Virus record (IMG/VR): IMGVR_UViG_3300044796_000401
Reading direction: 5' to 3' (one strand)
Source: a virus
Lineage: Duplodnaviria; Caudoviricetes
DNA: 64,000 nt
In this document: in pieces, positions 1-64,000 of the stretch
How positions within the stretch are numbered: the first letter of the stretch is position 1
How the letters are laid out: every line of letters starts with the position of its first letter
Notes under the pieces: model-generated
The model's input: only the letters and a program-made list of their open reading frames with translations
The model's database searches: none
Told to the model about the DNA's origin: nothing
Made by a program: the position numbers and the translations under genes

Positions 1-133
1 GCCGATGACCGTCCGCGGCACGAGATTCCCTGCACTTGCGAGACTTTGAATCCGCAGGCTTTGTAGAAAAGGCTTGATTGGCGTTTTGTCAACGGCTATT
101 TAGGGGAATTATCCACTTGACTCCCTGACCGGA

Positions 134-1066
134 TTGTGGGATAATCTTCCCATGAGCCGATCCACCATAAGCACCTTCCAGCTATTCGACAGGTTTCCAG
201 ATGAGCCTAGCGCCGTCGCCCACCTTGAGAAGCGCCTCTGGCCCAATGGTCCCGTATGCCCCCGCTGCAAGGGCACGGAGCGCATTACAGCACGCAAAGG
301 CGGCTTCTACCGCTGCAATCCCTGCCAGTGGGATTTCACCGTCAGGACGGGCACCGTGTTCGGACGCAGCCATGTGCCCCTCAACAAGTGGCTTTATGCC
401 GTGTATTTGCTCGTGACTTCCCGCAAGGGCATTTCGTCGCTGCAACTGAGCAAGGAGATCGGAGTCAAGCAGCACACGGCATGGTTCATGCTACAGAGGC
501 TTAGGGAAGCCTGTGGCAGCAAGGTTGAGATGCTGCATGGCACCGTCGAGGCGGATGAGACCGTGGTCGGCGGCCTTGAGGACAACAAGCACATGAGCGT
601 CAGGCTCCGCAAGGGCGTTCCGCCCAAGACGGTCGTCATCGGGATGCGGGAGCGCGGGGGCCGGACGGTCGCCCAAGTTTTGCAGAGTCACGGCGGGACC
701 GCTATCAGGAATGCAGTCACAGCCAATGTGGAGCCGGGAACCCGGCTCATGGCGGACGAAAATCCCAGCTACACGAAACTGGGCAAGCAAGGCTACGAAG
801 TCCAAACGGTCAAACACGTCAAGGACGAGTATGTGCGGGGGGATGTCCATACGAACGGAATCGAATCGGTTTGGGCGGTCTTGAAGCGCGACATTCACGG
901 AACTTTTCATCACATCAGTCCGAAGCACACGGACCGTTATGTGGACGAGTTCACATTCCGTCTGAACGAGGGGAATGTCGGCAGGCACACATGGGAGAGG
1001 CTTGATAGCCTTGTGGATGCAGTCACGGGTTGTAGGATCACTTACGAAGAGCTAACAAAGAACTAA
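134..1066 (+). CDS. IS1595-family (ISXO2-like) DDE transposase
   Basis: N-terminal Zn ribbon (CPRC...CNPC), EADETVVGG, ADENPSY and HTNGIESVWAVLKR motifs. Confidence 0.93.
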   Translation: MWDNLPMSRSTISTFQLFDRFPDEPSAVAHLEKRLWPNGPVCPRCKGTERITARKGGFYRCNPCQWDFTVRTGTVFGRSHVPLNKWLYAVYLLVTSRKGISSLQLSKEIGVKQHTAWFMLQRLREACGSKVEMLHGTVEADETVVGGLEDNKHMSVRLRKGVPPKTVVIGMRERGGRTVAQVLQSHGGTAIRNAVTANVEPGTRLMADENPSYTKLGKQGYEVQTVKHVKDEYVRGDVHTNGIESVWAVLKRDIHGTFHHISPKHTDRYVDEFTFRLNEGNVGRHTWERLDSLVDAVTGCRITYEELTKN

Positions 1067-1088
1067 CGAAGAGTGGTATTATCTCCGT

Positions 1089-1760
1089 ATGAAAACAAAA
1101 AGCCCCAGCACCTATAAACCACTCAGTAGCATTTGGGAGGCGAATGATGCCACCCTGCTTGAAGAGATGTTTAGGTTCTATGCTGTAATCCCCCCTGAAC
1201 CCGTCTTGGATTCAACACACAATGCGGGGCGATTTTGGAAGGGATCGTCGAGAAACGTCGTTTCGATGGACATTGACCCGCAGCACAAGCCGATGCTTTT
1301 GATGGACAACCGCGAAATGCCGGGCGTGCCCGACGCCAGTTATGGAGCCGTGGTTTTCGACCCGCCGCATGTGGGGCCGCAGGGACGGGACAAAAGCAAG
1401 AAGCGTTTTGACATCGATTTCGGGGCCACAATGTTCAAGCTCGATGCCGAGCACGACTACAAACTGAGTTATTTGTACTCCCCGTTCCTCGTCCAAGCCA
1501 AGCGGGTCTTGAAGCCCGATGGCCTCCTGCTCGCCAAAATCACGGACATCGTAAGTGCCCATCGAAACAAGTGGGCGCATTGCGACTTCATGCGAATGGC
1601 CGAAGAGGCCGGATTCACGGTATGCGACCTCATCATCAAAGTCAGAAAGGGACCGATGCAATCTTCCACTTGGAAAACGGCCCACCATGCGCGAAAGCGG
1701 CATTGCTTCTGGATTGTATGCCGAAACGGGAATACCTGCGACCGAAAACCGTCATCTTGA
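1089..1760 (+). CDS. Putative DNA amino-methyltransferase (IS passenger)
   Basis: VVFDPPH (DPPY-like motif IV), SAM-binding-like VLDSTHNAG, and RVLKPDGLLLAKI; TATTAT -10 box 6 nt before the ATG. Confidence 0.6.
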   Translation: MKTKSPSTYKPLSSIWEANDATLLEEMFRFYAVIPPEPVLDSTHNAGRFWKGSSRNVVSMDIDPQHKPMLLMDNREMPGVPDASYGAVVFDPPHVGPQGRDKSKKRFDIDFGATMFKLDAEHDYKLSYLYSPFLVQAKRVLKPDGLLLAKITDIVSAHRNKWAHCDFMRMAEEAGFTVCDLIIKVRKGPMQSSTWKTAHHARKRHCFWIVCRNGNTCDRKPSS

Positions 1761-1901
1761 AGAGGGAGAAACGGTGCAAAGCGCGGACCCCACTACGGCA
1801 ACAGCCGAAACTGAGCAACTTTGCGGGACGAATGAGTGGTTTCCCCGGAAGTTAAAGGGATAATTCCCCTATTTAGGGGAATTATACGCTCGGTTCCACA
1901 A

Positions 1902-2141
1902 CTACTTCAGATTTCTACAAGCCATAAAATCGGTTAACGGACTTGGATTCCCGGCAACTTCAACAGAACAGATTTGACCTGTGCGTTTATCAAACGCTCG
2001 TGTATACATACCGGGACTACTGCCGGGTTCTTTGTCAATAAGCTCGAATCTATTTGACCCACCTCCCACGACACGACCGGTTAGCCACACGGCTAAAAGT
2101 AAACCACCAAGGAAAAGAAGAAATTTGAATGTTTCTTTCAC
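1902..2141 (-). CDS. Small membrane-anchored hypothetical protein next to an IS1595-type end at 1877
   Basis: N-terminal hydrophobic helix; upstream degenerate TAGCTA-17-CATACC promoter; TIR-like GGGAATTATAC at 1877. Confidence 0.5.
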   Translation of the reverse strand: MKETFKFLLFLGGLLLAVWLTGRVVGGGSNRFELIDKEPGSSPGMYTRAFDKRTGQICSVEVAGNPSPLTDFMACRNLK

Positions 2142-2275
2142 GTTAAAATCCTCTACCCCCGGTATGCCGCCCTTTGGGGATTTTAGCTAGTTTTAACCTG
2201 TGAAAAATCAACGGCTTGCATCGCCAATCACCCCAAAAACCCGCTTTTGCGGTATTTAGTAGGGGGCATCTTCCC

Positions 2276-2665
2276 GTGATTTACGTCCTGACAACCAAAG
2301 AAGGCAAAGAAATTCGTCCGGTCGCCGTGGTGGACGAAAGCAACAAAGGCGTCGCCGACCAGTGGGCGGATGCAAGTCGCCATAACGATTGGATTCCGTT
2401 GGAAATGAACGATCTTTCGCTGGTGTCCGCCGCGAGCGAGATGCCTCTGGAGTTCACGCCCGTGCCACCCGCGCCAGTAAACGAACAGGTGCAGACCATG
2501 GTGGCCGACCTCAAGGAAACGAATGAAAGATTGATCAGTATTATTGAGAAGCTTGCCGAGAGGTACAAGGACAAGGACATCCTGAAGGCGGTCCAGAAGT
2601 TCAAGAAAGGCTCGGAAGACACAGCACAGAAAGACCTATTCGAGAGCGAACTACTGAGAAAATGA
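2276..2665 (+). CDS. Hypothetical protein
   Basis: Open frame with GTG start after AGGGGG; stop overlaps the iscA start (ATGA). Confidence 0.6.
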   Translation: MIYVLTTKEGKEIRPVAVVDESNKGVADQWADASRHNDWIPLEMNDLSLVSAASEMPLEFTPVPPAPVNEQVQTMVADLKETNERLISIIEKLAERYKDKDILKAVQKFKKGSEDTAQKDLFESELLRK

Positions 2666-2985
2666 TAACGATCACCCCAGCCGCAATCGCCAAGGTTCGG
2701 GAGATTATGGCGCAACAGAGCCCGGCCCCCGCGGCCCTGAGGGTGGGCGTCAGGGGCGGCGGCTGCTCGGGTTTTCAGTACGCATTGGAATTCGAAAGCA
2801 CGATTCGGGACACCGACGAAGTACTGGAGTTTGACGGGCTCAAAGTCGCTGTGGATCAAATGAGCGCGATGTATTTAGAGGGCGTTACGATAGACTACGT
2901 GGAGACGCTGGAGGCCAGCGGTTTCAAGTTCGAGAACCCCGGCGTAAAGTCTACATGCGGCTGCGGATCGTCTTTTTCTGTCTAA
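2662..2985 (+). CDS. iscA: Iron-sulfur cluster assembly accessory protein (IscA/ErpA/HesB family)
   Basis: RVGVRGGGCSGFQY and FKFENP...CGCGSSF signature motifs. Confidence 0.95.
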   Translation: MITITPAAIAKVREIMAQQSPAPAALRVGVRGGGCSGFQYALEFESTIRDTDEVLEFDGLKVAVDQMSAMYLEGVTIDYVETLEASGFKFENPGVKSTCGCGSSFSV

Positions 2986-3030
2986 CCACGGATGTCAAAA
3001 GTATAAACATAGACTACCAAAGGCTATGTT

Positions 3031-4545
3031 ATGGCATACAGCGTTAAGGTTCTCGATCACTTTCAGTACCCCAGAAACGTAGGAAGTCTCGACAAGACTT
3101 CAGTAGATGTTGGCACTGGCTTGGTGGGAGCCCCCGAGTGTTTTTCCGGTTCCACCCTCATCGCCACGGCGGACGGGTCCAATCAAAGGGCTTTGGCGGA
3201 ATTATACGCTGAGGGCCAGGACATTCCCGTTTGGTCCTTTAACATAGCCAAAAAACAGTTCGAAATCAATATGGGGAGAGCGGTGTGCACGGGTGAGAAG
3301 CCTGTGGATTCGGTTACATTAGACGACGGCTCAACCCTAGAAGTTACGGCAGACCACGAATTTCTAACTCGTCCGGACTACAAATATATTGCCAACGGCG
3401 AAATCAAAGACGAGTCCATACGACCTTTCAAGCGTTATGTATCGAAGCGGGGGTATTGGCGCATACGAGACTCCAAAGAAAACGATCAATATCGCTCCAT
3501 ATTCAAGTTTTTTACGGGGGCCACTTCTATGCGGGGGTTCAACATCCACCACAAGAATCTAGACAAGCGTAACGACTCCCCCAATAATCTGAAGTTGTTA
3601 ACCATCGGGGAACGCATAAAAGAACATCGTCCTTCGCCGAAGAAGTCCACCGGCCGTCAGATTTTTGACAGGCTTAATTTGGGTGACAACGACATTGTCC
3701 GCATTTCCAAGCTGCTCAAGGATAAAACACGACAAGAAGTGGCTGATGAACTCGGAGTTTTTGTTGACGAGTTTTATGTTGTCTTGCGTGTACTGGGGCT
3801 GGGAAGAGTCAGGAGAATTAACACCCCAGTGGAGTGCTGCGAATTAAGCAGCATTAGAATGAAGAAAGACAATCCGTATCACAAGTTCACCTCAGAGCAA
3901 AAACAGATATTCGCCACCCACGAAGGAAGCTCCAACGGGCGTTGGAAAAACTCCGGCAATGAGGCGCTATTACAAGCGGCAAAGAAAATTTTAGACGAAA
4001 ACGGCAAATTCACCGCAGCCCTTTGGCGAGAAAAGGCCCACAGTTTGGGACTTCCTCAAGACATCAAATCTCGTTTCAAATCGTTAAACGAGTTTCACAG
4101 GCAGGCTGTAGAATTCAACCACAAAATTAAAAATCGTGAAGTTTTGGGAGTCGTTCCAACCTTTACCCTACAGGTGGAAGGCAACAACAACTATGTTGTG
4201 ATTACGAAGATGACTAAAAACTCCCAATGTGGTATTGTTGTGAGGAACTGCGGCGACGTGATGAAGCTCCAGATCAAAGTCAACAAGGAAACGGGTGTCA
4301 TCGAAGAGGCCAAGTTCAAATGCTTTGGGTGTGGATCGGCCATCGCCAGCTCTTCCCTCGCCACCGAATGGGTCAAAGGCCGCACTGTGGATGAGGCCCT
4401 CACGATCAAGAACACCGATATCGTGCGCGAGCTAAACTTGCCTCCGGTGAAAATCCATTGTTCTGTCCTTGCACAGGATGCGATTGCCGCCGCCGTCACC
4501 GACTGGAAGCGGAAACAAGAAAGTTTCCTGAAAGACGGTATTTGA
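3031..4545 (+). CDS. iscU: Fe-S scaffold IscU/NifU-N interrupted by an intein
   Basis: Exteins MAYSVKVLDHF..PRNVGSLD...GLVGAPE | CGDVMKLQIKV...GCGSAIASSS...LPPVKIHCSVLA reconstitute a ~134-aa IscU. Confidence 0.93.
   Translation: MAYSVKVLDHFQYPRNVGSLDKTSVDVGTGLVGAPECFSGSTLIATADGSNQRALAELYAEGQDIPVWSFNIAKKQFEINMGRAVCTGEKPVDSVTLDDGSTLEVTADHEFLTRPDYKYIANGEIKDESIRPFKRYVSKRGYWRIRDSKENDQYRSIFKFFTGATSMRGFNIHHKNLDKRNDSPNNLKLLTIGERIKEHRPSPKKSTGRQIFDRLNLGDNDIVRISKLLKDKTRQEVADELGVFVDEFYVVLRVLGLGRVRRINTPVECCELSSIRMKKDNPYHKFTSEQKQIFATHEGSSNGRWKNSGNEALLQAAKKILDENGKFTAALWREKAHSLGLPQDIKSRFKSLNEFHRQAVEFNHKIKNREVLGVVPTFTLQVEGNNNYVVITKMTKNSQCGIVVRNCGDVMKLQIKVNKETGVIEEAKFKCFGCGSAIASSSLATEWVKGRTVDEALTIKNTDIVRELNLPPVKIHCSVLAQDAIAAAVTDWKRKQESFLKDGI
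3139..4248 (+). mobile_element. Intein (370 aa) with an HNH-type homing endonuclease in iscU
   Basis: Starts CFSGSTLIATADG, ends ...GIVVRN followed by Cys+1; internal IHHKNLDKRNDSPNNL HNH motif. Confidence 0.88.
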
Positions 4546-4643
4546 CCGGGGGATAACCAAGGCCACGGAAATCCTCGAACCCCCATAAAGCTGGGTTTTT
4601 CAGTATCTATCTATGGGGCTCAGGCCCGAATAGGGCTAGAAAA

Positions 4644-5423
4644 ATGTCTGTTACAAAGCGTTCAATAAATCGCGGGGCGGAAGAGCTTCTTTACGTTGAA
4701 ATTCCTGTTTTGGATAAGGGGCACATTAAGCTCGTGGATTACATGGGCAATGACGACTCTATCGTGGGGGCGGCGCGGGTCAGCTATGCGAAGGCTGTAA
4801 ATACCGAAGAGGCGGAGCAGAACGCCAAACTCATCAACTATCTGATGAAGCACAAACACACATCGCCATTCGAGCAGTGCATCCTGACTTTCGAGTGCAA
4901 AATGCCCATCTTTGTAGCCCGCGAATGGGTCAGGCACCGCACGGCGAGGCTGAATGAGATGTCCGGGCGTTACACGCAGCTTCCCGATGAGGTTTATACG
5001 CCGGATTACGGGCGCATAAAAGGACAAGACAAGGCAAACAAGCAAGGAAGCGCAGGCGATCTTCCCGAAGGCATAAAAGCCAGCTTTTTGGCGACGCACG
5101 ATGAAGCCACTCAAAGCGCTTTTCAGCGCTACCAAACTTATCTCGATGGCGGCATAGCCAGAGAGATCGCCCGAATCGACCTTCCGTTAAGCACCTATAC
5201 AAGGTGGGTCTGGCAGATGGACTTGCATAACCTGTTCCATTTCCTTCAACTTCGGATGGCCGAGAACGCGCAGTGGGAAATCAGGCAATATGCGAATGCG
5301 ATCTCAAAGGTCGTGGAGAATAGTTTTCCCATCGCATGGAAGGCTTTTCAGGACCACATTTTGAACACCGTAACCATACCGATTGGCGAATACGAACGGT
5401 TAAAACAATGGGGAGATCGATGA
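4644..5423 (+). CDS. thyX: FAD-dependent thymidylate synthase
   Basis: AARVSY, HTSPFEQ and REWVRHRTARLNEMSGRY motifs. Confidence 0.96.
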   Translation: MSVTKRSINRGAEELLYVEIPVLDKGHIKLVDYMGNDDSIVGAARVSYAKAVNTEEAEQNAKLINYLMKHKHTSPFEQCILTFECKMPIFVAREWVRHRTARLNEMSGRYTQLPDEVYTPDYGRIKGQDKANKQGSAGDLPEGIKASFLATHDEATQSAFQRYQTYLDGGIAREIARIDLPLSTYTRWVWQMDLHNLFHFLQLRMAENAQWEIRQYANAISKVVENSFPIAWKAFQDHILNTVTIPIGEYERLKQWGDR

Positions 5424-5899
5424 GCGCATTGGGCATTTTGAGCGATGAATGGGGCAACATGAGGCAATACAAGTGGGACACCCGGTATCTTGAATTGGCG
5501 AAGTTCGCTGCCCAATGGAGCAAGGACCCGAGCACGAAAACCGGAGCCGTGATTGTGTCTTCCAAGGGCAGCGTGGTAAGTTTGGGTTACAACGGGTTTG
5601 CCAAGGGTGTGGCGGATACCAACGAGCGGCTGAACGACCGCGAAACCAAGTACAAAATGGTCGTGCATTGCGAGCGCAACGCCATCATCTTCGCCGAGCG
5701 TGACTTGGCGGGCTGCACCCTCTACACATGGCCCTTCATGTCCTGCGGGCCGTGCGCCGGAATGGTCATTCAAGCGGGGATCATGCGCTGCGTGGCACCG
5801 ATGAACAACAACCCCCGCTGGCAGGCGGATTTCGCCCTCGCCACCCAGATGTTCAACGAAGCCAAAGTAAAAATGGATTTTGTTGGTGAGACAGAGTAA
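5420..5899 (+). CDS. dCMP deaminase
   Basis: WSKDPSTKTGAVIV, GYNG, HCERNA and SCGPCA Zn-binding motifs; ATG overlaps the thyX stop. Confidence 0.92.
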   Translation: MSALGILSDEWGNMRQYKWDTRYLELAKFAAQWSKDPSTKTGAVIVSSKGSVVSLGYNGFAKGVADTNERLNDRETKYKMVVHCERNAIIFAERDLAGCTLYTWPFMSCGPCAGMVIQAGIMRCVAPMNNNPRWQADFALATQMFNEAKVKMDFVGETE

Positions 5900-5924
5900 T
5901 CTACAACAGATGGAGAGAAACAAA

Positions 5925-6659
5925 ATGACGACAAGTAAATCCACGGGCAAACTCCGCCCCTACCGGGTGGACTATTTCGATGCGCGGGACATGCAGGGCG
6001 ACAAGGCGCTGGTGCGCTTTGCCCTCGTGCACGCCGTAACGGCGGAGGAGGCGAGGCAGCGGGTCTTGAATCCGCATTGCATTGCCATACGGGCGTACCG
6101 CTTCTACAAGAAGCTGCCCAAGGAGCCGGGACTGGTCTCCATCAAGAGGCTGTTTTTCGGCGCTAAACTGGACAAAGCCATGGAGCGGATCAAAATGCGC
6201 CTTCCCGTCTCGGGACCGGGTAGCCCGGCGACCAAGGCGGTCATGAAGGATTTTGCCGGCATGATGTCCCACGACAAGCACGAGCGGATGATGGACACGT
6301 TCGTGCCCGACGAGGCCATGACGCCGGGGGTAGCCCTTATCATCCAAGCTGAGACCCCGGCTGCTCCGCCGGACCGCACCCTCAGCATGATGGAATATGC
6401 TGAGAATCCGCCCAGCAACAAGTTCGCCCCATGGCCAACCACGGCAACCCCTCCGCCAGCCCCGGTTGTCTGCCCGACCTGCGGGATCGGCACGGACACA
6501 GATGGGGACGGCAACCGCCCCGTGTGCGCCGCTCCGGCATACAAGCAACCGTTGACCCGCAATTCCTATGTCCCCCTGTACTGGGCGCTTGGGATCGTGG
6601 TGGTCCTCATAGGCGCTTCACTTGCATATTTATATTTCATAAAGTACATTGGCAACTAA
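5925..6659 (+). CDS. Hypothetical protein with a C-terminal TM helix
   Basis: Long ORF after GGAGA; CxxC near the C-terminus followed by a hydrophobic helix. Confidence 0.6.
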   Translation: MTTSKSTGKLRPYRVDYFDARDMQGDKALVRFALVHAVTAEEARQRVLNPHCIAIRAYRFYKKLPKEPGLVSIKRLFFGAKLDKAMERIKMRLPVSGPGSPATKAVMKDFAGMMSHDKHERMMDTFVPDEAMTPGVALIIQAETPAAPPDRTLSMMEYAENPPSNKFAPWPTTATPPPAPVVCPTCGIGTDTDGDGNRPVCAAPAYKQPLTRNSYVPLYWALGIVVVLIGASLAYLYFIKYIGN

Positions 6660-6794
6660 CGGCATGGGACTGATGGCCCACTCATGCCCCAGTCTCGGGA
6701 TTGCGCTCCTTTTGGCGCTTGTTTCGGCGATCCTGCTGGTCGGCCTCGCCGCCTTGGCCGCCTATTACGGGCTGAAGAAAGGCTGGTGGAAGGA

Positions 6795-6983
6795 ATGAGC
6801 GAAGACAAGGACGAAGGTTTCGGCACTTTGAATGGGGGTGTCGATTTCCCCTCCGCTGAGCAGCAGGAAGAGATTTGCCGGAAGATTCGCCAAAGGAACC
6901 GCGAGGACCGCATCAAGATGTTCGGCTCCTGCACCGTCCTCTTTGTCGAGTACCCGGACGGCACCAGGGAGGCGCTCGAATGA
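6795..6983 (+). CDS. Small hypothetical protein
   Basis: ATG after GGA; stop overlaps the next ATG. Confidence 0.5.
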   Translation: MSEDKDEGFGTLNGGVDFPSAEQQEEICRKIRQRNREDRIKMFGSCTVLFVEYPDGTREALE

Positions 6984-7180
6984 AAGCCCGAGTCAGCCTG
7001 ACTCCCCAGATGATGGAAAAGCTCGTCAAGCGCGAGTCCATCCTCTTCCGGATCAAGCCCGGCGTCACCGTGCTGGAGGTCCGCCTGCTGGAAAATGAGG
7101 GCGCATTTTCCCAGTTCTACGGGGTTTTTGCGAAGGCTTGGAAGACCCTCTTGAGCAAGATGGAGTTCTTCCTCAAGTAA
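6980..7180 (+). CDS. Small hypothetical protein
   Basis: ATG after GGAGG; frame MKARVSLTPQ... in the 6875..7180 ORF. Confidence 0.5.
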   Translation: MKARVSLTPQMMEKLVKRESILFRIKPGVTVLEVRLLENEGAFSQFYGVFAKAWKTLLSKMEFFLK

Positions 7181-7213
7181 TCCCGCTTTGGGTGTCTTTA
7201 GGTAGAGGATGCT

Positions 7214-7846
7214 ATGTCCGACCGCTACCTAGATATTGACGAAGACGGCTTGAGTAAGCTCTACGATGGGTTGTCCATCCTTGAACCTCTTGATCATGAT
7301 AAAGTCCAAGAATTTGACCTCTACCTCTACGGCTTGACCCAAAGCGAAACTATCGTGGACGCTGCCCGAGAAGCCATCGCGGACGACGCCGAGATTGACG
7401 AATCGGACGTGCAGCTTGCCGAAGTGGCCGTCGCTATCCGCATCGGATCGGACGCCATCCGCGCCTTATTGGGATCGGGCTTTCGCGCCAAGCGGGACGA
7501 ATTCGCCTACATGGGGCCGGAGGGCGAGGGCATCCGCACAAAGAGTTTCATATCCTCGCATTTCAAGCCGACGCTGGCCGTGAGCGAGTTCTCGCAGATG
7601 TCCATCGCCTCCTCCGATTCGTGGCTTCCCGATTTCCTGAAGCAATACGGCAACAAAACGCCCGCCCAGATCAAGCAGAACGTCCGCCGCACGGAGGAAG
7701 CCACGCAGCCGGGCATCCCCGCCGTGTCGACGACTCCTGCCGCTCCCGCCGCTCCCGTGCCCGCCGTCACGCCGGAAATCCCCGCACAAGCCTCCCTCAC
7801 GGGCGGGCTCAAGCTGGCGGAAGCCATCGAAGAATTCCTCGGCTAA
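7214..7846 (+). CDS. Hypothetical acidic protein
   Basis: 210-aa ORF with a GAGG Shine-Dalgarno. Confidence 0.65.
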   Translation: MSDRYLDIDEDGLSKLYDGLSILEPLDHDKVQEFDLYLYGLTQSETIVDAAREAIADDAEIDESDVQLAEVAVAIRIGSDAIRALLGSGFRAKRDEFAYMGPEGEGIRTKSFISSHFKPTLAVSEFSQMSIASSDSWLPDFLKQYGNKTPAQIKQNVRRTEEATQPGIPAVSTTPAAPAAPVPAVTPEIPAQASLTGGLKLAEAIEEFLG

Positions 7847-7905
7847 AAAGAAAGCGGGAAAAGCTATACGCTTCCCCCGCTTACCCTTAGTTTGAATTTG
7901 TCGTC

Positions 7906-8376
7906 TTAATTCTTGACTGTCGTAGTTTCGGAGTTGACGGCTTTCTTTCCAGTGACGCCCTCTAGCGCAGCCAGCAGACCGCGGTAGTCGTTCTTGTCGC
8001 ACTGAATTGCGATGCCGCCCCTCACGTCCGCGGTCGCCCATGTCAATCCAACATAGTGCTTCTTGGACTTGGCAAGCACCATGAGCGCCCCGAGGCCGAA
8101 GGACACTATTGCCAAGCCGACAGCCGCCCCGACGCGGCGGTGGACATCTTGGCCGTAGCTGATTTCCGTTATGGAAGCCGGTGCAATCGTTTGCACCAAG
8201 GTCTTCCCAGCAAAAATTTTGATCGAGTCTTGGTCAACTTGAAGCCTCAGTCCGGTGCCGACCTTCAGGTTTGGGAGAGTTCCGCCGTCATATTTCACGG
8301 CAAATCCGGGTTCGCTGCCGAACGCGAGCATTGAAGATAAAGCCGCGCACAGCATCATTGCCAAAAAACGTTTCAT
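7906..8376 (-). CDS. Secreted hypothetical protein, possibly in a degenerate IS1595-type cassette (~7856-8437)
   Basis: Signal peptide MKRFLAMMLCAALSSMLAFG; flanked by TIR-like GGGAAAAGCTATACGCTT (7856) and AAGCGTGTAATTTCCC (ends 8437). Confidence 0.6.
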   Translation of the reverse strand: MKRFLAMMLCAALSSMLAFGSEPGFAVKYDGGTLPNLKVGTGLRLQVDQDSIKIFAGKTLVQTIAPASITEISYGQDVHRRVGAAVGLAIVSFGLGALMVLAKSKKHYVGLTWATADVRGGIAIQCDKNDYRGLLAALEGVTGKKAVNSETTTVKN

Positions 8377-8446
8377 ATTTATTGCCTCCAACTACAGCGT
8401 ACCACCGTCACTCCAGAAGTCAAGCGTGTAATTTCCCAAATAGCGG

Positions 8447-8475
8447 TAGCTAAAATCCCCCAACCGCTGTATACT
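8447..8475 (+). promoter_or_regulatory. Repeated promoter TAGCYA-N17-TATACT (representative copy)
   Basis: Similar motif at 8447, 14389, 19300, 26131, 31560, 34476, 53976, 56272, 58473, 60320 (+) and 13785, 2189 (-), mostly with an AAATCCCC-like spacer. Confidence 0.8.
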
Positions 8476-8631
8476 ATGAGAGTAAGCGGTAAGTTCCGCT
8501 GCACAGAAAAGAGGAAATGCACGAAAAGGCCCGCATTCGTTTTCGTTGACTCCTGCGGCGAGCAGGCGTACAATGATTGTAGCAGTCAGGATTCCCGACT
8601 GATATTTACCGTGGGACAGAAAGGGAGAAAC

Positions 8632-9423
8632 ATGAAACCGAAGACGGAACCTCAAGTAGCTTGGGTCACCATAATAGGGCAGACAGCCACGCAGCGAGCG
8701 GAGGAGAAGGCGGCGGCGGACGAACGAGTGAGAGAGCTTGAAAAAGCCGGGACGGGCTTAAAATGGTTACGCTGCTACAAAAAGCAGGTAGCCAAGCAGA
8801 GAGTAGCACGCCGCAAGAAGGCCGCCGACCCCGAGTGGCAGCAGGCGAACGCGGAAGCGATGCGCAAGATGCACGCCAGCCCCGAGTGGCAGCAGGCGAA
8901 CGCGGAAGCGATGCGCAAGATGCACGCCAGCCCCGAGTACCAGAAGGCGAGGGCGGAAATGTACGCCAGCCCCGAGTACCAGAAGAACGTCTCGGAAGCG
9001 AACCGCAAGAAGGCCGCCAGCCCCGAGTACCAGCAAAAAATGGCGGAAATGTTCGCCAGCGACGAGTGGCGGAAGAACGTCTCGGAAGCGAACCGCAAGA
9101 AGGCCGCCAGCCCCGAGTACCAGCAAAAAATGGCGGAAATGTTCGCCAGCGACGAGTGGCGGAAGGCGAACGCGGAAGCGCACCGCAAGCTGGCCGCCAG
9201 CCCCGAGTGGCAGGAAGCCATGAAGAAGGTGGCCGCCGACCCCGAGTGGCGGAAGGCGCACGCGGAAGCGAACCGCAAGATGCACGCCGACCCCGAGTAG
9301 CGGAAGGCGAACGCGGAAGCAACAGCAAAGAACAACCACAACCGCTGGCATGCAAAACGGAATTTGACGAGCGTGCGCTGCCCCCTGTGCTCCGAGCAGG
9401 GCTTCGTGGTCGCTTGGGGCTAG
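8632..9423 (+). pseudogene. Tandem-repeat protein (ASPEWQQANAEAMRKMH-type repeats) with an in-frame TAG at 9298-9300
   Basis: TAG occupies the position of the repeat Trp codon (TGG); the frame continues to ...NHNRWHAKRN...CPLC...* at 9423. Confidence 0.6.
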
Positions 9424-9431
9424 CCCGGCTT

Positions 9432-9454
9432 GTGGAGTCAAATGGATAGTTCCC
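9432..9454 (+). repeat. IS1595-type terminal inverted repeat (inversion breakpoint)
   Basis: GTGGAGTCAAATGGATAGTTCCC is 20/23 identical to 13825-13847; flanked by ATAAATAA (reverse complement TTATTTAT). Confidence 0.85.
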
Positions 9455-9728
9455 ATAAATAAAGCGGCAACCGATGTTTAGTTCCTGTCCGCCTCAATAC
9501 TGTGAGATTTCCAAACAGTTTTCCAGTTATGTCTACAAAGTTTGCACTTTTCCTCGGATGACATTTGCGGTTCCCGCAATGTCCAATTTGTAGAGCATCT
9601 TCACGAATTTTCTTTTCTGTGCCACACGCGCAAACAGCTTTCCAAAACCGATGATAGTTGCAGGATTCCGCTTGCTCAGTTACAGTAAGCTGCTCGAATT
9701 TTTGTCCGGTTAAGTCCTTAAACACCAT
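9455..9728 (-). pseudogene. N-terminal half of a split HNH homing endonuclease
   Basis: Two DLTG.KF..LTV repeats typical of phage HNH endonucleases; runs into the TIR at 9454; joins in frame to 13848-14337. Confidence 0.8.
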
Positions 9729-9733
9729 ATACT

Positions 9734-10705
9734 TTAATACTGTGAAAACAGGGGGTTTTTCAGCAGCTTGGTAACCTTGATGCCCTTGCCTTTGTACGGC
9801 AATTCCTTTTGCTTCTTGAGGTGCTGCCTCGCCCACTCGATCTCGCGGCGGTACAGCGGGCGGGCCTTTGGCTCCAAGGCCTCTACCGCCTTGAACATCT
9901 CACTAGAGTCGGCGGCGAGGACGGCCTTGGCCCATACCCCGAAGTCCGGGCCGCCAAGCTGGCGGACGACCTCGCTGGCGGTCAGGCGGTGGAACGTTGC
10001 GGCTTTCGTCCGGTCGGCGGTGAATGCGAACTTTTCGACTCGCGTGGCGTTTTCGGGATCGAATTCGACCGAGCTTATGTACATTTCGACGCCCGAGACG
10101 ACTTTGGGCGTTTCGACGGCGACGTGGTATCCCGCCATGATTCCCTTGGATTCTTCTTCCTCCAAGCCTGTCACCCATGAGGGCGCGGACTTCACGGGAG
10201 TTTCGTCCCAAATGTCCTGCGGTTTGAGGGGTGCGGTTTGGGTGACTTGCGATCTGGGCGCGGTCTTTTGAGCGGGCTGATGCGGGTCTTCGGCAATGGG
10301 CCTTGTAAGCAAGCTCAGGGGCTCTTGGCTATAGGCTCCAGACTGCGGTGTGGTCTGCTCCGGCATGATCGTGCGCTCGGCGGTCTTGCTGTTCACCTCG
10401 TTCGTTTCACTGGTATAGGAATCCGACTCGCCATAGTCCGGCCGCCCGCGAAGCCCGGTCACGGCACCCGAATCGTCCGTGGAGGAGCGGTGCGGAGCTT
10501 TCAGCAAATCATTGAGAAATGGATCGTCGCCGACCAACTCGCCGTGGCCGCTCCCGGCGTTGTTTACCGCGATCGCTGCGGGAGAAGCGGCCTTACTGTC
10601 AAAAAGACTGTTTTTCTGGAGTAAATCGCTCTTGGGAATCCCACTCCATGAGCCTTTGCTGCTGCGGTGGCTAGGACAATAAGAGACGCAGGCTCGTTTT
10701 GTCAT
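9734..10705 (-). CDS. Hypothetical protein (start uncertain)
   Basis: 323-aa open frame within the minus-strand block. Confidence 0.5.
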   Translation of the reverse strand: MTKRACVSYCPSHRSSKGSWSGIPKSDLLQKNSLFDSKAASPAAIAVNNAGSGHGELVGDDPFLNDLLKAPHRSSTDDSGAVTGLRGRPDYGESDSYTSETNEVNSKTAERTIMPEQTTPQSGAYSQEPLSLLTRPIAEDPHQPAQKTAPRSQVTQTAPLKPQDIWDETPVKSAPSWVTGLEEEESKGIMAGYHVAVETPKVVSGVEMYISSVEFDPENATRVEKFAFTADRTKAATFHRLTASEVVRQLGGPDFGVWAKAVLAADSSEMFKAVEALEPKARPLYRREIEWARQHLKKQKELPYKGKGIKVTKLLKNPLFSQY

Positions 10706-11025
10706 GCCCCGACCCCCTTGACCCAGTGCAAATGACGATAAACCGCCTCAACCCAAGCCGTAAACTCCTCAAGACTGTAGTTTTTCTTGGCCCAATTGCA
10801 TTTTTGGCAGCATGAGACACAGTTGCTAAATGTATAGCCCTCATCGTTGTTGCGGCGGTCTATGCCGTTGTAGATGTAGTCGCCATAATACCGACGCTTA
10901 CCGCCACCGCATGGGGAGTTCCTACTCATAGACGGCGGAGCATTGCAATAAAAACATTTCCCCTTGGCGAGAATGTCAAACTGTTCGTCTGTCAATTCGA
11001 TCTTAACACTCATTTTTGCCCTCAA
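10702..11025 (-). CDS. HNH-like endonuclease
   Basis: CFYC ... NGIDRRNNDEGYTFSNCVSCCQKCNWAK. Confidence 0.8.
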   Translation of the reverse strand: MRAKMSVKIELTDEQFDILAKGKCFYCNAPPSMSRNSPCGGGKRRYYGDYIYNGIDRRNNDEGYTFSNCVSCCQKCNWAKKNYSLEEFTAWVEAVYRHLHWVKGVGA

Positions 11026-11046
11026 ATAGGGGGCAAAAAGTCTAAT

Positions 11047-11532
11047 TTATTGCGGTTTCTTTTCTATGCCTCGAACCTTGAGCCATTCAATTTCCTGCGG
11101 ACTCAGGGGGCATGGAGGTGGGTCGCCGGGCTTCCACATGTGGATGTGGTCCGGCAGGTTGTTGAAGCTGGCGTCACGGAATCCAAGCCAGACCCATACA
11201 CTAACCATCAAGGCGTTCAAGAGATTCCATATGGCTTGCGGAAGGTGGGGCTCGCTGCGGTCGCCCTCAAGATATCGTTCGGCGTGCCGGATACCGCTAC
11301 CAACCAAGTCGGCAATTTTCATGCCGTTTTCCCAGTTGCGGTCGTCCCCGTTGCCCGTTTTACTGCGCCCCAGATTACCTATCTCATAGATGCGAGAGAC
11401 AAGAAAAACAGCCACGGTTGGCATCCACTGAGGAGCCCCCTTGCCTGTGGCCGCATCCCTCTGGGCTCCCCCAGCGTACTTGCGTTCTTCTGTGGATGTT
11501 TTCTTGAATCCTACGTCTTTGGGTTCATCCAT
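11047..11532 (-). CDS. dATP/dGTP diphosphohydrolase-domain protein (DUF5664-like)
   Basis: GAQRD...GK, RIYEIG, NWENGM, S..RH..RYL.G...E.HL..A.WN pattern. Confidence 0.7.
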   Translation of the reverse strand: MDEPKDVGFKKTSTEERKYAGGAQRDAATGKGAPQWMPTVAVFLVSRIYEIGNLGRSKTGNGDDRNWENGMKIADLVGSGIRHAERYLEGDRSEPHLPQAIWNLLNALMVSVWVWLGFRDASFNNLPDHIHMWKPGDPPPCPLSPQEIEWLKVRGIEKKPQ

Positions 11533-11544
11533 GCTTACTTAATA

Positions 11545-11808
11545 CTAGGTTTCAGGCCCGCCGGGAGGATATTTGGGATGCCGAGCGTATGGACCGCCTT
11601 CGGTTCCCGATCTGTGGTCATCATCGGGCTCTTTTTTCCAGCACAGCCGCGCGGCGACGCCGCAAAAAACGACCATGAAAATGAGAACCGCGTCGGCAAG
11701 CATCGCCACCCAATGCTGGGTGCGCGGGTTCGCCGGGATGAGAAGGCATCCCAAGCTGTAAAGCCCCACCATGGCGTACAGTATTGCGGCTGCTTTCGAT
11801 TGTGTCAT
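11545..11808 (-). CDS. Small membrane protein
   Basis: Two hydrophobic helices from MTQSKAAAIL. Confidence 0.5.
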   Translation of the reverse strand: MTQSKAAAILYAMVGLYSLGCLLIPANPRTQHWVAMLADAVLIFMVVFCGVAARLCWKKEPDDDHRSGTEGGPYARHPKYPPGGPET

Positions 11809-12017
11809 GGATGTTCTCGCAAGAATTCGTCCGTAGAACCTTCCAAGGCTCGGACATCCATCACATCCGGCCCGAATAGGGGTTCGTAGTCCATCGGCAC
11901 GGTCCAAGTGCGGGTCTCATCCCCGCGAGTCGCCGTTAAGGTCCACTCGAATGGAGCCTTGTCGGGCAGATCAGCAACGACATGCCAGCCGTTCTCCGTG
12001 AATTCCGCGTATTTCAT
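11805..12017 (-). CDS. Small hypothetical protein
   Basis: ATG after GGAGG; stop overlaps the next start. Confidence 0.55.
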   Translation of the reverse strand: MKYAEFTENGWHVVADLPDKAPFEWTLTATRGDETRTWTVPMDYEPLFGPDVMDVRALEGSTDEFLREHP

Positions 12018-12246
12018 TTGTCCTCCAACTTGTCCCGTTGTCTTATGTGCCGGTATCCCGTTATCCAGAAAAATACTAGGCCGAACTCCATGGCGAGCTT
12101 CTGGTCCCACGAGGGAGAAATGCCCCGGCGAGAGAGCAGCAAGAGAAGCAACAGCATGATCCCGGCGAAACAGAGCCACACAAACCGATTGGCGCTTCTC
12201 GCCATCTCTTCCGGCGTGTATCTATTCGCCCCCATCGTCACCAGCG

Positions 12247-12894
12247 TCAAGCGCTGGCAGCCGCCCTCTTCACGCGGTAGGGCAGCTTCGCCTTTTTCCC
12301 GCTCGCGTCCGGGTATCCGGCGTGCATCTTCGTGAGGAAGGTGCGGAGGGTGTGCGTGCAGTCCTTGCCTTCGTCCAGATAGCCGATGGCCTTGGCGATC
12401 TCCCTGGTGGTCATGGTGCCCTCGTTCCACAGCCGGGCGACCTCCAGGTAGGGGAACTTCCGCATGGGAGCCCTTGTCGGCTTGGATTCGGGCGCGGGAG
12501 CCGGGATTTCGGCCGCCTGCCGGACTTCCGGTGCCGCGGGGGCGTTGTTGTCCGCCCGCTCGAACTTCATGTCGAAGAGGGACTCGTACCGCGGCTGCTG
12601 CGCCAGTTCGCCGACGAAGCGGATCACGTCGCACGGCCTCACGCCGTGCTCGATAAGCTCGATCTTCGAGCGGGTGCTGGCTCCCTCCTCGACGGAGTGC
12701 TGCTGCATGACCTCTTCCTTGAAATAGGACTCGCGCAGGTTCCGCACGTCCCAGTTCTTGAACGTGCGCTTGTCTCCCTTCGGAAACGTGATCTCCGTCT
12801 CCTGCTCGAAGACGCGGTACTTCACGCTGGCGGTCTGCTCCGGGTAGTCGTCGATCCGGAACTTGACGGTGATGGAACGCAAGGTCGGTGTCAT
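12247..12894 (-). CDS. Hypothetical protein, possible C-terminal HTH
   Basis: 215-aa ORF; upstream TTGACG-16-TATACT promoter on the minus strand; LWNEG.MTTREIAKAIG segment. Confidence 0.6.
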   Translation of the reverse strand: MTPTLRSITVKFRIDDYPEQTASVKYRVFEQETEITFPKGDKRTFKNWDVRNLRESYFKEEVMQQHSVEEGASTRSKIELIEHGVRPCDVIRFVGELAQQPRYESLFDMKFERADNNAPAAPEVRQAAEIPAPAPESKPTRAPMRKFPYLEVARLWNEGTMTTREIAKAIGYLDEGKDCTHTLRTFLTKMHAGYPDASGKKAKLPYRVKRAAASA

Positions 12895-12991
12895 TTCTCC
12901 GCTGCCTTTCTGACAATCAAGTCGTTTTCCCTCCGAGTGGATTACCTGTCCCAGTATACTGCGTTTTCCAAATTCGTCAAGCCCTATTTTG

Positions 12992-13847
12992 GGGAATTAT
13001 CCCTTTGAGTCCACACCCAGCAGGATTAGGACTAGGACGAAAGCAAATGCTTAAGCTGCACCATCACCGTCGGAATATCCTCCATGCCACAAAGCGCAAG
13101 GCAGAAAATGCCAGTATCGTCCATGTAAACCCGCATCTGCTCCGCCAACCCGGCGGCATCGCCGTCATCCGCCTTGACCTCAATGGCGACTAGGGCCTTC
13201 CCTTTTCCGACAACAACATCCATAAACTTGCCGCTCGGTGTCTTGACATTGTGGCGGATTTTCGCTTCAGGAATCTCCGTCCGAATATGGTGGTGGAATT
13301 CCGCCTCCACATCCCGCTCAGTGATATGAGCAAAGTCAATAGCGTACTCCAATTCCCGCTCAACCTCACCCTCCTCAGAATCCTTTTCTGCCGGGTTATG
13401 GGACTGTTTAGCCGTCTCTCTCCCCTCCTCCTCGGACAAAGTGCAACCCATGTCCAGAGATTTCTGGGTCAGCCCCCACTGCCCATACTCCAGTGCAGGT
13501 CTTGTCGAACGATTATCAACATAGCCGGACTTCTTTAGCCGTGTGAGTGCCCAAGCTAGGTCATAATCCAACCCAAACTTGTGACTTTTGTTTGGGGAGG
13601 GCTTAGACAGTTCTTCCGTTGAAAATTTTTTGTGCGTTTGAAAGTAGTCAAAAATAGCGAAGCGAGTAGCGGTGCCTCCGAGTTCTCGAAGGGCACTAAG
13701 TGTTGGATTAAGCAACCGCGTCTCTATCGTATCAGTCATCATTTTCCTCTATCCGTAGTATACAGCCGAGGAGGGATTTTAGCTAGCTGTATTGTGTTGA
13801 AAACAAGCTAGTTATGAGATATTTGTGGACTCAAAGGGATAATTCCC
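12992..13847 (-). mobile_element. Non-autonomous IS1595-type cassette carrying an Mrr-like gene
   Basis: Perfect 23-bp inverted repeats GGGAATTATCCCTTTGAGTCCAC; no transposase; internal TAGCTA-17-TATACT promoter. Confidence 0.88.
13032..13742 (-). CDS. Mrr N-terminal domain plus PD-(D/E)XK-like nuclease
   Basis: LSALRELGG...LAWALTRLKKSGYVDN...GQWGLT resembles Mrr_N; C-terminal MDVVV...AIEVKA motif. Confidence 0.7.
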   Translation of the reverse strand: MMTDTIETRLLNPTLSALRELGGTATRFAIFDYFQTHKKFSTEELSKPSPNKSHKFGLDYDLAWALTRLKKSGYVDNRSTRPALEYGQWGLTQKSLDMGCTLSEEEGRETAKQSHNPAEKDSEEGEVERELEYAIDFAHITERDVEAEFHHHIRTEIPEAKIRHNVKTPSGKFMDVVVGKGKALVAIEVKADDGDAAGLAEQMRVYMDDTGIFCLALCGMEDIPTVMVQLKHLLSS

Positions 13848-14337
13848 TTATTTATGCCTATGCTCCTGCAACAATCAAACGGAGGTTACTAGTGGCAGTT
13901 TGCTAAATGGGAGAACGAAAAGTTGCGGATGCATTCAGCGTCAAAGCGCCTCAGAAACAGCGATAAAATCGCGTAAAAGACCGTATGAAGCGTTTTACAA
14001 CCAACTGATGCGCAACGCAAAGAAGAGAAATCTGGTAGTTGACATTTTATATGAAGCCTTTCTTGAGTACACAAAACAGCCTAACTGCCATTATTGTACC
14101 GACCCAGTAATGTGGGTTGAATACAGGGAACAAAACACGAGAGGCTCCAAAGTGGGGCGCTGTGGTTATCATTTAGACCGTAAAGATAGTAGCCTTGGTT
14201 ATTTGAAAGCGAATGTTGTTGTGGCATGTGCTCGCTGCAATTGGAGTAAATCAGATCGGTTTTCATACGAAGAGTGGTTTGTTATGACCGCTCCGTTAAG
14301 GTTCAAGGGGAATCCCACCCCATCGAACCAGCGCTGA
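13848..14337 (+). pseudogene. C-terminal half of the split HNH endonuclease
   Basis: YLCLCSC...LLNGRTKSCGC...CHYC...LDRKDSSLGYLKANVVVACARCN; starts at the TIR with TTATTTAT. Confidence 0.8.
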
Positions 14338-14423
14338 GGATTTCTTGGCGGTGGATCGTTACAGAAATCAGCAATTTGTTGCTGCGGCTAGCTAAAATTC
14401 CCTGGCTCGTGTATACTAGGAAT

Positions 14424-15032
14424 ATGGAGCCTCTCGAATTAGCGATCATTAAGGCCGTCCAAGCCCATGCCGGACAGCGTGACGCTGACGGCTCCCTCCA
14501 CATCGCCCACTGTATCTCAGTCATGGTGCTCAGCCAAAAGGAGGCCTACGAGAAGTGTCCTAGCGGTGTATCAGTTGAAGACCTCCAGTGTGCCGCCATA
14601 CTGCATGATACCATCGAAGATAGCGGCACAACCTTGGAAGAAATTTGCGCCGAGTTCGGCGATATAGTAGCGAACACGGTGGATGCTTTGTCCCACCGCA
14701 AGGGAGAATCCTACCGGGACTACATCTACCGCTGCAAATCCGATCCCGCCGCCCGGCTCATCAAGATTTGCGACCTGCTGCACAACATGAGCCGCACGCA
14801 CAAAGTCAGCGCCAAGAAAGCAAGCTGGCGGGAAAAGCTGGAATATAAATACCGCATTGCCTCGCTGGTGCTCAACGGCAAGTGGGAGCCCACGTGGGAG
14901 GGAGCGTCCTATGAGGTCCGCTACGAGGATGCCACCGCACGGTTCTACATCGCCGACCCCGACGGCAAAGAAATCGAGATCACCGAGAAGGAAGCGAAAA
15001 ATGTCAAGGCCAGCTTTAAGATCAGCAATTGA
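14424..15032 (+). CDS. HD-domain hydrolase (RelA/SpoT hydrolase, Mesh1-like)
   Basis: AH.GQRD...HI.H, AAILHDTIEDS, V.ALSH, IKICDLLHN motifs; leaderless start 6 nt after TATACT. Confidence 0.8.
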   Translation: MEPLELAIIKAVQAHAGQRDADGSLHIAHCISVMVLSQKEAYEKCPSGVSVEDLQCAAILHDTIEDSGTTLEEICAEFGDIVANTVDALSHRKGESYRDYIYRCKSDPAARLIKICDLLHNMSRTHKVSAKKASWREKLEYKYRIASLVLNGKWEPTWEGASYEVRYEDATARFYIADPDGKEIEITEKEAKNVKASFKISN

Positions 15033-15320
15033 CTGGTGCTACAGGAAGAGGATTATCACCATCCTTGTGCTGCTCCTCACTCTGCTGTTCGCGCTTTTCG
15101 CCACGGCTTCGGGGCTGGTTATCTGCCCGGAGCACGGCGTCAAGTCGGCCTTCACGGGCAACAGGCAGGTGGTCTTCAACGGCTCCAAGCGTCACGATTA
15201 TTGCGAGTACAGTCACGTTCTTCGTGATTTATCTGGCACTCACAAGTTTTGGTCCGACTGCGAATAAATTCGTTTGACTCTCCGCCCCTCGTCCCTTAAA
15301 CTTGTAGGGGATGGGAACAA

Positions 15321-15650
15321 ATGATCGCCGAGTTCCTCAAGCTCGTGTTCCTGAGCATCGCCTGCGGGGCGATCAGCATGACGATCTCGAAGTCCGTGGC
15401 GTTCGCGCCCCTGCGCAGGCGGGTCAAGGCCCGGAGCGCCTTCCTCGGCGGGGGGCTGGCATGCCCCTACTGCACGAGCCATTGGGTGGCGCTCGCCTTG
15501 ATGCTTATTTACTTTCCACGACCGCTGCATTGTGGTATTACTGTCATTGACTTCCTTGTCGGGACCATGATGGTCGTCGCTCTGGCGTCGGCGACAGCAT
15601 GGATGATCTATTCCGCCTACGCGGCTATGGCAGCCCCGGAGGAGCAATGA
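15321..15650 (+). CDS. DUF1360-like membrane protein
   Basis: GLACPYCTSHWVA motif between TM helices. Confidence 0.6.
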   Translation: MIAEFLKLVFLSIACGAISMTISKSVAFAPLRRRVKARSAFLGGGLACPYCTSHWVALALMLIYFPRPLHCGITVIDFLVGTMMVVALASATAWMIYSAYAAMAAPEEQ

Positions 15651-15820
15651 CCGCCAAAGACAAGAAACTGCTCGCCGTATTCCTGTTTACCCTCGTTGCA
15701 GGCGCAACTGCCGCTGTGCAGATCGCCCACCATAACTGGGGCGGGCTGTTCATGACGGCGGCCGCCGCCGTATGGTGCATTCTGTATGCGCAGCATGTGG
15801 ACGACTGGGAGGTCAAATGA
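15647..15820 (+). CDS. Small two-TM protein
   Basis: MTAKDKKLL...; ATGA overlaps at both ends. Confidence 0.5.
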   Translation: MTAKDKKLLAVFLFTLVAGATAAVQIAHHNWGGLFMTAAAAVWCILYAQHVDDWEVK

Positions 15821-17001
15821 ACGTTCAGCAGCAGATAGTCGATCTCAACGCCCGGCTCAGGGAAGCGAGCGAGGCGTACTACAAGAAGAACCAGCCCATC
15901 ACGCCGGATGCGGACTTCGACGCGCTGGAGCGCCAGCTAAGGGATTTGGTCGAGCGGCACCCGGAATTCGCCGAGTACGCGCCCATGCTTTCCTCGGTCG
16001 GCAGCGATCTCAGTGGTGGCCGTATTCCACATGCCCGACCGATGTTGTCCATCGAAAACAAATACGACAAGAATGAGATCGTTGAATTCTTTCGGTCTTT
16101 GCCGAGCCCCAGAGCGATTTTAGAAGAGCCAAAACGCGACGGCATCAGTGCTTGCCTCAGTTTCAAAAACGGCAAATTGGCAAGGGCTCTTTCCCGCGGG
16201 GACGGACAGGCCGGGGAAGACATGACGGCACAGTTTAACGCGCTGAAGAACGTTCCCAAGGAACTATTCGGCTACGGTGTCTCCTTTGTTCCCCCCAAGC
16301 CGCCCATCAATCTTTGTGTATGCGGCGAGCTTGTCATGCGGAAAACGGAACTGGATCGCATCAACGGGGCTGCCCGTGCCGGGAGCGGGAAAGAATACAC
16401 CAGTACGAGGAATCTGGTGGCGGGGACAATGAAACAGAAAAACTTACCCGTGGTCGCTTCCCGCGACATTCGGTTCATTCCGTGGGACGTATATTCGCCC
16501 GACCAAGATGACAAGCTTCCAGACAGCGCCTACGACCGCATGAAGCTGCTTGAAAAAATGGGACTCCCAGGCTTTGACGGCACGCTAGTTACGAAAGAGG
16601 ATCGAATCATTGAAGTGCTGAATGAAATCCTCCTGTTTAATGAAAAATCGGACATTGCGGCGGATGGCGTAGTTGCCAAAGTGGACAGTCACGAACTTCG
16701 CCGAGAATTGGGGATCGGCAGCAAATTTACAAACTGGATGTGCTGTTTCAAGCCTCAGAATTTGGCGGCAATTACCCGTCTTCGGAACGTTATTTGGCAA
16801 ACTGGAAGGGGCGGAAAAGTCACACCGGTGGGGATTGTCGATCCAGTGACGCTCGGCGGGGCCGTGGTGACGAGAGTTACTTTGAACAACCTTAGCTGGA
16901 TTCGCAGCATGAATTTGAAGATCAACAGCCGCATAAAACTTGTAAGAAGCGGGGATGTAATTCCCATGGTTGCGGAGAACTTGGACGGCAAAGAGATTTG
17001 A
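15817..17001 (+). CDS. ligA: NAD-dependent DNA ligase, N-terminal part (adenylation and OB-fold domains)
   Basis: YY...P...DADFDAL, H.RPMLSI, EPKRDG (KxDG), SRGDG..GED, DGVVAK, WQTGRGGKVTPV, RSGDVIP; stops just after the OB fold. Confidence 0.93.
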   Translation: MNVQQQIVDLNARLREASEAYYKKNQPITPDADFDALERQLRDLVERHPEFAEYAPMLSSVGSDLSGGRIPHARPMLSIENKYDKNEIVEFFRSLPSPRAILEEPKRDGISACLSFKNGKLARALSRGDGQAGEDMTAQFNALKNVPKELFGYGVSFVPPKPPINLCVCGELVMRKTELDRINGAARAGSGKEYTSTRNLVAGTMKQKNLPVVASRDIRFIPWDVYSPDQDDKLPDSAYDRMKLLEKMGLPGFDGTLVTKEDRIIEVLNEILLFNEKSDIAADGVVAKVDSHELRRELGIGSKFTNWMCCFKPQNLAAITRLRNVIWQTGRGGKVTPVGIVDPVTLGGAVVTRVTLNNLSWIRSMNLKINSRIKLVRSGDVIPMVAENLDGKEI

Positions 17002-17019
17002 TGTACAATAGACGAATGT

Positions 17020-17102
17020 GGTGGGATTTGGTAAGGTCAGGTACGGCTGGGTTAGGTTTGGTAAGGTATGGGGCGCATGTGCGGAGCATTCCGTACATGC
17101 GC
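17020..17102 (+). ncRNA. GGY-NN pentamer repeat array with a 3' hairpin (VIPR-like guide RNA candidate)
   Basis: Eight consecutive perfect units GGTAA GGTCA GGTAC GGCTG GGTTA GGTTT GGTAA GGTAT (17030-17069) with degenerate flanking units; hairpin GCGCATGT-GCGGA-GCAT-TCCGT-ACATGCGC (17073-17102); TACAAT -10 box at 17004. Confidence 0.75.
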
Positions 17103-17122
17103 CAGTATAAAGAGAGGAGTAC

Positions 17123-17782
17123 ATGGGAGTATCAGCTAAAGCGGCTAAAGAACGGCCTTTGACAGATGTAACGACGCCTACGAACGGAGCGGAAGGCACT
17201 ATTGGCATTGAGGAACCGTATACCGCAGAGACGACCATCCAAGGAACAGCCGATCTGCTTTTCCACGGTTGGAATGTGGAAGCGATTGAAGAAAAATCTA
17301 AGGCTTCTAAGGGTTCGGAAGCGAAGAAGACCGACAACATTGAAACTTATGTTCTTCGTGACAATGACGGATTCATTTGTCTTCCTTCGGAATATCTTCG
17401 GATGTCCATTGTCAACGCTGCCCGGCGCAAGCAGGACCCGAGTTCCCCCCGCAAATCAGCATATGATCCGTTCAAGGCAAGCGTCATAGCCTTGGAACCA
17501 CTAGTTCCCACTATAAACGCCAAGGGCGAAAAAACGAAAGAGTGGGATTTTGCCCACAAATGCCGGGTTCAAGTGCAACGCAGCGGGATTGCTCGTTGCC
17601 GCCCAGCGTTTCACAAAGGATGGAGGGCGACAGTTCAATTAATGGTCATGACGCCCGAATACATCTCGCAGGATTTGCTTCACGATGTTGCCGAAAAGGC
17701 GGGACGGTTAAACGGTGTGGGCGACTACCGTCCCACACATGGACGATTCCGCATCGTCCGTTGGGAGATCGCTAATGCCTGA
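17123..17782 (+). CDS. Stand-alone Cas7-like/RAMP-fold protein (Vipr-like)
   Basis: N-terminal TIQGTADLLFHGW strand, GFICLPSEYLRMSIVNAA, and C-terminal Gly-rich loop AGRLNGVGDYRPTHGRF; AGAGGAG Shine-Dalgarno. Confidence 0.75.
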   Translation: MGVSAKAAKERPLTDVTTPTNGAEGTIGIEEPYTAETTIQGTADLLFHGWNVEAIEEKSKASKGSEAKKTDNIETYVLRDNDGFICLPSEYLRMSIVNAARRKQDPSSPRKSAYDPFKASVIALEPLVPTINAKGEKTKEWDFAHKCRVQVQRSGIARCRPAFHKGWRATVQLMVMTPEYISQDLLHDVAEKAGRLNGVGDYRPTHGRFRIVRWEIANA

Positions 17783-18665
17783 TTTGGTGGAAATCGTTCC
17801 CCCATTCGATTGTCCGGAATGCCGCACCCCTCTCGAAGAGTCGGACGAAGGGGGTGCTGGCATTCTTATTCACTGTTGTCCCAACGCGAGGTGTCCTGGC
17901 CGGATTCGGGGCACCTTGACTTTCATCGGCAGCCGTGAAATTTTGGAAATTGATAACCTGGGACCGGAATCCGCAACCTCACTGATCAAGTTTGGTGTTC
18001 ACGATCTCGGAGAACTGTATACTTTCCAGTCAGAGGCCCTAACCAGCGCTGCGGTTTCCGGTGAAGAGGCCTTCGTCGAACACATGCGGAAGGCTGGGTT
18101 CGACATTACGATCCTCAAGCTGGTCAAGTCCTTGGAGCGGGCTAAAACCGCTTCTTGGGGGCGCTGGATCGCAGCAATGGGCATTCCCATGATCGGTCGC
18201 ACCCTCGGTAAGCCGATTGCCACCGCGCTTGACCTCGGACCCGAAGATATGGCAAACTTGCCGGGCAAGCTGCTCCTTTTGCCGAAGCTGGGCGTTGAAG
18301 GACTGGGAGAAGCGAAGCTCGGTTCCATTTGCGAATGGGCCAACGATCCCAGCAACCAAAAAATGTGCTATACTCTATACGAAAGGGGAATCAGACCTAT
18401 GTCAGTGGAAAAACCGAAAGCCTCCGCCCCATTGAGCGGAGTTATATTTTGTATTACGGGAGCCTTCGTGGAAGGTCGTGATTCGATAACGAAAAAGCTG
18501 GAGAGCCTTGGTGCTGTAGCGAAATCCAGCGTTAGCAAGAAAATCAACCTTCTAATCGTGGGGGACGACGCGGGCAGCAAGCTCGACAAAGCCAAATCCC
18601 TCGGCATTCGAACCGTAGGCGGAGACTGGCTGGCCAAGACGCTAGCGGAGAACGGACTCGCGTGA
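17775..18665 (+). CDS. ligA: NAD-dependent DNA ligase, C-terminal part (Zn finger, HhH, BRCT)
   Basis: CPEC...CPNARCP, EIDNLGP, GIPMIGRT, GLGE, and BRCT FCITG...SVSKKINLLIVGDDAGSKLDKA..LGI. Confidence 0.92.
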   Translation: MPDLVEIVPPFDCPECRTPLEESDEGGAGILIHCCPNARCPGRIRGTLTFIGSREILEIDNLGPESATSLIKFGVHDLGELYTFQSEALTSAAVSGEEAFVEHMRKAGFDITILKLVKSLERAKTASWGRWIAAMGIPMIGRTLGKPIATALDLGPEDMANLPGKLLLLPKLGVEGLGEAKLGSICEWANDPSNQKMCYTLYERGIRPMSVEKPKASAPLSGVIFCITGAFVEGRDSITKKLESLGAVAKSSVSKKINLLIVGDDAGSKLDKAKSLGIRTVGGDWLAKTLAENGLA

Positions 18666-18865
18666 CAATCGAAACCAAACCCGTGATGCGCGCTCTTGTG
18701 TGGAACGAAGGCGAGGAGCCGGAGAAGCTCCTTTACTCGTGCGGAGAGTGCGCCTTTGCTACGTCCGATCCGCGGCGGGCATCGGATCACGAGTCATGCC
18801 ATGGCAAGTTTTACTTCGGGCAACGCTCCCACCACCGCGAATGCCCTTGGAGGAAATTACGATGA
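18662..18865 (+). CDS. Small Cys/His protein
   Basis: CGEC...H...H motif; GTGA overlap. Confidence 0.45.
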   Translation: MTIETKPVMRALVWNEGEEPEKLLYSCGECAFATSDPRRASDHESCHGKFYFGQRSHHRECPWRKLR

Positions 18866-19191
18866 CACAGCACGGACAGAGCTTGCTTGACCGCGTCATG
18901 AAATGGGCGCAATTTCTCAGCGTCATGGGCGCGCTTATCGCCGGATCGACGCACTACCTTTCGACATTCGCGAAGTACCGCGACATGGCGAATGCTAACG
19001 CGTACAAGATCGAGCGTATGGAGCGATACCTCGCATTCAAAAACCCCGAGTACTGGCAGGTGGTTGGAGGCCTCATCCAGCCGGGCGAACCCGACGTTTA
19101 TCAGGTGAAGTCCCGCAAGGCGCTGTCGCAGCAGGAGCTTGAAAAGCTCAAGCAGGACGTAGCGCCCAGCGCGCCGCAAACCAAGAAGTGA
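18862..19191 (+). CDS. Hypothetical membrane-anchored protein
   Basis: ATG after GGAGGA; one TM helix. Confidence 0.55.
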   Translation: MTQHGQSLLDRVMKWAQFLSVMGALIAGSTHYLSTFAKYRDMANANAYKIERMERYLAFKNPEYWQVVGGLIQPGEPDVYQVKSRKALSQQELEKLKQDVAPSAPQTKK

Positions 19192-19438
19192 GGTGCCCAT
19201 GATTCCCTTTATCGCCGCCGCAGTCGGGCTTTCGGTCATCGCATGGTTTTGCTGGATCGCGACAAAACCGAGGAAGCAACGGTTCTAGGGGGCGATTCCT
19301 AGCCAAAATCCCCCCGGCGCTGTATACCATGCGTGTGCCTGATCGGCGAAATCGCTGGCAGGACAAGCTTTGCCGGTGCCGTACGCTGCATCGGGAACTT
19401 CGACCCGAGCCCGCTGAGATGCGGGCGAGGAGATTGAG

Positions 19439-19990
19439 ATGGCGATGAAACCCAACCCGCATCCCGAGTGGCTCAAGGAAATGATCCACGGCTACTCTGA
19501 CTACCAGACGTGGCGTCTGCTGATCGAGGGCGCGAACTTCGCCGTCGTGCAAACGCCCGGCGGAAGGTGGGGCGACAACAGCGGGACGCACTACGGGAAG
19601 ATGAGCTACTACCTCGTGGACAAGCGCAGCGATCCCCGCCACGGGCACGGCATGGAGTACTGGAAGGAACTGAAGCACGGCGGACGCATCGGGGCAAAGA
19701 CCAAGCGGGAGTGGAAGGCCCTCGTGGACAAGTCCGACAAGCTGGACACATTCGTCACAGGCAAGGAAGACGAGGAACTGGTGCTTGAGACCGTCGTGGA
19801 CCGGATTGCGGTCTACTTGGAGACGCAGCGGAATGAAAGCGAGAAGATGCGGACAGGGAAGCGGGACCCCCACGGTTACAGCACCGACTATTGGGCGGGG
19901 CACGTCAACGCCTTCAATTGCACATTGAAAAAGCTGAAAGAGCTTGTGCCGAATCCACTCAAGGAGGAGACCGAGGAGGAAAAGCAATGA
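19439..19990 (+). CDS. Hypothetical protein
   Basis: 183-aa ORF with GAGGAG Shine-Dalgarno, downstream of a TAGCCA promoter. Confidence 0.65.
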   Translation: MAMKPNPHPEWLKEMIHGYSDYQTWRLLIEGANFAVVQTPGGRWGDNSGTHYGKMSYYLVDKRSDPRHGHGMEYWKELKHGGRIGAKTKREWKALVDKSDKLDTFVTGKEDEELVLETVVDRIAVYLETQRNESEKMRTGKRDPHGYSTDYWAGHVNAFNCTLKKLKELVPNPLKEETEEEKQ

Positions 19991-20706
19991 AGAGTTTTGC
20001 TCAAGTGCTGGTTACCGCGTTTGTGCTGGTGTTTGCGGCTTCAGGTCTGAACGCAACCATTAAACCGCCCAAGGGCCACTATAAGAAAGCCTATGATGCC
20101 TCGATGGTGCTTTACGGAAGCAGCGTTAGCGACAAAAGAGAAAACCACCCGATGTGTTCCGCCACCGTATTTCGGAAAGTCCAAGGCGGCTATCTCTTGC
20201 TTTCCGCCGGGCACTGCGCCATCACCGGGGGACTCAATGAGTTTCCCGCTGATTTAACCTACAGCGCCTCAAGCGACATCGGAACACCGATTTATCCCAT
20301 CAAGCTCCTCAAGGCGGTCTGTAATGAAGAGACCAACGTAGACTTTTCCGTCTTCTTCTTTCCGACGACCCTCAAGTTCCCCGTCATCGAATTGGGAGAC
20401 GAAGGCTCGGAACAAATCGGAAACAAGACCTACAACTTCAACTTCAGCAAGGAAATAACGAAACTGCTCTCCAGAGGAGTTATCGTTTCCCTTCCGGTCA
20501 CTACAGGCCCGACCAAGAACTTGGTTTTCGTGGACCAGTTTGCGGCGCTCGGTTCCAGTGGTTCGTCGGTCATCAGTGAGAAGACGAACAGAATCATTGG
20601 CATCGTAACCTATGGCTGGCAGATATTGGAGAAAATGCCCGAGGGGTTTATTCCGATCTCAGCCGTAAAGCTGGAACTCTCGAAGACCAATGATCTTCCT
20701 AAGTAG
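19987..20706 (+). CDS. Secreted trypsin-like serine protease
   Basis: Signal peptide; LSAGHC, VDFSV and GSSGSSV catalytic-triad motifs. Confidence 0.8.
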   Translation: MKSFAQVLVTAFVLVFAASGLNATIKPPKGHYKKAYDASMVLYGSSVSDKRENHPMCSATVFRKVQGGYLLLSAGHCAITGGLNEFPADLTYSASSDIGTPIYPIKLLKAVCNEETNVDFSVFFFPTTLKFPVIELGDEGSEQIGNKTYNFNFSKEITKLLSRGVIVSLPVTTGPTKNLVFVDQFAALGSSGSSVISEKTNRIIGIVTYGWQILEKMPEGFIPISAVKLELSKTNDLPK

Positions 20707-20760
20707 GCCTGTTGACGAACCGCTGTATTGGTGCCATACTTGAGTGGTGCGGAGGAAACA

Positions 20761-20985
20761 ATGGTGGACTTCCTAGACCAGGATCGCCTGGAAAGGCTCA
20801 TCCGGCAAGAGGCCCGTGCAGTCGTTGAAGAAAGCTTCGTGATTGAGAACAAGTTTGAGGCGAAGATTGAGGCGAGGGTCCCCGTGTCCTCCACCGCTGG
20901 TCCCGATGTCCACGCAGATGTGGGACGTTTTGTAGAGGATGAAATTTCACCGAGTGCAACAGGGGCAACCACCAGCGGCGACTAA
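20761..20985 (+). CDS. Hypothetical protein
   Basis: ATG after GGAGGA. Confidence 0.5.
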   Translation: MVDFLDQDRLERLIRQEARAVVEESFVIENKFEAKIEARVPVSSTAGPDVHADVGRFVEDEISPSATGATTSGD

Positions 20986-21198
20986 GAGGACCAATGACGA
21001 ACGATGAGAAGATCATCTACGTGGTGGTTGCAGAGACCGTCCAGCACCCGCTGACGACTACGATCATCGGCAACCATCTCGTCCGTCTCGATACGACCCG
21101 CACCATCGTGCAAATTCCGGGCCGCCTCGCGGCTCAGGCGCATACTGTTCGTATTTATGTTTGGTCAAAAAAGCTGTTACGGCTTAGGAAGGTGAAAG

Positions 21199-21660
21199 AT
21201 GGGACGAAATCGAACGCCACAAGCGATACTCGATGCACGCGGAAGTTTCATCGCAAACCCGCGCTTGAAAAGAGATGACGGAACGGAGCACTCAAAGCCG
21301 CTCGGTTCTGCGCCAAAACACATGACGGAAACAGACGCCGCAATGTGGCGCGAACTGAAGAAGGATTTGCTACCCGGCGTTGCGAAGAAAAGTGACCGAC
21401 ACGCTTTTGAAACACTGGTGCTCCTGAAGGTGCGCGAAAGGTCAGGAATATTTCTGGCCGCCGACCGTGGGCAGATGATAACCCTGCTTTCTCATTTCGG
21501 AATGACACCAGCATCGCGCACAAAAGTTGCGATGCCTGCCGCACCGAAGTCTTCGTTGTCTGACTTCCTTAAGAAGAGCAGACCCGCGCCCGCACCTGCA
21601 CCTTCGCCAGAGCCGGACGAAGTTGACCTGATGCCTGCTGACCCGACGCGCCTGAATTAA
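21199..21660 (+). CDS. Terminase small subunit, P27 family
   Basis: MGRNRTP...L..RG...NP, AP......W.EL, FGMTPASR.KV pattern. Confidence 0.75.
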   Translation: MGRNRTPQAILDARGSFIANPRLKRDDGTEHSKPLGSAPKHMTETDAAMWRELKKDLLPGVAKKSDRHAFETLVLLKVRERSGIFLAADRGQMITLLSHFGMTPASRTKVAMPAAPKSSLSDFLKKSRPAPAPAPSPEPDEVDLMPADPTRLN

Positions 21661-21699
21661 GGTGTTGCCAACATACACCACATGGCATATAATAGAGCC

Positions 21700-22164
21700 A
21701 TGCCAAAGAAACGCACCAACATCTACCTTGACCCAGCGCAGGCGAAGGCTCTCGAAGCGCTCAGTGCGGGGAGCAGCCATTACCGTTATGATGAAAGATC
21801 ACAAAGGGCGCACGAACGGGGACCTGAGCCGTTGGAGAAATTGATGCACAGCCTGTACGGTCATGACATCTGGCGGGACACCGAATACTGTAACTGGTTG
21901 CACCGCGTGGACGCCGGGAAAAATGAGAAGGTTGATGCTGTCCTTGTAGGTCCCGAGGACTGGTACTGGCTGGAAGACCCGCTTTACGGCGACGACCTGC
22001 TTCGCCTGCGGGAAGCGGGCTTGGAGAGCCGCTATATCCAAGTCCACCCCCGCGAGACGTGGGCTTTTGCCGATGCCTGCAAGAAGCTGTTCGCCCTGAC
22101 TGGCGTTGATGCTGAAAGACTTAGCGCCATTGGTGCCAAGATGGAGTGGTTCGAGCACTCGTAG
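21700..22164 (+). CDS. Hypothetical protein with a ribbon-helix-helix-like N-terminus
   Basis: MPKKRTNIYLDPAQ..AL..LS; TTGCCA-17-TATAAT promoter ending 6 nt before the ATG. Confidence 0.55.
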   Translation: MPKKRTNIYLDPAQAKALEALSAGSSHYRYDERSQRAHERGPEPLEKLMHSLYGHDIWRDTEYCNWLHRVDAGKNEKVDAVLVGPEDWYWLEDPLYGDDLLRLREAGLESRYIQVHPRETWAFADACKKLFALTGVDAERLSAIGAKMEWFEHS

Positions 22165-22202
22165 ACCATTAGTCAGCTTTCGCCCTCTTTAAGTGAGGGC
22201 AA

Positions 22203-23762
22203 ATGGCTAACACCCCTAACGATCCCAATTTCATCCCCAACCTCACCCCTCAAGCGGGTGGGCCGTTCAAACAGGTGCTTGTCGAGGCGATCTTCGAGAC
22301 GACTGGACTTGTTGGCTCGCCACCAACTGCCCCGCAGGATGCGTACAAGATCGTTCGTCTCAATCAGTATGGTCAACTCGATCCATCCCTCGGCGCTGGT
22401 GGGGGCGGGGGAGGTGGAAGCGTCTTTAGCGTCAACGGTCAGATTGGGATAGTAGTGCTGACGGCTACGGATGTCGGTGCTGATCCAGTCGGCTCCGCTG
22501 CTTCGGCTCAGACTAACGCCGAAGCTTATGCTTCTAATGCCTCAAATCTCTCTTCCGGCACAATCGCTTCAGCACGTCTTTCGGGCACCTACGGCATCAA
22601 CGTTAGCGGCAATGCTGCGACTGTAACCAACGGTGTTTACACCTCGGGATCGTATGCTGATCCGTCGTGGATCACCTCGTTGGCTGGCTCTAAGATCAGC
22701 GGCAACATCAGTGGCGATGCGACATCGATCACAGGTAACATAACTTATTCGCAAGTGACGGGAGTTCCCGCTTTCCCACAGAACACTTCCGTTGTGCCGC
22801 ATGAGTTCTTTACAGCCTACAACTCAACGACTGGTGCGTTTACCCAAGCTCAGCCATCATTCAGCGATCTCTCAGGCTCAATTGCAACTGGGCAAATTCC
22901 CGCCAGCACGGTCACGGTTTCTCAAATTAACGCCGCAGGAACCCCTTCCTCAACCACATATCTGCGGGGTGATGGTTCATGGGTAACGATTGCTGGTGGA
23001 AGTTCGGCCTTCAGTGCAATCACATCAGGTACAAACACCACGGCTGCTATGGTGGTTGGATCGGGTGCATCCATCATGGTCAGTGGTACGGGTGCGGTCG
23101 AAGCAACGCAGCTTAACGCGGTGGTGGTTAGCGGCACCGCACCGACGACGGGGCAGGCGCTCATAGCAACCAGCCCGACCACGGCAAATTGGCAGACCAT
23201 CAGCAGTGGGTTCACTGACCCCATGACAAACACTGGGGACTTGATTTACGGAGTGGTAAGCGGCTCCCCCGCGACCCTCGTCCCAACTCGATTGGGGATC
23301 GGAACGAATGGATACGTGCTTACGGTCGTAGGTGGGCTCCCAGCATGGGCACCTGCATCGGGGGGAGGTAGTAGTAGCCGCACAACCGTAACGATCACGA
23401 CCCTCAGCTTGGCTGCGGGAGAGATGCAGACGGGGTTGGTGACTGTGGCTAAAACGTTCGCCTTGCAGGTCTTGACAGTGGACGTTCCCGCTAGACTTCG
23501 ACTGTACAGCAGCACGGCTTTCAGGGACGCGGACCTCACACGCCCTCCGTCTCAGTTCCTCCACTACTGGACAAACCACGGATGCATCTGTGATATCCTC
23601 CTCAATGCCGCGACGGGGTTGACGTGGACGCTGAATCCGACAGCCCTCGGCACGGACAATGACACGTCCGTGACCAGCAGCATCCCCTACACTGTGACCA
23701 ACGCTGGGACGCAGGCTGCAACTATAACTCTGACTTTAACTTACCTTACTATGGAGACCTAA
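22203..23762 (+). CDS. Putative virion tail/fibre-associated protein
   Basis: 519 aa, G/S/T-rich; SVNGQIGIVVLTA.DVGA, TTYLRGDGSW and GDLIYG...RLGIGTNG.VL motifs common in tail-fibre proteins. Confidence 0.65.
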   Translation: MANTPNDPNFIPNLTPQAGGPFKQVLVEAIFETTGLVGSPPTAPQDAYKIVRLNQYGQLDPSLGAGGGGGGGSVFSVNGQIGIVVLTATDVGADPVGSAASAQTNAEAYASNASNLSSGTIASARLSGTYGINVSGNAATVTNGVYTSGSYADPSWITSLAGSKISGNISGDATSITGNITYSQVTGVPAFPQNTSVVPHEFFTAYNSTTGAFTQAQPSFSDLSGSIATGQIPASTVTVSQINAAGTPSSTTYLRGDGSWVTIAGGSSAFSAITSGTNTTAAMVVGSGASIMVSGTGAVEATQLNAVVVSGTAPTTGQALIATSPTTANWQTISSGFTDPMTNTGDLIYGVVSGSPATLVPTRLGIGTNGYVLTVVGGLPAWAPASGGGSSSRTTVTITTLSLAAGEMQTGLVTVAKTFALQVLTVDVPARLRLYSSTAFRDADLTRPPSQFLHYWTNHGCICDILLNAATGLTWTLNPTALGTDNDTSVTSSIPYTVTNAGTQAATITLTLTYLTMET

Positions 23763-23763
23763 A

Positions 23764-24684
23764 ATGGCAACATCAACCACAAACGCCTACTGCGACGGCT
23801 CGAACCTCACGAACTTCAATGCGTGGGCAAACTGGATGTACTTGAACTTCATTGCCTTCGGCTGGGTGCAGACCGCCGACACGGGGCAGGGCACGTTCCC
23901 AGCGAGCGGCTCCGTGCCGACAACGGCGGGGACGTACTATGCGATCTTTAAGTCCAACGACGCCACGACGGGTGCGTGTCCAATTTACGTGAAGATTGAA
24001 TTTTGGGCGCAATCCAATGTTCCCTATTTCGGGATCACGGTCGGGACGGGCGGCACCGATGGTGCGGGCAACCTGTTCCAGCCAGCCTCACAGCACATCT
24101 ACGGCGGCGGCACCTACTCATTAAAGGCTAGTGCGGCTTCCACCACCAACTTGCTGCCTTGCTACGCCTCCGGTGATGCTGGGAGTATTCGATTTGCGAT
24201 GTGGTGCTCAACAATCAGTCAAAGCCCGGACTATAGCAATGCTGTCGGATTTGTTGTTGCCCGCTCAAGGGATAGCAATGGGCTTGTCACTGGTAGCTAT
24301 GTCCAATTGTGGACATGGTGCAGCAACAGCTACAACTTTCAGACTATCTTCGCCTCATCTTTGGGAACAACGAACAGCATCGACGCTTCTGGCTGTTTCA
24401 TCGCTCCGTACCCGTTTGGCATGACGAATTCGTGGTTGAATAACGGCGCAATCATGGTATCCCCCGTGATGCAAAATATCGGCGGGCTGAGCAACCCAAC
24501 CCCAGACCTGCTGATTTCTGGAGCTTTGGACTTTCTTCCGGGTACAACCGCAACCGTAACGGTCTACGGCGTTACCCATACTTACTTGTCGGGGACATCG
24601 TGGTATGGCACTGGCAGTCCCTCTCAAGGAGTCGTCGCCTTTCTGTCGAGCACATACTCTACGCCGTTAATTAGGTACGAATAA
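23764..24684 (+). CDS. Putative virion structural protein
   Basis: 306-aa G/S/T/aromatic-rich ORF co-transcribed with the previous gene. Confidence 0.55.
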   Translation: MATSTTNAYCDGSNLTNFNAWANWMYLNFIAFGWVQTADTGQGTFPASGSVPTTAGTYYAIFKSNDATTGACPIYVKIEFWAQSNVPYFGITVGTGGTDGAGNLFQPASQHIYGGGTYSLKASAASTTNLLPCYASGDAGSIRFAMWCSTISQSPDYSNAVGFVVARSRDSNGLVTGSYVQLWTWCSNSYNFQTIFASSLGTTNSIDASGCFIAPYPFGMTNSWLNNGAIMVSPVMQNIGGLSNPTPDLLISGALDFLPGTTATVTVYGVTHTYLSGTSWYGTGSPSQGVVAFLSSTYSTPLIRYE

Positions 24685-24685
24685 A

Positions 24686-25417
24686 ATGGCAACCCCTGTA
24701 GGCGGTACAACATTTGCGCTCGCCGCTCCGAACACGTTTAACGTCTATTCACCAACGGCGGGAAACACCCTTATATTTTTTCTGTTGTTTGATGCTCCTG
24801 TTTCAGGGGTCACGGTGACCAACTATGCTGGAACCGCCTACTCAGACCCAGTAGCAGGACCCGTGATCGGCAACCTTTATAGCTTCATCGCACCAGTGAA
24901 GCAAGCATATCCGTATTGGCCTATAAACTGGACTGGAAGCGCCAACTGCGGCGTGGCGGTCGAAGAATACAGCGGCATCACTGGAGTCAGCCTCACAAAC
25001 CACACCACAGCATCGGGCAATAGCGGCACTGCTACGGCTTCACTGATTACCGATGACGCGAGTGGGGATACCATTGTAGCGGGTATGGGCAACGTCTCAA
25101 ACAACCCCCTCACCGCTACTGTGGGGACTCAACGCCAACAGAATTCTGGTAACGTCTGTCGCCTTGCTCTTATCGACAACACCAATGGGTCCGCATCCAG
25201 CCTTGCTTGTACTGCGACGATGACTTCTTCTCCTTGGGACGTTATTCTGCTTGAACTTCGCTTCGCTATCGGGGCCGTTCCCTTCATCGCCGTCGTTCAG
25301 TCAGATCGACCGAACGCAGGTGGAATTGCGGTGGGAGGAGAGGCAACCGATCAAGCTCTAGGAAATTACTCCCATACCGTTTGCTTCCCATACGGACAAA
25401 CTTTTCCGAGAGGTTAA
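24686..25417 (+). CDS. Putative virion structural protein
   Basis: 243-aa beta-rich ORF in the same operon. Confidence 0.55.
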   Translation: MATPVGGTTFALAAPNTFNVYSPTAGNTLIFFLLFDAPVSGVTVTNYAGTAYSDPVAGPVIGNLYSFIAPVKQAYPYWPINWTGSANCGVAVEEYSGITGVSLTNHTTASGNSGTATASLITDDASGDTIVAGMGNVSNNPLTATVGTQRQQNSGNVCRLALIDNTNGSASSLACTATMTSSPWDVILLELRFAIGAVPFIAVVQSDRPNAGGIAVGGEATDQALGNYSHTVCFPYGQTFPRG

Positions 25418-25443
25418 ACACGGCGGGCGTGGTATTATAGGGT

Positions 25444-26112
25444 ATGGTGTTTGATCCTATCGCGACGGCTAAAGAGGCGGCAGCGTATCGCCCATCCCCC
25501 ATCCTGAAGTTCAATGACTTCGTTCGGATGGCCCCCCGTGCGGGGAAATGCTGCCCCACCGATCTCAAAATCGGGCATCTCTCGAAGGGGTTGATGCACC
25601 GCTACCTTGAACCCCATCGCCACTACCACACACTGGGGCACATCCAATTTGGCTTCGGCGAATATTTCAAGTTTTTTGACAAAATGGACCCCATTACCTT
25701 CTTTGCGTGGGCCTACCATGATGCGGTTTATGACCCCACTCGCGACGACAACGAGGCCCGCAGTGCGATGGTGTTCGAGAAAGACAATCCTGTACTCGGG
25801 TTCGGCGTAGAGGATACCGACAAAATCGTCAGCCTCATCCTCAGCACCGACCATACCGAACACACCAACATCGTGACCGACATCGACCTCGCGGGACTGG
25901 GGCTGCCCGCCGAGCAGTACGACGAAAATACCCGCCTCATCCGTATCGAGTACAATTTCGCCTCCGATGAGATGTGGAAGGCGGGGCGCACGGCATTCCT
26001 GAAGAGATTCCTCGCTCGACCCCAGCTTTACTTCAGTCCTCAGTTCGCGGGAGCCTACACCCTTTTGGCTCGTGAGAACATGCAGCGGGAACTCTCCCGA
26101 CTAAGCTATTGA
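25444..26112 (+). CDS. HD-superfamily phosphohydrolase (COG4339-like)
   Basis: RY.EPHRHYHTL.HI, AWAYHDAVYDP..DNE..SA and DIDLAGLG motifs. Confidence 0.8.
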   Translation: MVFDPIATAKEAAAYRPSPILKFNDFVRMAPRAGKCCPTDLKIGHLSKGLMHRYLEPHRHYHTLGHIQFGFGEYFKFFDKMDPITFFAWAYHDAVYDPTRDDNEARSAMVFEKDNPVLGFGVEDTDKIVSLILSTDHTEHTNIVTDIDLAGLGLPAEQYDENTRLIRIEYNFASDEMWKAGRTAFLKRFLARPQLYFSPQFAGAYTLLARENMQRELSRLSY

Positions 26113-26173
26113 TTATAAAGGCGTAATTCCTAACCAAAACCCAGCCTTTCTTGGTAGAATGGAGGTGTAAGAG

Positions 26174-26707
26174 GTGAATATGGATGCCTACGTACTAGCC
26201 ATTAGTGTCAAGGACTCGAAGAACCTACCAACACGGGCGAAAAACGTCCTGAAGCGACTGGGTTGCGAAACCCTCGAAGATGTGACCAAGCTGACGCCCG
26301 AACAAATCCTGCGCTCAAAGTGGGCGGGCAAGAAGGTTCTGGCTTACATCAAACTTTGGCTTGACAGTTTCGGCCTCACTCTGTCAGACTCAAATCTCAC
26401 CATGCCGACATCCGCTGGATTTCCGCTTCTCAACGGCTACAACCTACTTCGGAAGCGAATCTACGAATACTTCGGCTACGATCCTGAATTCGCCAAGGTC
26501 CTCGAAAACGTGGGGGACGATCTTCCGATACAGGACTGCACGGATCGAGCGTGGAGCGAGTTCTCGTCTGTGGGTATTCAATTTGCATCTACCTATCGCG
26601 GCAAGGACTTCACGATGATTGTCAGCGGGGCTCCTCAGAAAAAAGTCCTCTGCATCTACGACAACGCCAAAGAATTCAAAACCGACGCGGCGAAGGGCGG
26701 CATCTAA
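26174..26707 (+). CDS. Protein with an RNA polymerase alpha-CTD-like domain
   Basis: LPTRAKNVLKRLGCETLEDV..LT.EQIL....GKKVL..IK..L..FGLTL matches the alpha-CTD HhH pattern. Confidence 0.7.
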   Translation: MNMDAYVLAISVKDSKNLPTRAKNVLKRLGCETLEDVTKLTPEQILRSKWAGKKVLAYIKLWLDSFGLTLSDSNLTMPTSAGFPLLNGYNLLRKRIYEYFGYDPEFAKVLENVGDDLPIQDCTDRAWSEFSSVGIQFASTYRGKDFTMIVSGAPQKKVLCIYDNAKEFKTDAAKGGI

Positions 26708-27078
26708 TGAGTGGAACGACTTGGCCCCTAACGAAGCCTCTCCTCAGCGATGAAGAGTTCGCCAAAGTTCTCGAAGAGGACAATGACGCGAGCATCTGGC
26801 TGGCACTGGTGGACGCCGCTCAGAACGATCAAATTCTCAACCGCGTCTTTAATCTTTCCCGTGCAAAAGGCTGGTCTCGCTTTCGCACCGTGATGGTCTG
26901 TTCGTATGTCATGGCTCAGCGACACGAACGATTCATCCAGCAAGAATTGGATCGACTGAACAGTACCGCCGTACCTGCACCGATGCGATTCTGTGCGAAA
27001 TGCTCGGAGGACCTTTTCACGACCGACGATGGCGGTGTGACGCTGCGGTTCAAAACGCCCGAGGAACGGAAGGCGTAA
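26707..27078 (+). CDS. Hypothetical protein
   Basis: TAATG overlap with the previous gene; CxxC near the C-terminus. Confidence 0.5.
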   Translation: MSGTTWPLTKPLLSDEEFAKVLEEDNDASIWLALVDAAQNDQILNRVFNLSRAKGWSRFRTVMVCSYVMAQRHERFIQQELDRLNSTAVPAPMRFCAKCSEDLFTTDDGGVTLRFKTPEERKA

Positions 27079-27192
27079 TTTGCAGTGTTAGTGGGAATTT
27101 GAAGAAGTCGGCACCTGTTTGAGCAGAAAGTCACTTCTTGTTTCTTAGAAAGGTGGTACTCAGTGAGCTTCGGATTCGGAACAGGAGTAGGC

Positions 27193-27624
27193 ATGAAAGG
27201 TACTGGCGTTGGACTTAAGTTGGACCCTAGCAAACGCTCGAACGATGCGCGTGATTTTGAGAAAGCTATGCGGAAGCGTATCGTCGGACAAGATGCCGCC
27301 GTCGAGAAAGTCACCGAGATTTACCAGATGTTCTTGGCGGGCCTGAATGCTCCGGGTCGTCCAGTCGGTAACCTTCTCTTCCTCGGTCCCACGGGCAGCG
27401 GCAAGACCCGCGTGGTCGAAGCCATGGCCGAATCCCTCTTTGGCAGTGATCGTGCGTGCATCAAGATCGATTGCGCTGAATTCCAGCACTCCCATGAAAT
27501 AGCCAAATTGATCGGTTCGCCTCCGGGCTACCTCGGTCACCGCGAGACCCACCCTCTACTCACGCAGGAAGCATTGAACCAGTGGTTCAGTGAGAAGTTG
27601 AAACTATCGATCCTTCTGTTCGAT
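27193..27624 (+). pseudogene. Truncated ClpA/ClpB D2-type AAA+ ATPase
   Basis: IVGQD, FLGPTGSGKT (Walker A), IDCAEFQ, LIGSPPGYLG; homology stops at LLFD, in the middle of Walker B. Confidence 0.8.
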
Positions 27625-27995
27625 GACCGGGTCCGTCAACGATCCAGAATCACAATACCTACACTCCCCCAGCGTCGCGAGCAGCGCCGCAAACTCGTAG
27701 CTCCTACCACGCAGAGAATTTCGGAAGAGAGCACAGGGCTCACTTTGGCCGTGGCGGGGGTCGCTACTTTGGGGGGCACCGCGAATTCTTCTTCGGCGGT
27801 TTCTGGTTCTACTATCCCGGATACTGGCCTGCTTGGTTTTACGGAGACGATGTCTATTTTGTGATCGGTCCAGACGGGTTCTGGTACGCCCACAGCTACA
27901 ACCATCCAGACTTTTTCATCCGGGTTGAAGTCGAGTAAGCTTCATGCTCTGGGTGGCTCAAAAGTCACCCGGAGCACAAATCTAAGGAAGGTTTT

Positions 27996-28136
27996 ATGAG
28001 AGCACCTTTTGTGTTGGTTCTTTTGGCAGCGTTGTTCCTTTCTGGTTGTGCCGTGGCGGTTCCTGTCCAACAGCGCCCAGCACCTCCGGAGCGCCCGGCA
28101 ACTCAGGCTCCCTGTACCACGCCTCCGTGCGCGTGA
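27996..28136 (+). CDS. Small lipoprotein (46 aa)
   Basis: MRAPFVLVLLAALFLSGC lipobox and Pro-rich tail; absent from the ORF track (<60 aa). Confidence 0.55.
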   Translation: MRAPFVLVLLAALFLSGCAVAVPVQQRPAPPERPATQAPCTTPPCA

Positions 28137-28215
28137 CTGGGCGGCTAAGACGATTGCTTATAGCAATCGCATTGAATTTCGAGCAGATTGAGCGGCTCCT
28201 TGAAAGGCGGTAGTC

Positions 28216-28629
28216 ATGACGATACAAGAGTACGTCCTGCAACACACGATCCGCGGCGGGTGCAAGTGCGGCCGGTGTCTTGATGCGGGAATCATACCGG
28301 ACCCCGCGGGCCACACGGCCGACCTCGTGTTTTTCAAGGTTGCGAAAAACGGCGAGCCCGACCTCGCCGAGTTCAAGCGCCTGAGCGCCGAGGAAAGGGG
28401 AGCGTTCGGCGACTGCGATCCCTTTGACGGCAAAGAGCACAACTTCATGGAGATCGGCGGCTGGATCGGCGACCAAGGAACGGCCTTGCAATACATGGGC
28501 CTCGGCACGCTCCTCGGGGCGTTTGAGCTTCTGACGCCGAAAATTGTCTTGGGCCTCGATGGCGACCAGGCGATGCAGCTAGCAGGGATGGACATGCTTA
28601 CTATCAAGGTGGCGAAGGGAGCGGGGTGA
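28216..28629 (+). CDS. Hypothetical protein
   Basis: 137-aa ORF; CKCGRC motif. Confidence 0.6.
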   Translation: MTIQEYVLQHTIRGGCKCGRCLDAGIIPDPAGHTADLVFFKVAKNGEPDLAEFKRLSAEERGAFGDCDPFDGKEHNFMEIGGWIGDQGTALQYMGLGTLLGAFELLTPKIVLGLDGDQAMQLAGMDMLTIKVAKGAG

Positions 28630-29405
28630 TGAACGCGCCGTTCAAGGACTTCGACGTGATGACGCGATGGGCAGCGTGCGCCAACGCTAAGAGGGAAGAC
28701 TGGAGATTCTACACCGTATTGCTCAAGGGGTGCACCGATCTGGGGGGGTTCTTATCACAGAAGTTCATCGAAGACGCCCTTCGCGAGAAGCTGGAACGCA
28801 ATGAGAAGTGCGGCGAGGGCGAGCGAATCCTTAATCCGGGCGGTGACGCAACGATTATCACGCTGCATGCCGAGCAGATTGAACGTCTCGCCCACGGCGA
28901 GGTTATCGTGATCGATGGGGTGGAACTGGTTTTCCTTCCCGACGAGCACTTTGCTACCGGGGCGGAGATCAAGGACTTCTACCTCAACGGGTGGGACGAC
29001 GACTATTACTACGAGCCGGACAACGCCTCCGTGCAGATCGAGGACGAAAACGGCAAGTGGATCGCCGAAGACAGCCGCCTTTACAGGCTGGCTGACCTCG
29101 GGACCTTGCATTGGCAAAATGCCCCTGAACTGGACAAACCGGACTTTCTCGATTTCGAGAAAGCCTTCCTCGCATGGAAGAAAAACAAGCAGTACGAGAT
29201 CGTCATCAACGGGAAGAAGTACAAGCGGACGAGCCCGCAATCGTACTTCGACATCGCGGGCACATGGGGCAACGCCCCGGCATTCGTGACCGTGATGTAC
29301 GACCACGCCGACGCCCCGAAGGAATGCGGCACGCTCGATCCCGGCGAGTCCGTCAAGGTCAAGGACGGAACGATTTTCGACGCATCTGCAATTTCGATTC
29401 GGTGA
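28626..29405 (+). CDS. Hypothetical protein
   Basis: 259-aa ORF with GTGA overlap. Confidence 0.6.
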   Translation: MMNAPFKDFDVMTRWAACANAKREDWRFYTVLLKGCTDLGGFLSQKFIEDALREKLERNEKCGEGERILNPGGDATIITLHAEQIERLAHGEVIVIDGVELVFLPDEHFATGAEIKDFYLNGWDDDYYYEPDNASVQIEDENGKWIAEDSRLYRLADLGTLHWQNAPELDKPDFLDFEKAFLAWKKNKQYEIVINGKKYKRTSPQSYFDIAGTWGNAPAFVTVMYDHADAPKECGTLDPGESVKVKDGTIFDASAISIR

Positions 29406-29411
29406 CGGACA

Positions 29412-29702
29412 ATGCTTAACCTCAAGAAAGTGTTCGACAAGTACAACGACAGGGAATTCCTAAGGTTCGAGCGTGTCGAGTCGCCCCTCAGCGAGCGCCC
29501 CGACCTGTGCGCCTTTCTCCTCCTCGATTCCATCGCGCCGGGCAAGTCCGACATGGTGAGCGGGGCCGACCATGATGAGATTTGGCTCTTTGTGGACACG
29601 GAGGCCCTCGCGGAGAAGGCGACCGAGGAGCAAATCCTCACCTTGGTCCGTTGCGGCATCATGTACGACGAGGAATTCGAATCCTTGGCAATGTTCGTAT
29701 AA
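29412..29702 (+). CDS. Hypothetical acidic protein
   Basis: 96-aa ORF. Confidence 0.6.
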   Translation: MLNLKKVFDKYNDREFLRFERVESPLSERPDLCAFLLLDSIAPGKSDMVSGADHDEIWLFVDTEALAEKATEEQILTLVRCGIMYDEEFESLAMFV

Positions 29703-29758
29703 GCTTCTCGCCAGCTATTCGGGTTGACGAAATCTATCTCGTGAGGTATGGTGGTATC

Positions 29759-29959
29759 ATGACACTCGGACAAGCATTCCTCCCCTTCGGTCGCTTTGCC
29801 ATCTCTTTCGCTGCCGGAGCCATGCTGGTCGGCGGCCTGACTCTCCGCCTCTGGTGGGGGACATGGGGCGGGGTTGGCCAAGGTGCCGCCGTTAGTTTCA
29901 TTTCCGGCATCATCTTGACCCTGCTCGCGCTCCTCATCAACTTCGCAGAGGAACTCTAG
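29759..29959 (+). CDS. Small two-TM protein
   Basis: TTGACG-17-TATGGT promoter ending 6 nt before the ATG. Confidence 0.55.
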   Translation: MTLGQAFLPFGRFAISFAAGAMLVGGLTLRLWWGTWGGVGQGAAVSFISGIILTLLALLINFAEEL

Positions 29960-30037
29960 GCGAAGACCGGATTCAGGTTGCTGGTTCCAGTAACGGCAGG
30001 CCGAGCCGGGAATCGGGCCAAGATCGAAGGAAAGAAA

Positions 30038-30244
30038 ATGAAACTCAAATTCGTATTACCGGTAGTTATGCTGCTAACAGTGGGGGTTCTCGCCACGTTG
30101 GCTGCGCGCTCCCCTAGCTGCACGAACTGGATGAAGCAGAACAACGGCTGCTATTGGATGGAATGCGTCGGCGACGACGGAGTCCAGCGCTGCTACGAGC
30201 AGTGCCCCGGACAAAGGGTTGCTCATCAAGTGAGATGCCAGTAA
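30038..30244 (+). CDS. Small secreted Cys-rich protein
   Basis: Signal peptide and six Cys. Confidence 0.5.
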   Translation: MKLKFVLPVVMLLTVGVLATLAARSPSCTNWMKQNNGCYWMECVGDDGVQRCYEQCPGQRVAHQVRCQ

Positions 30245-30343
30245 TACCAAACTTGGCCGAGTAGCTGAACAGTAGTATAACGGACGCCCAAACGTTCGCA
30301 ACAGCCTTAAAGTACGCTATAACGTTGTACGGAGGGGGAAGCC

Positions 30344-30703
30344 GTGAAACGAGTCCTGAAGAGCACTCTGGCAGCAACCGTACTCGGACTTTCGATGGCG
30401 GGCTGCGCTACGGGGTCTCGCGTAGTGGTGCGCGCTGTTCCCGTCAAAGATGTAGCTCCCGGCGAGCGCTATTTTCAGGACATGGTATTCCTTTCTTGCG
30501 GCACGGTCACGGTGAAAAGCGACAGCGGCGGAAAGTACACCGTTTATGTCCCGCATGCCAGAGAAGTCGTTACTGCTGCGGGCGAGGTCATCGTGAATCC
30601 CAAGGTAGAGCCTTGGCGGGACGCTCCGAGCAGGACCTTTGCTGGTGTGCTGTTTGTCGAAGTCGATGACGGCGAAGACGGATGTCAAAATACGCCACAA
30701 TGA
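30344..30703 (+). CDS. Putative lipoprotein
   Basis: MAGC lipobox; GGAGG upstream. Confidence 0.55.
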   Translation: MKRVLKSTLAATVLGLSMAGCATGSRVVVRAVPVKDVAPGERYFQDMVFLSCGTVTVKSDSGGKYTVYVPHAREVVTAAGEVIVNPKVEPWRDAPSRTFAGVLFVEVDDGEDGCQNTPQ

Positions 30704-30797
30704 CGGGGGCGGAGAAGCCGATCCTGTTGCAGGCGTTGGACAACTCTGATAAGATTTGATTTAGTTGCTCAGCTCCAGCGGGCAAATGGAGAAAAGT

Positions 30798-31184
30798 ATG
30801 AAGATCAGATTCAAGCTGTTGGTTCTAATCGCCGCCGCTGTTCTGCTCACGGGAATCGCAGTGGCACGGACTGTCGATGTGTCCGGCGAATGGCTTCTCA
30901 CGACGGGATGGGACCCCGAAGTGGGGATTATCAGGCTAACAACCTCTGCCAGCGGGTTCCAAGGGGTATATACCGCTGGTCTGGAGGAGGACGGGTATCA
31001 TTGCGACATCAAAGACGGCAAAGTAAGCAAGTCGAGGAAAGTCAGTTTCACCTTCGTCTGCGGCTCAGATGAAATAGAGGCGAGGCTGACAGGACGCATC
31101 GCCAAGGATGGGAACACCATCGAGGGGAGCGTCAACAACGGCGACGGCAAGAAGTACTACTTCACGATGACGAGGACAAAGTAA
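30798..31184 (+). CDS. Secreted beta-rich hypothetical protein
   Basis: Signal peptide MKIRFKLLVLIAAAVLL...; DVSGEW motif. Confidence 0.6.
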   Translation: MKIRFKLLVLIAAAVLLTGIAVARTVDVSGEWLLTTGWDPEVGIIRLTTSASGFQGVYTAGLEEDGYHCDIKDGKVSKSRKVSFTFVCGSDEIEARLTGRIAKDGNTIEGSVNNGDGKKYYFTMTRTK

Positions 31185-31496
31185 GAGCCGCAGTATTAGA
31201 TGAGTGGCTGGGCCGCTTGCCGATAAGGCAAGCCCACTGTCAGACACTACGTCCCGAATCTGACGACAAAGGGACGGTTCGTGAGGGTCGGTCCAGCCAA
31301 TTTTTTTATGGGTTGCCAGCAGAATGAAACGATACGTGAAACGATACGTGAAACGATACGTGATTCAGTTCACCGCTAAGATGGTTGGATGCGATTCGAC
31401 AAGCGGCTATCCGGTTGTGACGGAAATGCTGCAAGACCTCGGCAAGGTACGGACTACGGAACTGCCCAGCGGCTTGATTTCGTTCCCCAAAAACAG

Positions 31497-32175
31497 GGGA
31501 ATTATCCCTTTAAGTACACAAAAAATCTTGTAACTATCTTGTTTTCAACACAATACAACTAGCTAAAATCCCCGCACGGAGGTATACTAAGAGCATGAAA
31601 TATACAAGCATAAAATCCTACCTTAAATCGTACGCCATTTATGGCCACCGGAGCACGTCCATCAGTCATGGGTTTGCATCCGCTATCGCCCCCATTGAAA
31701 CCTATGATGAATCGCGTATTAAGCAAGCACTAGCCTCGCTTGGTCAAGACCCCAACAACCTGACTTGTGTGTTTTGTGGTAAAGAAGCGGAGACTTGGGA
31801 CCATCTGGTTAATCTGGTGCTCGACGGACAACTTCACGGCTACGGCCATCAACTGGGCAATTTGCTGCCCTGCTGTCGTCGCTGTAACTCCAAGAAGGGT
31901 GGACGCAATTGGCGAGAATACCTGCACGAAACCGCACCCAATGAAGCCGAGTACGAACGCAAGAGCGGTGCGATACAAATCTACCTCGACACTTATGCCC
32001 GTCCTGTCAACACTGAAGAAATGAAAATTGTATGCCCCGAAGATTGGAAGCGGTTTTGCGAAATCAAACAACAAATTTTCTCGCTCATGCGGGAAGCGGA
32101 CGAGATTGCCCCCCGTTTAAGGGAGGCCGCTTTACTCCAACGCTCACAAATTGTGGAGTTAAAGGGATAATTCCC
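31497..32175 (+). mobile_element. Non-autonomous IS1595-type cassette carrying an HNH gene
   Basis: 17-bp perfect inverted repeats GGGAATTATCCCTTTAA; perfect 8-bp duplication AAAAACAG (31489-31496 and 32176-32183); no transposase. Confidence 0.92.
31595..32170 (+). CDS. HNH endonuclease (cassette passenger)
   Basis: CVFCG...WDHLV...GNLLPCCRRCNSKKG; leaderless start; stop codon lies inside the right TIR. Confidence 0.85.
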   Translation: MKYTSIKSYLKSYAIYGHRSTSISHGFASAIAPIETYDESRIKQALASLGQDPNNLTCVFCGKEAETWDHLVNLVLDGQLHGYGHQLGNLLPCCRRCNSKKGGRNWREYLHETAPNEAEYERKSGAIQIYLDTYARPVNTEEMKIVCPEDWKRFCEIKQQIFSLMREADEIAPRLREAALLQRSQIVELKG

Positions 32176-32186
32176 AAAAACAGTTC

Positions 32187-32216
32187 TTGACAGTTTTCCG
32201 GCTACCGCGGTATTAT
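32187..32216 (+). promoter_or_regulatory. Sigma70-type promoter of tRNA operon 1
   Basis: TTGACA-18-TATTAT. Confidence 0.8.
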
Positions 32217-32222
32217 ACAGAC

Positions 32223-32303
32223 ATGGTTCGCATACCCATATCGTCGTCATCCAGTAGCCCCTCAGGGGCGGGCGGCGGTGTGCGCGATACCTTCGAAGAT
32301 TAA
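32223..32303 (+). CDS. Leader peptide of the Ser/Ile tRNA operon (MVRIPISSSSSSPSGAGGGVRDTFED)
   Basis: Leaderless ATG; codons ATA CCC ATA TCG TCG TCA TCC AGT AGC. Confidence 0.75.
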   Translation: MVRIPISSSSSSPSGAGGGVRDTFED

Positions 32304-32326
32304 GAGAGCACACAGAAGCAGTAAGC

Positions 32327-32360
32327 GCCGCCAGACAGTTTTGGCGGCTTTTTTGTTTTT
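32327..32360 (+). terminator. Intrinsic terminator/attenuator upstream of tRNA-Ser
   Basis: GCCGCCA/TGGCGGC stem plus U tract; left arm complementary to leader segment GGCGGCG (32271-32277). Confidence 0.8.
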
Positions 32361-32363
32361 AGC

Positions 32364-32455
32364 GGAGACGTGGGTGAATTGGCAAAACCACCACACTGCT
32401 AATGTGGGGCTTCCAGAGATGGGGCATCCGGGGTCGAGACCCGGCGTCTCCGCCA
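32364..32455 (+). tRNA. tRNA-Ser(GCT)
   Basis: GGAGACG/CGTCTCC acceptor, CT-GCT-AA loop, long variable arm, G73-CCA. Confidence 0.9.
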
Positions 32456-32464
32456 AGTTTAAGC

Positions 32465-32556
32465 AGTCCCGTAGTTTAACGGTAAAACAGCGGTCTTATA
32501 AGCCGCAAGCTCTCGATTGGAGCGCGTTGAAGGTTCGAATCCTTCCGGGACTACCA
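32465..32556 (+). tRNA. tRNA-Ile(TAT) with a long variable arm
   Basis: AGTCCCG/CGGGACT acceptor, CT-TAT-AA loop, TTCGAAT, A73-CCA. Confidence 0.8.
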
Positions 32557-32560
32557 GTTT

Positions 32561-32642
32561 GGGGACGTGGCTGAGTGGCTTAAGGCGCACACTTGGAAAG
32601 CGTGAAAGCGTGCCGTGGGTTCGACTCCCACCGTCCCCGCCA
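32561..32642 (+). tRNA. tRNA-Ser(GGA)
   Basis: GGGGACG/CGTCCCC acceptor, TT-GGA-AA loop, G73-CCA. Confidence 0.85.
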
Positions 32643-32653
32643 AAGTTGAATAC

Positions 32654-32748
32654 GGCGAGTTGGCTCAGTGGCTACAGCACCCGCCTCGAAAGCGGGCAAA
32701 TGTCGGTGATCCCGGCATACGGGGGTTCGAGTCCCTCACTCGCCGCCA
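32654..32748 (+). tRNA. tRNA-Ser(CGA)
   Basis: GGCGAGT/ACTCGCC acceptor, CT-CGA-AA loop, long variable arm, CCA. Confidence 0.9.
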
Positions 32749-32799
32749 AAATTGTGAATGTAAGGATTGAACTATCAACTCCTATGTATGGAGGCATTT

Positions 32800-33498
32800 A
32801 TGGTAGTTCATACGGTGTATAAAACCACAAACTTGGTCAACACTTGTTTTTACATAGGCATGCATAAAACGGCAAATCCGAACGACTCGTATTTGGGGTC
32901 GGGCACGGTGATAAAACGGGCGATCAAGAAACATGGTGCAGATAGGTTCAAAAAAGAAGTTCTGTTCGTCTTTCTAACCGCAAAAGAGGCCGCGGACAAA
33001 GAAGCTGAACTGTTGTTAGCTGAGAAAGTCAGCCCGCTTTGCTACAACTTGCACGAGGGCGGTAGCGGGGGTTTTGAATACATTAACAAGCACTATGCTC
33101 ATATGAAGCGTAAGTTGTTTAAGAAGGCTGAAATCGTTAGGCTAGAAAAGTTAAGGACCGATCCCGAGTTTCGCAAACGCGTTGGTGAACGAATCAGTAA
33201 GGCCCAACGCAAGAAATACAAAAGTGACCCAGAATTTCTGGAAGCCGCCAGAAGAAGAGTTTTGCTGCTTCAGCCGTCAGCCGTGGAGGTTTGGCGTGGA
33301 CAGAAGCACACTAAAGAGACCAGAAAAATTCTCAGCGACAACCACCGGGGGGAGCGGAATTCAATGTTTGGAATGCATTGGATGTATAATGATGACACCC
33401 AACAGTCGAAGCGGTTTCCTAAAAATGAAACAACAGCACAGCAACAGGTAGGATGGCAGTTGGGAAGAAAATTCTACGGAAGAGTGGCCGAACGGTAA
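32800..33498 (+). CDS. GIY-YIG (Seg-like) homing endonuclease with a NUMOD3-type region
   Basis: VYKTTNLVN..FYIGMH......YLGSG; GQKHTKETRKILS; 3' end overlaps tRNA-Ser(TGA). Confidence 0.85.
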   Translation: MVVHTVYKTTNLVNTCFYIGMHKTANPNDSYLGSGTVIKRAIKKHGADRFKKEVLFVFLTAKEAADKEAELLLAEKVSPLCYNLHEGGSGGFEYINKHYAHMKRKLFKKAEIVRLEKLRTDPEFRKRVGERISKAQRKKYKSDPEFLEAARRRVLLLQPSAVEVWRGQKHTKETRKILSDNHRGERNSMFGMHWMYNDDTQQSKRFPKNETTAQQQVGWQLGRKFYGRVAER

Positions 33499-33568
33499 GG
33501 CATCCGCCTTGAAAGCGGACGATGCCTTGAAAGGGTTATGGGGGTTCGAATCTCCCCCTCTTCCTCCA
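33478..33568 (+). tRNA. tRNA-Ser(TGA)
   Basis: GGAAGAG/CTCTTCC acceptor, CT-TGA-AA loop, long variable arm, CCA. Confidence 0.88.
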
Positions 33569-33586
33569 TTTCCAGTATTAGTCCTT

Positions 33587-33711
33587 GCGTGGTGCCGCGA
33601 GCGGCAACGCCGCGGGGTGAAATAAAACTGTCAGGGACAAAGACCCCTAAGGGTGAATGGCGTTAACTGGCAGTAAAAGTAGCCGAGTGCCAACATTAAC
33701 CTTCACCACGC
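33587..33711 (+). ncRNA. Candidate structured non-coding RNA
   Basis: Ends pair (GCGTGGTG/CACCACGC); internal GCAA-tetraloop hairpin; further complementary pairs GGTGAA/TTCACC, GTTAA/TTAAC, TGGCA/TGCCA. Confidence 0.45.
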
Positions 33712-33718
33712 ACATCCT

Positions 33719-34015
33719 ATGGAAGAACACTATTGCGATGTCCAGATTTTCAAGGGTCCGTGCGACTGCAAGATAAGCTGCGAGAAGTGCCGGATCGGCT
33801 GCTTCAAGCCCGCCAAGTTCCGGAACCCCTCGTACGATCCGGACGGGTTGGTGAAGGGCACGATCTACAATTACGCCGAATGGTTATGCGCTTCTCACTG
33901 GGATGAAGCGGTGGCATACAAGGAAGAGTATGACGACAGGGTGGAACAGGGGATGTCCGACGATTTTGACTGTAGGACAGGAACGAGATTTTTTGGCGGA
34001 GGACTAGCATGGTAA
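33719..34015 (+). CDS. Small Cys-rich hypothetical protein
   Basis: 98-aa ORF with several CxxC-like pairs. Confidence 0.55.
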   Translation: MEEHYCDVQIFKGPCDCKISCEKCRIGCFKPAKFRNPSYDPDGLVKGTIYNYAEWLCASHWDEAVAYKEEYDDRVEQGMSDDFDCRTGTRFFGGGLAW

Positions 34016-34317
34016 AGTACACGATCACGGCGAGCAAGGACTCGAAGACGGTCGCCGTCCGCTATCATCTGGAGGTCCCGGCCGGGGGGCCCGAGCTTAT
34101 CGCCCGCTTCTCCTTCTACGTGGACGGCAGCGACGCCATCAAGGAAAGCGCCTCGGGGAACACCGTGTTCAGCGGCACCGCGTTCGCCAAGCTCGCCGAT
34201 GGGGCCAAGGACGTGGCTGTGAGCTTCGCCATCTCGTCCAGCACCGGGTGGACGGCGGACGGCTCGGACACGCTGCGCGGCGGGCACCCGTATGACGACT
34301 CGGAGTTCTCGAACTGA
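34009..34317 (+). CDS. Hypothetical protein
   Basis: GGAGGA Shine-Dalgarno. Confidence 0.55.
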   Translation: MVKYTITASKDSKTVAVRYHLEVPAGGPELIARFSFYVDGSDAIKESASGNTVFSGTAFAKLADGAKDVAVSFAISSSTGWTADGSDTLRGGHPYDDSEFSN

Positions 34318-34510
34318 TGCACACGTGCAACAAGATGTTGCCGGACTCGGCGGGAGGATATTCGCAATGCCAAAAGCCTGCCGTTCGGTCTGCACTGCTT
34401 GGCTGGTGCGGCGATGTTTTCCAGCACCGCATAAAACCCAGCAGCATACGGTTGGTCTCGCCACATCAACTGAGGTAGCCAAAATCCCCGGTTCCCTGTA
34501 TACTACGGGT

Positions 34511-34822
34511 ATGGAAACCGTATCAGTTTACGTGCTCATCGAGTCGACCGTGCTCCCGAAGGGCAGGATCAACCGCAACGTGGGCGTCACCACGGACCTC
34601 GACGAGGCCAAGGACCACAAGGCCCGGAACCCCGTGCCGGGCACCGGCACCTCCTACATCGAATTTGACTACCAGGAATTCACCACCGCCACCGACCTCT
34701 TCGTGGCTGGCGCTGAATCCGCGCTTTTTATGAAAGAAATGGAGCAGTTCAAGGAAACCGTCCAAGGCGTCCGCGACAGGCTCGTGGACACCATGATGGG
34801 AAGGCAACCGCATGCTCGATAA
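34511..34822 (+). CDS. Hypothetical protein
   Basis: Leaderless start 6 nt after TATACT. Confidence 0.6.
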   Translation: METVSVYVLIESTVLPKGRINRNVGVTTDLDEAKDHKARNPVPGTGTSYIEFDYQEFTTATDLFVAGAESALFMKEMEQFKETVQGVRDRLVDTMMGRQPHAR

Positions 34823-35241
34823 CCAGCAATGGGATACGTTGCAGGACCGGATCGCCAGCGCCATATGCGCCAGCACGGGCGGAACAACCCAAGGCGGCGG
34901 CCGAACAGTATGACAAGATGTTCAAGTATCGCCGCGGCTGCAGCATGATCTTGCTGGACAAGTGGAGCGAGGCCTCGTGGATGCGCAAGCGCCCGACGTG
35001 GCACACCGCGGGCTATTCGCCATCGCTCGAAGAGGCGTTGGCCGTCTTCGAAAAGGACTGGAAAAATGGCGGTTGACCAAAAGGCGACATTCAAGAGCGA
35101 GCGTTCGGCGTTCCTCGTGAAGCCGCCCGCCTGCTACTGGTGCCTCGACGCCAAGCGGGTCGCCGTCACGCCCTTCACCACGGAGCAGCATGACAACGGC
35201 ACCGTCCCGGTGAAGGAATGCCCATACTGCAAGGGGAAATA

Positions 35242-35559
35242 ATGGAGTCCCTCGGACCCAAGCCGACCGCGAAACAGATGGAGACGCTCAAGAAGCTGTG
35301 CGAAGAGGGCGTGGAAATCCATTGGTGGTCCGGTCTTCGCAGCCCCGACCATGCTTCGATTGTGTGGAAGGATGCCGCCGGGGCCAGCTTCGGATCGGAA
35401 CGATTTCGTACCGACACGCTTTACAAGTTCCGCACGTGGGGCTGGATCGAGGCGATCGGCGACCCGGCTTGGGCGTGGCGGAACAACGAGTACCGCATCA
35501 CCGAAAATGGACGCAAGGTAGCGGAGATGGGAGCGATACGAAAGTCAAGGACCCCATAG
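35242..35559 (+). CDS. Hypothetical protein
   Basis: TAATG overlap; MESLGPKP... Confidence 0.55.
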   Translation: MESLGPKPTAKQMETLKKLCEEGVEIHWWSGLRSPDHASIVWKDAAGASFGSERFRTDTLYKFRTWGWIEAIGDPAWAWRNNEYRITENGRKVAEMGAIRKSRTP

Positions 35560-35592
35560 CTAAAGCTGGGGGTATCCGCAGCGGCATAAGAG

Positions 35593-35799
35593 ATGAGCAA
35601 AGCCGTCACGATCAAGTACCGCGGCGGGAGGCAGGAGATCAAGAGCCTCAAGGCCGACTACTGCTCCGGCGTGGTTCCAACGGGAAGCTCCACGTCCTAC
35701 CGGTGTTTCCGTCTCAACAATAAAGACGTGGGACGCGTGGCCGAGGGGAAATGCGACCCCGAGAAATGCGTGTTCTGCAAGCCAAGGAAAGAGGAATAA
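35593..35799 (+). CDS. Small Cys-containing protein
   Basis: 68-aa ORF abutting the next gene. Confidence 0.45.
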   Translation: MSKAVTIKYRGGRQEIKSLKADYCSGVVPTGSSTSYRCFRLNNKDVGRVAEGKCDPEKCVFCKPRKEE

Positions 35800-36261
35800 G
35801 TGGTTCCCTTAATCGCAGGCTTCCATCCCGGCTACGAGCGCAACGGCATCTACACGATAGAGGCCGTGCTGTCGCGGCTTGGCAACTCGTGGGCCGTGTT
35901 CGGCAACGACATAATCCCGGTCGTCTCCTTGCGGTACCAGGTTTTCGCCCGGTCGCTGGTTTGCGTAAGCTGCGGGCTCGAAGGAAAATATTTCGCCAAG
36001 GAGCGCAGCGCGAAGAAGCTCAGGGACGGCTCGGGCTTCAAGGCCACCGCCAAGGCTTGGCATTTCAATCTCTATGCGATGCGGGCGGATGGCCGGGAAG
36101 TCCTCATGACGAAAGACCATGTTCTCCCGAGATCAAAGGGCGGGCCGGACGTTCTTGAGAACCTACAGACCATGTGCGCCCCGTGCAATTGCCGGAAACG
36201 GGACAACCATCGCTATCAGGCGAGGCTTCCGTTCGAGGCCCGCGGGGAAAATTCCCGGTAG
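35800..36261 (+). CDS. HNH endonuclease
   Basis: CVSCG ... TKDHVLPRSKGGPDVLENLQTMCAPCNCRK. Confidence 0.85.
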   Translation: MVPLIAGFHPGYERNGIYTIEAVLSRLGNSWAVFGNDIIPVVSLRYQVFARSLVCVSCGLEGKYFAKERSAKKLRDGSGFKATAKAWHFNLYAMRADGREVLMTKDHVLPRSKGGPDVLENLQTMCAPCNCRKRDNHRYQARLPFEARGENSR

Positions 36262-36465
36262 AATTGGCAATTCCGTATTAGGCCTCATGATCATTCGGTT
36301 CGCCAATTTCGTGCTCATCCTGTGCTACATTCTTCTTGGGCACAATCGCTTTAGGGCTGGATGGGCCGCAAGCGTCACGGGAAATTTGATTTATGTGGCC
36401 ATGATGCTGCGCATGCACCGCTTTGACCTTGCATTTTTGCCAGCAACCTTCACAATACTAGCAGG

Positions 36466-38601
36466 GTGGAATCTATGGGTCCTCGTCAAGCGCCAGAAAT
36501 CTACGAACTGATCGTCGGGAAAACGGATTACCCGTACCTCGACGGGACCGTCCATCTCTTCGTCGGCGGCTCCGCGGCGCACGGCGCGAAGCTCGAAGGC
36601 AAAAGCGACTTCGACCTGCTCGGCGTGTACGTCCCACCGATAGAGGAGGTCGTCGGCGTCCGCGGCGTGGACGAGCATTGGGTCTGGAGCACGGCGGGGG
36701 ACAAGGTGCGCAACGGCGCGAACGACATCGACATGAACATGTACTCCCTTCGCAAATGGGCAAGGATGGCAACATCCGGCAACCCGAGCGCCATCGAGTT
36801 CATGTTCGTGGACAACCTCGCTCCCAAGAGCGACATCTGGGAGCGCTTCGTCACGCCGAACATCCCCGTGTTCCTGAGTTCCCACGCCGGGCTGCACTTC
36901 CAGAAATTCTGCGAGCACATGCTCCGCACGCTCAAGGGCGAGGGGCAGGGCAAGCGTGGAAAGCGGCTGGACTTGATCGCCGAGTTCGGCTACGATTGCT
37001 ACGACGACAGTCAAACCGAGTTTCTTACCGACCGTGGTTGGAAGAAATTCGATGGTGTGTTAAATTCAGACAAGGTAGCTGCTTTCGACCCGCTCACAGG
37101 CGAGATCAAGTTTGAAACTCCGCTATCTAAAATAGACAAACATTACTCTGGGTTGTTGTATGAAGTAGAGCCCCAGCTTACACGATGCGTAGTAACTCCC
37201 AACCACAACATGGCAGTTTCTCCAGCTTCCCGCAACCCAAAAACAAACTTCAGCACTAAATTTGATCCCGGCAAGGCAGACTGGGGTCTTGTTCCTATTT
37301 CAAGTTTAATGTCCGGGGTCAAAAAGCGTGTAGCGCGTTCTATGTACCACATTCGCCGCGCAGGATCGAGACGGGATCAAAGATTTGATGTTCAATCCGA
37401 ATACCTGCTCTTGGCTGGGATGTACTTGTCCGAAGGTTCAATCGCCTTTTACAAAAGTAAAACGGGGAAAAAAGTGAAAGCCGCCCGTCTCACCCGGACT
37501 AAAGAAGGCAAAGACGAATACTATAAGTATGCCGATAGGCTGATTCGTTTATTCCAAGGGCACCGCCATGACTATCCCCGTAAGCATGTTGAGTGTGAAA
37601 CCACTTGGGTTTTTCCTCGTAAAATTGCTAGACAGATATACGCAGATTTTGGACATCATAAGGAAAAGCACCTTCCCGATTGGTGTTTTCGGTTATCATA
37701 CGATCAGGCATGGGAGATGTGGAACGGCTTGTGCTTGGGGGATGGAACTCGCATTAAAACAAAGCGGAGCGTAGGGCAGGGCGTTGTATTTTACACATCT
37801 GTCAAGAATCTGGCGGATGACATACATGCAATGATGGTTTCATCCGGGCACATATGCGTGGTAAACGGACCATATGGCCCCTATGGATACGAACCGAAAA
37901 GCGCGTTCGGTGATTGTGCGATGTACCAAGTATATCGTCCAGACGATCAAAATCCGTATCGATGTGTGAATTTTAGAAGCGGTATCTTGAAAACCGGAGA
38001 GGAACCGGACCTCGAAAAGGGATACTCTATCAAAGAATCCCTCGTAGAAAACCGTCGAATCGTTTGCTTTGAAATGCCATCTGGCACGCTTATAACTCGC
38101 AGTAATGGACGACCCGCATTCCAAGGCAATAGCAAGGCAGCTATGCACCTGATCCGCGTGCTCAACGAGGGCATCGAGCTCATGGAGACGGGCAGGATCA
38201 CGCTGCCCCGCCCCGAGAAGGAGCACCTGATCGACATACGGAAGGGCAAAGCCGGAACCCTGAAGGACATCGAGGACATCGCGCAAGCGCTTTTCACCCG
38301 GCTCGAATCCGCACGGCTGGCCTCCGCCCTGCCACCGGCGGTCGATCTCGGCAAGGTCAGCGGCATCATTACCTCCGCGCAGGAGACGGTCTGGAACCAA
38401 AGCAACGAGGTCTTGCAGATCATAAGCAAGGCGTTCTCCGTATCAGCGTGGTGGATCGCCTCGCACAACAAAGCCAACCCGACGCCCTTGACAGGGAAAT
38501 GGGATGAGTGGCAAGATCAGAAGTGGGTCGAGAGGGAGATGGTCAAGGTGGCGATGGACCTCCACGAGAAGGAGAAGGCCGATGCCAAAAAAGGCGTCTA
38601 A
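36466..38601 (+). CDS. Pol-beta-superfamily nucleotidyltransferase (Nuc-transf/RlaP-like) with an intein
   Basis: GSAAHG...KSDFDLLGVY, SLRKW....GNP..IE, GYD|SKAAMHLIR, ITLPRPE..L..IRKG. Confidence 0.8.
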   Translation: MESMGPRQAPEIYELIVGKTDYPYLDGTVHLFVGGSAAHGAKLEGKSDFDLLGVYVPPIEEVVGVRGVDEHWVWSTAGDKVRNGANDIDMNMYSLRKWARMATSGNPSAIEFMFVDNLAPKSDIWERFVTPNIPVFLSSHAGLHFQKFCEHMLRTLKGEGQGKRGKRLDLIAEFGYDCYDDSQTEFLTDRGWKKFDGVLNSDKVAAFDPLTGEIKFETPLSKIDKHYSGLLYEVEPQLTRCVVTPNHNMAVSPASRNPKTNFSTKFDPGKADWGLVPISSLMSGVKKRVARSMYHIRRAGSRRDQRFDVQSEYLLLAGMYLSEGSIAFYKSKTGKKVKAARLTRTKEGKDEYYKYADRLIRLFQGHRHDYPRKHVECETTWVFPRKIARQIYADFGHHKEKHLPDWCFRLSYDQAWEMWNGLCLGDGTRIKTKRSVGQGVVFYTSVKNLADDIHAMMVSSGHICVVNGPYGPYGYEPKSAFGDCAMYQVYRPDDQNPYRCVNFRSGILKTGEEPDLEKGYSIKESLVENRRIVCFEMPSGTLITRSNGRPAFQGNSKAAMHLIRVLNEGIELMETGRITLPRPEKEHLIDIRKGKAGTLKDIEDIAQALFTRLESARLASALPPAVDLGKVSGIITSAQETVWNQSNEVLQIISKAFSVSAWWIASHNKANPTPLTGKWDEWQDQKWVEREMVKVAMDLHEKEKADAKKGV
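36997..38130 (+). mobile_element. Intein (378 aa) with a LAGLIDADG-type endonuclease
   Basis: Starts CYDDSQTEFLTDRGW, ends TLITRSNGRPAFQGN followed by Ser+1; LAGMYLSEGS and GLCLGDG motifs. Confidence 0.88.
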
Positions 38602-38860
38602 ACCCAGCAGCAGCAGCGTCGAGAAGAGCATCATGGACTGGGCCAACGACCCCCTGTCCTCGGCGAATGTCGAGGACCCGGTGGATTCGCTGGAGGAGGA
38701 AATCCGCAAGCTTCCTTGCTACAGCACCAAAGTTCTCGCGTCAAGCGGTATTCATGCGACGGCTTGCGTGCAAGTGGAAGACGTGATGCTCGCCATCCGG
38801 CGCTACAGGGCAAGGATTTGGGAACTCAAGGAAAAGGGAACCCGAGGAGAAAAACGATGA
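38582..38860 (+). CDS. Hypothetical protein
   Basis: ATG after GGAGAAGG; overlaps the previous stop. Confidence 0.5.
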   Translation: MPKKASKPSSSSVEKSIMDWANDPLSSANVEDPVDSLEEEIRKLPCYSTKVLASSGIHATACVQVEDVMLAIRRYRARIWELKEKGTRGEKR

Positions 38861-39141
38861 ATTTCAAGACATGGATACCGTATTGCGCAGTACCGCACAA
38901 ATGACAGGTGCGGCCACGTGTTCTTCACGCTTCATGCGGTGCCCGAACTGGGAGAAAAAGGAGTCATACTTGTTTAAGCATCTTCTTTTGCTGTTGTCAC
39001 GATTGTTCCCTCCGAAGATGGGGAAGTTCGGCGTCTACGTCGAATCGCCGGAACCGGATGAACGGGGATGGGCCGGAAATGTGCGCGAGAAGCGGTACCG
39101 TGACGGCATCGACCGCGTGATGCAGGAGGGGATGTAGAGCC

Positions 39142-39492
39142 ATGAAAAAGCATTTGTTGCCGTTGGCGGGCGTGCTGCTCGGCACAATGTTGTTCTTAAT
39201 GGCTTGTGGTAACCCGCCTGTTTCGTCTTTGTCTCTCGCGGTTACAACAGCGTCTTTGCCAGCAACGGTTGTGGGCCAGTCCTACTCGCAACAGTTGCTT
39301 GCTTCCGGTGGTGTCGGACCGTATCGTTGGTCTGTCATTTCCGGCAGCTTACCCGTGGGTCTCAGTCTCAGCACCACGGGATTGCTTTCGGGTAAGCCTA
39401 CCACGGTAGGACAATTCTCGTTTACGGTTCAGGTAACTGATTCCGCAACTACAGCGGGGGCTGTAGCCCAAATTCAAATGAGGGGGGTTTAA
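39142..39492 (+). CDS. Lipoprotein with a putative Ig (He_PIG-like) domain
   Basis: LMAC lipobox; TTASLP...VGQSYSQQL.ASGG..PY.WSV.SGSLP.GL.L...G.LSG.PT. Confidence 0.75.
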   Translation: MKKHLLPLAGVLLGTMLFLMACGNPPVSSLSLAVTTASLPATVVGQSYSQQLLASGGVGPYRWSVISGSLPVGLSLSTTGLLSGKPTTVGQFSFTVQVTDSATTAGAVAQIQMRGV

Positions 39493-40169
39493 TGAAGAGG
39501 TTTTTCATCGCAGCTTTTCTATCTCTCGGTTTGTCGATGGCCGCATTCTCACAGGATAAGGCCACGGCAAATTTGAGCATCGTCGTCAACGCGGCTGTTG
39601 TTACAATCGCGCCCAGCACGCTTCCGCCGGGCATGGTTGGGACAGTCTACGGCGGCGTGGGCACCACGATTTCGGCGTCAGGGGGTTTGGCACCATACAC
39701 CTTTGCTATCTCGGCTGGCACGCTGCCCGCTGGAGTGGTGTTGGGTTCCTCTACGGGCGCTCTTACAGGGGCACCAACCGCATCCGGTCTGTTTACATTC
39801 ACGGTGAAGGCCACGGATTCCGAGGCTACACCCGCCACGGCAGCACAGGTTTATTCCATCAACGTGCTTGCTACTCTGGCAATTACAACGATCAGTCTGC
39901 CTTCTGCTAATCTCGGTGTGGCTTACTCTTCAAGCGTGGCCGCGTCGGGCGGTCAGTCTCCGTACACCTTCGCAGTAACGCTGGGGTCTTTGCCCACAGG
40001 CTTGACTTTGAATGGTTCGACTGGCGCTATCACAGGAACGCCAACAGCAGCCGGGACATTCACCTTCACGATTACCGTAACCGACTCTGCAACGAATGTG
40101 GCTATGACCCATGTTGAAGCCGTAATCGTAGCTGAAAACAAAGTTAAGACGAAGAAAGGTACTGTCTAA
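39492..40169 (+). CDS. Secreted protein with two He_PIG-like Ig domains
   Basis: Signal peptide; two LP.G..G..Y...ASGG..PYTF....G.LP.G..L....G..TG.PT..G.FTFT repeats. Confidence 0.8.
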   Translation: MKRFFIAAFLSLGLSMAAFSQDKATANLSIVVNAAVVTIAPSTLPPGMVGTVYGGVGTTISASGGLAPYTFAISAGTLPAGVVLGSSTGALTGAPTASGLFTFTVKATDSEATPATAAQVYSINVLATLAITTISLPSANLGVAYSSSVAASGGQSPYTFAVTLGSLPTGLTLNGSTGAITGTPTAAGTFTFTITVTDSATNVAMTHVEAVIVAENKVKTKKGTV

Positions 40170-40816
40170 TGCGCCGGGCACCTGAGGTTTCGTTGGAACT
40201 AACGAAAACCCATCTGGTTATTCGCATTCCGATCAAAGCTCAGCTTGTGCCTATTGCGGAGAAACTAAAAGATAGGGCGGGTTCGCCGCCCTATCTTCCT
40301 CCGCAAACTCTTAAAGTATTTGAAGGCGTGCGCAAAGGACTCCAAAACAAGGAAATCGCCTCAAATATGAACATCTCGGAACGAACTGTGAAATTTCATG
40401 TAACTGAGATTTTTCAGCGTCTTGGGATAACCGGACGAGCAGAAATTCTTAAACGATTCGGCTACTCACTGATGCTGTTGTTTGCTTTGTTTTTGATGCC
40501 GCTCCATGCTCAAGACAAAACGTCAAAGGTTTTTTCGATGTGGGTTGGGCACACGGTGATGCTTACTTGGACTGCCAGCACGAGTTCCGGTGTCACGAGC
40601 TACAACATCTACTCGTCGGCTTCGAGCGGCGGACCGTACACGATTCTGGGTTCAACGTCGGGCTGTTGCAGCTTTCAGGCTTTGAACTTGGTTGCTGGAA
40701 ACACCTATTACTTCGTGGCGACAGCCGTAGCACCGCCGTGCGTCGATGGACAGGACGTACCCTGCGGAGAGAGTATCTACTCTAACGAGGCGACGGCGAC
40801 GCTTCCGACGCCGTAG
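40169..40816 (+). CDS. LuxR-type HTH fused to a TM/signal segment and an FN3-like domain
   Basis: GLQNKEIASNMNISERTVKFHVTEIFQRLG; hydrophobic LMLLFALFLMPL; VMLTWTAS...SYNIYSS...YYFVATAV...ES.YSNEA. Confidence 0.65.
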   Translation: MRRAPEVSLELTKTHLVIRIPIKAQLVPIAEKLKDRAGSPPYLPPQTLKVFEGVRKGLQNKEIASNMNISERTVKFHVTEIFQRLGITGRAEILKRFGYSLMLLFALFLMPLHAQDKTSKVFSMWVGHTVMLTWTASTSSGVTSYNIYSSASSGGPYTILGSTSGCCSFQALNLVAGNTYYFVATAVAPPCVDGQDVPCGESIYSNEATATLPTP

Positions 40817-40847
40817 TTGAAAGGAGCGCGTGATGAAAAGGTATTTG

Positions 40848-41115
40848 CTGCCAGTTGCTGTTGACCGAAATCTTGCTTCGGGCAAAATTCTAGGGAATCA
40901 CTGTATAATTCCCACAAGATAAGAAAGGACTTACGATGAGAAGAGAAGGAAACAGCATTGTGTGGTCGCCAGAGATTGAAAGGCAAATGCTGAAAAACAT
41001 AGCGGATGAACGAAAATGCCCGTGCAATGGGAGTAAAAACTGCCCGGACTGCCAGTTGCTGTTGACCGAAATCTTGCTTCGGGCAAAATTCTAGGGAATC
41101 ACTATATAATTCCCA
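40848..41115 (+). repeat. 67-bp direct repeat (40848-40914 and 41049-41115, one mismatch)
   Basis: CTGCCAGTTGCTGTTGACCGAAATC...GGGAATCACT(G/A)TATAATTCCCA; flanks a 52-aa ORF at 40936-41094. Confidence 0.9.
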
Positions 41116-41138
41116 AAATTTATTAGTAAGGAAAAAAC

Positions 41139-41819
41139 ATGACTGAACGAACAGTTGAGCAAGCGAAGGCGGATTGCATCGCGGCATGGGCCGCGCACCC
41201 GGAGGCGACGCACGGCTGGTGTGTGCATCATGAGGTAGAGATGGAAGAACTAACCGAGCCGATTGAAAACCGAATCCGCTACATTGTAGAAAACAAAGCG
41301 GAAGAAGAAATCGTTACACGCTTGGATAATCTGCGCCCCGTGCTATCCAAAGTTCCCATATTGACACAGAAGGCCTATGATGAAGCCACCGCCCCGGCAT
41401 GGAAGGCCTACCGCGAAGCCACCGCCCCGGCATGGAAGGCCTACGACGAAGCCACCGCCACGGCACGGAAGGCCCACGACAAAACCATTGCCTCGGCATG
41501 GAAGGCCTATGACGAAGCCACCGCCCCGGCATGGAAGGCCTACGACGAAGCCACCGCCACGGCACGGAAGGCCCACGACAAAACCATTGCCTCGGCACAG
41601 AAGGCCTACGACGAAACCGCCGCCCCGGCATGGAAGGCCTACGACGAAGCCACCGCCCCGGCATGGAAGGCCTACCGCGAAGCCATCGCCCCGGCAGAGA
41701 AGGCCTATGGCAAAGCCATCGCCCCGGCACGGAAGGCCTACGGCGAAGCCATCGCCGCGGCGCACAAGCAGGATGTCCCGGACCACACGTGGGACGGAAA
41801 AACCATTTTCCCGAAATAA
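41139..41819 (+). CDS. Protein with 11-aa Ala-rich tandem repeats (KAYDEATAPAW)
   Basis: About 12 imperfect 33-bp repeats in frame; AAGGA Shine-Dalgarno. Confidence 0.75.
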   Translation: MTERTVEQAKADCIAAWAAHPEATHGWCVHHEVEMEELTEPIENRIRYIVENKAEEEIVTRLDNLRPVLSKVPILTQKAYDEATAPAWKAYREATAPAWKAYDEATATARKAHDKTIASAWKAYDEATAPAWKAYDEATATARKAHDKTIASAQKAYDETAAPAWKAYDEATAPAWKAYREAIAPAEKAYGKAIAPARKAYGEAIAAAHKQDVPDHTWDGKTIFPK

Positions 41820-42013
41820 AAGAGAGGCGTAGCATGGACGAAAGCGAAAACGAACGCATAGACCTCGACGTGCAGGACGGGCAGCAGGTGCACCCGCTGG
41901 ACCGCTGCCATTGCGGCAAGGATTCCCACGAGGACGAATCCACCGCCTGGCTGGGGGTCAATAATCCCCAGCCCCAAAGGGCGGGGCTTGGTGAGTTCCA
42001 CTAAGCACATTGA

Positions 42014-42256
42014 CATAAGTTAGCATATTTCGGCGACTTCTGCGAACGCAATGCGATTTACGTTAGCTGGGAACTTTTGGCCGATGCGAAACAGCTTGCT
42101 TCATTCGTGACCGCCGAACTCAACCGTGCGATCTTTACGTATGAGGAAAACGCGTTCATCAACGGCACCGAGCCCGACCGAGCCGATACCATCACCAATG
42201 AACGGATCGCATCGCTTCCCGCCGAAGTCCGGGAAGCCATCAGAGGAGGGAAGTAA
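42014..42256 (+). pseudogene. Possible fragment of an HK97-type major capsid gene
   Basis: Frame without a start codon: HKL...IYVSWELLADAKQLASFVTAELNRAIFTYEENAFINGT. Confidence 0.4.
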
Positions 42257-42669
42257 TGGCAAAAGAGACAGCGAAAAAGAACCACGGGGAGAGAAAAGAC
42301 CCCGGCATGGCGGACAAATTCCGGAACCTGCGCAGGGAGACGAACGCCCTCCGGCCGAAGCAGCGCTGGGTCGGCGAGCACGCCAACCTCGGCCAAGCCG
42401 CCGGGCACTGGGAGCGGTAGTTCGGGGGAACGGAATGATCGAACGATTTTTCAACTGGCTCAGAGCCGCGTTGACATCCGATATGCCACCGGAGCCGGGG
42501 GCCGATCCCAACCCGAATTGCATGGGGCACGGCGCGAACAACGTTCCCGGCTGCATCTGCCGCCTGCTTTACTACCGCCAGTGGTTGGGCCACGACTAGC
42601 GGAAACCCGTTGAAACCGCTGGTTTTAGCCCTGGCCTGATCTTTCTTGAAATATTTTCGACAATTCCCC

Positions 42670-42697
42670 TTGATTTTCCCGCTGTCCGGTGTATTAT
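42670..42697 (+). promoter_or_regulatory. Promoter of tRNA operon 2
   Basis: TTGATT-16-TATTAT. Confidence 0.65.
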
Positions 42698-42725
42698 GTA
42701 GGTGCACAGTATCGTGGTTAAGAAC

Positions 42726-42830
42726 ATGACCCTCAGGAAATCCAATTCGACGAGAGCCGCCCGAAAGCATCAGGGCGACGGCCAGCGGTGGAATACCGCG
42801 GCGGGTCTGTTCGATGGGTGGGACGAGTAA
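42726..42830 (+). CDS. Leader peptide of tRNA operon 2 (MTLRKSNSTRAARKHQGDGQRWNTAAGLFDGWDE)
   Basis: Contains AGG, AAA, AAT, AGA, CGA, AAG, CAT, CAG, CAG, CGG, TGG, AAT; an in-frame GTG at 42714 after AGGTG is an alternative start. Confidence 0.75.
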   Translation: MTLRKSNSTRAARKHQGDGQRWNTAAGLFDGWDE

Positions 42831-42855
42831 GAAGAGTCCCAATCCAAAGAATTCC

Positions 42856-42895
42856 AAACCCGCCGACCGAGAAGGTTCGGCGGGTTTTTTGTTTT
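42856..42895 (+). terminator. Intrinsic terminator/attenuator upstream of tRNA-Trp
   Basis: AAACCCGCCGA/TCGGCGGGTTT stem plus U tract; ACCCGCCG is perfectly complementary to leader segment CGGCGGGT (42799-42806). Confidence 0.85.
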
Positions 42896-42969
42896 AGGGG
42901 AGTCGTCCAACGGTAGGACTCTGGTCTCCAAAACCAGGTATGGCGATTCAAATTCGTCCTCCCCTGCCA
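42896..42969 (+). tRNA. tRNA-Trp(CCA)
   Basis: AGGGGAG/CTCCCCT acceptor, CT-CCA-AA loop, G73-CCA. Confidence 0.88.
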
Positions 42970-43010
42970 AAGTTTAAGCCGTGTCCGTGAGTTAGCCGGG
43001 CACGCAGGGT

Positions 43011-43086
43011 GTGGCCGTGGCAACTATTGGCATGTTGCACCTGTCTGTGGAACAGGGTCTTGTGGGTTCAATTCCCACCGGTCACC
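43011..43086 (+). tRNA. tRNA-His(GTG)
   Basis: GTGGCCG/CGGTCAC acceptor, CT-GTG-GA loop, C73; CCA and G-1 not encoded. Confidence 0.8.
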
Positions 43087-43131
43087 CTTTCGTGACTTCC
43101 TGAGTATTAAGTAGGGTGCTCAGGAGGGTTC

Positions 43132-43974
43132 ATGATGTTTTACACGGTGTACAAGACGGTTAATTTGCTGAACGGTGAGTACTACTTCGGGGTTCACAAG
43201 ACTGAGAATCCCAAGGATGTTTATCTCGGTTCCGGGACATACATCAAGCGAGCCGTTGCCAAGTGCGGGGAACAGAACTTCCGCAAGGAAGTGCTGTTCA
43301 CCTATCTCGATGCGAAGTCGGCGTTCGGTAAGGAGGACGAACTGATTCAAAGTTATCGCGGACGTGATTCGCTGTGTAAGAATCTGAGAAAGGGCGGTAG
43401 CGGTGGGTTTGATTGGATCAATGAGAAGGGATTAAACGGCACCAAAGTAGCTAGGGCGGCTGGGGTAGAAAAAAGACGGAGAGATACTTTTCGTAAACGA
43501 TGGGAGAATGATCCAGCGTTCAGGAAAAAGCTTTCGAAAAACGGACGAAGAGCCCTAAAATGTGTTTCCGATGAAACCAGAAAAAGGAATCTTCTTTTAG
43601 GCGCGAAAGCTTGGAAAGGACAACACCACACTAAAGAGTTTCGAGAACGAAAAAGCCAAGAACAACGCGGAATTAACAATTCCCAATTTGGCTGCCGATG
43701 GATGAGAAAGGAAGGGGTTGTACGGAAGGTTGCTCGAACTGAAGTTGAGAGGGCTTTAACTGAGGGATGGTTATTTGGAAAAGTCGCACCTAAAGTACGA
43801 CAAAAACAAACTAGAAAACCAACATTAAACGAGCAAGCCCCCAAAGGAACCCGTTGGTGTTCTAGTCACAAACAATTTTTGGATGTTCAATTGTTTCACG
43901 GGAAATATAAATATTGTAAGGCATGCCGAAGAACTCAAAGAATTATTCGGCGTCAGCGGTTAGGACATTGGTAA
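43132..43974 (+). CDS. GIY-YIG (Seg-like) homing endonuclease
   Basis: VYKTVNLLNGEYYFGVH......YLGSG; GQHHTKE; paralogue of 32800..33498. Confidence 0.85.
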   Translation: MMFYTVYKTVNLLNGEYYFGVHKTENPKDVYLGSGTYIKRAVAKCGEQNFRKEVLFTYLDAKSAFGKEDELIQSYRGRDSLCKNLRKGGSGGFDWINEKGLNGTKVARAAGVEKRRRDTFRKRWENDPAFRKKLSKNGRRALKCVSDETRKRNLLLGAKAWKGQHHTKEFRERKSQEQRGINNSQFGCRWMRKEGVVRKVARTEVERALTEGWLFGKVAPKVRQKQTRKPTLNEQAPKGTRWCSSHKQFLDVQLFHGKYKYCKACRRTQRIIRRQRLGHW

Positions 43975-43981
43975 AAGTTTT

Positions 43982-44058
43982 GCGCCCGTAGCTCAATGGA
44001 TCAGAGCGTTCGGCTACGAACCGAAAGGCTGCGAGTTCGAGTCCCGCCGGGCGCACCA
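43982..44058 (+). tRNA. tRNA-Arg(ACG)
   Basis: GCGCCCG/CGGGCGC acceptor, CT-ACG-AA loop, CCA. Confidence 0.92.
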
Positions 44059-44079
44059 GATTTTTGAAGAATGGGTTTT

Positions 44080-44157
44080 GCGCCTGTAGCTCAGTTGGAG
44101 CAGAGCGTTCGCCTCCGAAGCGAAAGGTCGCGAGTTCGAGTCTCGCTAGGCGCACCA
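44080..44157 (+). tRNA. tRNA-Arg(CCG)
   Basis: GCGCCTG/TAGGCGC acceptor, CT-CCG-AA loop, CCA. Confidence 0.92.
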
Positions 44158-44162
44158 GATTT

Positions 44163-44254
44163 GAGTTCGGCCCTGTCGGCAACTGGACAGTCGGCTTCGC
44201 TACGAACGCCCAGCCCTTCGGGGAATGCAGGTTCGAGTCCTGTCACCCGTTCCA
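44163..44254 (+). pseudogene. tRNA-like element with an unpaired acceptor stem
   Basis: Intact T arm GCAGG-TTCGAGT-CCTGT, variable arm, D-like hairpin and CCA, but no 5' strand matching CACCCGT. Confidence 0.55.
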
Positions 44255-44258
44255 GTTT

Positions 44259-44334
44259 TGGGAAGTGGCGCAATTGGGAGCGCAGCGGGTTCTGAACCCG
44301 AAGGTTGTTGGTTCGAACCCAACCTTCCCAACCA
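44259..44334 (+). tRNA. tRNA-Gln(CTG)
   Basis: TGGGAAG/CTTCCCA acceptor, TT-CTG-AA loop, CCA. Confidence 0.85.
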
Positions 44335-44339
44335 AGTTT

Positions 44340-44414
44340 TGGGGTGTGGTCTAACGGTAAGGCACCGCACTGTTAATGCGGACGATGAAGGTTCGAGTCC
44401 TTCTGCCCCAGCCA
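44340..44414 (+). tRNA. tRNA-Asn(GTT)
   Basis: TGGGGTG/TGCCCCA acceptor, CT-GTT-AA loop, G73-CCA. Confidence 0.88.
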
Positions 44415-44432
44415 AGTTTTGAAGGGAGACTG

Positions 44433-44579
44433 ATGGGAACAGCTATTGCGGTGATTGCGAGTTTTATCTTGGGCGCTGTCATGGACCACTTCTTGGAAGC
44501 GCGAAGCGCCAAGGCCGTAACGACGGCGATCAAGCATTTGGAAGATAGCGTTGTGGCGGAGATACGGAAGTTGCGGTAA
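44433..44579 (+). CDS. Small single-TM protein (48 aa)
   Basis: GGGAG Shine-Dalgarno; MGTAIAVIASFILGAVM... Confidence 0.5.
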   Translation: MGTAIAVIASFILGAVMDHFLEARSAKAVTTAIKHLEDSVVAEIRKLR

Positions 44580-44590
44580 AAAGTTTCAGT

Positions 44591-44665
44591 TCCCCGTTAG
44601 CTCAGTGGCAGAGCGTTCGGCTGTTAACCGAAGTGTCGGGAGTTCGAATCTCTCACGGGGAGCCA
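44591..44665 (+). tRNA. tRNA-Asn(GTT)
   Basis: TCCCCGT/ACGGGGA acceptor, CT-GTT-AA loop, G73-CCA. Confidence 0.92.
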
Positions 44666-44671
44666 AGATTT

Positions 44672-44746
44672 GGGTCTGTAATTCAGCGGCAGAAAACCTC
44701 GCCCTTAACGAGGGGGCCGAGAGTTCGAGTCTCTCCAGACCCACCA
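44672..44746 (+). tRNA. tRNA-Lys(CTT)
   Basis: GGGTCTG/CAGACCC acceptor, CC-CTT-AA loop, CCA. Confidence 0.85.
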
Positions 44747-44783
44747 AATGCAGACTCTTATTATGAATTCAGTATTAAGAGTC

Positions 44784-45275
44784 ATGGAACAGGAAAAAGT
44801 ATGCTGCCGATGTAAGGCTCCTAAACCAGTTGACGCTTTTAACTGGAAAAATCGAGCTAAAGGAATTCGACAGAGTTTTTGTCGGACGTGTAAAAAGGAG
44901 TATCAAGGCACTTGGTATAAAAATCACAGAGACGAGCAACTAGCACGAATCCTAGCTAGAAAAACTCGTATTGTGAAAGAAAACCAAGATCGCATTTGGG
45001 TTTATTTGAAGGAACATCCATGCGTTGGCTGTCCTGAGAATGATCCGGTTGTTTTAGATTTTGACCATGTACGTGGGGCTAAAAGAGTGGAAATCTCTAC
45101 GATGTTAGCCCACGGATGTGCATGGAAAAGCATCTTGAAAGAGATAGCTAAATGCGAAGTTCGCTGTAGAAATTGCCATCATCGCCGACATGCGGTGGAA
45201 CTTGGCTCTTGGCGAGTAACGCAAGCTTCACAAGATTGCGCTCATAGCTCAACTGGGAGAGCAGGAGACTCTTAA
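44784..45275 (+). CDS. HNH homing endonuclease
   Basis: CCRC...CRTC Zn motif; CVGC...VLDFDHV...EIAKCEVRCRNCH; 3' end overlaps tRNA-Lys. Confidence 0.85.
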   Translation: MEQEKVCCRCKAPKPVDAFNWKNRAKGIRQSFCRTCKKEYQGTWYKNHRDEQLARILARKTRIVKENQDRIWVYLKEHPCVGCPENDPVVLDFDHVRGAKRVEISTMLAHGCAWKSILKEIAKCEVRCRNCHHRRHAVELGSWRVTQASQDCAHSSTGRAGDS

Positions 45276-45313
45276 TCTCAAGGTTGCAGGTTCGACCCCT
45301 GCTGGGCGCACCA
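45238..45313 (+). tRNA. tRNA-Lys(CTT)
   Basis: GCGCTCA/TGGGCGC acceptor, CT-CTT-AA loop, CCA. Confidence 0.9.
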
Positions 45314-45362
45314 GATTAAACTGGAAGGACTTTTGAGTTCTTCTGGTAGAAGGGAAGTTGTT

Positions 45363-45941
45363 ATGGGAACTGACACACTAGTGCTTGACATGACGGGAAC
45401 CCCCATCGGGTTCGTCGGCTGGCAGAAAGCCGTGACCATGGTGTGGAAAGATCGTGCTATGGTCATGGATGAAGATTCGGAAAAAATTTTGAGGTCGCCT
45501 TCGTTCGAGATGGGCATGCCCACGGTCATCCGTGCGAGGAACTGGGTGCGCCGCCGTCGGAAGACCGCGGTCCCGTTCTCCCGCCGCAACGTTGCGGTCA
45601 GGGACAACAGCGAGTGCCAGTACTGCGGCAAGCTGCTTCACCTGCCGGAGTACACGCTGGATCACGTGGTCCCGAGGGTCCAGGGCGGATCGAGCAACTG
45701 GAAGAACCTCGTGCTGGCATGCATCAGGTGCAACAAGCACAAGTCCGGGAGCACCCCGGAACAGGCCGGAATGCGTTTGCGCAGGATGCCGTTTGAGCCG
45801 AAGCCGGACGACCCGAAGTACAACTTCAAGCTTCGGATCAAGAAGATGCATCCGAGTTGGCGGCCGTATGTGGACGGCGGCTGGCTGTATGCCGAGAAGG
45901 CCGCCTACGCGTATTGGAACGTGGAACTCTCGGAGAAATAG
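45363..45941 (+). CDS. McrA-like HNH endonuclease
   Basis: FSRRNV..RD...CQYCG...TLDHVVPR.QGG.SNW.NLV.AC..CN..K...TPEQAGM.L. Confidence 0.88.
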   Translation: MGTDTLVLDMTGTPIGFVGWQKAVTMVWKDRAMVMDEDSEKILRSPSFEMGMPTVIRARNWVRRRRKTAVPFSRRNVAVRDNSECQYCGKLLHLPEYTLDHVVPRVQGGSSNWKNLVLACIRCNKHKSGSTPEQAGMRLRRMPFEPKPDDPKYNFKLRIKKMHPSWRPYVDGGWLYAEKAAYAYWNVELSEK

Positions 45942-46183
45942 GTTCCACGGGAGATCGGCTCAACGGAAGGTCAGGATTGAGCCGGACCATCGTGGTCGCC
46001 GCCAGGCGATGCCGGTGGCAGGACGGGAGAGGGCGATGTGGAGGCCCTCTCCCGTACGGAATTCGGTCGGTAGCTACGGCTCCCGGCGATAGCCCGAGGC
46101 GCTTAGTACAGGCGTTCGGGCGGGGAAGCTCTCTTGTCCCCCATCCTGCGGTTGAGAGTCCGTGGCCACGGATCGCAGGAAGC
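45942..46183 (+). ncRNA. Candidate multi-hairpin non-coding RNA inside the tRNA operon
   Basis: At least five long GC-rich hairpins, e.g. perfect 12-bp ACGGGAGAGGGC/GCCCTCTCCCGT, CGGCTCAA/TTGAGCCG, TCCTGCG/CGCAGGA. Confidence 0.5.
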
Positions 46184-46185
46184 AC

Positions 46186-46261
46186 GGCCCCATAGTTCAA
46201 ACGGACAGAACGCTAGTTTCCTAAACTTGAAATCCCGGTTCGAGTCCGGGTGGGGCCGCCA
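46186..46261 (+). tRNA. tRNA-Arg(CCT)
   Basis: GGCCCCA/TGGGGCC acceptor, TT-CCT-AA loop, CCA. Confidence 0.85.
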
Positions 46262-46280
46262 GATTTTGATTGAAGGATGT

Positions 46281-46355
46281 TGCTTTGTCGTCTAATCGGC
46301 AGGACACAGGTCTCTGGAACCTGTTATAATGGTTCGAGTCCATTCAAAGCAGCCA
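46281..46355 (+). tRNA. tRNA-Gln(CTG)
   Basis: TGCTTTG/CAAAGCA acceptor, CT-CTG-GA loop, G73-CCA. Confidence 0.88.
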
Positions 46356-46621
46356 ATTTTATGACGAAGGCGAAGTCGCTCAAACAAGTCGTTGCAACCG
46401 CCCGCAAGAACGGGAAGATGAGGATGTCGCAGGCGTATTTCGACCTGATGCTTGAGGGGATGCAGATGCCCGAAGAGCTCGGTAAAGCAGCGGTAGAGGC
46501 GGCAAAAAGGAAGAAGTGATGCAGGCTCTCGCACAACTCGGTGTCGCAACGGGATTCGTCGTGATCCTTGTCGGGTTGCTCTTTCTTCCCAACCTCAGAC
46601 GAAAACGTTGATCCCACCTCC

Positions 46622-46698
46622 GCTCCCGTCGTCCAATGGAATAAGGACGCTAGTCTTCTAAACTAGGAATATGGGTTCAAGTCCCATCGGGAGCCCCA
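46622..46698 (+). tRNA. tRNA-Arg(TCT)
   Basis: GCTCCCG/CGGGAGC acceptor, CT-TCT-AA loop, CCA. Confidence 0.88.
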
Positions 46699-46708
46699 AT
46701 CTTTCCGT

Positions 46709-46784
46709 GGGCTGCTAATTCAATTGGCTAGAAGCGCAGACCTTTAATCTGTTAATTTCGGTTCGAGTCCGGAGCGGCCCACCA
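46709..46784 (+). tRNA. tRNA-Lys(TTT)
   Basis: GGGCTGC/GCGGCCC acceptor, CC-TTT-AA loop, CCA. Confidence 0.82.
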
Positions 46785-46884
46785 ATTCTTTATATTTAGA
46801 CTATCAACCATTCCATTGGGGCGTATAATGGTTACAACCGGGGTCTGAAACCCGACTTCCGCCGCCGTAAGTGGAGGCACTTCC

Positions 46885-47082
46885 ATGACTCAATTTATCG
46901 TTTGCACGATTTGCTTTGTGGCTGGCGGGATCGTCGGCGCGGGCGGCTGGGCGGCTTTCCAAGCGAAGGTCAAGTCCGACGCATCGGCCCTTTTGGCTTC
47001 CGCGAAGGCGGAAGTAACCAAGACCGCTCCGAGCCTCGCAGCCGTCGGCGCTTGGATCGACGCGGCCATCGCGAAATTGTAA
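46885..47082 (+). CDS. Small membrane protein
   Basis: GGAGG Shine-Dalgarno; N-terminal TM helix. Confidence 0.55.
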   Translation: MTQFIVCTICFVAGGIVGAGGWAAFQAKVKSDASALLASAKAEVTKTAPSLAAVGAWIDAAIAKL

Positions 47083-47447
47083 ATCGGGGCTTGTTTGCCG
47101 GGGGCTGGCCGGAGCCAGCCCCCGATTTTATCCCCCGCCGGAAGTCCGTCTTTTTTCCTCCTCCGAGTATTATCCGGTATGTTCCAGCTTCCCGAATTGC
47201 CGCCCTGCCCCTACCACGCCGCCGAGCCCCCCGAGGAGCTTGCCGCCCACAAATGCTATGATTACCAGCCCAAGCGGTTCCACGAACTGATGGACGAGAC
47301 TCGGGAAGAGACGTTTTCGCAAGTGCCCGAGATCGTGCCCAAGATCATCGAGACGCCGGAGGGGGAAGAATGAAACCGTTTCCGCCCTCCCCCACGTCTA
47401 ACAACAAGATTGGTGAATACGGGTTTACTAGATAGCGAGGAACACAT

Positions 47448-48020
47448 ATGAAATACTTTATCGGTCTATTGGTTCTTTTCTTCAGTTTTGTTGGTCTTTC
47501 CGCGGCCCAGCATCCGGGCGGAGGGTCCCACGGCGGCGGTGGCGGCGGCTCCCACGGGGGCGTTAGCGGAAGCCATGGCGGCGGAAGCAGCCACGGGAGC
47601 GCCAACAAAGGCTCCTCCCACAAGGGCGGCAGTCGCGGAGCGGTCTCGCATGGCAATCAGGGACGCAATCAAGGACATCAATCGCGAGTAACCGACCGAG
47701 GACATTTCAACGGCGACCAAGGGCGTCACACAAGCGCCAACGACCGCAGCCACTTCGACGGGCGTCATTTCGACGCTGGGTATCGCGGTCGCTATTTCGG
47801 ACGCAGCAACCGTTTCCGCTTCGGGCCTCGCGTGCGGTATGGCACCGGCGGTTGGCGTTTCTGGTATGGAAATTTTTGGTTCAACATGTATGACCCGTGG
47901 TATAGTGACTGGGGATGGGGCGATGACATGTACATCGACTACTCTGAGGGTGATGATTGCTACTTCCTGTACAACTACCGCCATCCCGGATTCAGAATCC
48001 GCCTCGGCGTAGTTTTTTAG
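47448..48020 (+). CDS. Secreted Gly/His-rich protein with an aromatic C-terminus
   Basis: Signal peptide, low-complexity linker, W/Y/F-rich C-terminal domain. Confidence 0.65.
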   Translation: MKYFIGLLVLFFSFVGLSAAQHPGGGSHGGGGGGSHGGVSGSHGGGSSHGSANKGSSHKGGSRGAVSHGNQGRNQGHQSRVTDRGHFNGDQGRHTSANDRSHFDGRHFDAGYRGRYFGRSNRFRFGPRVRYGTGGWRFWYGNFWFNMYDPWYSDWGWGDDMYIDYSEGDDCYFLYNYRHPGFRIRLGVVF

Positions 48021-48233
48021 GGTTTTATCGATAGGAACATTATACCGCTACCCACATCCCAACGAACCTGCCCGTTTCATTTATGTTGGGCAGGGAGCGA
48101 ACCGGGATAAAAGACACCGTTTGGGACGTTCATCTTGTTCATCTTTTGGTCGGCGCTTCAAAAACACTTTCCCAACGTTGAACCGCTTAGCGAGCGCAAT
48201 CCCAGACTTTAGTCTGGGTAAGCGAGTGACTTT

Positions 48234-48371
48234 ATGATACAAGCACAACTCAAGCTTCGTCTCAACAAGAAGCAAGAAAACACTCTGACGGGATGGTTGT
48301 GGAACCTAACTGGTGTCTGGAACTGGGCTATCCGCAAGATAGAATTAGACGCAAAGGCGGGTGCGTCGTGA
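48234..48371 (+). pseudogene. tnpB: TnpB N-terminal stub (45 aa)
   Basis: MIQAQLKLRLNKKQENTL..W......VWNWAI matches the TnpB N-terminal helix pattern. Confidence 0.7.
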
Positions 48372-48868
48372 TTATTTGTAAAGCGTGTTTAGTCCCTAAA
48401 GACTCTCGTGAGTTCAGCAAAGACTCTCGCAAACGTAATGGATGCCAGAGTTATTGCAAGCCTTGTGCCGCCTCTAAAATTGCTCGGGCGAGGGCGGCAA
48501 ACCCCGAGAAAGATAAAGCCACACGCAAACGGTGGGAAGCGACACACCCCCAGCGCCACTTGAAACATTCGGTAGGAATCACTCTGTCCGAGAAGCGGAG
48601 TCAATTTAAGAAGCAAGGCAGTAAGTGTGGTGCATGCGGCAGCCTTGAACATAATCACCCGTATCTGCAAGGCGAGAATGGGTGGTGCGCCGACCACGAC
48701 CACGAGACCAGACAGTTCCGTGGCGTGATTTGCTGGCCTTGCAATATGACGCTCGGATTTGCTCACGATTCCGTAGAGCGATTACTGGGCTTGCTGGATT
48801 ATCTGGCGGCTCGTAACACGCTATTTGCCGGGGCAGGATATGCCCACGAGGAGGCTTGCTATGCGTGA
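48368..48868 (+). CDS. Endonuclease VII-family nuclease ending in a TnpB-like C-terminal tail
   Basis: CKAC...CKPC Zn motif; QGSKCGAC...DHDH.T.QFRGVICWPCN..LG...DS..RL...LDYL; ends AARNTLFAGAGYAHE. Confidence 0.8.
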   Translation: MIICKACLVPKDSREFSKDSRKRNGCQSYCKPCAASKIARARAANPEKDKATRKRWEATHPQRHLKHSVGITLSEKRSQFKKQGSKCGACGSLEHNHPYLQGENGWCADHDHETRQFRGVICWPCNMTLGFAHDSVERLLGLLDYLAARNTLFAGAGYAHEEACYA

Positions 48869-49209
48869 GCCTGTCAGGAATCCCAGAGTTTACTCTGGGA
48901 GTATCAAGCAAAAGCGCGTGCTTGTTACAATGGAGGCCGCACTCAGGGGCGTAAAAACGCTGAAAGCGGATTCCTCAAGATTATTCTTGCAAAGGGCCGA
49001 CACAGCCGTTGGCACATTGCCCGAAATAAGCCGAATCTCCGTTGCTCTCTTTGTGTTGACGAGGAATTAACTAAAGCGGCGGCTCATAACTGAACTCAAT
49101 TTTGCCTGCCGCGCTGAAAAGGCCGAACCTTTGCGCGAAATCTAGCGGTTGTCTCGCGTCGCAGGCATAATTTCCTCGACGTTCAATCCCCATCTGGTAT
49201 TATCTGGAT

Positions 49210-49557
49210 ATGGACGAAATCAAGCAAATCAGCATCGTCAACTCCGAGTATGGCAAGCCCTTCAATCTCTACGTTCGTTCAGACCGCCTCAAGGCGTTCT
49301 ACCAGTTCATGATCGATGAGCGCCATCCCGAGCGCAAATCCGACCCCATGCCCGGTGCGAGTTGGGCCGTGGTGCTGGGGCTTGATGCGATCTTTGCCCG
49401 CCGCCCCAAGAAATTTCCCGTCGATGACATCCTGCTTTGGCTGGCCAGCGGCATCATTCCACACCCGGATTTCCCGCGCGTGACCAAGACCGAGGTCGAG
49501 TACGCCCTTGAGCGTTTCTCCGCGATGTACCCTCCGGACGCCTCGGAGGACGCATGA
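49210..49557 (+). CDS. Hypothetical protein
   Basis: Leaderless start 6 nt after TATTAT. Confidence 0.6.
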   Translation: MDEIKQISIVNSEYGKPFNLYVRSDRLKAFYQFMIDERHPERKSDPMPGASWAVVLGLDAIFARRPKKFPVDDILLWLASGIIPHPDFPRVTKTEVEYALERFSAMYPPDASEDA

Positions 49558-50090
49558 ACTTCCACGACGAGATAAGCGCGATCCGCAGCAATTGGACCGG
49601 CGGGCGGATCACGAAACGCACCGCCATCATCGAGTTCGAGGCGCTGCTGCGGGAGCATCGCATGCTCCCGAAGGACCACCTGCTCAATCCGGACCTTTCC
49701 GACGAAAGCTTCCTGTCTTTGCTCAACCATTCGTTCGCCCTGACGGAGGGGTCCCTCGCGTGGCTGGAGCAGCAGACCGAGACGTTCTTCGCCGAGCATC
49801 CCATCACGGAGTCCCGGTGCCCCGCATGCAACCGGTGGGTCGCCGGAGGGCTGTACAAGCAGGTCGGCATAGAGGAAGAGGACGACGGGGACCAGATTGC
49901 TCCGCGGGAAATCTTCGACCTGCCCTCGCTCCGGTGCGCGGCCTGCGCCCAGGCCTACTTGGACGAGCGCGTGTTCAAGACCAAGAGTCCGGGCATCCCC
50001 GACACGGGCGAGGCTCCGATGAGTAAAGAAGAGGCCTCGTGGTTTGCTTCGCTGGAAAAACAGATGAATGAGCCCAACGGCAAGAAGTGA
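49554..50090 (+). CDS. Hypothetical protein with two CxxC pairs
   Basis: CPAC...CAAC; ATGA overlap. Confidence 0.6.
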   Translation: MNFHDEISAIRSNWTGGRITKRTAIIEFEALLREHRMLPKDHLLNPDLSDESFLSLLNHSFALTEGSLAWLEQQTETFFAEHPITESRCPACNRWVAGGLYKQVGIEEEDDGDQIAPREIFDLPSLRCAACAQAYLDERVFKTKSPGIPDTGEAPMSKEEASWFASLEKQMNEPNGKK

Positions 50091-50113
50091 GGAAAACCTC
50101 AGTATTGACCAGT

Positions 50114-50320
50114 ATGAAGCGAGCCACCGCGACGGCGAAAGTCTGGTTGGACGGAAAGCCCGTGGTCTTGAGCGGCACGTTGCAGCCGCTCCAAGACGGC
50201 ATCCAGCTATTCTGCTGCAAGGGCAGGTGGTGGCTCTACTACGATTTCGACGACAACACGGGCTCCTTCGAGTCCAAGAAGGAAGCCAAGGAATGGCTGC
50301 TGAATAATGGCGGACGGTAA
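50114..50320 (+). CDS. Small hypothetical protein
   Basis: Aromatic-rich 68-aa ORF. Confidence 0.5.
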   Translation: MKRATATAKVWLDGKPVVLSGTLQPLQDGIQLFCCKGRWWLYYDFDDNTGSFESKKEAKEWLLNNGGR

Positions 50321-50726
50321 GTTACAGGCCAAAATGGGGCTTAATCCTAAGAACGCGTTACGAAAGGAACTTCGACCGTATGGCGGCTGCAAACGGTGGA
50401 TGTACCTATTTCTTTGTGCAGAATGCAAAAAAGAACTTTGGTATGAACGACGTATTGTCTTCAAGCAACAAGGGAAATGCCCAAGATGCGCCGCGAAAAT
50501 TAACGCCGTTCAAGCCCACGAATCTGTCACAAAGCGCCCCTTTGAGGCCATCTATAACAGATTAGTCAAATCCGCTTCGGACCGTAATTTGTCGTGCGCA
50601 CTGACTTACGAATCCTTTTTACGGTTTACAAACACCCATAAGTGCCACTACCGCGGGTCATCCATTGTTTGGTCAAAACACACAGGTTCAGTAGGACAGG
50701 AACGAGATTTTTTGGTGGAGGACTAG
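50307..50726 (+). pseudogene. Truncated HNH-like endonuclease
   Basis: CAEC...CPRC, RPFE..YN.L...A..R.L...LTYE.F...CHY; lacks the HNH core seen in paralogue 13848-14337. Confidence 0.5.
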
Positions 50727-51185
50727 ATGGACAATAAACTCAGCAAGCCGAAGAAGCTCACCGAGCGATGGCTGGACGCGGCGTTCGAGGAGTTGCGGAA
50801 ATACAAAGCCACCCTCCAGGAATGGGACGACCTCCTGACGGACAAGGAAGCCATGCTGGAATCTTGGGAGGCGAGGCTCCTCGCCTTCACGGAGGAGCAC
50901 AGCGAGGAGTTCGAGGACGAAGGATGCCCGTGCGACATGTGCCGGTACGAGCGCATCGGAGAGGACGACGAGGACTGCGGGATGCGCGAGTGGGATGAAG
51001 AGGAAAAAGAAGCCATCCGTAAAGACCCTGATCTTGAACAGCATATGCGCCAACTCAAGCTCGTGCGCCATTGGGGTCCGCCTCCCGAGCCGGTAGTCGC
51101 CGCCCCGGACGCCGGAGCCCGGAAAGACATCGTGGAGCTCGATAAATTGTACGCTTTGCCGGACAGGCGCAAGGGGAAGCGATGA
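50727..51185 (+). CDS. Acidic hypothetical protein
   Basis: GGAGGA Shine-Dalgarno; CPCDMC motif. Confidence 0.6.
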   Translation: MDNKLSKPKKLTERWLDAAFEELRKYKATLQEWDDLLTDKEAMLESWEARLLAFTEEHSEEFEDEGCPCDMCRYERIGEDDEDCGMREWDEEEKEAIRKDPDLEQHMRQLKLVRHWGPPPEPVVAAPDAGARKDIVELDKLYALPDRRKGKR

Positions 51186-51412
51186 GCTTGGGCGGGAAAG
51201 TCTGCTGCGTGGTCGAATGGCTCGACGGGGGGGAGTCCGAACAGTGCGAGAATCCCCCGACGCATGCCGCCTACAGCCCCGAGGGCAGGCTGAAGCACTA
51301 CTGCACCCCGCATTTCGACGCCCTGGTCGAGACGCTGCGGGCTTGGGATCGCACGAACCGGTACCCCGAGTACATCACCAAGGTCAAGAAACTCAATCCG
51401 GGGCTCCTGTGA
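51182..51412 (+). CDS. Small Cys/His protein
   Basis: C...C...YC.PH motif. Confidence 0.5.
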   Translation: MSLGGKVCCVVEWLDGGESEQCENPPTHAAYSPEGRLKHYCTPHFDALVETLRAWDRTNRYPEYITKVKKLNPGLL

Positions 51413-51422
51413 GGCCGGTCTG

Positions 51423-51635
51423 ATGCCGCACGAATGCCAATGGCCGATATCGGAAACCGAAGCCTGCGGGCTGCCAGCCCACAATCGCATCGAATCCGAT
51501 AATGACGGAGAGCCCCTCATGTGGCTTTGCGCGAAGCACTTCGACTGGATGGCAAACCTGATCAAAAATGTGGCAGAATGGGACGATCCTGTTGGGGAAT
51601 TGATGGCCCGGATCGTCAGGAAGAACCGTCTATAG
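51423..51635 (+). CDS. Small Cys/His protein
   Basis: CQW...CG...LCAKH motif. Confidence 0.5.
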   Translation: MPHECQWPISETEACGLPAHNRIESDNDGEPLMWLCAKHFDWMANLIKNVAEWDDPVGELMARIVRKNRL

Positions 51636-52032
51636 AGGGAAATTAAGCGGGGTAAAATCGTCCTTTGCGGCGTATTCCCTTTATATATCCTAGCACTTCA
51701 TACTGAGGCCACTCCTCAGAGCGGATGCGTTTTGCGGCAAGTGTCCGATGATGGATTGGAACTCTTCCTTTCATGGAAGCTGCAAGAAGTAAAAGTCGGG
51801 TTGAGTTTTCGCCCGGACTAAAACACCAAAGCCGCCGTTTCAGGCGGCTTCGGTATAGATTTTTTGGGATCACCACCTTTCTACGGAGTACTGGGCAACT
51901 TCAAGTTTTCCTGATATATGAGGCTGCACTGCTTTTGATTCATAGGCATCCTCCACCGAGAAAGGGATTAGATTGAGTATTAGGTTGTGTCAAGCGACCG
52001 TTGAATGAGGCCGCTTAAATAAGGAAACCGTA

Positions 52033-53580
52033 GTGGAAAATCTCAAACGCATTTTCGGAATACTGGATGACCCCGTGCGCATCTACTATTTTGATGAAAG
52101 CCGGGAAGTGGAAAAGGAAGAAGTAGCCTACGGTCGGATACTACATCAGATTGTCTTTGGCAACAACGGCCTAGTTGAGAGTCTTGGTCCAACGTGGTCC
52201 TTGGTGGCCGATCCCAGATTCTCAAAAATTGAAGCCATGATGATTGTGGATCGTAAGGCCGTATTCGGCGGGGATTCGCGGCTTGGGGTGCAATATATCA
52301 GCGAGAACGGACTCCTATCTTCTTCCATGGGGGATTTGGAAAAATATGCGGAGATTTTAGGAGAAGGGCGGAACTTCCACAATGTCCTTGTCCACCCCGA
52401 CGAAAATTGCCTCGTCCGCCGCTGGCTTGAGCGCATCTTCAAGGGCTACACTTTGGTAAGGCCCCACCTCTCCCTCAACTGCAAGTGCAAGCCGACCGCC
52501 GACCCCCGGACGTTCAAGGACGCTCCGGACGAGGTTGTATGGGATTTGATAGGGCGGGAGTGCCCCAACCGGGGTTTCGACCGCGCAGGGGCTCCCACGG
52601 CGTATGGCACCCTAATGCACAGCCTGATCCGGTCGGACCTCGTCGGCCTGATCCACGATTACGCCGAGACCCCGCTCATCGACAGCTACATCTACTTGCA
52701 GAACAACGGCGTCGTCGTGGCACCGGAGGATGTCCAGAAGCTCGATCCCCGCGGGGTGGACCACCAGCGAGTGCTTCAAGAGATCGACATACTGGAGCAG
52801 GCGCTCACCCACCGGGCGGTCCTGAGGGTCACGGCGGCAAAAATACTGCAACAAATGCAGGTCGAGAACGAGCTTAAGAATCTCAAGGATTCGGAGGGAA
52901 ACCCGCTCCAGCTTACCGACACCGAGCGTGACGAGCTTCTCCGCATCGTGTATTTATCCAAGTGGCCAGACGAGAAGCCCGAGCTTATGATGAACATATT
53001 CGGATTCATCGCTTCCTGCATGAAGCGCCCGTTTGCCGAGCGCCAAGCCAGGCAGCTTGCGGACGCCAGCAACCGCTCGCTGGAAACGATCGAGGACCTG
53101 AAGCGCGGCATCATCATGCCGATCAACCACTACACGGAGCCCGTGCTGGAGATTCCCGCCGACCTCGCGGAGAGCGAGGTCATGCGGTACGCCGCGGTGC
53201 TGGACGCCTTGACCAAGAACCCGCTGAAGGGCCTGCTGTTCCAGATTTACGTGGCGGCGGAGCAGGAGGGCGAGGTCGGCGTGCTGGACATCCTCGCGCC
53301 CATTTTCGATCCCAACTACCGGCTTGACGAGGAGACCTACAACAATTTCCTGCGCGCCATCACCCGCCGCGCCCGGAGCCTGCGGGTCATGGAAGCCGCG
53401 GAGGTCGTCCCCCGCGGCACGACGGACACGGGCGTCTCGGACATGGACACCCGGACCAAGGAAGGCAAGCTCGATATCTACGGGCAGCGCCCGAACCCCG
53501 ACGATCCCACGAAGATGCAGGTCAAGCTGGGGGACGGCACCTGGCACGACACGAAGTTCCCCGATCCGCCTAAGGAATAG
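52033..53580 (+). CDS. Large hypothetical protein
   Basis: 515-aa open frame; no motif recognised. Confidence 0.7.
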   Translation: MENLKRIFGILDDPVRIYYFDESREVEKEEVAYGRILHQIVFGNNGLVESLGPTWSLVADPRFSKIEAMMIVDRKAVFGGDSRLGVQYISENGLLSSSMGDLEKYAEILGEGRNFHNVLVHPDENCLVRRWLERIFKGYTLVRPHLSLNCKCKPTADPRTFKDAPDEVVWDLIGRECPNRGFDRAGAPTAYGTLMHSLIRSDLVGLIHDYAETPLIDSYIYLQNNGVVVAPEDVQKLDPRGVDHQRVLQEIDILEQALTHRAVLRVTAAKILQQMQVENELKNLKDSEGNPLQLTDTERDELLRIVYLSKWPDEKPELMMNIFGFIASCMKRPFAERQARQLADASNRSLETIEDLKRGIIMPINHYTEPVLEIPADLAESEVMRYAAVLDALTKNPLKGLLFQIYVAAEQEGEVGVLDILAPIFDPNYRLDEETYNNFLRAITRRARSLRVMEAAEVVPRGTTDTGVSDMDTRTKEGKLDIYGQRPNPDDPTKMQVKLGDGTWHDTKFPDPPKE

Positions 53581-53597
53581 TGTGCTATACTCAGCCC

Positions 53598-53978
53598 ATG
53601 TTCTCGCGAAATAAAATCCCGACTGTCTTCCCCTCCTGTAGGAGGGGTTTCGTGGCCGACAAACACATCGACATACCGGATGCTGAAGCGCCAAATTTGG
53701 GTGACATTTTGGGGATTTGCAAACTGATCGACTCGACGGCGAAGTCCTACGCCGAGCTTGCGGCGTCGAATGTCGATCCGAACGATCCCGAGCTTCCCCG
53801 GCTCCGCATGGTTGGCGGAGTGTTCATGCGGGTTCCCCACAAGGCCCTTTACCGCCAGCTTTTCGAGCCCTCGTACAGGCGGGCAAAAACCCTCGGGTAC
53901 AGGGGCACCCTCCAGCGCTGGGGAGAGCTTCTCCAGGAAGCCGCGGACCAGCCCCAATCCCCGCCCCCGGCCAAGTAG
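53598..53978 (+). CDS. Hypothetical protein
   Basis: Leaderless start 6 nt after TATACT. Confidence 0.55.
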   Translation: MFSRNKIPTVFPSCRRGFVADKHIDIPDAEAPNLGDILGICKLIDSTAKSYAELAASNVDPNDPELPRLRMVGGVFMRVPHKALYRQLFEPSYRRAKTLGYRGTLQRWGELLQEAADQPQSPPPAK

Positions 53979-54045
53979 CCGAAATCCCCCGACCGCTGTA
54001 TACTATGGGTGAGGAGGCGGGAGCCAACGGTTCCCCCCAAACACC

Positions 54046-54279
54046 ATGAGCACAGAAGGATTCTACGCAGGCAACCCCCCGAGCGGATTCTATGCGGGCG
54101 ACAGCTTCGTCCACCAGCAGTACGAAAAGCGGGTCCGCCCTTGGGAGGAACTCAGCGCCGAGGTCAAGGAAGCCACGAAGCCCCCGTTCAAGGTGTTCCG
54201 TTCCTCGGCGAGGGAAGACGAGGCGCTCGCCCGGCTGGACGCGGAGATCGAGAAGCTCAGGATTCGGAATTCCCGATAG
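54046..54279 (+). CDS. Small hypothetical protein
   Basis: Downstream of the TAGCCG-17-TATACT promoter. Confidence 0.5.
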   Translation: MSTEGFYAGNPPSGFYAGDSFVHQQYEKRVRPWEELSAEVKEATKPPFKVFRSSAREDEALARLDAEIEKLRIRNSR

Positions 54280-54794
54280 CGCGCCCCGACATCACGCCGG
54301 ATCGGAGCGGAGCGCGGATGACATCGATGAAACAGGCGGCCATCGGTGCTTATTTCGAGGTATCATAGGACATGGGCTGGAATCTTCTGATCGATTGCGC
54401 CGTATCGGCGGGGCTTCTGTTCTGCGCCGCCACTTTGGTCTATGCGCTGGCGCAAAGCCGAAAAGGAAAGCAGCCGTGGAACTAGACTTGGGGAACGGCA
54501 TCATACTGACGGGGGCGGATGAAAAAACCGCCAAGGGCCTTCTCGCGCGGAAGGCTTTCATCGCGCAGTATTGCAAGGGCAAGGGCTGGGATGCCGACGA
54601 TCTCACGATAACGCAGGTGCTTGAAATCCGTGCGCAGGAGGGCTGGAAAAATCCTCTGGCTACCGCACCATAAAGATAGGGGCTGGTGGAGTGGGTATCA
54701 GACATTCTACAGATAAGCTGGGCGCGAACCCAGTGCAAAACGAAATGCCTCATCCGGTGAAAGCCGGGTGAGGCATTTTTGTGTTTGGGGCCGG

Positions 54795-55748
54795 TTACTT
54801 TGCGAGCTTCGTGTCCAAGACCTGAAAGAGTTTGGCTTCCGCTCTTACCAAGCTGCCGTCGCAAGAAACTGCGTATTTCCCGTCGCTTGCGCAGCCGCCG
54901 TGGACTTCCTCGCTCCAAAGTACGTTCCCCGCTGCTATGCCGCTATCCAAAGCCTGAATCTTGATTCCCAAGCAGGCGTTAGCCCTGCTGAACCCCATAG
55001 GGCGGTCGATGATGAGAACGATTTGGATTCTGGAATCTTCCGCCGTCCCGATGGAAAGCCCCTTGCCTTTCAGGTAGGCGAGCGTATCGCTCTGGATTTT
55101 GTCCACCGTATCCCCTTCGTAAAGGCGGTTGGAGCCGTGCTTGATGCCGGGGGTGCGGGTCAGCCACTTGTCCGCGCTCTTGGTCGTATGAATAACGAGG
55201 GCAACATCTTTCATTTGCGGTGTTGTTGCCACGGGTGCTGGCGTTGCCGCTGGCGTTGCGGGCACGGGCACGACAGGTTCGGCCTGCACGGGTGCTGGTG
55301 TCACAGGTTGGGGTACGGCTTCGGGAACCGGTGCGGGCAGCTTGCCGTGTATCCTCCAATCAAGGGCGATGGCGAGGCAGGCGTCCTTGACGGCCTTGCC
55401 GACCGATACTCTTCCCCCCGCATAGATGATGCCTTTGGCGGCATTCAAAACCATGATTTGCGATGCGCCCATCTCGCCGAAGACCGTTCGGTAACCTTCG
55501 CGGTTCAAGCTGATGAAATAGTCCGGGGCAAGCTGGTCGCTGAGGGTGATTGTGACGGCGGGGCACGACTTCAGCAAATCCTGCGCCATCTCGATCGTCT
55601 GGTCGTGCTTGTTGGTGATGCCGTTCTGCGTGCTGGTGTTGCCTTCGCCCGATATAAAGACGACGGGTTTGGTCTGCGCGAATGCGGACGCGGCGAACAT
55701 CAGGACTGCGACCGAGAGAACAGCTAGAATCTTTGAAGCTGGTTTCAT
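54795..55748 (-). CDS. Secreted two-domain hypothetical protein
   Basis: Signal peptide; Pro/Ala linker; GGAGA Shine-Dalgarno. Confidence 0.7.
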   Translation of the reverse strand: MKPASKILAVLSVAVLMFAASAFAQTKPVVFISGEGNTSTQNGITNKHDQTIEMAQDLLKSCPAVTITLSDQLAPDYFISLNREGYRTVFGEMGASQIMVLNAAKGIIYAGGRVSVGKAVKDACLAIALDWRIHGKLPAPVPEAVPQPVTPAPVQAEPVVPVPATPAATPAPVATTPQMKDVALVIHTTKSADKWLTRTPGIKHGSNRLYEGDTVDKIQSDTLAYLKGKGLSIGTAEDSRIQIVLIIDRPMGFSRANACLGIKIQALDSGIAAGNVLWSEEVHGGCASDGKYAVSCDGSLVRAEAKLFQVLDTKLAK

Positions 55749-55808
55749 AAGTCTCCTTTGTGAACCGGTCAGGGGCGGGCTGGCGCGTGAACGCTGTCCG
55801 CTCCGTCT

Positions 55809-55949
55809 TTACTGCTTGGCCTGCCTTCTTTCCAAGAACTCCTCGACGGCTTTCCGAACCAGCCAGCCGACCGAGCGTTCGTCCTGCTTTCCTATCTTCT
55901 TGAGGGCCGCGACAGCGGGGCTGTCCAGCCATAGTGTGAGTCTCTGCAT
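55809..55949 (-). CDS. CopG/ribbon-helix-helix regulator (46 aa)
   Basis: MQRLTLWLDSPAVAALKKIGKQDERSVGWLVRKAVEEFL; GGAGG Shine-Dalgarno; TTGACA/TATTAT promoter upstream. Confidence 0.75.
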   Translation of the reverse strand: MQRLTLWLDSPAVAALKKIGKQDERSVGWLVRKAVEEFLERRQAKQ

Positions 55950-56317
55950 AGGGCCTCCAGCTGCATAATACTACATCTTACGTTATCTTGTCAATTCCTG
56001 TTTTGGGCTGTCCGGGCGGAACTGATGGGCTGCCAGCCGCCGGTCCGCCGCGGCGATGCTGCATGGTGAAGGGCTTCCGCGCATAGAATAGAGGCTGGCG
56101 TGCCTCGTGCCGGGGAGCCACGACCGTAAAGTCTCTCATACTATGCATCGGCTCCCCGATTCAATTTTCTCCTAAACCGTTGAAAACCAAGGGCTTAAAA
56201 ATAGACGAAATCCCTTTCAGGCCGACAACCCGAAGTACCGAGGACGACCCCCAAAAGTACCAGTCCTCGGGTAGTCAAAGTCCCCCGTCCGCTGTATACT
56301 GTGGGCAGGAGAAACAA

Positions 56318-57271
56318 ATGACAAGCTTGAAGAAATCAAAGAACGCAAACCAAAACTTGGCAAAAGCAGCCAAGAAGGACGAGTTCTATACCCAGCTTGA
56401 CGACATCGCGAGGGAATTGAAGCACTACAAAAAGCATCTCAAAGGGAAGGTCGTGTTCTGCAACTGCGACGATCCGGAAGAGAGCAATTTCTGGAAGTAC
56501 TTTGAGAAGAATTTTGAATTTCTCGGACTGAAACGCCTCATCTCAACGCATTATGTGCCGAAGGGTCCGTCCTTCAAGCTGGAAATCATCGAAACCCGTA
56601 AATCGCCGCGTGTCGTTCGCACCCCACTGGAGGGCAACGGCGACTTCCGCAGCGAGGAATGCGTGGACCTGCTGGAACAGGCGGACATCATAGTTACAAA
56701 TCCGCCGTTTTCCCTGTTCCGCGAGTATGTCGCCCAGCTTGCCGAGCACGGCAAGAAGTTCATCATCATCGGACACCAGAACGCTATTGCCTACAAAGAC
56801 ATATTCCCACTCATAAAGGACAACAAACTTTGGTTAGGCTTCGGTTTCCAAGGTGGGGCGGCTCACTTTATCAATAAACATTACAAAGACTATGCTTCGG
56901 CAACTGACCACAAAGACGGCATGATTCGAGTCTCAGGCGTTCAATGGTTCACCAACCTCGACACCGCCAAGCGCCACGAAGACCTGATTCTTTACAAGAC
57001 CTACACGCCCAAGGAATACCCGACCTACGACAATTACGACGCCATCGAAGTCAGCAAGACAGGGAACATCCCCATGGACTACAGCAAAGTGATGGGCGTA
57101 CCCGTGACTTTTTTGGAAAAATACAATCCCGATCAATTTGAATTGCTTGGTTCAAATCGTGGTATTGACCAAGACCCAAATGGTGTTTATGGTCGAGGCT
57201 CAATGCTGAATGGCAAAGAAACCTACAAAAGATTATTCATCAAACGAAAAGTCAAGAAAGCGGGGGCTTAA
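56318..57271 (+). CDS. EcoRI-family adenine-specific DNA methyltransferase
   Basis: KKDEFYTQL, VFCNCDDP, GNGDFRS.EC, DIIVTNPPFSLFREY, MGVPVTFLEKYNPDQF. Confidence 0.9.
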   Translation: MTSLKKSKNANQNLAKAAKKDEFYTQLDDIARELKHYKKHLKGKVVFCNCDDPEESNFWKYFEKNFEFLGLKRLISTHYVPKGPSFKLEIIETRKSPRVVRTPLEGNGDFRSEECVDLLEQADIIVTNPPFSLFREYVAQLAEHGKKFIIIGHQNAIAYKDIFPLIKDNKLWLGFGFQGGAAHFINKHYKDYASATDHKDGMIRVSGVQWFTNLDTAKRHEDLILYKTYTPKEYPTYDNYDAIEVSKTGNIPMDYSKVMGVPVTFLEKYNPDQFELLGSNRGIDQDPNGVYGRGSMLNGKETYKRLFIKRKVKKAGA

Positions 57272-57274
57272 ATC

Positions 57275-58384
57275 ATGGACATCAAACTCAAGGAAATCAC
57301 CGTCCGCGAACTGACGGACGGCTATAAGGACAACGAGGAAGCCGGGGTCATCGGCTACAAAGGTCGGCTGGATATCCGCCCGCCGTACCAGAGGGAGTTC
57401 ATCTACAAGGACAAACAGCGAAACGCGGTCATCGATACCATCGCCAACGACTTCCCGCTGAACGTCATGTACTGGGCCGTTCGGAAAAACGGCGATTTCG
57501 AGATCATTGACGGCCAGCAGCGCACCGTTTCGATCTGCCAGTTTGTCACTGGGGATTTTGCCCTTGCCGTTTTCGGCAGCAAAGAGCAGCGGTTCTTCCA
57601 CAATTTGCAGGAAGACGAGAAAGAGAAAATCCTGAACTACAAGTTGATGGTGTACTGGTGCAGCGGCACGGATAGCGAGAGGCTGGGGTGGTTCAGGACC
57701 ATCAACATCGCCGGAGAGAAACTGATGGAGCAGGAACTCCGCAACGCCGTGTATGCCGGTCCTTGGGTCTCGGACGCCAAGCACTATTTCAGCAAGACCG
57801 GGTGCCCCGCATGGGGATTAGGCAGCGACTACCTTACGGGCTCGCCTATCCGGCAAGACTTCCTTGAAACAGCCATCGACTGGTTCGGCGAAAGCAAAGG
57901 CGATAGCATCGAAGATTACATGGCCAAGCAGCAGCACGAGCCAAACGCCCACGAGTTGTGGCTGTATTTCCAAGCCGCCATCAACTGGGTCACGGTCACT
58001 TTCCCCAAGCATCGCAAGGAAATGAAGGGCGTCGCTTGGGGAAAGTTGTACAACACGCACAAAGACGACAAGATCGATGCTGCCAAGCTTGAGGAAAAAA
58101 TCGCCCGTCTCATGGGCGATGACGATGTCACAAACAAAAAGGGCATCTATTCCTACGTTTTGGATGGAGAAGAACGAAGCCTGAATATCCGAGCCTTCAC
58201 CGACAACCAGAAACGAGAAGCCTACGAACGGCAGAAAGGCATCTGCCCCCGGTGCGAAAAGCAGTTTGAGCTTGAAGACATGCAAGGGGACCATATCACC
58301 CCGTGGCACCAAGGCGGAAAGACAACGGCTGACAACTGTCAGATGCTCTGCGCGGATGATAACCGGCGCAAATCTGGGAAATAG
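57275..58384 (+). CDS. DUF262 (GmrSD-like) plus HNH endonuclease
   Basis: IRPPYQREFIY, EIIDGQQR, F..IN.AG..L..QELRNA; C-terminal CPRC...DHITPW.QGGKT..DNCQMLC..DNR.K. Confidence 0.88.
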   Translation: MDIKLKEITVRELTDGYKDNEEAGVIGYKGRLDIRPPYQREFIYKDKQRNAVIDTIANDFPLNVMYWAVRKNGDFEIIDGQQRTVSICQFVTGDFALAVFGSKEQRFFHNLQEDEKEKILNYKLMVYWCSGTDSERLGWFRTINIAGEKLMEQELRNAVYAGPWVSDAKHYFSKTGCPAWGLGSDYLTGSPIRQDFLETAIDWFGESKGDSIEDYMAKQQHEPNAHELWLYFQAAINWVTVTFPKHRKEMKGVAWGKLYNTHKDDKIDAAKLEEKIARLMGDDDVTNKKGIYSYVLDGEERSLNIRAFTDNQKREAYERQKGICPRCEKQFELEDMQGDHITPWHQGGKTTADNCQMLCADDNRRKSGK

Positions 58385-58508
58385 CCAGACGGGGTTTTAA
58401 TCGTAAAGGTGGGGGAACCGCCCCGCTCCCGCAAAAAATCTTATAAATATAGTGGAATCAACTACTTACAAATAGCCAAAACCCCTCCGATAGCGGTATA
58501 CTATGGAC

Positions 58509-60230
58509 ATGGAAGAAACGCCTAACATAGCAGCAGAGCCGATCTGCTTCATCTCTAAATCCAAATTCATCGCAGGGCTTCAATGCCCCAAGCGTGAATG
58601 GCTTCAGGTCTACCGCCCAGAACTTGCCGTCGAAACCGCCACAGACATTAAGGAACAGGGTTCATTGGTTGGCAAGGCAGCACGGGATGCGTTTCGCGGC
58701 GGTGTCCTCGTTGACATCCCCAGCTACAATAGCACGTTTGACAAAGCCGCAGCAGAAACCAAGCGTCTCATGGAAGACCCAAACGTGCAAATCGTCTTCG
58801 AGGGGGCGTTTTCGGCGTCCGGCGTCCGGGTGCGCGTGGATGTTCTTATCCGCAGGGGCGACGGGTGGTCCTTGGGCTACGCCCCGGTCAATGGCGAAGA
58901 TTACTCCGTGGGTGAAATCATAGGCGAGGTCAAAGCATCTACGAAAGTTAAAGAGTCCCACATTTGGGACGCTAGCCTTCAGGCATATATCTTGCGCAAG
59001 TGCGGCGTGAACGTGCCTGACGTTGCCGTCATCCATCTCAACCGCAAGGGCTCAAGCACAGAGATTACAGGCAACGTGGCGGCACACGTTCCAGCCGATA
59101 CATACGCCCAGATGGGCGGCGGCTACATATGGGATGGCGCGATGAACGATGACGGCACCCGCAAGTATAACTTCGCCGAGCTTTTTGTCACCGTGCCGAT
59201 CACGCCGGTTCCCGATAGCGAGATCGTCACAGAACTCAATAAACAGTTTCGTATCCTCGGCCAGCCAACCGAGCCCAGCGCCACGTGCGGCAGCCAATGC
59301 ACAAAACCCTACGCGTGCGAATTCGCCAAGCGTTGCCATGAGGGTCTGCCTATCGATGATCTTGTCTATATGCCCAACGTGTTCGGCTCAACAAAATGGA
59401 GCCAGATCGACAAGCTGCGTAATTTGGGTGTTGTCTCGATCTGTAGCATCGACAGCAACAAGTTTCCCAAGACTAAGAGCAAGATCGAGCGCGTGCAGGA
59501 CGCTTTTAAGAGTGGCAGCGTCACGGCTGACTCGCAGAAGCTCGTCGAATGGCAGCGCAAGCTGAAGTTCCCCATTAATTTCCTCGACTATGAAACCGTG
59601 GCTTACGCCCTTCCCAATATCAAAGGCACCAAGCCGTGGGACGCCGTACCGATGCAGTTGTCCAATCATCGCTTGGATGCGGATGGCACACTCACGCATC
59701 AGGAATTCCTCGGCGAGGCGGACGGGACCGATCCCCGCGTGCCGTTCATCGAGGTACTGTTGGCGGCGGTCGGTACTGAAGGCACTATTGTTACTTACTC
59801 AATGTTCGAGTTTAATAACGTGAACGAGCCCTTGGCGAAGCGGTATCCGCAGTACGCCGAGCGCCTACGGGCGCTCAAGGAGCGTGCGTGGGACATGTGC
59901 GCGGTCGTCAAGGACTGCGTGTACCACCCGAAGTTCCGGGGCTCATTCAGCATCAAGACTGTGCTGCCCGTGCTCGTGCCCGGCATGAGCTATGAGAACT
60001 TAGCTATTGGCAGCGGCATAGATGTGTCGCCCGCATGGGACCGCCTGCTCAACAAGTGCACGCCCGCCGCTGAGCACCAGCAGCTTCGCGTTGACCTGCT
60101 TGCGTACTGTGGGCAGGACACGATGGCTATGGTTCAGGTGCTAGAAGTGCTAGTCGGACTGTCGGGGCAAAATGTGGCATCTGTCAACTTCCTCAAGCCT
60201 CTTTCCAAGGCGCAGAAGGCGGGGGCGTAA
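58509..60230 (+). CDS. DUF2779-containing nuclease (PD-(D/E)XK plus RNase H-like)
   Basis: SKSKF..G.QCPK..WL, RVDVL...EVKAST, FLDYET, H.EFL...DPR, GSFSIK.VLP, YC..DT.AM. Confidence 0.75.
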   Translation: MEETPNIAAEPICFISKSKFIAGLQCPKREWLQVYRPELAVETATDIKEQGSLVGKAARDAFRGGVLVDIPSYNSTFDKAAAETKRLMEDPNVQIVFEGAFSASGVRVRVDVLIRRGDGWSLGYAPVNGEDYSVGEIIGEVKASTKVKESHIWDASLQAYILRKCGVNVPDVAVIHLNRKGSSTEITGNVAAHVPADTYAQMGGGYIWDGAMNDDGTRKYNFAELFVTVPITPVPDSEIVTELNKQFRILGQPTEPSATCGSQCTKPYACEFAKRCHEGLPIDDLVYMPNVFGSTKWSQIDKLRNLGVVSICSIDSNKFPKTKSKIERVQDAFKSGSVTADSQKLVEWQRKLKFPINFLDYETVAYALPNIKGTKPWDAVPMQLSNHRLDADGTLTHQEFLGEADGTDPRVPFIEVLLAAVGTEGTIVTYSMFEFNNVNEPLAKRYPQYAERLRALKERAWDMCAVVKDCVYHPKFRGSFSIKTVLPVLVPGMSYENLAIGSGIDVSPAWDRLLNKCTPAAEHQQLRVDLLAYCGQDTMAMVQVLEVLVGLSGQNVASVNFLKPLSKAQKAGA

Positions 60231-60759
60231 TGTTTCCGTTTTCTAAATATGACAGGAAATCGTGCATTTACTATCGATTTATTCTTTAATGCAGCTAACT
60301 CCGTAACAATCAACTGAGGTAGCCATTTTACCCGGAGCGCTGTATACTAGGGGCGTGGACGGTGGACGGAGTTCAACCAGCGGGGCGCTGATCGCAAAGA
60401 GGAAAAGGAGAAACACCATGAACATCGGAACGAAGGTCACTCACAAATTCAACGGCGAGATGGTTGGCGAAGTCGTCGCCATCGGGACCGGGCCGTTCGC
60501 AGGCAAGGCGAAGGTCCAGATCGAGGTATACTTAGGATCAGGAGACAACGATGAAAGCCAAAGATAAGACAAAAGAGTTGGACGCATTTGTCGAGCGACT
60601 GCGAGCCGCGTTTGACAAACTTGACGGTCGTGAAGCCGAGAAACTGTTGAAGTCACTTGACCGCACAATCATCCGGACAATCGAAATTAAAGAGGGCAAG
60701 ATGACCGATTTCCCATATTGACTGGCTGACAGTTTGTTAGTATTATAGTGATCCTAACT

Positions 60760-62967
60760 ATGAACACTTCGACAAATCCAGCAATCGCCCACAGTGCCCA
60801 ACCAAAGGAGGGCATTCCAGAGCAGTCGTATGCGAACCACATCTCCAACGTGGTGTCCAACACGACTAGCAAGTGCGAGGACATGCTGAAGTACCATATC
60901 GCTGGTGCAAGGTTTTTGTCTTCTGCGAAGGCTGCCAGCGAATTTCACGACCTCGGCAAGCTCGAACCGGAAAACCAAGAAATCCTCCAAGGCCGCAAGA
61001 AGGGGAAGCTGATCAATCACGTAGACGCAGGTGTGGCACACCTTGTTGCGAACGGGCTTTGGGAGGCGGCCATAGCGGTAAATGCCCATCATTGGGGCTT
61101 GCCAGATTTGGTTGAGGAAGAAGAGAAGGGGCGTCGAAACGCCTGCCTGCGGGACGAAACAATTTTTGAACATACGAATCGCAGCATGGAGGACTTGATT
61201 AAGCGCCACGGCGAGAACGGGTTTTCTGTGTCTCTCCAGCCGGGTAACAACCCCCACTTGTCCGGCTTGGAGCGTCGGCTGCTGCTCTCTTGCCTCGTAG
61301 ACGCCGACCACTCCGACACCGGGCACAATTACCCCCAATACTTTCCTCCGCAAGTACCCGAATGCGGGTGGGAAGAGCGGCTCGCGGCGCTGAATGCCTA
61401 CGTCAATGGCTTGCCGAAAGGCTCCAAGAGCGACAAATTGCGCAGGGAGATCGCCGATGCTTGCCGCAGGGCCGAACTGGTGCCGCTCAGCACGCTGGAC
61501 AGCGCGGTAGGCACGGGCAAGACGTTATCGGCGATGGCGTACCTTCTGCGGCTGGCCATCCGGTTCAACCTCCGGCACATCTTCGTCGTGCTGCCGTACT
61601 GCAACATCATCCGCCAATCGGTAAAGGAGTATCGAAAGGCGCTGACCTTGCCCGGCGAAGACCCGAAATCGGTGGTGGCGGAGCACCACCACCTGATCGA
61701 ATTCGAACCCGTGCAGCAGCGGCATTTGACCACGCTTTGGAACGCCCCCATCATCGTCACCACGGCGGTGCAATTCTTCGAGACCCTGACCGCCGCCAAG
61801 ACCAGCCGCCTGCGCAAGCTGCACGAATTGCCGGGTTCGGCAGTATTTATTGATGAGGCCCACGCCGCCATGCCTGTCAAACTCTGGCCGTTCATGTTCG
61901 ATCAGATGAGGGAACTTGCCGAAGCATGGTCGTGCAAGTTCGTGCTGGGCTCCGGATCGTTGACCAAGTTTTGGGAGAGCCAGCGCATCATGGGCGAAGG
62001 AGTCGCCTTGCCGGACATTCCTGACCTAGTGCCTAACGAAATCAGGCGCGAGAGCGCGGAAGCGGAAAAAGAACGAACCGTCCTCAGGACGAAAAAGCAA
62101 GCCATGAGCTTGGATGATTTGACGCAATGGCTTATGGGCTTCAACGGCGCACGGCTCGTAGTCATGAACACCCTCAAGAACGCCGCCAAGCTCGCCCAAG
62201 CGCTCAGGGCTCAGGGGGTACAGGCATTGCACGTCTCCACCGCCCTCGCCCCGGCAGACCGCGAAAAAGTGCTGGAACAGGTCGAGAAGCGGCTCAACAA
62301 TGACCGAAACTTTGTCTTGGTCGGCACAAGCTGCATCGAAGCCGGATGGAACGTTTCGTTCGATGTCGGCTTTCGGGAGCGCAGCAGCCTCGTGAGCCTT
62401 GAGCAGATTCGCGGGCGAGTCAAGCGGCACGGAGGCGACGGCCCCCCGGCCGAGGTTTGGGATTTCAAGGCTGACGAGGACGACGATTCCTTTAGCCTCA
62501 ACCCCGAGTTTGCGAATAGCTCAGTCGTGCTAGGAAGCATGTTTGAAGATGGAAGCTTCGAGCAGGGGATGCACGCCGCAGACTTGGTGTTCCGAGCCTT
62601 GGAGGAAGAATGGAAATTGCAGCCCAAAGACGCGTGGGTGGCAACTATCCGTGAGGTGGAGAAAAGTGGGTGTTATAACAGCAGGAACCCCGAGAAAATA
62701 TTCACTGTAAGCCGAATGGCTCGGCTGATCACGCAGGAAACCCTGACCGTTGTGACCGATCCCGTCCTCGCCAAAAAGATGAAGGATGGGAAGCAGGTCA
62801 CTCCGCAGGAAGTGCAGCGGCACAGCGTCCAGATTTGGGAGCAGAAATTCGAGAAGCTGCATTTGGAGAAAAAGCTGGCTCTGATTGCCGACGACGTTTA
62901 CGAGTGGACGCTGGGTTATGACCCGGATTTTCTGGGCGTGATGGAGGGATTGCTGCCTCTCATTTAG
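60760..62967 (+). CDS. cas3: CRISPR-associated helicase/nuclease Cas3
   Basis: HDLGK, AHHWGL, SCLVDADHSDT (HD domain); GTGKT, DEAH, QIRGRVKR (SF2 helicase); TTGACT-17-TATTAT promoter. Confidence 0.92.
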   Translation: MNTSTNPAIAHSAQPKEGIPEQSYANHISNVVSNTTSKCEDMLKYHIAGARFLSSAKAASEFHDLGKLEPENQEILQGRKKGKLINHVDAGVAHLVANGLWEAAIAVNAHHWGLPDLVEEEEKGRRNACLRDETIFEHTNRSMEDLIKRHGENGFSVSLQPGNNPHLSGLERRLLLSCLVDADHSDTGHNYPQYFPPQVPECGWEERLAALNAYVNGLPKGSKSDKLRREIADACRRAELVPLSTLDSAVGTGKTLSAMAYLLRLAIRFNLRHIFVVLPYCNIIRQSVKEYRKALTLPGEDPKSVVAEHHHLIEFEPVQQRHLTTLWNAPIIVTTAVQFFETLTAAKTSRLRKLHELPGSAVFIDEAHAAMPVKLWPFMFDQMRELAEAWSCKFVLGSGSLTKFWESQRIMGEGVALPDIPDLVPNEIRRESAEAEKERTVLRTKKQAMSLDDLTQWLMGFNGARLVVMNTLKNAAKLAQALRAQGVQALHVSTALAPADREKVLEQVEKRLNNDRNFVLVGTSCIEAGWNVSFDVGFRERSSLVSLEQIRGRVKRHGGDGPPAEVWDFKADEDDDSFSLNPEFANSSVVLGSMFEDGSFEQGMHAADLVFRALEEEWKLQPKDAWVATIREVEKSGCYNSRNPEKIFTVSRMARLITQETLTVVTDPVLAKKMKDGKQVTPQEVQRHSVQIWEQKFEKLHLEKKLALIADDVYEWTLGYDPDFLGVMEGLLPLI

Positions 62968-63021
62968 GACTTGACAGGGGTTTTTATTCATGTTATGCTG
63001 TCTTAACGGATGGAGGATCGC

Positions 63022-63624
63022 ATGAAGGATGAAAAGATTTACGAGGTTGCACTGGAGATCGCAGGACCGATGGCGCAATTCACGCGCCCCGACTCCGGCA
63101 ACTCATTTGTGTCCTATCCAGTCCCGACTTTCGCTGCGGCAGCGGGCATTTTCAGGAACGTCGCATGGTGGAAGGACGTTTACATCGAGCCGATACGGGT
63201 GGAAATTTGCACGCCTGTCAAATTCATGCGGCTGACGCAGAATTATCATGGGCCGTTCAAGAAGCCCGGCAATAACAATTTCCAGCTTAGCATGCTGGCG
63301 CTTGTGGATGTCTGCTACAAACTTTACGGACGCACCCGCAGGCTCGGCGACGGATTCACGCCGGGATACAACCCCCTGCATGCCTTGCAAGAGCAGTTCA
63401 GCCGCCGCCTGAAGCAGGGCAAGCTGTTCCGCACCCCGTGCCTCGGCCTCTCGGAATGCACGCCGAGCTACTTCGGTCCGCTGCGGGATTCAACCTTTGC
63501 CCAGAAAGACATCAACTTGACGATTTCCAGCATGCTTTTCCGCACATTCAACGACGCCGGGGAATACGCGCCGGAATTCCGGCAGAACGTGAAGATCAAG
63601 GACGGAGTGCTGATTTATGCTTAA
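63022..63624 (+). CDS. cas5: Cas5, type I-C-like
   Basis: LEIAGPMAQFTRP...SYPVPTFAAAAGIF, LVDVCYKL, F.RRL..G.....PCLG..EC; own TTGACA-17-TATGCT promoter. Confidence 0.85.
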   Translation: MKDEKIYEVALEIAGPMAQFTRPDSGNSFVSYPVPTFAAAAGIFRNVAWWKDVYIEPIRVEICTPVKFMRLTQNYHGPFKKPGNNNFQLSMLALVDVCYKLYGRTRRLGDGFTPGYNPLHALQEQFSRRLKQGKLFRTPCLGLSECTPSYFGPLRDSTFAQKDINLTISSMLFRTFNDAGEYAPEFRQNVKIKDGVLIYA

Positions 63625-64000
63625 CGAAATCCATGCCCTCGCTGAAGCGCTGAAAGCCCGCAACGTGCTTGTTCCGGAGCGCCACCCTTGGATACAAAGC
63701 GTGGGCAAGAGCAAACCTATGTTCCGAGTCTTTCTCTCCCCCGCAGGCATCGTCAAATCCGTTGAGGAAATATCCCCAGAAGCTCGCAGCGGCATGTGCT
63801 TGATCCGCAGGGGCAACCACTTTTCGTTTCCCGTAACGAACCTGACGCTCAGTGACGACCCCAAGACGATCAAGAAGAACGCCGCGCAGCTTGGGCGGCT
63901 GCTGGAATTCGCCGCCGAACTCGGCAAGGTGTTCGACAAGGACAACGCAAAGCTCCTCGCCACGACGTTGCTGATCGAACGATTGAAAAAGGTCGAGCCG
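63617..64000 (+). CDS. Probable Cascade large subunit (Cas8c-like), partial at the window edge
   Basis: Open to the window end; begins MLNEIHALAE, overlaps the cas5 stop; called mainly from position. Confidence 0.55.
   Translation, partial: MLNEIHALAEALKARNVLVPERHPWIQSVGKSKPMFRVFLSPAGIVKSVEEISPEARSGMCLIRRGNHFSFPVTNLTLSDDPKTIKKNAAQLGRLLEFAAELGKVFDKDNAKLLATTLLIERLKKVEP

What the first reader, a model, noticed from the sequence alone, without database searches (positions are those of the whole stretch)
15817..18665. ligA split cleanly at a domain boundary by the RAMP/array module
Seen: the N-part stops just after the OB fold (RSGDVIP...GKEI*); the C-part restarts with its own ATG overlapping the RAMP stop and begins at the Zn finger. 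Both halves keep their catalytic motifs and have no further lesions. No TIR, TSD or intron core was recognised. Inference: a two-chain ligase tolerating a selfish insert, like split genes made by free-standing homing endonucleases; the module may spread by acting against relatives with an intact ligA.
Basis: partly seen in the sequence, partly recalled or inferred. Interest (0 to 1): 0.7.

Follow-up and report, generated by a model that had tools for sequence, protein, structure and literature searches.

The report
VIPR cassette splitting a phage ligase
A phage DNA ligase gene is cut into two working-looking halves by a small RNA-guided "VIPR" cassette, and the cassette's guide RNA best matches the ligase genes of rival, related phages.

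Summary
An NAD-dependent ligA is split into ligN (15817-17001: Ia, adenylation, OB) and ligC (17775-18665: Zn finger, HhH, BRCT). Both are open and keep the catalytic residues. The break lies in the OB/Zn linker, where fused relatives read straight through.

The 773-bp insert is a complete minimal VIPR system, a kind described in 2026 preprints. It has one vrRNA (10 GGYNN units, 17020-17069; tail hairpin 17072-17103) and a 219-aa Vipr gene with a Cas7/Csm3 fold. hhalign to the phiSUSP1 Vipr gives probability 97.9%.

Two-chain ligases split at this linker are standard in T5-like phages and have solved structures (PDB 9hu3/9i5i). In relatives of this ligA the same linker holds DUF7487 homing-endonuclease-like genes or other small genes.

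The new result: read by the published 1-nt-skip rule, the guide's best matches in relatives lie inside their ligA, at the motif V codons (NYQVCFKP). They score 16-17 of 20 in 12 of 49 loci, with the skipped bases on codon wobble positions. The carrier's own site (NWMCCFKP, 248 bp upstream of the insert) scores 12 of 20. Shuffled guides never matched this. Spread by this route is not shown.

Verdict: a new variant of known kinds, interest 0.62.

The parts
15817..17001 (+). ligN: N-terminal chain of the NAD-dependent DNA ligase (domain Ia, adenylation/NTase, OB fold), 394 aa
   Evidence: Pfam PF22745, PF01653, PF03120. phrog_3869 and phrog_3359. Aligns to E. coli LigA 3-388. The start MNVQQQ matches the relative L084, MNVRQQ.
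16726..16754 (-). The carrier's own ligA site (codons FTNWMCCFKP, motif V) homologous to the vrRNA target in relatives; scores only 12 of 20
   Evidence: Relatives with NYQVCFKP score 16-17 of 20 at this site.
16982..17009 (+). Sigma-70-like hexamers (TGGACG, 16 nt spacer, TACAAT) ending 8-11 nt before the repeat tract; weak evidence only
   Evidence: 9 of 12 matches. The number of such sites in the region (2) is no higher than in shuffles (mean 2.1).
17020..17069 (+). vrRNA guide tract: 10 tandem 5-nt GGYNN units (9 conform). NN = GG TT AA CA AC TG TA TT AA AT
   Evidence: the only such array in the 64-kb window. The same kind of array lies just upstream of the homologous gene in most of 80 viral loci; a caller found 125 arrays in 62 of 81 loci.
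17072..17103 (+). vrRNA 3' tail: 14-bp hairpin with a 4-nt loop
   Evidence: Inverted repeat I1. RNA fold z-score -3.95, with 0 of 200 shuffles folding as well.
17123..17782 (+). vipr: 219-aa Cas7/Csm3-fold RAMP protein, preceded by the RBS GAGAGGAG
   Evidence: phrog_4652, no Pfam family. AF2 pLDDT 86. Foldseek top hits are Csm3/Cas7, E 5.6e-7. VIA-align Z 10.5-9.3 to Cmr/Csm3/type VII Cas7. hhalign to phiSUSP1 Vipr: probability 97.9%, E 3.3e-13.
17775..18665 (+). ligC: C-terminal chain of the ligase (Zn finger, HhH, BRCT), 296 aa. Its ATG overlaps the vipr stop; GGGAG lies 7 nt upstream
   Evidence: Pfam BRCT. phrog_3869 positions 392-652 and phrog_3498. Aligns to T. filiformis LigA 403-661. 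Sequence.

Best explanation
Shown by sequence: the window is part of an uncultured phage found in peat and pond metagenomes, probably a jumbo phage. Its NAD-dependent ligase is encoded as two chains that break in the OB/Zn-finger linker. The 773 bp between them are a complete minimal VIPR system: one vrRNA, its tail hairpin and the vipr gene. No vap gene was recognised.

Inferred:
1. ligN and ligC are both translated, ligC by coupling to the vipr stop, and they work together on nicked DNA as a two-chain ligase, as in T5-like phages.
2. The linker is a permissive slot. In related phages it holds homing-endonuclease-like genes and other cargo, so the cassette sits in, and may have taken over, a slot of the kind endonucleases use.
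3. Vipr protomers coat the GGY motifs of the vrRNA. The filament reads double-stranded DNA by the 1-nt-skip rule and binds the motif V codons (N-Y-Q-V-C-F-K-P) of ligA in rival related phages, causing repression or a roadblock. The carrier's own ligA (N-W-M-C-C-F-K-P) escapes.
4. The resistant ligA segment lies 248 bp from the cassette. The two are therefore inherited together, which would favour the cassette in mixed infections.

I hold points 1-3 with moderate to good confidence. Point 4 is only a hypothesis.
For: Split and domains.

Fused junctions in relatives, and the same break point in the window plus 8 other split loci. Of 42 rows with both parts in the locus, 31 are fused and 11 split.

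Two-chain precedent:
- PDB 9hu3/9i5i chains A (339 aa) and B (248 aa).
- 'Subunit A' and 'subunit B' genes in T5-like phages.
- Separate PHROGs for the two halves, 3359 and 3498.

Slot use by other cargo: DUF7487 ORFs (E 1e-45 to 1e-52; PHROG 'homing endonuclease') in L085, L089 and L091; other ORFs in L092, L134 and L147; 7 genes in Tunturi_5.

VIPR identity:
- Fold.
- Profile homology to phiSUSP1 Vipr, which is flanked by its own GGYNN arrays.
- Array plus gene conserved as a unit.
- The system as described in preprint 10.64898/2026.04.26.720920: Results and one Methods section read.

Guide target:
- 17 of 20 in 10 rows and 16 of 20 in 2 rows, out of 49 rows covering the site, always at the same ligA site. 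Units 1-8 match 16 of 16, and the skipped bases fall on wobble positions.
- Other skip rules give background scores.
- An 8-unit block at 16 of 16 was reached in 0 of 1000 unit-order shuffles and 0 of 1000 random guides.
- 11 of 51 de-duplicated loci score 16 or more; the maximum in 1000 base shuffles was 6.
- No self-target: the best score in the window is 14 of 20, and the own site scores 12 of 20.

Tree: the window's nearest ligN kin, L123/L124 and then six NYQVC alleles, all carry Q-V where the window has M-C.

RNA library: contigs are colinear with the DNA across both junctions.
Against:
- The two 3'-most guide units (AA, AT) match no ligA allele seen. The cryo-EM preprint (passages read) describes protomers and pairing building up from the 3' side, so these sites may be poor targets.
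- The maximum score of 17 of 20 was reached by 31 of 1000 shuffled guides.
- Across all of IMG/VR the 16-base core occurs 26 times. Of these, 24 are outside ligA and some score higher: 18 of 20 in a 231-aa ORF with an LLGDG motif in 3 contigs. The case therefore rests on the prior that ligA is the gene to test.
- The N-W-M-x-C site also occurs in ligA alleles without VIPR (L127, L133, L135, L091, L149). It need not be an escape that arose after the cassette arrived.
- A ligase is a diffusible enzyme, so repressing a rival's ligA may cost the rival little in a mixed infection.
- No insert-free form and no recombinant was seen.
- No vap gene was found.
Confidence: 0.6

Rival explanations
1. The split came first. 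A homing endonuclease, or another event, split ligA in an ancestor. The VIPR cassette later replaced that cargo in what was by then an ordinary intergenic gap, and its position says nothing about how VIPR moves.
For: The same linker is split in at least 6 other lineages with different cargo, and once with no cargo (L140). T5-like phages keep a split with only about 200 nt between the halves. VIPR cassettes of this family sit in many different contexts: 0 of 80 viral loci are near a ligA, and the upstream and downstream neighbours fall into more than 40 clusters each.
Against: The window's nearest ligN relatives (L123, L124; SH-aLRT 97) and the next clade are fused. The 773-bp insert holds no endonuclease remnant. 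The guide matches the very gene that hosts the cassette.
Confidence: 0.4
2. The guide-ligA match is chance, or a by-product of a conserved codon pattern. The real target of this vrRNA is elsewhere: an unsampled competitor, a satellite or the host.
For: No ligA allele scores above 17 of 20, and the 3' units are unmatched. 31 of 1000 shuffles reach 17. 24 of 26 exact core matches in IMG/VR lie outside ligA, and some score 18 of 20. The 8-unit block statistic was chosen after the match had been seen.
Against: A 16-of-16 block was reached in 0 of 2000 control guides. 11 loci score 16 or more, against a maximum of 6 in 1000 shuffles. The signal appears only under the published skip-1 rule and in wobble phase. 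ligA was named as the gene to test before any search.
Confidence: 0.2
3. The two ligA pieces are remnants of a gene killed by the insertion. Ligation is supplied by the host or by another phage ligase.
For: No functional data. The rest of the phage genome is not available.
Against: Both ORFs are open over 394 and 296 codons, with every residue that is invariant in 14 relatives present. ligC has its own ATG, an SD-like GGGAG and stop-start overlap. The arrangement is the same in runs from several studies, with only 7 base differences over 3.1 kb in the most divergent run laid. Two-chain ligases of this kind exist.
Confidence: 0.07
4. The insert is removed at the RNA or protein level (intron or intein), giving a single-chain ligase.
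For: None found.
Against: No Rfam intron. The insert has its own RBS and ORF and is bounded by a stop and a start in different frames. The Vipr fold is RAMP, not Hint. Contigs from an RNA library run colinear across both junctions and show no joints (contigs can miss rare forms).
Confidence: 0.02

Closest known systems
Two-subunit NAD-dependent DNA ligase of T5-like phages (Demerecviridae), 'subunit A' and 'subunit B'; solved complexes PDB 9hu3/9i5i
   Same: The break is at the same OB/Zn-finger boundary. Chain A (339 aa) aligns to ligN residues 14-389, and chain B matches the BRCT region of ligC. Salmonella phage bombadil has a 323-aa subunit A gene followed by a 259-aa subunit B gene.
   Different: In bombadil the two genes are separated by about 200 nt with no gene between them. 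Here 773 bp carrying a VIPR system lie between. ligN is only 26-27% identical to the T5-like chains. That 9hu3 comes from T5 is my recollection; the tool gives only molecule names.
VIPR systems (Vipr protein plus GGY/NN vrRNA), bioRxiv 10.64898/2026.04.26.720920, .720927 and 10.64898/2026.10.15.759431
   Same: Minimal RAMP protein, 9-16 GGYNN units, a structured 3' tail, phage-encoded. The guide reads coding DNA with the skipped base on the wobble position and aims at competing elements, with a low self-match. The window protein is homologous to phiSUSP1 Vipr.
   Different: A single vrRNA, and no vap gene recognised. The cassette sits inside a split essential gene, and its best target is rival alleles of that same gene. 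'Ligase', 'homing' and 'interrupt' occur 0 times in the main texts of the first and third preprints, and 'ligase' 0 times in the second. Supplements were not visible.
Free-standing homing endonuclease genes that split phage genes, and 'intronless homing' (T4 seg/mob genes; recalled, not checked in a paper here)
   Same: A selfish cassette in a permissive linker of a conserved gene. The sequence it recognises lies in cassette-free alleles near the insertion point, and the carrier's allele differs there. Relatives have DUF7487 and GIY-YIG endonuclease-like genes in ligA.
   Different: The ORF here has no nuclease domain: it has a RAMP fold and no nuclease family hit. VIPR of this type is reported to bind and repress, not to cut. 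A break-and-repair route is therefore not available as such.

Membership tests
NAD-dependent DNA ligase (LigA) | Domain Ia, adenylation domain with KxDG lysine, and OB fold | tested here: met
   Pfam PF22745, PF01653, PF03120 on ligN. K106 in EPKRDG aligns with the E. coli LigA motif I. Invariant K106, E171, K288 and K312 are present.
NAD-dependent DNA ligase (LigA) | Cys4 Zn finger, HhH and BRCT in the C-terminal part | tested here: met
   ligC aligns to T. filiformis LigA 403-661. BRCT E 3e-12; HhH_2 falls below the cut-off. C13, C16, C35 and C40 are invariant.
NAD-dependent DNA ligase (LigA) | All domains on one polypeptide | tested here: not met
   Stop at 16999-17001, a 773-bp insert, and a new ATG at 17775 in another frame.
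Two-subunit phage NAD ligase (T5 type) | Break between the OB fold and the Zn finger, with both chains intact | tested here: met
Two-subunit phage NAD ligase (T5 type) | The two chains associate and ligate | not testable with these tools
VIPR system | Vipr protein: minimal RAMP (RRM core, G-loop, thumb) homologous to characterised Vipr | tested here: met
   Foldseek E 5.6e-7 to Csm3/Cas7. VIA-align Z 10.5 (rmsd 3.6, 156 aligned). hhalign to the phiSUSP1 195-aa ORF: probability 97.9%, E 3.3e-13, with shared GVGD(W/Y)RPxxGRF. Taking that ORF to be the published Vipr is inferred from its flanking arrays and the preprint's locus description.
VIPR system | vrRNA of 9-16 tandem GGY/NN units on the gene's strand | tested here: met
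   10 units at 17020-17069, 9 conforming. The same arrangement is seen upstream of homologues.
VIPR system | Structured, conserved 3' tail after the repeats | tested here: met
   14-bp hairpin, z -3.95. Hairpins are visible at the same place in several homologous loci. A pseudoknot was not tested.
VIPR system | Accessory vap gene next to vipr | tested here: inconclusive
   The next gene is ligC. tblastn with phiSUSP1 vap1 and with the DSL-LC04 downstream ORF finds nothing in the window (best E 2.5). The preprint says vap genes vary and describes loci only as 'typically' holding one.
VIPR system | vrRNA is expressed and forms an RNP with Vipr; DNA is bound by the 1-nt-skip rule | not testable with these tools
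   Contigs from an RNA library cover 16819-17173, but this does not show transcription.
Free-standing homing endonuclease | Encodes a nuclease (GIY-YIG, HNH, LAGLIDADG, PD-(D/E)xK) | tested here: not met
   No nuclease family in Pfam or PHROGs for the 219-aa ORF. The fold is RAMP.
Free-standing homing endonuclease | Recognition site in cassette-free alleles close to the insertion point; carrier allele differs there | tested here: met
   The site lies 248 bp upstream of the insert. Relatives score 15-17 of 20, the carrier's own site 12 of 20. This is a sequence match only.
Group I/II intron or intein | Ribozyme core, or an in-frame Hint domain | tested here: not met
   Rfam gives no intron. The insert is bounded by a stop and a start in a different frame.

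The most novel reading that the evidence does not exclude
RNA-guided, nuclease-free 'homing by exclusion'. The VIPR filament binds the motif V codons of rival ligA alleles. This stalls transcription or replication of the rival genome in mixed infections. The only rival-derived genomes that escape are recombinants that took up the carrier's resistant ligA segment. The cassette lies 248 bp from that segment, so it is co-inherited and spreads through the population as a free-standing homing endonuclease does, but without cutting DNA. The slot it occupies, used by endonuclease-like genes in relatives, would then mark two kinds of selfish element competing for the same site.
Probability: 0.15. Interest if true: 0.85.

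Novelty: new variant of a known kind. Interest (0 to 1): 0.62.

Why it matters
- VIPR was described only in 2026, and its published natural targets are satellites, prophage regulators and other VIPR loci in enterobacterial and Pseudomonas phages. This is an environmental (peat and pond) phage whose single guide points at an essential replication gene of its own kin, at codons for a catalytic motif where escape is costly.
- The cassette is lodged inside that same gene, in a slot that homing-endonuclease-like genes use in relatives. That linkage turns one question into a simple bench test: can a binding-only RNA-guided system behave as a selfish, drive-like element? The test needs reporters with three natural site variants, plus a two-chain ligase assay.
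- It adds a natural example showing that the OB/Zn linker of LigA tolerates splitting and different cargo, which is useful for split-enzyme design.
- It shows that phrog_4652 and a GenBank 'helix-turn-helix transcriptional regulator' are Vipr proteins.

Tried and rejected
- Intron or ribozyme: the Rfam E-value scan of 15000-19500 gave only a sub-threshold snoRNA hit.
- TIR or TSD: none at the insert ends. A 12-nt complementarity between the tail loop (17086-17097) and ligC (17811-17822) is at chance level.
- Exact 22-base target pattern in IMG/VR: 0 hits. With the GGYNN caller of the third preprint the first of my 11 units is not part of the guide, so I then used 10 units.
- 16-base core in IMG/VR: 26 hits, of which 2 are in ligA and 24 elsewhere.
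- Insert-free or spliced form: no joints in 4 runs, all kept as contigs, which drop rare variants.
- Complex prediction for ligN plus ligC: tool unavailable.
No whole genome is held for the window.
- Vipr homologue in the records that hold targeted ligA alleles: 0 of 4 searched (L125 is not held). 3 of the 4 are 28-60% complete, so this shows little.
- vap1 homologue in the window: none.
- Literature: 0 papers hold 'split' + 'NAD+-dependent DNA ligase' + 'homing endonuclease' + 'phage'. An earlier search on T5 LigB gave nothing relevant in its listing. I found no paper for PDB 9hu3.
- Family-wide guide scan: 125 arrays from 62 of 81 Vipr loci. 10 guides hit other loci at 18 of 20 or more (88 guide-locus pairs), against 6 guides (9 pairs) after unit-order shuffling. 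The database held only the neighbourhoods of vipr genes, so no claim of enrichment near the cassette can be made.
- The careful tree search did not finish. The quick IQ-TREE tree was used. L092, L094, L095 and partial loci were left out by the filters for coverage and at least 40% identity, and 3 identical rows were merged.
Full report
**1. What is there**

The window looks like phage DNA. All long ORFs between about 13.9 and 23 kb lie on the + strand. An endonuclease VII/HNH-like gene (13900-14337) and an HD phosphohydrolase gene (14274-15032) lie upstream, and a small terminase subunit gene starts at 21199.

- ORF 15817-17001 (394 aa) carries the Ia, adenylation and OB domains of an NAD-dependent ligase. 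It aligns to E. coli LigA residues 3-388.
- ORF 17775-18665 (296 aa) starts at the Zn finger and runs through HhH and BRCT. It aligns to T. filiformis LigA 403-661.
- Every residue that is invariant in alignments of 14 relatives is present, including the KxDG lysine, motif IV and V lysines and four Zn-finger cysteines.
- The first chain ends ...RSGDVIPMVAENLDGKEI*. The second begins MPDLVEIVPPFDCPEC at an ATG that overlaps the stop of the intervening ORF (AATGCCTGA).
- Fused relatives read straight through this linker.

**2. The insert is a VIPR system**

The 219-aa ORF (17123-17782) has no Pfam family and matches only phrog_4652, 'unknown function'. It belongs to a large and well conserved family:
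- 116 proteins at 45-65% identity in the protein collection.
- 369 confirmed stretches in IMG/VR.

A model built from 42 sequences (pLDDT 86) matches Csm3/Cas7 subunits of type III and type VII effector complexes. Foldseek gives E 5.6e-7. VIA-align gives Z 10.5 to 9.3, with Cas7-type RAMPs filling the top of the list.

Directly upstream lie ten 5-nt units of the form GGYNN (17020-17069). A 14-bp hairpin follows (17072-17103; z -3.95), then a strong RBS. This is the only such array in the window. The same kind of array is visible upstream of the homologous gene in most of 80 viral loci. A simple caller found 125 arrays in 62 of 81 loci, 122 of them on the gene's strand.

A literature search led to a 2026 preprint that describes exactly this: VIPR systems. 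Its claims, from the Results and one Methods section that I read:
- A minimal phage-encoded RAMP (Vipr) coats a vrRNA made of GGY/NN repeats.
- The NN dinucleotides pair with double-stranded DNA while skipping every third base.
- The skipped base usually falls on codon wobble positions.
- The complex represses competing mobile elements.

I located the published model locus in phiSUSP1 by its GGYNN arrays. Its 195-aa ORF aligns to the window's family at hhalign probability 97.9%, E 3.3e-13, and shares the C-terminal GVGD(W/Y)RPxxGRF motif. Membership in the Vipr family is therefore tested and met. No vap accessory gene was recognised.

**3. The split is not special to this phage**

T5-like phages annotate adjacent 'subunit A' and 'subunit B' ligase genes that break at the same boundary. 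PDB entries 9hu3/9i5i contain both chains. PHROGs has separate families for the two halves.

I collected 55 further loci of the window's ligA clade from GenBank phages, IMG/VR and JGI metagenomes. Counting the window, that makes 56 rows:
- 42 hold both parts: 31 are fused and 11 split.
- 7 lack ligC within the locus, and 7 do not cover the site.
- Three rows repeat a contig already listed.

All split forms break in the same linker, between RSGDVIP..V.. and ..I(V/L)PP..CP(E/D)C. The gap holds:
- A minus-strand DUF7487 ORF (E 1e-45 to 1e-52; PHROG 'homing endonuclease' families) in L085/L130/L143, L089 and L091.
- A 294-aa unknown ORF in L092.
- Small unknown ORFs in L134 and L147.
- Seven genes in Tunturiibacter phage Tunturi_5.
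- Nothing in L140.

GIY-YIG endonuclease genes sit at a second boundary (Ia/adenylation) in L084 and L091.

On a quick ML tree of the adenylation-OB part, split alleles fall in at least six places, each next to fused ones. The window groups with the fused L123/L124 at SH-aLRT 97. So the linker is a recurrent, tolerated slot for selfish or accessory cargo. Whether VIPR made this split or took over an older one cannot be decided. I put replacement at about 40%.

**4. What the guide points at**

With the GGYNN parse, the guide is GG TT AA CA AC TG TA TT AA AT.

In the window itself nothing scores above 14 of 20. In relatives the best hit is repeatedly inside ligA, on the antisense strand, at the codons x-x-N-Y-Q-V-C-F-K-P. 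These encode motif V with its conserved lysine. Guide dinucleotides fall on codon positions 1-2 and the skipped base on position 3.

Scores at that site (49 rows cover it):

| Score | Rows |
|---|---|
| 17 of 20 | 10 rows: L085, L125, L126, L128-L132, L140, L143 |
| 16 of 20 | 2 rows: L093, L137 |
| 15 of 20 | 7 rows: the NYQIC and NWQVC alleles |
| 12 of 20 | the window's own site, 16726-16754, FTNWMCCFKP |

In the 16- and 17-scoring alleles the first eight units match 16 of 16. The preprints use 0.8 identity as their threshold.

Controls:
- Other skip lengths give 12-13 of 16 for the best block.
- The 16-of-16 block was reached by 0 of 1000 unit-order shuffles and 0 of 1000 random guides on 11 loci.
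- On 51 de-duplicated loci the real guide has 11 loci at 16 or more. The maximum in 1000 shuffles of the informative bases was 6, and 5 or more loci were reached in 2 of 1000.

Results that weaken the reading:
- The maximum of 17 is reached by 31 of 1000 shuffles.
- The two units next to the tail match no allele, while the structural preprint reports assembly and pairing building from the 3' side (passages read).
- The 16-base core occurs 26 times in IMG/VR. Of these, 24 are outside ligA and some reach 18 of 20, including a 231-aa ORF with an LLGDG motif in three contigs.
- N-W-M-x-C sites also exist in ligA alleles without VIPR (L127, L133, L135, L091, L149).

Within the window's own 9-row clade, all 8 other rows have Q-V where the window has M-C.

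**5. How it most likely works**

Shown by sequence: two intact ligase chains; a complete vrRNA-plus-vipr unit between them; a guide whose best matches under the published code are the ligA genes of related phages; and a diverged site in the carrier.

Inferred:
- The two chains form a working ligase, as in T5-like phages.
- ligC is translated by coupling to vipr (stop-start overlap, GGGAG 7 nt upstream).
- The vrRNA is made from the ligN transcript or from a weak sigma-70-like site at 16982-17009, which is not above chance.
- The Vipr-vrRNA filament binds rival ligA and represses it or blocks passage along the DNA.

The resistant site and the cassette are 248 bp apart, so they travel together. 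This resembles the linkage that lets free-standing endonucleases spread, but the ORF has no nuclease and no spread was observed. In four runs laid, from four studies and including one RNA library, contigs are colinear with the window across both junctions and show no joints.

**6. Verdict**

The split ligase is already known as a kind, and VIPR is already described (2026 preprints). Three things are new here:
- A VIPR cassette sits in the endonuclease-type slot of a split essential gene.
- Its guide matches rival alleles of that same gene.
- The match lies at a catalytic motif close to the insertion point.

'Ligase', 'homing' and 'interrupt' do not occur in the main texts of the first and third preprints, and 'ligase' does not occur in the second. 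Their supplements were not visible to me and may list such cases.

I rate it a new variant of a known kind, interest 0.62.

Noticed in passing
L084 2367-5158 (IMG/VR contig, related phage): The relative's ligA is fused at the OB/Zn linker. It is split instead between domain Ia (96-aa ORF) and the rest (594-aa ORF) by a minus-strand GIY-YIG/NUMOD3 homing endonuclease gene. Identity to the window is mosaic: Ia 76%, adenylation-OB 50%, C-part 73%. This suggests that the middle segment was exchanged by recombination.
   Followed up: partly
L167 27892-30611 (Escherichia phage phiSUSP1, KT454805.2): The experimentally studied VIPR locus (arrays at 29226-29172 and 27966-27892, a 195-aa and a 146-aa ORF) lies directly downstream of that phage's ATP-dependent DNA ligase gene (PF01068). 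So VIPR sits next to a ligase gene in two unrelated phages. This may be coincidence.
   Followed up: partly
L003-L082 (80 viral loci with Vipr homologues): Guides of some loci (L068/L070, L074, L052, L080, L024) match conserved sites in many other loci at 18-19 of 20. The sites lie inside the vipr gene itself and in genes about 400 nt upstream or about 1 kb downstream. That gives 88 guide-locus pairs, against 9 with shuffled unit order. It fits the October 2026 preprint's report of vrRNAs aimed at rival VIPR loci.
   Followed up: partly
L097, L107, L114 (three IMG/VR contigs), site at about 1501-1529: The window's guide matches 18 of 20 (nine units perfect, in codon phase) inside a 231-aa ORF with an LLGDG motif, read by eye as a LAGLIDADG-type endonuclease and not checked against a family library, in AT-rich contigs. 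About 1-2 such hits are expected by chance among the 26 core matches.
   Followed up: partly
L001 3986-4603 (Phage DSL-LC04, OR003939.1): The only GenBank phage with a tblastn match to the window's Vipr (49% identity) annotates it as 'helix-turn-helix transcriptional regulator'. Three GGYNN arrays lie just upstream (3697-3949). The annotation is probably wrong.
   Followed up: partly
Several Vipr loci, e.g. L041/L042 5644-5871, L016 4625-5023: Long GGYNN arrays downstream or upstream of vipr are open in one frame. They appear as spurious Trp/Gly/Arg-rich 'ORFs' (…WRGRVRTGLFWQGWAWHG…), a trap for gene callers.
   Followed up: no
window 17086-17097 and 17811-17822: The loop side of the vrRNA tail hairpin is 11 of 12 complementary to the ligC codons for the first Zn-finger cysteines. 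About one such pair is expected by chance in this 1-kb stretch.
   Followed up: no
window 13032-13742 (-), 13900-14337 (+), 14274-15032 (+): Upstream of ligA lie a minus-strand ORF with a weak Mrr_N match (below Pfam's cut-off), an endonuclease VII/HNH-like ORF (phrog_1035, E 1e-15) and an HD phosphohydrolase. GC content drops to 0.41-0.45 around 13.5-14.2 kb, so this may be another mobile or defence-related patch.
   Followed up: no
G001-G004 (records holding L084, L085, L093, L086): Records that carry related ligA alleles are large: 187 kb at about 60% complete, and 300 kb complete with terminal repeats. The closest cultured relative is the 309-kb Tunturiibacter phage Tunturi_5. The window's phage is therefore probably a jumbo phage of soil or peat bacteria.
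   Followed up: no

Follow-up and report, generated by a model that had tools for sequence, protein, structure and literature searches.

VIPR (Viral Interference Programmable Repeat) is a phage system described in a pair of preprints, from which its filament assembly, the rule that one target base is skipped and its silencing outcome are known (bioRxiv 10.64898/2026.04.26.720920 and.720927). Five founding stand-alone RAMP proteins were named in this work (X1U2U4, A0A661D0E2, A0A0F9A1L0, A0A1F4YLN4 and A0A2D6XG06), X1U2U4 having also served as PSI-BLAST seed. A VIPR array was defined as a tandem of YNNGG units (GGY/NN, with YNNGG as the register in use) lying beside vipr on the same strand, with at least four and typically 9-16 units, and an accessory gene, vap, was found to be typical of these systems without being universal. 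In the cryo-EM structure of the SUSP1 complex, G1 of the repeat is assigned to H17 and D177, G2 to R138 and W178, and Y3 to E71/M72 and R179, with K82 assigned to the non-target strand (bioRxiv 10.64898/2026.04.26.720920 and.720927).

The window considered here is a 64,000-nt stretch of the genome of a tailed phage, in which a preliminary description, made from the letters alone, had noticed a run of pentamers followed by a hairpin and a RAMP-like gene and had likened the ensemble to the phage VIPR systems. The likeness is supported by the RAMP fold of the protein, by the founding entries found as its structural neighbours, by its profile homology to SUSP1 Vipr and by the array on the same strand. 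With a probability of about 0.9, the locus is a minimal VIPR system of a large phage sampled from peat and ponds. It is a genuine but ordinary member of the described family, which is large, and it almost certainly falls within the set collected in the preprint.

The repeat tract and its putative RNA

Eight perfect GG(T/C)NN units occupy positions 17030-17069 of the plus strand, and their variable dinucleotides (AA CA AC TG TA TT AA AT) are exactly those first read. In the YNNGG register the tract gains a ninth perfect unit (17027-17071, the extra dinucleotide being TT) and can be followed upstream to a total of up to eleven units (17017-17071; NN = GT GG TT AA CA AC TG TA TT AA AT) through TGTGG (17017-21) and TGGGA (17022-26), the latter degenerate, with GA in place of GG. 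In the GGYNN register a tolerant scan counted ten units from 17020, of which nine are perfect. The guide probably comprises 9-11 units rather than 8. The pattern is unique to the array within the 64 kb: a 4.4-unit GGYNN motif gave five overlapping matches against 0.02 expected from dinucleotide-preserving shuffles. The array lies 52 nt upstream of the vipr start codon, on the same strand. Between strain variants there are one or two SNPs in 3.6 kb, none of which falls in the guide; changes in NN were specifically sought, and the dinucleotides proved invariant in all strain variants sampled.

Directly 3' of the tract, 17072-17085 pairs with 17090-17103 to form a 14-bp hairpin with a GCAU loop, the putative 3' tail of the guide RNA (vrRNA; 17072-17103, plus strand). 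The strong hairpin reported at this place is real; the 107-nt stretch has a folding energy of -36 kcal/mol (z -4.5 against shuffles), the hairpin itself reaching -27.9 kcal/mol in 45 nt. It is not followed by a U-tract, and a terminator scan reported no terminator-like site there. In the related vipr loci a strong hairpin comes after 33% of arrays, compared with a frequency of 20% in random windows (p 0.13), and because this enrichment is not significant the tail is best regarded as a local feature with a presumptive role.

A promoter-like site (TGGACG, 16-nt spacer, TACAAT; 16982-17009, plus strand) overlaps the stop codon of the ligase half encoded upstream and would start an RNA near 17016. 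It is a match to the consensus only, two such sites having been found where 1.3 are expected. The predicted RNA could just as well be the vipr mRNA leader; the start codon of vipr at 17123 is preceded by a Shine-Dalgarno-like sequence (GAGAGGAG, 17112-17119, plus strand). Contigs from one peat metatranscriptome cover the vrRNA region and the beginning of vipr, as well as the whole surrounding 20 kb; given that this cover is even, carry-over of DNA is possible, and the contigs attest to the presence of the locus rather than to transcription of a small RNA. No Rfam family matches the putative vrRNA, and a search of nine related loci for hammerhead ribozymes was negative.

The Vipr protein

The vipr gene corresponds to the 219-aa open reading frame already recognized in the preliminary description (17123-17782, plus strand), and its assignment as a RAMP protein is based on the reading frame, the predicted fold and homology. 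An alternative TTG start at 17159 would give a product of 207 aa. Two ENA contigs have T instead of G at 17126, which converts codon 2 into a stop, so that the ATG runs straight into TGA as a start-stop pair, and gene callers place the start of vipr at TTG 17159 instead. Vipr probably starts at this codon in the strains concerned, which argues that the first 12 residues are dispensable.

Profiles of Pfam, NCBIfam and PADLOC gave no match to the protein, and PHROGs returned only phrog_4652, of unknown function. Its relatives are numerous: one search found 116 clusters at 45-65% identity, an exhaustive one retrieved 946 representatives at E values up to 0.001, and 371 IMG/VR contigs encode such proteins. 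An AlphaFold2 model built on an alignment of 45 homologues (pLDDT 87) shows the RRM core, thumb and glycine-rich loop of a RAMP fold, the loop corresponding to residues 194-209. The model and its structure matches bear out the RAMP-type protein with a Gly-rich C-terminal loop that had been proposed. Structure prediction and structure search, the check suggested at the time, gave Csm3 and type VII Cas7 as the best matches among solved structures. In the AlphaFold DB the best cluster was X1U2U4 (E 1e-15, TM 0.87 by hit, rmsd 3.0 over 191 residues, 24% identity), with A0A661D0E2, A0A0F9A1L0 and A0A1F4YLN4 also among the top clusters and A0A2D6XG06 at rank 8. All five founding Vipr entries lie within the top 8, and the neighbours placed ahead of all Cas entries are stand-alone Vipr proteins.

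A link to a characterized member comes from sequence and profile comparisons. The family profile matched PDB chain 36pp_D, annotated as 'SUSP1 Vipr protein', with an E value of 4.5e-13; hhalign against phiSUSP1 Vipr gave 97.9% probability over 157 columns; and tblastn reached phiSUSP1 and its relatives (E 2e-4). In the alignment, SUSP1 residues H17, E71/M72, R138, D177, W178, R179 and K82 fall opposite H48, E90/Y91, R160, D201, Y202, R203 and R101, respectively. The putative GGY-reading residues would accordingly be H48, E90, R160, D201, Y202 and R203, and the 45 homologues show little or no variation at these positions, except for position 202 (Y or F) and E90. As judged from the alignment, the pockets for G1, G2 and Y3 are conserved in this Vipr protein.

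Association of gene and array among relatives

The family signature was sought in 80 viral loci, 71 of them distinct, an array being counted when it had at least five perfect GGYNN units and considered near when within 1.2 kb of vipr. A near, same-strand array of this size was present in 56 of the 71 distinct loci. Counted individually, 175 arrays were near and on the same strand, one was near and on the opposite strand, and seven lay farther off. The GGY positions are kept between related loci while the NN strings vary, and close pairs of loci differ by single NN changes, such as TT versus GT in one guide (loci L019/L020 versus L025). Same-strand GGYNN arrays with constant GGY and varying NN are the signature described in the VIPR preprint (bioRxiv 10.64898/2026.04.26.720920 and.720927). 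No gene is conserved beside vipr across 81 loci, and no vap gene is found at the locus studied here.

Four IMG/VR relatives (L014, L018, L071 and L072) have uninterrupted GGYNN tracts with up to 44 perfect units, or about 98 when degenerate ones are included. These very long tracts may be the 'staggered' arrays of the preprint (bioRxiv 10.64898/2026.04.26.720920 and.720927).

Genomic setting

A split NAD-dependent DNA ligase encloses the VIPR cassette, one half on each side; the ligase is genomic context outside the VIPR system proper. The N-terminal half (Ia, adenylation and OB domains) occupies 15772-17001 and the C-terminal half (Zn finger, HhH and BRCT) 17775-18665, both on the plus strand, with the break at the OB / Zn-finger boundary and the ATG of the second half overlapping the vipr stop codon (ATGCCTGA). 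The closest relative of this ligase, at 45% identity, is that of the Tunturiibacter phage Tunturi_5 (309 kb), which is broken at the same residue (halves at L081:4070-5140 and from 8348 onwards). The gap of Tunturi_5 is 3.2 kb long and contains seven unrelated genes, including a thymidylate kinase, and vipr is found nowhere in its 309 kb. The cassette was considered as the cause of the split and rejected, because a phage devoid of vipr has the same break point; the split must be older than the cassette. No ligase was found near vipr in 80 related vipr loci. The ligase gap looks like an old, variable cargo slot.

The setting is that of a jumbo phage with 18 tRNAs and 55% GC, scaffolds of 208-270 kb carrying vipr, and the locus was found in peat and pond metagenomes from 12 studies in addition to the peat metatranscriptome already mentioned. 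The tRNA genes form two clusters (32364-33568 and 42896-46784) and include four for Ser and one with the anticodon TAT and a long variable arm. A 22.7-kb contig of a related strain, when compared with positions 8001-28000 of the window, displays rearrangements, namely joints between opposite strands at 9590/13945 and 13847/28000 together with two blocks, 10582-11498 and 20840-27627, that have been replaced, which suggests mobile cassettes around HNH and IS-like genes near 9.5-14 kb.

A second VIPR-like locus and a CRISPR-Cas operon

The same scaffold carries a second VIPR-like locus (L269:19232-20660), which begins 8848 nt past the end of the window. It encodes a stand-alone RAMP protein of 191 aa that is 26% identical to the first Vipr (E 4e-13; hhalign 93.5%), and its gene is followed by seven same-strand guide tracts of 9-14 pentamers each; a conserved block containing a pair of hairpins lies between the tracts. 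The repeats of this locus have the consensus GAY-NN, with G at the first position in 83 of 85 units and A at the second in 75 of 85, in contrast to the GGY-NN repeats and single guide of the locus under study. The positions of the second RAMP that align with R160, D201 and Y202 are occupied by F, S and M, substitutions that would fit a changed G2 pocket.

The phage also possesses a type I-C-like CRISPR-Cas operon, 43 kb from vipr, at 60748-63624 of the window (cas3-cas5) and L269:7144-12904. It codes for Cas3 (739 aa), Cas5d (204 aa), a 628-aa protein of the size of Cas8c and Cas7 (Pfam Cas_Cas7), and no cas1 or cas2 was found in the 22 kb inspected. The first impression that vipr had no adjacent cas genes is true locally, but a separate cas3-cas5 operon is present in the same window.

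The search for targets

The target proposed initially was a gapped sequence of about 23 nt derived from eight units. Its gapped form, with every third base skipped, agrees with the published rule (bioRxiv 10.64898/2026.04.26.720920 and.720927), while its length needs revision, the guide probably having 9-11 units. The predicted site would read (GTnGGn)TTnAAnCAnACnTGnTAnTTnAAnAT on either strand, the GTnGGn part being possible only.

No self-target had been seen by eye, and a search allowing up to three mismatches confirmed that there is none in the 64-kb window or in 22 kb of adjoining genome; the related phage Tunturi_5 likewise gave no match with up to three mismatches. The scans of larger collections (IMG/VR, JGI metagenomes and GTDB) were exact, with zero mismatches allowed, and would therefore miss a target with an 80-95% NN match. 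In IMG/VR the 8-unit core had 50 exact matches, all in contigs of 27-52% GC and none extending upstream, and the eight units at the 5' end had 16 matches. Nine units matched exactly in 85 stretches listed in JGI metagenomes and 45 in GTDB genomes; two of the 130 matches scored lie in contigs of 54% GC. The overall numbers are close to those expected by chance, almost all matches falling in AT-rich contigs against 55% GC in the phage; no match covers the full eleven units, and a location in the wobble phase of a long reading frame is rare. All exact matches look like chance, and the proposed check by searching for the gapped motif yielded no natural target in these collections.

Two candidates were looked at individually and set aside. 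One match in a 54% GC contig (L187) is in wobble phase and antisense within the gene of a 761-aa TPR protein, and nothing further supports it as a target. A recurrent sequence among the 16 IMG/VR matches of the eight 5' units, with an 86-91% NN match, does not lie in a wobble-phase reading frame and is at chance level.

Proposed mechanism and alternative explanations

In the mechanism that can be proposed from the published model, an RNA of about 90 nt (approximately 17016-17103) would be transcribed from a dedicated promoter or would form the vipr mRNA leader. Each pentamer would be bound by one Vipr protomer, with G1, G2 and Y3 held in protein pockets and NN displayed, giving rise to a helical filament of 9-11 protomers capped by the 3' hairpin. 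The displayed dinucleotides would pair with double-stranded DNA, every third base of the target being skipped, and the resulting R-loop triplex would block transcription. The bound gene would belong to a competing phage, satellite or prophage. Since no nuclease domain is present in Vipr or its neighbours and no neighbour of vipr is conserved, silencing rather than cleavage would be expected. The most likely effect of Vipr binding would be to block transcription of a gene in a competing element, while the two ends of the RNA, the count of units in use and the nature of the target are put forward here as predictions.

Several features of the locus could also suit a VIPR-derived module that no longer acts against competitors, regulating instead a gene of its own phage or host, or autoregulating vipr and the C-terminal ligase half via the 5' leader. 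The single guide does not vary among the strains sampled, the vipr mRNA carries the array in its leader, translation of vipr is coupled to that of the ligase C-half and no external target was found. However, 64 kb plus 22 kb (about a third of a genome of at least 208 kb) contain no match to the guide at up to three mismatches, the preprint saw no self-targeting in any clade (bioRxiv 10.64898/2026.04.26.720920 and.720927) and relatives do not share the ligase context, so that such a regulatory role appears improbable. A broader version, which is still unlikely if slightly less so, starts from the two loci taken together: the phage would operate two orthogonal VIPR codes (GGY with a single fixed guide, and a GAY paralogue with seven guides) beside its type I-C CRISPR-Cas, the invariant guide in the split-ligase operon having a housekeeping or regulatory role, such as timing the expression of a phage or host gene, and not one in inter-phage conflict. 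In that arrangement the ligase C-half, which binds DNA, might even be enlisted in place of an accessory protein.

The remaining explanations dispense with a VIPR system altogether. GG runs at 3-nt spacing could in principle make two-tetrad quadruplexes, and a strong hairpin stands between the tract and vipr; the tract could on these grounds be regarded as a DNA-level element (iterons or a G-quadruplex-prone tract) or as a transcription attenuator, with the RAMP protein as a mere neighbour. The strand-specific and family-wide association of gene and array (175 versus 1) and the retention by the protein of the GGY-reading residues known from the SUSP1 structure speak against these readings, as does the missing U-tract, and very little weight can be given to them. 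The gene would even less plausibly be a stray Cas7/Csm3, left over from a type III or type VII CRISPR-Cas locus. Csm3 and type VII Cas7 are indeed its best matches among solved structures, but no Pfam, NCBIfam or PADLOC Cas model recognizes it, no CRISPR repeats or cas neighbours occur at the locus, stand-alone Vipr proteins outrank all Cas entries in the AlphaFold DB, and the real CRISPR-Cas of this phage is the type I-C operon 43 kb away.

A VIPR system directed at competing elements remains the preferred reading, and the locus can be viewed as a clean and minimal example from a large environmental phage, with one protein, one guide and no accessory gene. Its particulars (a single invariant guide, the lack of vap, the hairpin tail, the old ligase gap, and the co-resident GAY-type locus and type I-C CRISPR-Cas) are of some interest; they do not amount to a new mechanism and leave the picture of how VIPR works unchanged. 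A one-guide locus is the simplest form in which the published gapped code could be tested outside the enterobacterial and Pseudomonas systems. In addition, the GGY and GAY Vipr paralogues constitute a natural pair within one genome, whose comparison could show how the pocket sets the repeat code.

Comparison with known systems

The nearest characterized relative is the VIPR system of Escherichia phage phiSUSP1, a type II VIPR in a scheme of types I-VII, in which the published arrays flank the vipr gene. Both loci encode a stand-alone Vipr RAMP of about 200 aa with conserved GGY-reading residues, preceded on the same strand by a GGY/NN pentamer guide whose tract ends in ...GGTAT-GGG and continues into a structured element, at the present locus a putative tail. 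Both are phage-encoded and located in the replication gene block, directly after a DNA ligase gene. The phiSUSP1 locus (L134:112-1212) lies directly downstream of its ligase, which is intact and ATP-dependent (Pfam DNA_ligase_A_M), in contrast to the split NAD-dependent enzyme found here, and for this reason the common position probably reflects just the replication gene block. The two Vipr proteins are about 30% identical, and only in profile alignment, the family studied here having a conserved insertion (QDPRSPRKSA, residues 104-113) that is absent from SUSP1. There is one guide at this locus and four in SUSP1, vap1 is present only in the latter, and the plain 14-bp hairpin of the tail is unrelated to the pseudoknot found in SUSP1.

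The likeness to Csm3 (type III-A) and Cas7 (type VII) is more distant, at 8-14% identity and with no Cas profile match. The systems to which these proteins belong have a CRISPR array, partner cas genes and a spacer guide, whereas the locus described here lacks array and cas partners and has a guide made of 5-nt repeats. In structure, the best match of the Vipr model is found in the Vipr clade around UniProt X1U2U4.

Follow-up and report, generated by a model that had tools for sequence, protein, structure and literature searches.

A candidate leader-peptide attenuator whose codons match the tRNA operon behind it in a large phage

Leader-peptide attenuation is the textbook form of translation-coupled transcription control of amino-acid operons. 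The enterobacterial leader-peptide attenuators include trpL, hisL, pheL and leuL, as well as the multivalent thrL (Thr/Ile) and the ilvGMEDA and ilvBN leaders (Ile/Val/Leu), and in E. coli the pheST attenuator, with its pheM leader, controls phenylalanyl-tRNA synthetase. A preliminary description of the DNA analyzed here proposed the same logic for a phage tRNA operon and knew of no earlier account for genes of this type. Our search of the full-text literature likewise turned up no account of tRNA genes controlled by leader-peptide attenuation, and attenuation is not mentioned in the genome paper of Caulobacter phage phiCbK (JX100813), the phage used here for comparison.

The window (the whole 64-kb stretch of DNA that was analyzed) belongs to the genome of a large phage that occurs in peat and pond metagenomes. 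It contains 18 tRNA genes, split over two arrays, and homing-endonuclease-like ORFs are scattered among them. A gene for a GerE/sigma-70 region 4-like regulator is found at 40169-40816, near the tRNA operons. In the first array, hereafter operon 1, we readily found all the parts named in the preliminary description: a promoter, an ORF for 26 amino acids, a terminator and five tRNA genes (Table 1). The promoter is followed by 110 nt, a strong terminator (a stem of nine pairs, six of them G-C, with an energy of -15.6 to -16.7 kcal/mol), 16 nt that are mostly T, and the first tRNA gene. As a scan with the sigma-70 consensus gave no promoter in the 16-nt gap between the terminator and the first tRNA, transcription must pass the terminator. 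Twelve promoter-like sites matching at least 10/12 consensus positions occur in the window, and a terminator within 260 nt is present only at the site of operon 1. The two cleanest canonical terminators on the + strand of the window are those directly before the two tRNA arrays. The start codon of the leader is the seventh base past the -10 box, so that the ORF would be leaderless if this mode of initiation is assumed.

The second tRNA of operon 1 has a UAU anticodon and a long variable arm. An acceptor identity for Ser or Leu was considered for this tRNA and dropped; it was kept as tRNA-Ile(UAU) because of A73, C4-G69 and U12-A23, which we take to be Ile-like features under the established E. 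coli identity rules.

Table 1. Positions of the predicted features of operon 1 and of the leader of operon 2 in the window.
Feature	Position	Strand	Remarks
Sigma-70-type promoter, TTGACA-18 nt-TATTAT	32187..32216	+	11/12 consensus positions
Putative leaderless leader ORF, 26 codons, MVRIPISSSSSSPSGAGGGVRDTFED	32223..32303	+	Stop TAA 32301-32303
Putative regulatory codon run, ATA CCC ATA TCG TCG TCA TCC AGT AGC (CCC) TCA	32232..32264	+	
Region 1 (AUAUCGUCGUCA)	32237..32248	+	Partner of region 2
Region 2 (GGCGGCGGUGUGC)	32271..32283	+	Alternative partners region 1 or region 3
Region 3	32308..32332	+	GCACAC 32308-32313 and CGCCGCC 32326-32332
Intrinsic terminator	32327..32360	+	Stem-loop 32327-32348, then T6GT5
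Region 4	32340-32348	+	Terminator 3' arm
tRNA-Ser(GCU)	32364..32455	+	First gene, 16 nt after terminator stem-loop
UAU-anticodon tRNA (reads AUA)	32465..32556	+	Class II, long variable arm, A73; 66.5 bits
tRNA-Ser(GGA)	32561..32642	+	
tRNA-Ser(CGA)	32654..32748	+	
GIY-YIG/NUMOD3 homing-endonuclease-like ORF	32800..33498	+	Insertion in the array; absent at the same place in relative G001
tRNA-Ser(UGA)	33478..33568	+	Last gene of the array
Operon 2 promoter-like sequence, TTGATT-N-TATTAT			Upstream of the leader ORF
Operon 2 leader ORF, 34 codons	42726-42830		
Operon 2 terminator	42859-42884		

The first nine codons of the run, from ATA to AGC, are codons 4-12 of the leader, and its final TCA is codon 14. 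For each of the five tRNAs (5/5) the run contains a codon that can be read by Watson-Crick or G34:U pairing, in agreement with the earlier claim that every tRNA of the operon has its cognate codon there. Altogether, cognate codons account for 9 of the 25 that follow the Met. Of the stop-free 26-codon windows of all six frames, 0.8% cover all five anticodons; the same coverage was found in 0.09% of draws from the codon usage of the window and in 23 of 808 (2.8%) mechanical small ORFs; taken alone, the codon match of operon 1 is moderate evidence (p = 0.001-0.03). When the leaders of the two operons were exchanged, leader 1 covered 1/10 of the anticodons of operon 2 and leader 2 covered 2/5 of those of operon 1. 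The presumed regulatory codons are more frequent than expected by chance and correspond to the tRNAs behind them, and the match fails upon swapping.

We consider it likely from this arrangement that operon 1 is under the control of a ribosome-mediated (leader-peptide) attenuator, sensing AUA and four serine isoacceptor classes and gating the matching tRNAs. Transcription would start approximately 7 nt past the -10 box, with AUG at the very 5' end of the mRNA, and a ribosome would translate the 26-codon leader. Slow decoding of AUA, UCG, UCA, UCC/UCU or AGU/AGC would stall this ribosome on region 1; possible causes are host tRNAs that are scarce, degraded or cleaved, or phage tRNAs that are still to be made. 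Region 2 could then pair with region 3, by which the 5' arm of the terminator would be sequestered, and with the terminator blocked RNA polymerase would go on to transcribe the five tRNA genes. Under fast decoding the ribosome would get as far as the stop codon, region 1 would pair with region 2 in its wake and the 3:4 helix would form, so that transcription would end in the T-tract, 16 nt short of the first tRNA. The expected outcome is a negative feedback that resolves the tRNA supply by isoacceptor and operates as an OR gate over five tRNAs, and the phage would probably make these tRNAs only when ribosomes read Ser or AUA codons slowly. General serine starvation would likewise give read-through, which would be futile and counts against an attenuator.

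The three pairings that had been proposed for this switch (at 32241, 32271 and 32326) are all present, and the 2:3 helix is longer than was described, as GUGUGC (32278-32283) can additionally pair with GCACAC of region 3. The CGCCGCC of region 3 doubles as the 5' arm of the terminator. Calculated separately, the helices of operon 1 have energies of -23.4 (1:2), -21.7 (2:3) and -16.7 (3:4) kcal/mol, and the modeled order fits a classical attenuator; the corresponding values in the relative G001 (see below) are -26.1, -34.2 and -19.8 kcal/mol. The free leader folds into the 1:2 hairpin and the terminator (z = -3.2). Stalling was modeled on transcripts cut before region 4, with the footprint of the ribosome masked. 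With the A site at codons 2-14 the model predicts the 2:3 antiterminator (GGCGGCG and GUGUGC with GCACAC...CGCCGCC), and from codon 15 to the stop codon either the 1:2 hairpin is restored or the ribosome covers region 2, and no 2:3 helix is predicted. All of the cognate codons are at positions 4-14, inside this modeled sensing interval of codons 2-14. In full-length equilibrium folds the terminator was always retained, at whatever position the ribosome was masked, so that a working switch requires a kinetic, co-transcriptional model. Since attenuators are kinetic, equilibrium folds with the ribosome masked were set aside as a test in favor of the truncated transcripts.

Of the shuffled spacers, 6.8% pass the same three-way switch test, and in 30% the paired share of the terminator arm is no smaller than in the real sequence. 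Three-way pairing is not rare in such a G-rich context, which makes structure alone weak evidence, and the weight comes from the conservation pattern. The most serious alternative, which we nevertheless hold to be improbable, draws on these same data. It supposes a constitutive leaky stop, or a hairpin for the 5' processing or stability of the pre-tRNA, that sets a low level of tRNA, with the ORF untranslated and its codon content incidental or a by-product of the helices, the UCG/UCA repeats pairing with the G-rich strand. In its favor, an alternative pairing is easily obtained by chance here, the terminator is there in every full-length equilibrium fold, and the 1:2 helix alone could account for the conservation of the run.

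A DNA search of GenBank phages with positions 32100-33600 gave no match. The 98-aa protein encoded downstream has just two homologues among 5.8 billion proteins and the RlaP-like protein has a single relative in IMG/VR, so that no distant relative of operon 1 was available for comparison. One contig (G002) stops within a tRNA and consequently does not carry the leader. Both tRNA-leader modules are present in a relative, G001 (IMG/VR contig 3300010339_000002, 69 kb, about 30% complete). Its operon 1 leader (27 codons, MGYIVRISSSSSSSSGAGGGVRVYTTD) has 80% identity to that of the window, and the run ATA TCG TCG TCA TCT AGT AGC TCC TCA is found ahead of the same five tRNA types, a Pro to Ser change having lengthened the Ser run. 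The tRNA-Ser(UGA) of G001 sits within a compact array, and the gene upstream of its operon 1 is divergent. Invariant or nearly so between the two phages are the -10 box, the run, GGCGGCGGTGTGCG, GAGCACACAGA and GCAGTAAGCGCCGCCAG, together with the 3' arm of the terminator and the T-tract; the -10 box and its distance to the ATG are identical. All four pairing segments are retained; region 2 is unchanged, and the arms of the terminator are kept around a different loop. In contrast, the N-terminus and C-terminus of the peptide and the loops of the hairpins have strongly diverged. The retention of stems as opposed to loops supports the proposed helices.

Helices, in the form of a leaky stop or processing hairpin, do not explain the remainder of this pattern. 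ATA codons adjoin the Ser run in both phages, and the AGU AGC codons are conserved despite their place in the 1:2 hairpin loop. The indel that separates the two leaders is 3 nt long, N-terminal and preserves the frame, and the stop codon is at the same aligned column.

A strain variant, found in two runs, has 642 nt of the upstream DNA swapped for 2.3 kb and keeps the module from position 32165 on, with changes in the leader confined to the loop of the terminator. The retention of the module next to different upstream DNA indicates that promoter, leader, terminator and tRNAs travel as one unit.

The second array of the window (42896-46784) comprises 13 tRNA genes with ten anticodon types, for Trp, His, Arg (four anticodon types), Gln, Asn and Lys (two anticodon types). 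Its leader contains a cognate codon for every one of them (AGG, AAA, AAT, AGA, CGA, AAG, CAT, CAG, CGG and TGG; 10/10), a coverage found in 0.02-0.09% of windows and in 4 of 808 small ORFs (0.5%). Judged by its layout, array 2 appears to be an internal replicate of the operon 1 design, with a disjoint set of codons. The cognate codons are spread over 20 codons of the leader, and a 10/10 match scattered in this way argues against the leaky stop and its helix by-product. An antiterminator can be drawn between GGCGGGU (42800-42806) and ACCCGCC (42858-42864); folding of the operon 2 leader gave no clear 1:2 helix, and the antiterminator forms even without a ribosome.

In phiCbK, annotated terminators are located directly ahead of tRNA blocks. 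For the Pro-Lys-Leu-Ala-Ser block, all ten anticodons (10/10) have a cognate codon in gp083, whose 45-aa product is annotated as hypothetical; for the Phe-Val-Ile-Gln block (block D), a leaderless ORF of 32 codons does the same for all eight (8/8). When the leaders of this phage were tabulated against its operons in a 5 x 5 matrix, full coverage off the diagonal was seen only against block B, which has two tRNAs. When metagenomes were scanned with a word taken from the UAU tRNA, 80 loci with 277 tRNA block starts were retrieved. In these phage arrays a terminator lies upstream of 16 of the 277 starts, and the other 261 have none directly upstream; the design is thus not general. In two freshwater contigs that belong to these 16 cases, L032 and L080, related ATA/TGT/TGG leaders precede tRNA blocks, with the codons ...ATA ATA TGT TGG CCA CCA... 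and ...CCT ATA TGT TGG TGC CCA ATA...; the blocks behind them are Trp-Cys-Ile(UAU)-Gly and Trp-Pro-Cys.

The same design recurs in phiCbK, L032 and L080 with unrelated sequences, tRNA sets and hosts, a recurrence in quite different sequences that a leaky stop or processing hairpin does not account for. The preliminary description had expected homologous leaders to track the tRNA content of their operons. They agree in the lineage of the window and G001, but not in CcrRogue, a member of the phiCbK family, where the block is without Ser tRNAs and the gp083 homologue still has nine Ser codons; not every tRNA gained or lost is mirrored in the leader. Overall, the reading of operon 1 as an attenuator is consistent with the codon match, operon 2, the conservation in G001, the helices and the other phages, as far as can be read from the DNA.

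We regard it as very unlikely that the terminator is regulated without a translating ribosome, by an antitermination protein of phage or host, a processive antiterminator or a T-box-like binding of tRNA. The architecture demands some control of read-through, the gene for the GerE/sigma-70 region 4-like regulator is close by, and operon 2 is without a clear anti-antiterminator, all of which would suit such a mechanism. Against it, a cmscan of positions 31000-48000 with E-values up to 1 returned only tRNAs and sub-threshold chance matches, with no T-box and no Rfam leader family (His, Trp, Thr, Leu, Phe and others), and the leader of operon 1, approximately 100 nt long, is too short for a T-box. 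Such a mechanism also gives no reason for an open frame containing all the cognate codons, in two operons of the window and in other lineages.

In a peat metatranscriptome run, a contig covering 32005-32355 ends in the T-tract of the terminator, although contigs cannot show transcript ends; contigs of the same run fill 29 of 30 bins of a 16.5-kb region and may contain DNA. Least probable of the readings is that promoter, ORF and terminator form a stand-alone gene, for an sRNA or a micropeptide rich in serine, and that the tRNAs are transcribed from an unrecognized phage-specific promoter or through read-through originating elsewhere. In its favor, the unit is self-contained, the metatranscriptome contigs cross the operon 1 promoter from the upstream side and the promoter repertoire of the phage may differ from the sigma-70 consensus that was scanned. 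Against it, the peptide shows no conservation beyond the run, the terminator is separated from the first tRNA by just 16 nt of mostly T, and the module was next to a tRNA array in every case (twice in the window, in G001 and in the strain variant, where the upstream gene is a different one).

If the attenuator is real, it would explain how phage tRNA arrays are dosed, through a feedback that senses supply for each isoacceptor, and would bear on the question of why phages keep tRNAs (codon usage, host shut-off or evasion of anticodon nucleases). In addition, it would constitute a compact natural sensor for the availability of specific tRNAs that could be used as a reporter, and the occurrence of the same design in the cultured phiCbK and its host Caulobacter makes the idea open to bench testing. 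A link between the operon 1 switch and anticodon-nuclease defence is plausible and speculative. Broader still, and in our view doubtful, is the idea that large phages carry genome-wide, isoacceptor-resolved switches, with a codon panel of its own for each tRNA block, that serve as a counter-defence sensor. Such panels would report missing host tRNAs, including those cleaved by nucleases, and turn on only the matching phage tRNAs. Positions 32187-32360 would then be one unit of this system, devoted to counter-defence rather than mere tuning to codon usage.

Within the phages compared here, the closest counterparts of operon 1 are gp083 and block D of phiCbK and the leaders of L032 and L080, which share the arrangement of a promoter, a short ORF with cognate codons, a terminator and a tRNA block. 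T-box riboswitches likewise sense the status of tRNA and act through a terminator or antiterminator upstream of translation-related genes; unlike the switch proposed for operon 1, they bind uncharged tRNA directly, through the specifier loop and the T-box bulge, and do not need translation. The pheST attenuator resembles operon 1 in that a leader peptide controls a component of translation that serves the codons sensed, but it governs a synthetase and responds to a single amino acid, and not a set of tRNA genes. With the amino-acid attenuators operon 1 shares a promoter-proximal short ORF, rich in putative regulatory codons that belong to two or more tRNA species, and a terminator before the genes; 1:2, 2:3 and 3:4 helices that exclude one another, with the codons in region 1, are predicted for operon 1 as well. 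Unlike these attenuators, it would regulate tRNAs themselves and not biosynthetic enzymes, its leader samples synonymous codons with each isoacceptor class represented, its mRNA is apparently leaderless, and the element is carried by a phage. By its proposed mechanism the switch is like the multivalent amino-acid attenuators, and, as far as the literature search shows, it is new in its target and in its panel of synonymous codons.

The second tRNA array of the window, array 2, has a codon-matched leader of its own, in which all ten of the anticodon types encoded by the array are matched within 34 codons (see table). An antiterminator is present in this leader, but a clear anti-antiterminator helix was not found in it; for this reason its regulatory logic may differ, with the ribosome possibly occluding region 2 (in the array 1 leader, the segment that pairs with region 1 or 3) directly. 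At array 1, the leader is unchanged in a strain variant despite altered flanks. In this variant, seen in two runs, 2.3 kb of other sequence stands in place of the 191-aa gene that precedes the promoter (31523–32164), and the tRNA part beyond position 32455 has either diverged by more than 5% or been rearranged.

Features of the two tRNA arrays and their positions in the window
Feature	Position	Description
UAU-anticodon tRNA	32465–32556	Class II, long variable arm (90–94 nt); A73; CCA encoded
GIY-YIG/NUMOD3 endonuclease-like ORF	32800–33498	Inserted between tRNA-Ser(CGA) and tRNA-Ser(UGA)
Second codon-matched leader and terminator	42670–42895	Directly ahead of the 13-tRNA array
Second GIY-YIG-like ORF	43132–43974	Within array 2
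tRNA-like stretch	44160–44258	Between Arg(CCG) and Gln(CUG)

Both arrays contain endonuclease-like ORFs. The 3′ end of the one in array 1 overlaps the initial 21 bases of tRNA-Ser(UGA); the related phage contig G001 (3300010339_000002) lacks this ORF in its compact array. HNH ORFs are likewise located within array 2. Elsewhere in the window, a NifU-like protein is split by an HNH-containing intein (3031–4545), and between the two arrays lies the gene (36466–38601) for a protein of 711 aa that carries a domain of the RlaP type (RNA-repair-associated nucleotidyltransferase).

Neither ARAGORN nor Rfam gave a tRNA call for the tRNA-like stretch in array 2, which might be an atypical tRNA or the remains of a decayed one. 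At the corresponding position of G001, ARAGORN called an 86-nt Arg(acg).

The long-arm UAU tRNA appears to represent a phage tRNA family of wide distribution, of which we found no description in the literature. A metagenome scan with its 23-nt D-arm/anticodon-stem word yielded exact matches in at least 120 contigs, and the word lies inside a class II-type UAU tRNA in 74 of the 80 loci fetched. The 79 copies in these loci comprise 47 distinct sequences, among which the acceptor stem covaries and the D-arm is invariant. In the phiCbK family of Caulobacter phages, the genes annotated as tRNA-Lys (CUU and UUU; positions 3641–3824 of the phiCbK locus, L007, and 1951–2132 of the CcrRogue locus, L128) have a class II-like length of 87–91 nt, and are further long-arm tRNAs with anticodons other than those for Leu, Ser and Tyr.

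Follow-up and report, generated by a model that had tools for sequence, protein, structure and literature searches.

A putative codon-sensing leader-peptide attenuator ahead of a tRNA operon in an uncultured jumbo phage

The stretch of DNA analyzed here ("the window," 64,000 nt) comes from an uncultured peat/pond jumbo phage of ~55% GC and carries two tRNA operons, each behind a short module of promoter, small ORF and intrinsic terminator; all features described are on the plus strand. At operon 2, a sigma-70-type promoter (TTGATT, 16 nt, TATTAT; 42670..42697, 9/12 consensus matches) lies between the end of the upstream gene at 42599 and a leader ORF whose TAA stop codon is at 42828-42830. The ORF is followed by a strong intrinsic terminator (42856-42895), made up of a 13-bp GC-rich stem (42856-42887) and a T6-G-T4 tract, and tRNA-Trp begins 1 nt after the end of that tract, with promoter, leader ORF, terminator and tRNA start all within 230 nt. 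The array itself (42896..46784) contains 13 tRNAs of 10 anticodon types, identified by ARAGORN and Rfam: Trp CCA, His GTG, Arg ACG, Arg CCG, Gln CTG (two), Asn GTT (two), Lys CTT (two), Arg CCT, Arg TCT and Lys TTT. GIY-YIG-like and HNH homing-endonuclease ORFs are found among them (43132-43974, 44748-45275, 45333-45941). No strong internal plus-strand terminator was found in the array upstream of 47099, where an 11-bp stem with 10 GC pairs (47099..47124) is the likely end of the operon. This anatomy is directly visible; the transcription start is inferred. Contigs from one peat metatranscriptome cover the operon 2 region, but they also cover sequence upstream of the promoter, and are silent on transcript ends.

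The original prediction was that a 34-aa leader contains codons for all ten downstream tRNA types, among them four different Arg codons each used once. Every feature it listed is present where it was placed, and the coverage claim held: with cognate codons in capitals, codons 4-23 of the ORF starting at ATG 42726 are AGG, AAA, tcc, AAT, tcg, acg, AGA, gcc, gcc, CGA, AAG, CAT, CAG, ggc, gac, ggc, CAG, CGG, TGG and AAT. The Arg codons are also as claimed, the four residues falling into four different decoding classes (P = 0.03). The length carries a caveat. ATG 42726 is not preceded by a Shine-Dalgarno sequence (the neighboring gene at 43132 has AGGAGG), and an in-frame GTG at 42702, 5 nt past the -10 box, extends the leader from 34 to 42 codons, contributing CAC, AAG and AAC. 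The homologous start position is ATG in the relative L001, where the promoter is also conserved, and five modules place the start codon 5-8 nt past the -10 box: operon 1, operon 2, L002, L046 and unit C of phiCbK. The GTG is the likelier start, and would be leaderless, a judgment made from sequence alone. Its closeness to the -10 box, only 5 nt, and the missing Shine-Dalgarno sequence at ATG 42726 still count against the attenuator explanation given below. Signs that the leader is translated are only indirect (a GTG/ATG start is kept, the frame survives indels in relatives, and leaderless placement is seen in these five modules); translation is inferred, with no translation data.

Within the putative sensor tract (42705..42794), 15 of 30 codons are cognate to downstream tRNAs and all ten types are present, each having just 1-3 codons in the leader. 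For 33 random codons drawn from the phage's codon usage, coverage of 10/10 types has P = 2e-4 with strict decoding and P = 0.003-0.01 with lenient U34 wobble; it occurs in none of 12,814 real-gene windows. Only the ORF frame shows it, the other five frames covering 4-7 types, and scores are low when the operon 2 leader is compared with the operon 1 tRNAs or vice versa. The prediction would have been refuted if such coverage were common in random ORFs, but this was not borne out: among 480 short ORFs on both strands of the whole window, the operon 2 leader is the sole one to cover all ten types.

One possible objection is that the match is a product of chance or composition, the terminator belonging to the transcription unit of the upstream gene and the short ORF being spurious. 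In its favor, the type-coverage statistic was picked post hoc, after the data had been seen; enrichment by count of cognate codons is modest (16/41 vs 9.4 expected, P = 0.015); and in the survey of other phages considered below, which used best-ORF selection, 5-8% of decoy tRNA sets reach P < 0.01. Against it are the coverage statistics for operon 2 (P = 2e-4, rank 1/480), the codon match of operon 1 (P = 8e-5), the presence of a promoter between the upstream gene and the ORF, a 75-nt identical run within a 71%-identical region in a relative, and the recurrence of the design in unrelated phages. Chance appears very unlikely.

The leader RNA has three alternative pairings. Region 1 (GAACA.GACCC, 42722..42732) pairs with 42803-42812 of region 2 in the full-length minimum-energy fold (duplex -15.8 kcal/mol). 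Region 2 (CGGCGGGT..GTTC, 42799..42812), the 5' strand of an antiterminator, pairs with region 3 (42856..42868; -18.7 kcal/mol), which is the terminator 5' arm and, at 42858-42865, also the antiterminator 3' strand. Region 3 pairs in turn with region 4 (terminator 3' arm plus T6-G-T4 tract, 42874..42895) in the 13-bp terminator stem (-23.6 kcal/mol). This order of duplex energies resembles that of the trp leader. The predicted perfect complementarity to the left arm of the terminator held: CGGCGGGT (42799-42806) is exactly complementary to ACCCGCCG (42858-42865). The complete antiterminator (42799-42865) consists of this 8-bp helix stacked on GTTC/GAAT and an apical hairpin (42815..42846) whose loop contains the leader stop codon, and is mutually exclusive with the terminator.

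In a model of the nascent RNA, expected 2:3 pairing depends on ribosome position: 11-12 bp for codons 1-29, 7 bp for codon 30 and 0-4 bp for codons 31-40, with TGG (Trp, codon 30) at the edge of the permissive zone. With a ribosome on the stop codon, part of the modeled antiterminator returns (6.4 expected bp). When the complete leader is folded at equilibrium, the terminator is preferred (P = 0.92) at every ribosome placement, and the switch must therefore be kinetic. Nascent RNA without a ribosome also makes the antiterminator in the model, so that the default would be ON, unlike trp superattenuation. The stop codon is 26 nt upstream of the terminator stem; a ribosome there cannot reach the terminator, and translation would thus act only via the antiterminator.

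The most likely interpretation is that the operon 2 leader is a ribosome-mediated (leader-peptide) transcription attenuator sensing the reading speed of those codons that the phage tRNAs behind it decode; experimental data are lacking. It fits the sequence-level expectations for such an element wherever these could be checked: a promoter-proximal ORF, matching codons, an intrinsic terminator, and an exclusive antiterminator dependent on ribosome position, this last by model only. In this view, the transcript would start at or near 42702, and a ribosome would begin on the probably leaderless GTG and read the 42-codon frame, whose first 30 codons call on each of the operon's 10 tRNA types at least once. 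Fast reading of all of these would bring it to codons 31-40 while RNA polymerase is making 42856-42895. A ribosome there would mask the antiterminator 5' strand (42799-42812), so that the 13-bp terminator forms and transcription halts 1 nt before tRNA-Trp. A lag at any hungry codon would instead let the antiterminator hairpin (42799-42865) form first, sequestering the terminator 5' arm; polymerase would then go on into the 13-gene tRNA array, with RNase P freeing tRNA-Trp from the leader. Since any lag would give read-through, a shortage of any one of the ten tRNAs should raise output (OR logic), and a build-up of phage tRNAs would lower it again (negative feedback). The combination of leader codons matching the tRNA block with a switchable transcription stop suggests that the phage probably restricts synthesis of these tRNAs to times of slow codon reading. 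The original proposal of a multi-input OR-gate attenuator is supported at the sequence level; OR behavior, translation and regulation (its direction, its magnitude and the dependence of termination on charged-tRNA supply) remain inferred.

A single relative, an IMG/VR contig (L001 at operon 2), was found in the collections searched. The leader core (sensor tract plus region 2) contains a 75-nt run 100% identical between the two, in a region 71% identical overall; region 2 is 100% conserved up to 42807, and leader nucleotides are better conserved than the downstream tRNAs. The apical hairpin differs in sequence in L001 but is retained, with 3 compensatory pairs, and in the 2:3 helix a G-C to G-U change is found alongside an A-to-G change that adds one more 2:3 pair. 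L001 appears to carry the same tRNA types as operon 2, and no signal of covariation between leader codons and tRNA set is obtainable from this lineage.

Another possibility is that the promoter, ORF and terminator are a small gene in their own right (for a micropeptide or a ~190-nt sRNA), with the tRNAs produced by constitutive leak-through at the terminator and the codon match having no regulatory meaning. The strong terminator dominates all equilibrium folds, and the leader fold is more stable than those of shuffled sequences (z = -4.9). Attenuator RNAs and leader peptides can also act in trans, as do rnTrpL and peTrpL (PMC6614838, PMC7298713), which likewise favors this explanation. It leaves unexplained, however, why the sole ORF of 480 with full coverage is the one directly ahead of these very tRNAs, and why the leaders of operon 1, L046, phiCbK and L242 correspond to differing tRNA sets, in each case that of the array they precede. 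Leader peptide C-termini diverge freely among relatives, whereas in the codon tract and the pairing strands the nucleotide sequence itself is fixed, and there is no space for another promoter between terminator and tRNA-Trp. A separate small gene is therefore regarded as unlikely.

The module before operon 1 (32187..32360) has a promoter (TTGACA, 18 nt, TATTAT), ORF, regions 1 and 2, and terminator; its -10 hexamer, TATTAT, is the same as that of operon 2. The leaderless ORF (32223-32303, 26 codons) contains ATA twice and seven Ser codons, and the array that follows (32364..33568) encodes tRNAs for Ser GCT, Ser GGA, Ser CGA and Ser TGA, with a UAU-anticodon tRNA after the first. Counting Ser and Ile-ATA codons, 9/25 are cognate vs 2.0 expected (P = 8e-5). 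Region 1 (32237-32248) consists of the Ser codons themselves; with region 2 at 32271-32284 and the terminator at 32327-32348, the nascent RNA model gives 2:3 pairing of 10-13 bp while the ribosome is at codons 1-13 and none once it is at codons 16-22. The module is conserved in the relative L002, with in-frame indels that leave the ORF intact. The claim that an independent second instance makes chance unlikely held only in part: promoter type and terminator tail are common to both window modules, which are therefore probably paralogous rather than fully independent inventions, and the independent part of the evidence is their differing codon content.

The prediction also invited a search for such leaders before other phage tRNA clusters, and they were verified as independent recurrences in L046, L242 and units B and C of the Caulobacter phage phiCbK. 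In L046, MKLLSSLYLSLGSLP precedes tRNAs for Tyr, Leu, Leu and Ser (P = 3e-4); stop codon and antiterminator overlap, and stalls at codons 6-8 bring the predicted terminator probability down to 0.00. The codon match of the L242 leader has P = 1e-6. The phiCbK unit B leader has 23/44 cognate codons and 10/10 types (P = 9e-5), and that of unit C covers 8/8 types. Both phiCbK units have the same architecture and logic as the operon 2 module, but belong to another phage lineage, with different leader sequences and tRNA sets and no sequence homology. The design was found in only ~2/99 randomly sampled phage tRNA arrays, an unbiased sample, and most phage tRNA arrays are thus without such leaders.

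These examples also bear on whether the polarity might be reversed, with efficient leader translation causing read-through (as positive feedback or a translation check) and stalling causing termination. For operon 2, thermodynamic modeling does not settle the matter, and the partial re-formation of the antiterminator with a ribosome at the stop codon could be taken in support. Against this, a ribosome late in the ORF covers the antiterminator 5' strand; in operon 1 the hungry codons make up region 1, and once this is released, region 2 becomes available for antitermination; and in L046 the modeled terminator is lost altogether when the ribosome stalls at codons 6-8. The 23-32 nt separating each stop codon from the terminator stem downstream of it keep a terminating ribosome from melting the terminator. 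Reversed polarity is accordingly thought very improbable.

Read as an attenuator in which lagging favors read-through, operon 2 has much in common with the E. coli/Salmonella trpL, hisL, pheL, thrL (Thr+Ile) and ilvL (Ile/Val/Leu) leaders: a short, promoter-proximal, codon-enriched ORF; 1:2, 2:3 and 3:4 alternative pairings ending in an intrinsic terminator; a lagging ribosome leading to the antiterminator; and one leader able to read several inputs. It differs in that ten codon classes are represented by 1-3 codons each rather than by tandem runs, that its start is probably leaderless, and that its predicted untranslated default is ON; it has no sequence or Rfam-model resemblance to them. It would also regulate tRNA genes, not biosynthetic enzymes, so that the sensed decoding speed (charged-tRNA supply) would be replenished directly by the product. 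In mycobacteria, the codons of leaderless polycysteine short ORFs at operon 5' ends tie expression to the supply of one amino acid/tRNA (bioRxiv 10.1101/834739). What these would share with operon 2 is a leaderless 5' short ORF whose codon content controls downstream genes, but the genes are for Cys-metabolism proteins on a bacterial chromosome, whereas operon 2 has phage tRNA genes, an intrinsic terminator and a defined antiterminator. No published account of such leader-peptide control of tRNA genes was found in the literature searched.

Could the leader RNA instead sense tRNAs directly, by codon-anticodon pairing without a ribosome? T-box riboswitches likewise couple tRNA status to a choice of terminator or antiterminator upstream of translation-related genes, but their ligand is a single uncharged tRNA, bound directly and with no need of a ribosome or ORF, and the genes under their control are aminoacyl-tRNA synthetase and amino-acid genes. 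No T-box match was found at E <= 10 in either leader, nor at gathering score in the window, and other Rfam leader families, His_leader and Thr_leader among them, scored below their gathering thresholds (Trp_leader 15.8 bits vs 41, Leu_leader 14 vs 50, PyrG_leader 20.3 vs 65), the best of these scores all lying over the terminator only. A 90-nt tract with ten different specifiers, all in one conserved frame that opens with a start codon at the transcript 5' end, points to translation and does not fit the Stem I/specifier-loop architecture. Direct sensing is all but ruled out.

A bolder reading of the attenuator, toward which the evidence leans slightly, is that several unrelated phage lineages carry a modular device that can be reprogrammed by rewriting leader codons, gauges decoding speed for the codons chosen and switches on exactly the matching replacement tRNAs. 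If so, one jumbo phage would run at least two such modules, each with its own codon program, and the resulting feedback-controlled tRNA supply could also let the phage detect depletion of host tRNAs. Operon 2 supplies tRNAs for Arg, Lys, Asn and His, which are targets of known anticodon nucleases.

Ribosome-mediated transcription attenuation, which the original prediction had proposed in the form of a multi-input OR gate, is the best-supported and likely explanation for the sequence ahead of tRNA operon 2 (42670-46784), with transcription start, translation, kinetics and OR logic all inferred rather than shown. Direct reading of 42400-43300, together with ORF, promoter/terminator, ARAGORN and Rfam scans, gives the following plus-strand layout. 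The upstream gene ends at 42599 (ORF scan) and is followed by a sigma-70-type promoter, TTGATT-16-TATTAT, at 42670-42697 (promoter scan), a leader ORF with stop codon TAA at 42828-42830 (ORF scan), and a terminator composed of a 13-bp GC-rich hairpin (42856-42887) and a T6-G-T4 tail up to 42895 (terminator scan). The first tRNA gene, tRNA-Trp, starts at 42896 (ARAGORN/Rfam scans). Thirteen tRNAs extend to 46784 (Trp CCA, His GTG, Arg ACG, Arg CCG, two Gln CTG, two Asn GTT, two Lys CTT, Arg CCT, Arg TCT and Lys TTT), and the next strong plus-strand terminator lies at 47099-47124. In the one usable metatranscriptome, contigs cover the region with uniformly low depth, reach upstream of the promoter too, and leave a gap at 42883-43366, so transcript ends cannot be read from them.

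Where the leader ORF starts is a matter of inference. No Shine-Dalgarno sequence precedes the ATG at 42726, whereas the neighboring gene (43132) does have one, AGGAGG. The -10 hexamer is followed after 5 nt by an in-frame GTG (42702), and the same codon is ATG in the only relative found, a 69-kb contig. The operon 1 leader has its ATG 7 nt past TATTAT in window and relative alike, and an ATG 7-8 nt past the -10 box is also present in an unrelated IMG/VR contig (L046) and in tRNA unit C of the Caulobacter phage phiCbK. Taken together, these spacings make it likely that the operon 2 leader is a leaderless 42-codon ORF beginning at GTG 42702, although neither the start nor translation has been shown. 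This start would add CAC, AAG and AAC to the sensor tract.

The match between leader codons and downstream tRNAs is real and far from chance. The leader codons and anticodons listed in the original prediction, and the complementarity it noted between CGGCGGGT and ACCCGCCG, all held exactly. Its inference that chance is unlikely, for which it had suggested a codon-usage test, was borne out as well. Codon usage was computed from 52 long ORFs in the window. Under one-to-one decoding classes, a random draw of 33 codons includes all ten operon 2 tRNA types with probability 2e-4; letting U34 tRNAs decode A-ending as well as G-ending codons raises this to 0.003-0.01. Among 12,814 33-codon windows from real genes, none reached 10/10. 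Might such coverage simply be common in random ORFs of like length? It is not: the leader is the sole 10/10 case among 480 short ORFs (20-45 codons, whole window, both strands), and the remaining five frames of the same DNA cover only 4-7 types. The four Arg residues fall in four different decoding classes (P = 0.03). By count, cognate codons are only modestly enriched (16 of 41, vs 9.4 expected; P = 0.015): what marks the leader out is “one of each,” not “many of few.”

Folding of the operon 2 leader predicts a switch between two structures. In the full-length minimum-energy fold, region 1 (42722-42732) pairs with region 2 (42803-42812), and the terminator (3:4) forms alongside; when the RNA is cut before the 3′ arm of the terminator, representing the state while polymerase decides, region 2 changes partner to the terminator 5′ arm. 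The resulting antiterminator (2:3) helix consists of GGCGGGT/ACCCGCC (CGGCGGGT/ACCCGCCG in the two-sequence consensus) plus GTTC/GAAT, and is stacked on an apical hairpin (42815-42846) with the stop codon in its loop. Duplex energies are -15.8 (1:2), -18.7 (2:3) and -23.6 (3:4) kcal/mol. When a ribosome was modeled as a 28-nt masked footprint moved codon by codon along nascent RNA, the expected number of 2:3 base pairs was 11-12 at codons 1-29, 7 at codon 30 (TGG) and 0-4 at codons 31-40; the model thus predicts that the hungry codons, those cognate to downstream tRNAs, sit where a stalled ribosome would leave the antiterminator intact. An alternative readout, the terminator left arm “paired with anything,” was dropped as too noisy, the specific 2:3 pairs in nascent RNA being informative. 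The non-cognate tail of the leader (Thr, Ala, Ala, Gly, Leu, Phe, Asp, Gly and so on) is the 5′ strand of the antiterminator, which accounts for the unmatched codons that the original prediction had recorded.

Two objections bear on this model. The first is that its polarity could be reversed, with a ribosome terminating at the stop codon melting the terminator; the operon 2 stop precedes the terminator stem by 26 nt, too far for such a ribosome to melt it, which is evidence against this alternative. The second is that masked-footprint equilibrium folding of the complete operon 2 leader gave no switch, with the terminator forming for every ribosome position; if attenuation operates, the choice must therefore be kinetic. 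The antiterminator also forms in nascent operon 2 RNA without any ribosome, so the predicted default state is ON.

The same design is repeated, with other codons, ahead of operon 1. Here a plus-strand promoter (TTGACA-18-TATTAT, 32187-32216) is followed by a leaderless 26-codon ORF (32223-32303), a terminator (32327-32348) and tRNAs in the order Ser GCT, UAU, Ser GGA, Ser CGA, Ser TGA. The leader reads ATA CCC ATA TCG TCG TCA TCC AGT AGC CCC TCA before a non-cognate tail, with 9 of 25 codons cognate (2.0 expected; P = 8e-5). In this module, the hungry codons double as region 1 (CATATCGTCGTC with GGCGGCGGTGTG, 12 bp), and the alternative pairing of region 2 is with CGCCGCC in the terminator arm and stacks on GTGTGC/GCACAC; the footprint model gives 10-13 bp of 2:3 pairing for stalls at codons 1-13 and none at codons 16-22. 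When each leader was scored on the tRNAs of the other operon, values were low both ways (1-4 types, 2-3 codons). The original prediction had counted this as an independent second instance. The design is indeed repeated, but the two modules have a -10 hexamer and terminator tail in common and are probably paralogous, each codon tract having been fitted to its own cargo. The second operon 1 tRNA gene (32465-32556; 1598-1690, minus strand, in the relative's operon 1 locus) is called “tRNA-Ile (TAT)” by ARAGORN, and its neighbors in the array are four class II Ser tRNAs. At 92 nt in length, it has the long variable arm and class II shape of Ser, Leu and Tyr tRNAs, with discriminator A73 and an encoded CCA, and is kept in the relative; the amino acid it carries, and with it the reading of AUA, is unsettled.

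Comparative evidence rests on a single relative. A protein-anchored IMG/VR scan and a metagenome scan with leader-peptide alignment returned the same contig alone from IMG/VR and JGI metagenomes (30% complete by CheckV, implying a genome of roughly 230 kb), and BLAST against GenBank phages gave tRNA-level matches only. The operon 2 region is 71% identical overall, vs 97-100% for 42720-42809, including a 75-nt run without change; tRNA-Trp and tRNA-His behind the leader are 67-94% identical. The C-terminal tail of the relative's leader differs and carries a 3-nt insertion that keeps the frame, and the apical hairpin, with the stop in its loop, is retained through three compensatory pairs. Two substitutions touch the 2:3 helix: C to T in the terminator arm makes one pair G-U, and A to G lengthens the helix by one pair. 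In operon 1, regional identity is 62%, vs 90-93% for the Ser tract and regions 2 and 3 and 47-60% for the first tRNA; the relative's leader (MGYIVRISSSSSSSSGAGGGVRVYTTD) has in-frame indels and a Pro-to-Ser change adding a hungry codon, and the upper stem of its terminator differs with pairing kept. The relative apparently has the same tRNA types as the window, its Arg-TCT being only a 36.8-bit Rfam match uncalled by ARAGORN.

The original prediction had also suggested a survey of leaders before other phage tRNA clusters, and the design does recur. A generic terminator-tail pattern scan was largely noise but yielded L046, a low-GC contig with a minus-strand module at 2284-2460: TTGACA-17-TATAAT, 6 nt, then the ORF ATG AAA CTT CTC TCA TCA TTG TAT CTA AGC TTA GGA AGC CTA CCA TGA ahead of Tyr GTA, Leu TAG, Leu TAA and Ser TGA. 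All four types are covered, with 7 of 14 codons cognate (P = 3e-4); an antiterminator strand, TGAGCGG, overlaps the stop codon, a terminator is present, and in the model it is gone for stalls at codons 6-8. In phiCbK (NC_019405), annotated terminators lie directly ahead of tRNA blocks. In unit B (gp335), 23 of 44 codons are cognate (P = 9e-5) and all 10 types are covered; in unit C, 11 of 31 are cognate and all 8 types are covered; unit A (Glu/Asp) is not enriched (P = 0.47). In an unbiased survey of 99 IMG/VR phage tRNA arrays (L130-L249; gaps of at most 400 nt, a definition that would miss operon 2), 25 had a terminator-like hairpin no more than 70 nt ahead of the first tRNA, vs 4% of random positions. 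Only two had strongly codon-matched short ORFs: L242 (P = 1e-6; about 1258-1434, plus strand, with TTA x5, AGA x4, CTA and CTT x2 before Leu-TAA, Arg-TCT and Leu-TAG) and L222 (P = 4e-6; upstream of 5265, minus strand). These two contigs, like L046, are unrelated to the window. Overall match rates were similar to the rates for decoy tRNA sets, and the design, though it recurs in unrelated phages, is therefore uncommon rather than the rule; most upstream terminators lack a codon-matched ORF, so other uses, or plain terminators of upstream genes, must exist.

Neither leader matched an Rfam family: the best scores, 15.8 bits for Trp_leader (41 needed) and 20.3 for PyrG_leader (65 needed), were over the terminator only, and the same search found no T-box in the leaders. 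The nearest published systems are the classical trp/his/ilv-type amino-acid attenuators and the leaderless poly-Cys short-ORF attenuators of mycobacteria (10.1101/834739). The window module works like the former and meets all of their sequence-level defining features, while belonging to no curated family; what is new is the cargo, tRNAs that read the sensor codons. A supposed attenuator-like leader ahead of E. coli pheV was not confirmed: the MG1655 promoter abuts the tRNA with no ORF and no terminator. Leader-peptide attenuation of tRNA genes was undescribed in the full-text literature searched, which excluded most subscription journals, so its absence is unproven.

Transfer RNA genes are generally treated as constitutive or growth-rate controlled, and phage tRNA arrays are seen as codon-usage supplements or as decoys against anticodon nucleases; classical trp/his logic is not known to control tRNAs themselves in any earlier case. 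In the proposed mechanism, slow decoding would lead to more tRNA, more tRNA to fast decoding, and fast decoding to termination. If true, this would be the first leader-peptide attenuator over tRNAs, closing a direct feedback loop, and would account for strong terminators immediately ahead of some phage tRNA blocks, for jumbo phages not over-producing dozens of tRNAs, and for how a phage might react, on a scale of minutes, when tRNAs are cleaved or the host tRNA pool does not match its own needs. At about 190 nt the module is compact; being also self-contained and codon-readable, it is directly testable, and a potential synthetic sensor of decoding capacity for chosen codons.

Both operons have homing-endonuclease-type ORFs between their tRNA genes: GIY-YIG-like (43132-43974), Cys-rich HNH-like (44748-45275), HNH (Pfam PF01844; 45333-45941) and, in operon 1, a weak SegE-GIY-YIG match below the Pfam cut-off plus NUMOD3 (32767-33498). 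Interleaved as they are, these ORFs would share the tRNA transcripts, which would place them under the putative attenuators too. Between the two operons, a 711-aa protein encoded at 36466-38601 contains an RlaP domain (PF10127, RNA-repair-pathway nucleotidyltransferase) and may be linked to tRNA repair; phiCbK also encodes an annotated tRNA-splicing ligase. A protein of tandem KAYDEATAPAW-like repeats (41139-41819) is preceded, at 40861-41089, by two copies of a promoter-like site, TTGACC-16-CAAAAT, 201 nt apart, suggesting a duplicated segment. A 739-aa helicase (60748-62967) has ResIII/DEAD domains and a Cas3-like C-terminal domain (PF22590), with no adjoining cas genes noticed. The window sequence was found in 20 public runs (peat, pond and viral metagenomes), and searches of public runs with 42400-47200 place the phage in such metagenomes from at least 13 studies. 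A variant strain (run X17) departs from this sequence mostly within the HNH gene (45476-45900). Word depth is about 4000 in contigs from one peat run, so the phage can be very abundant.
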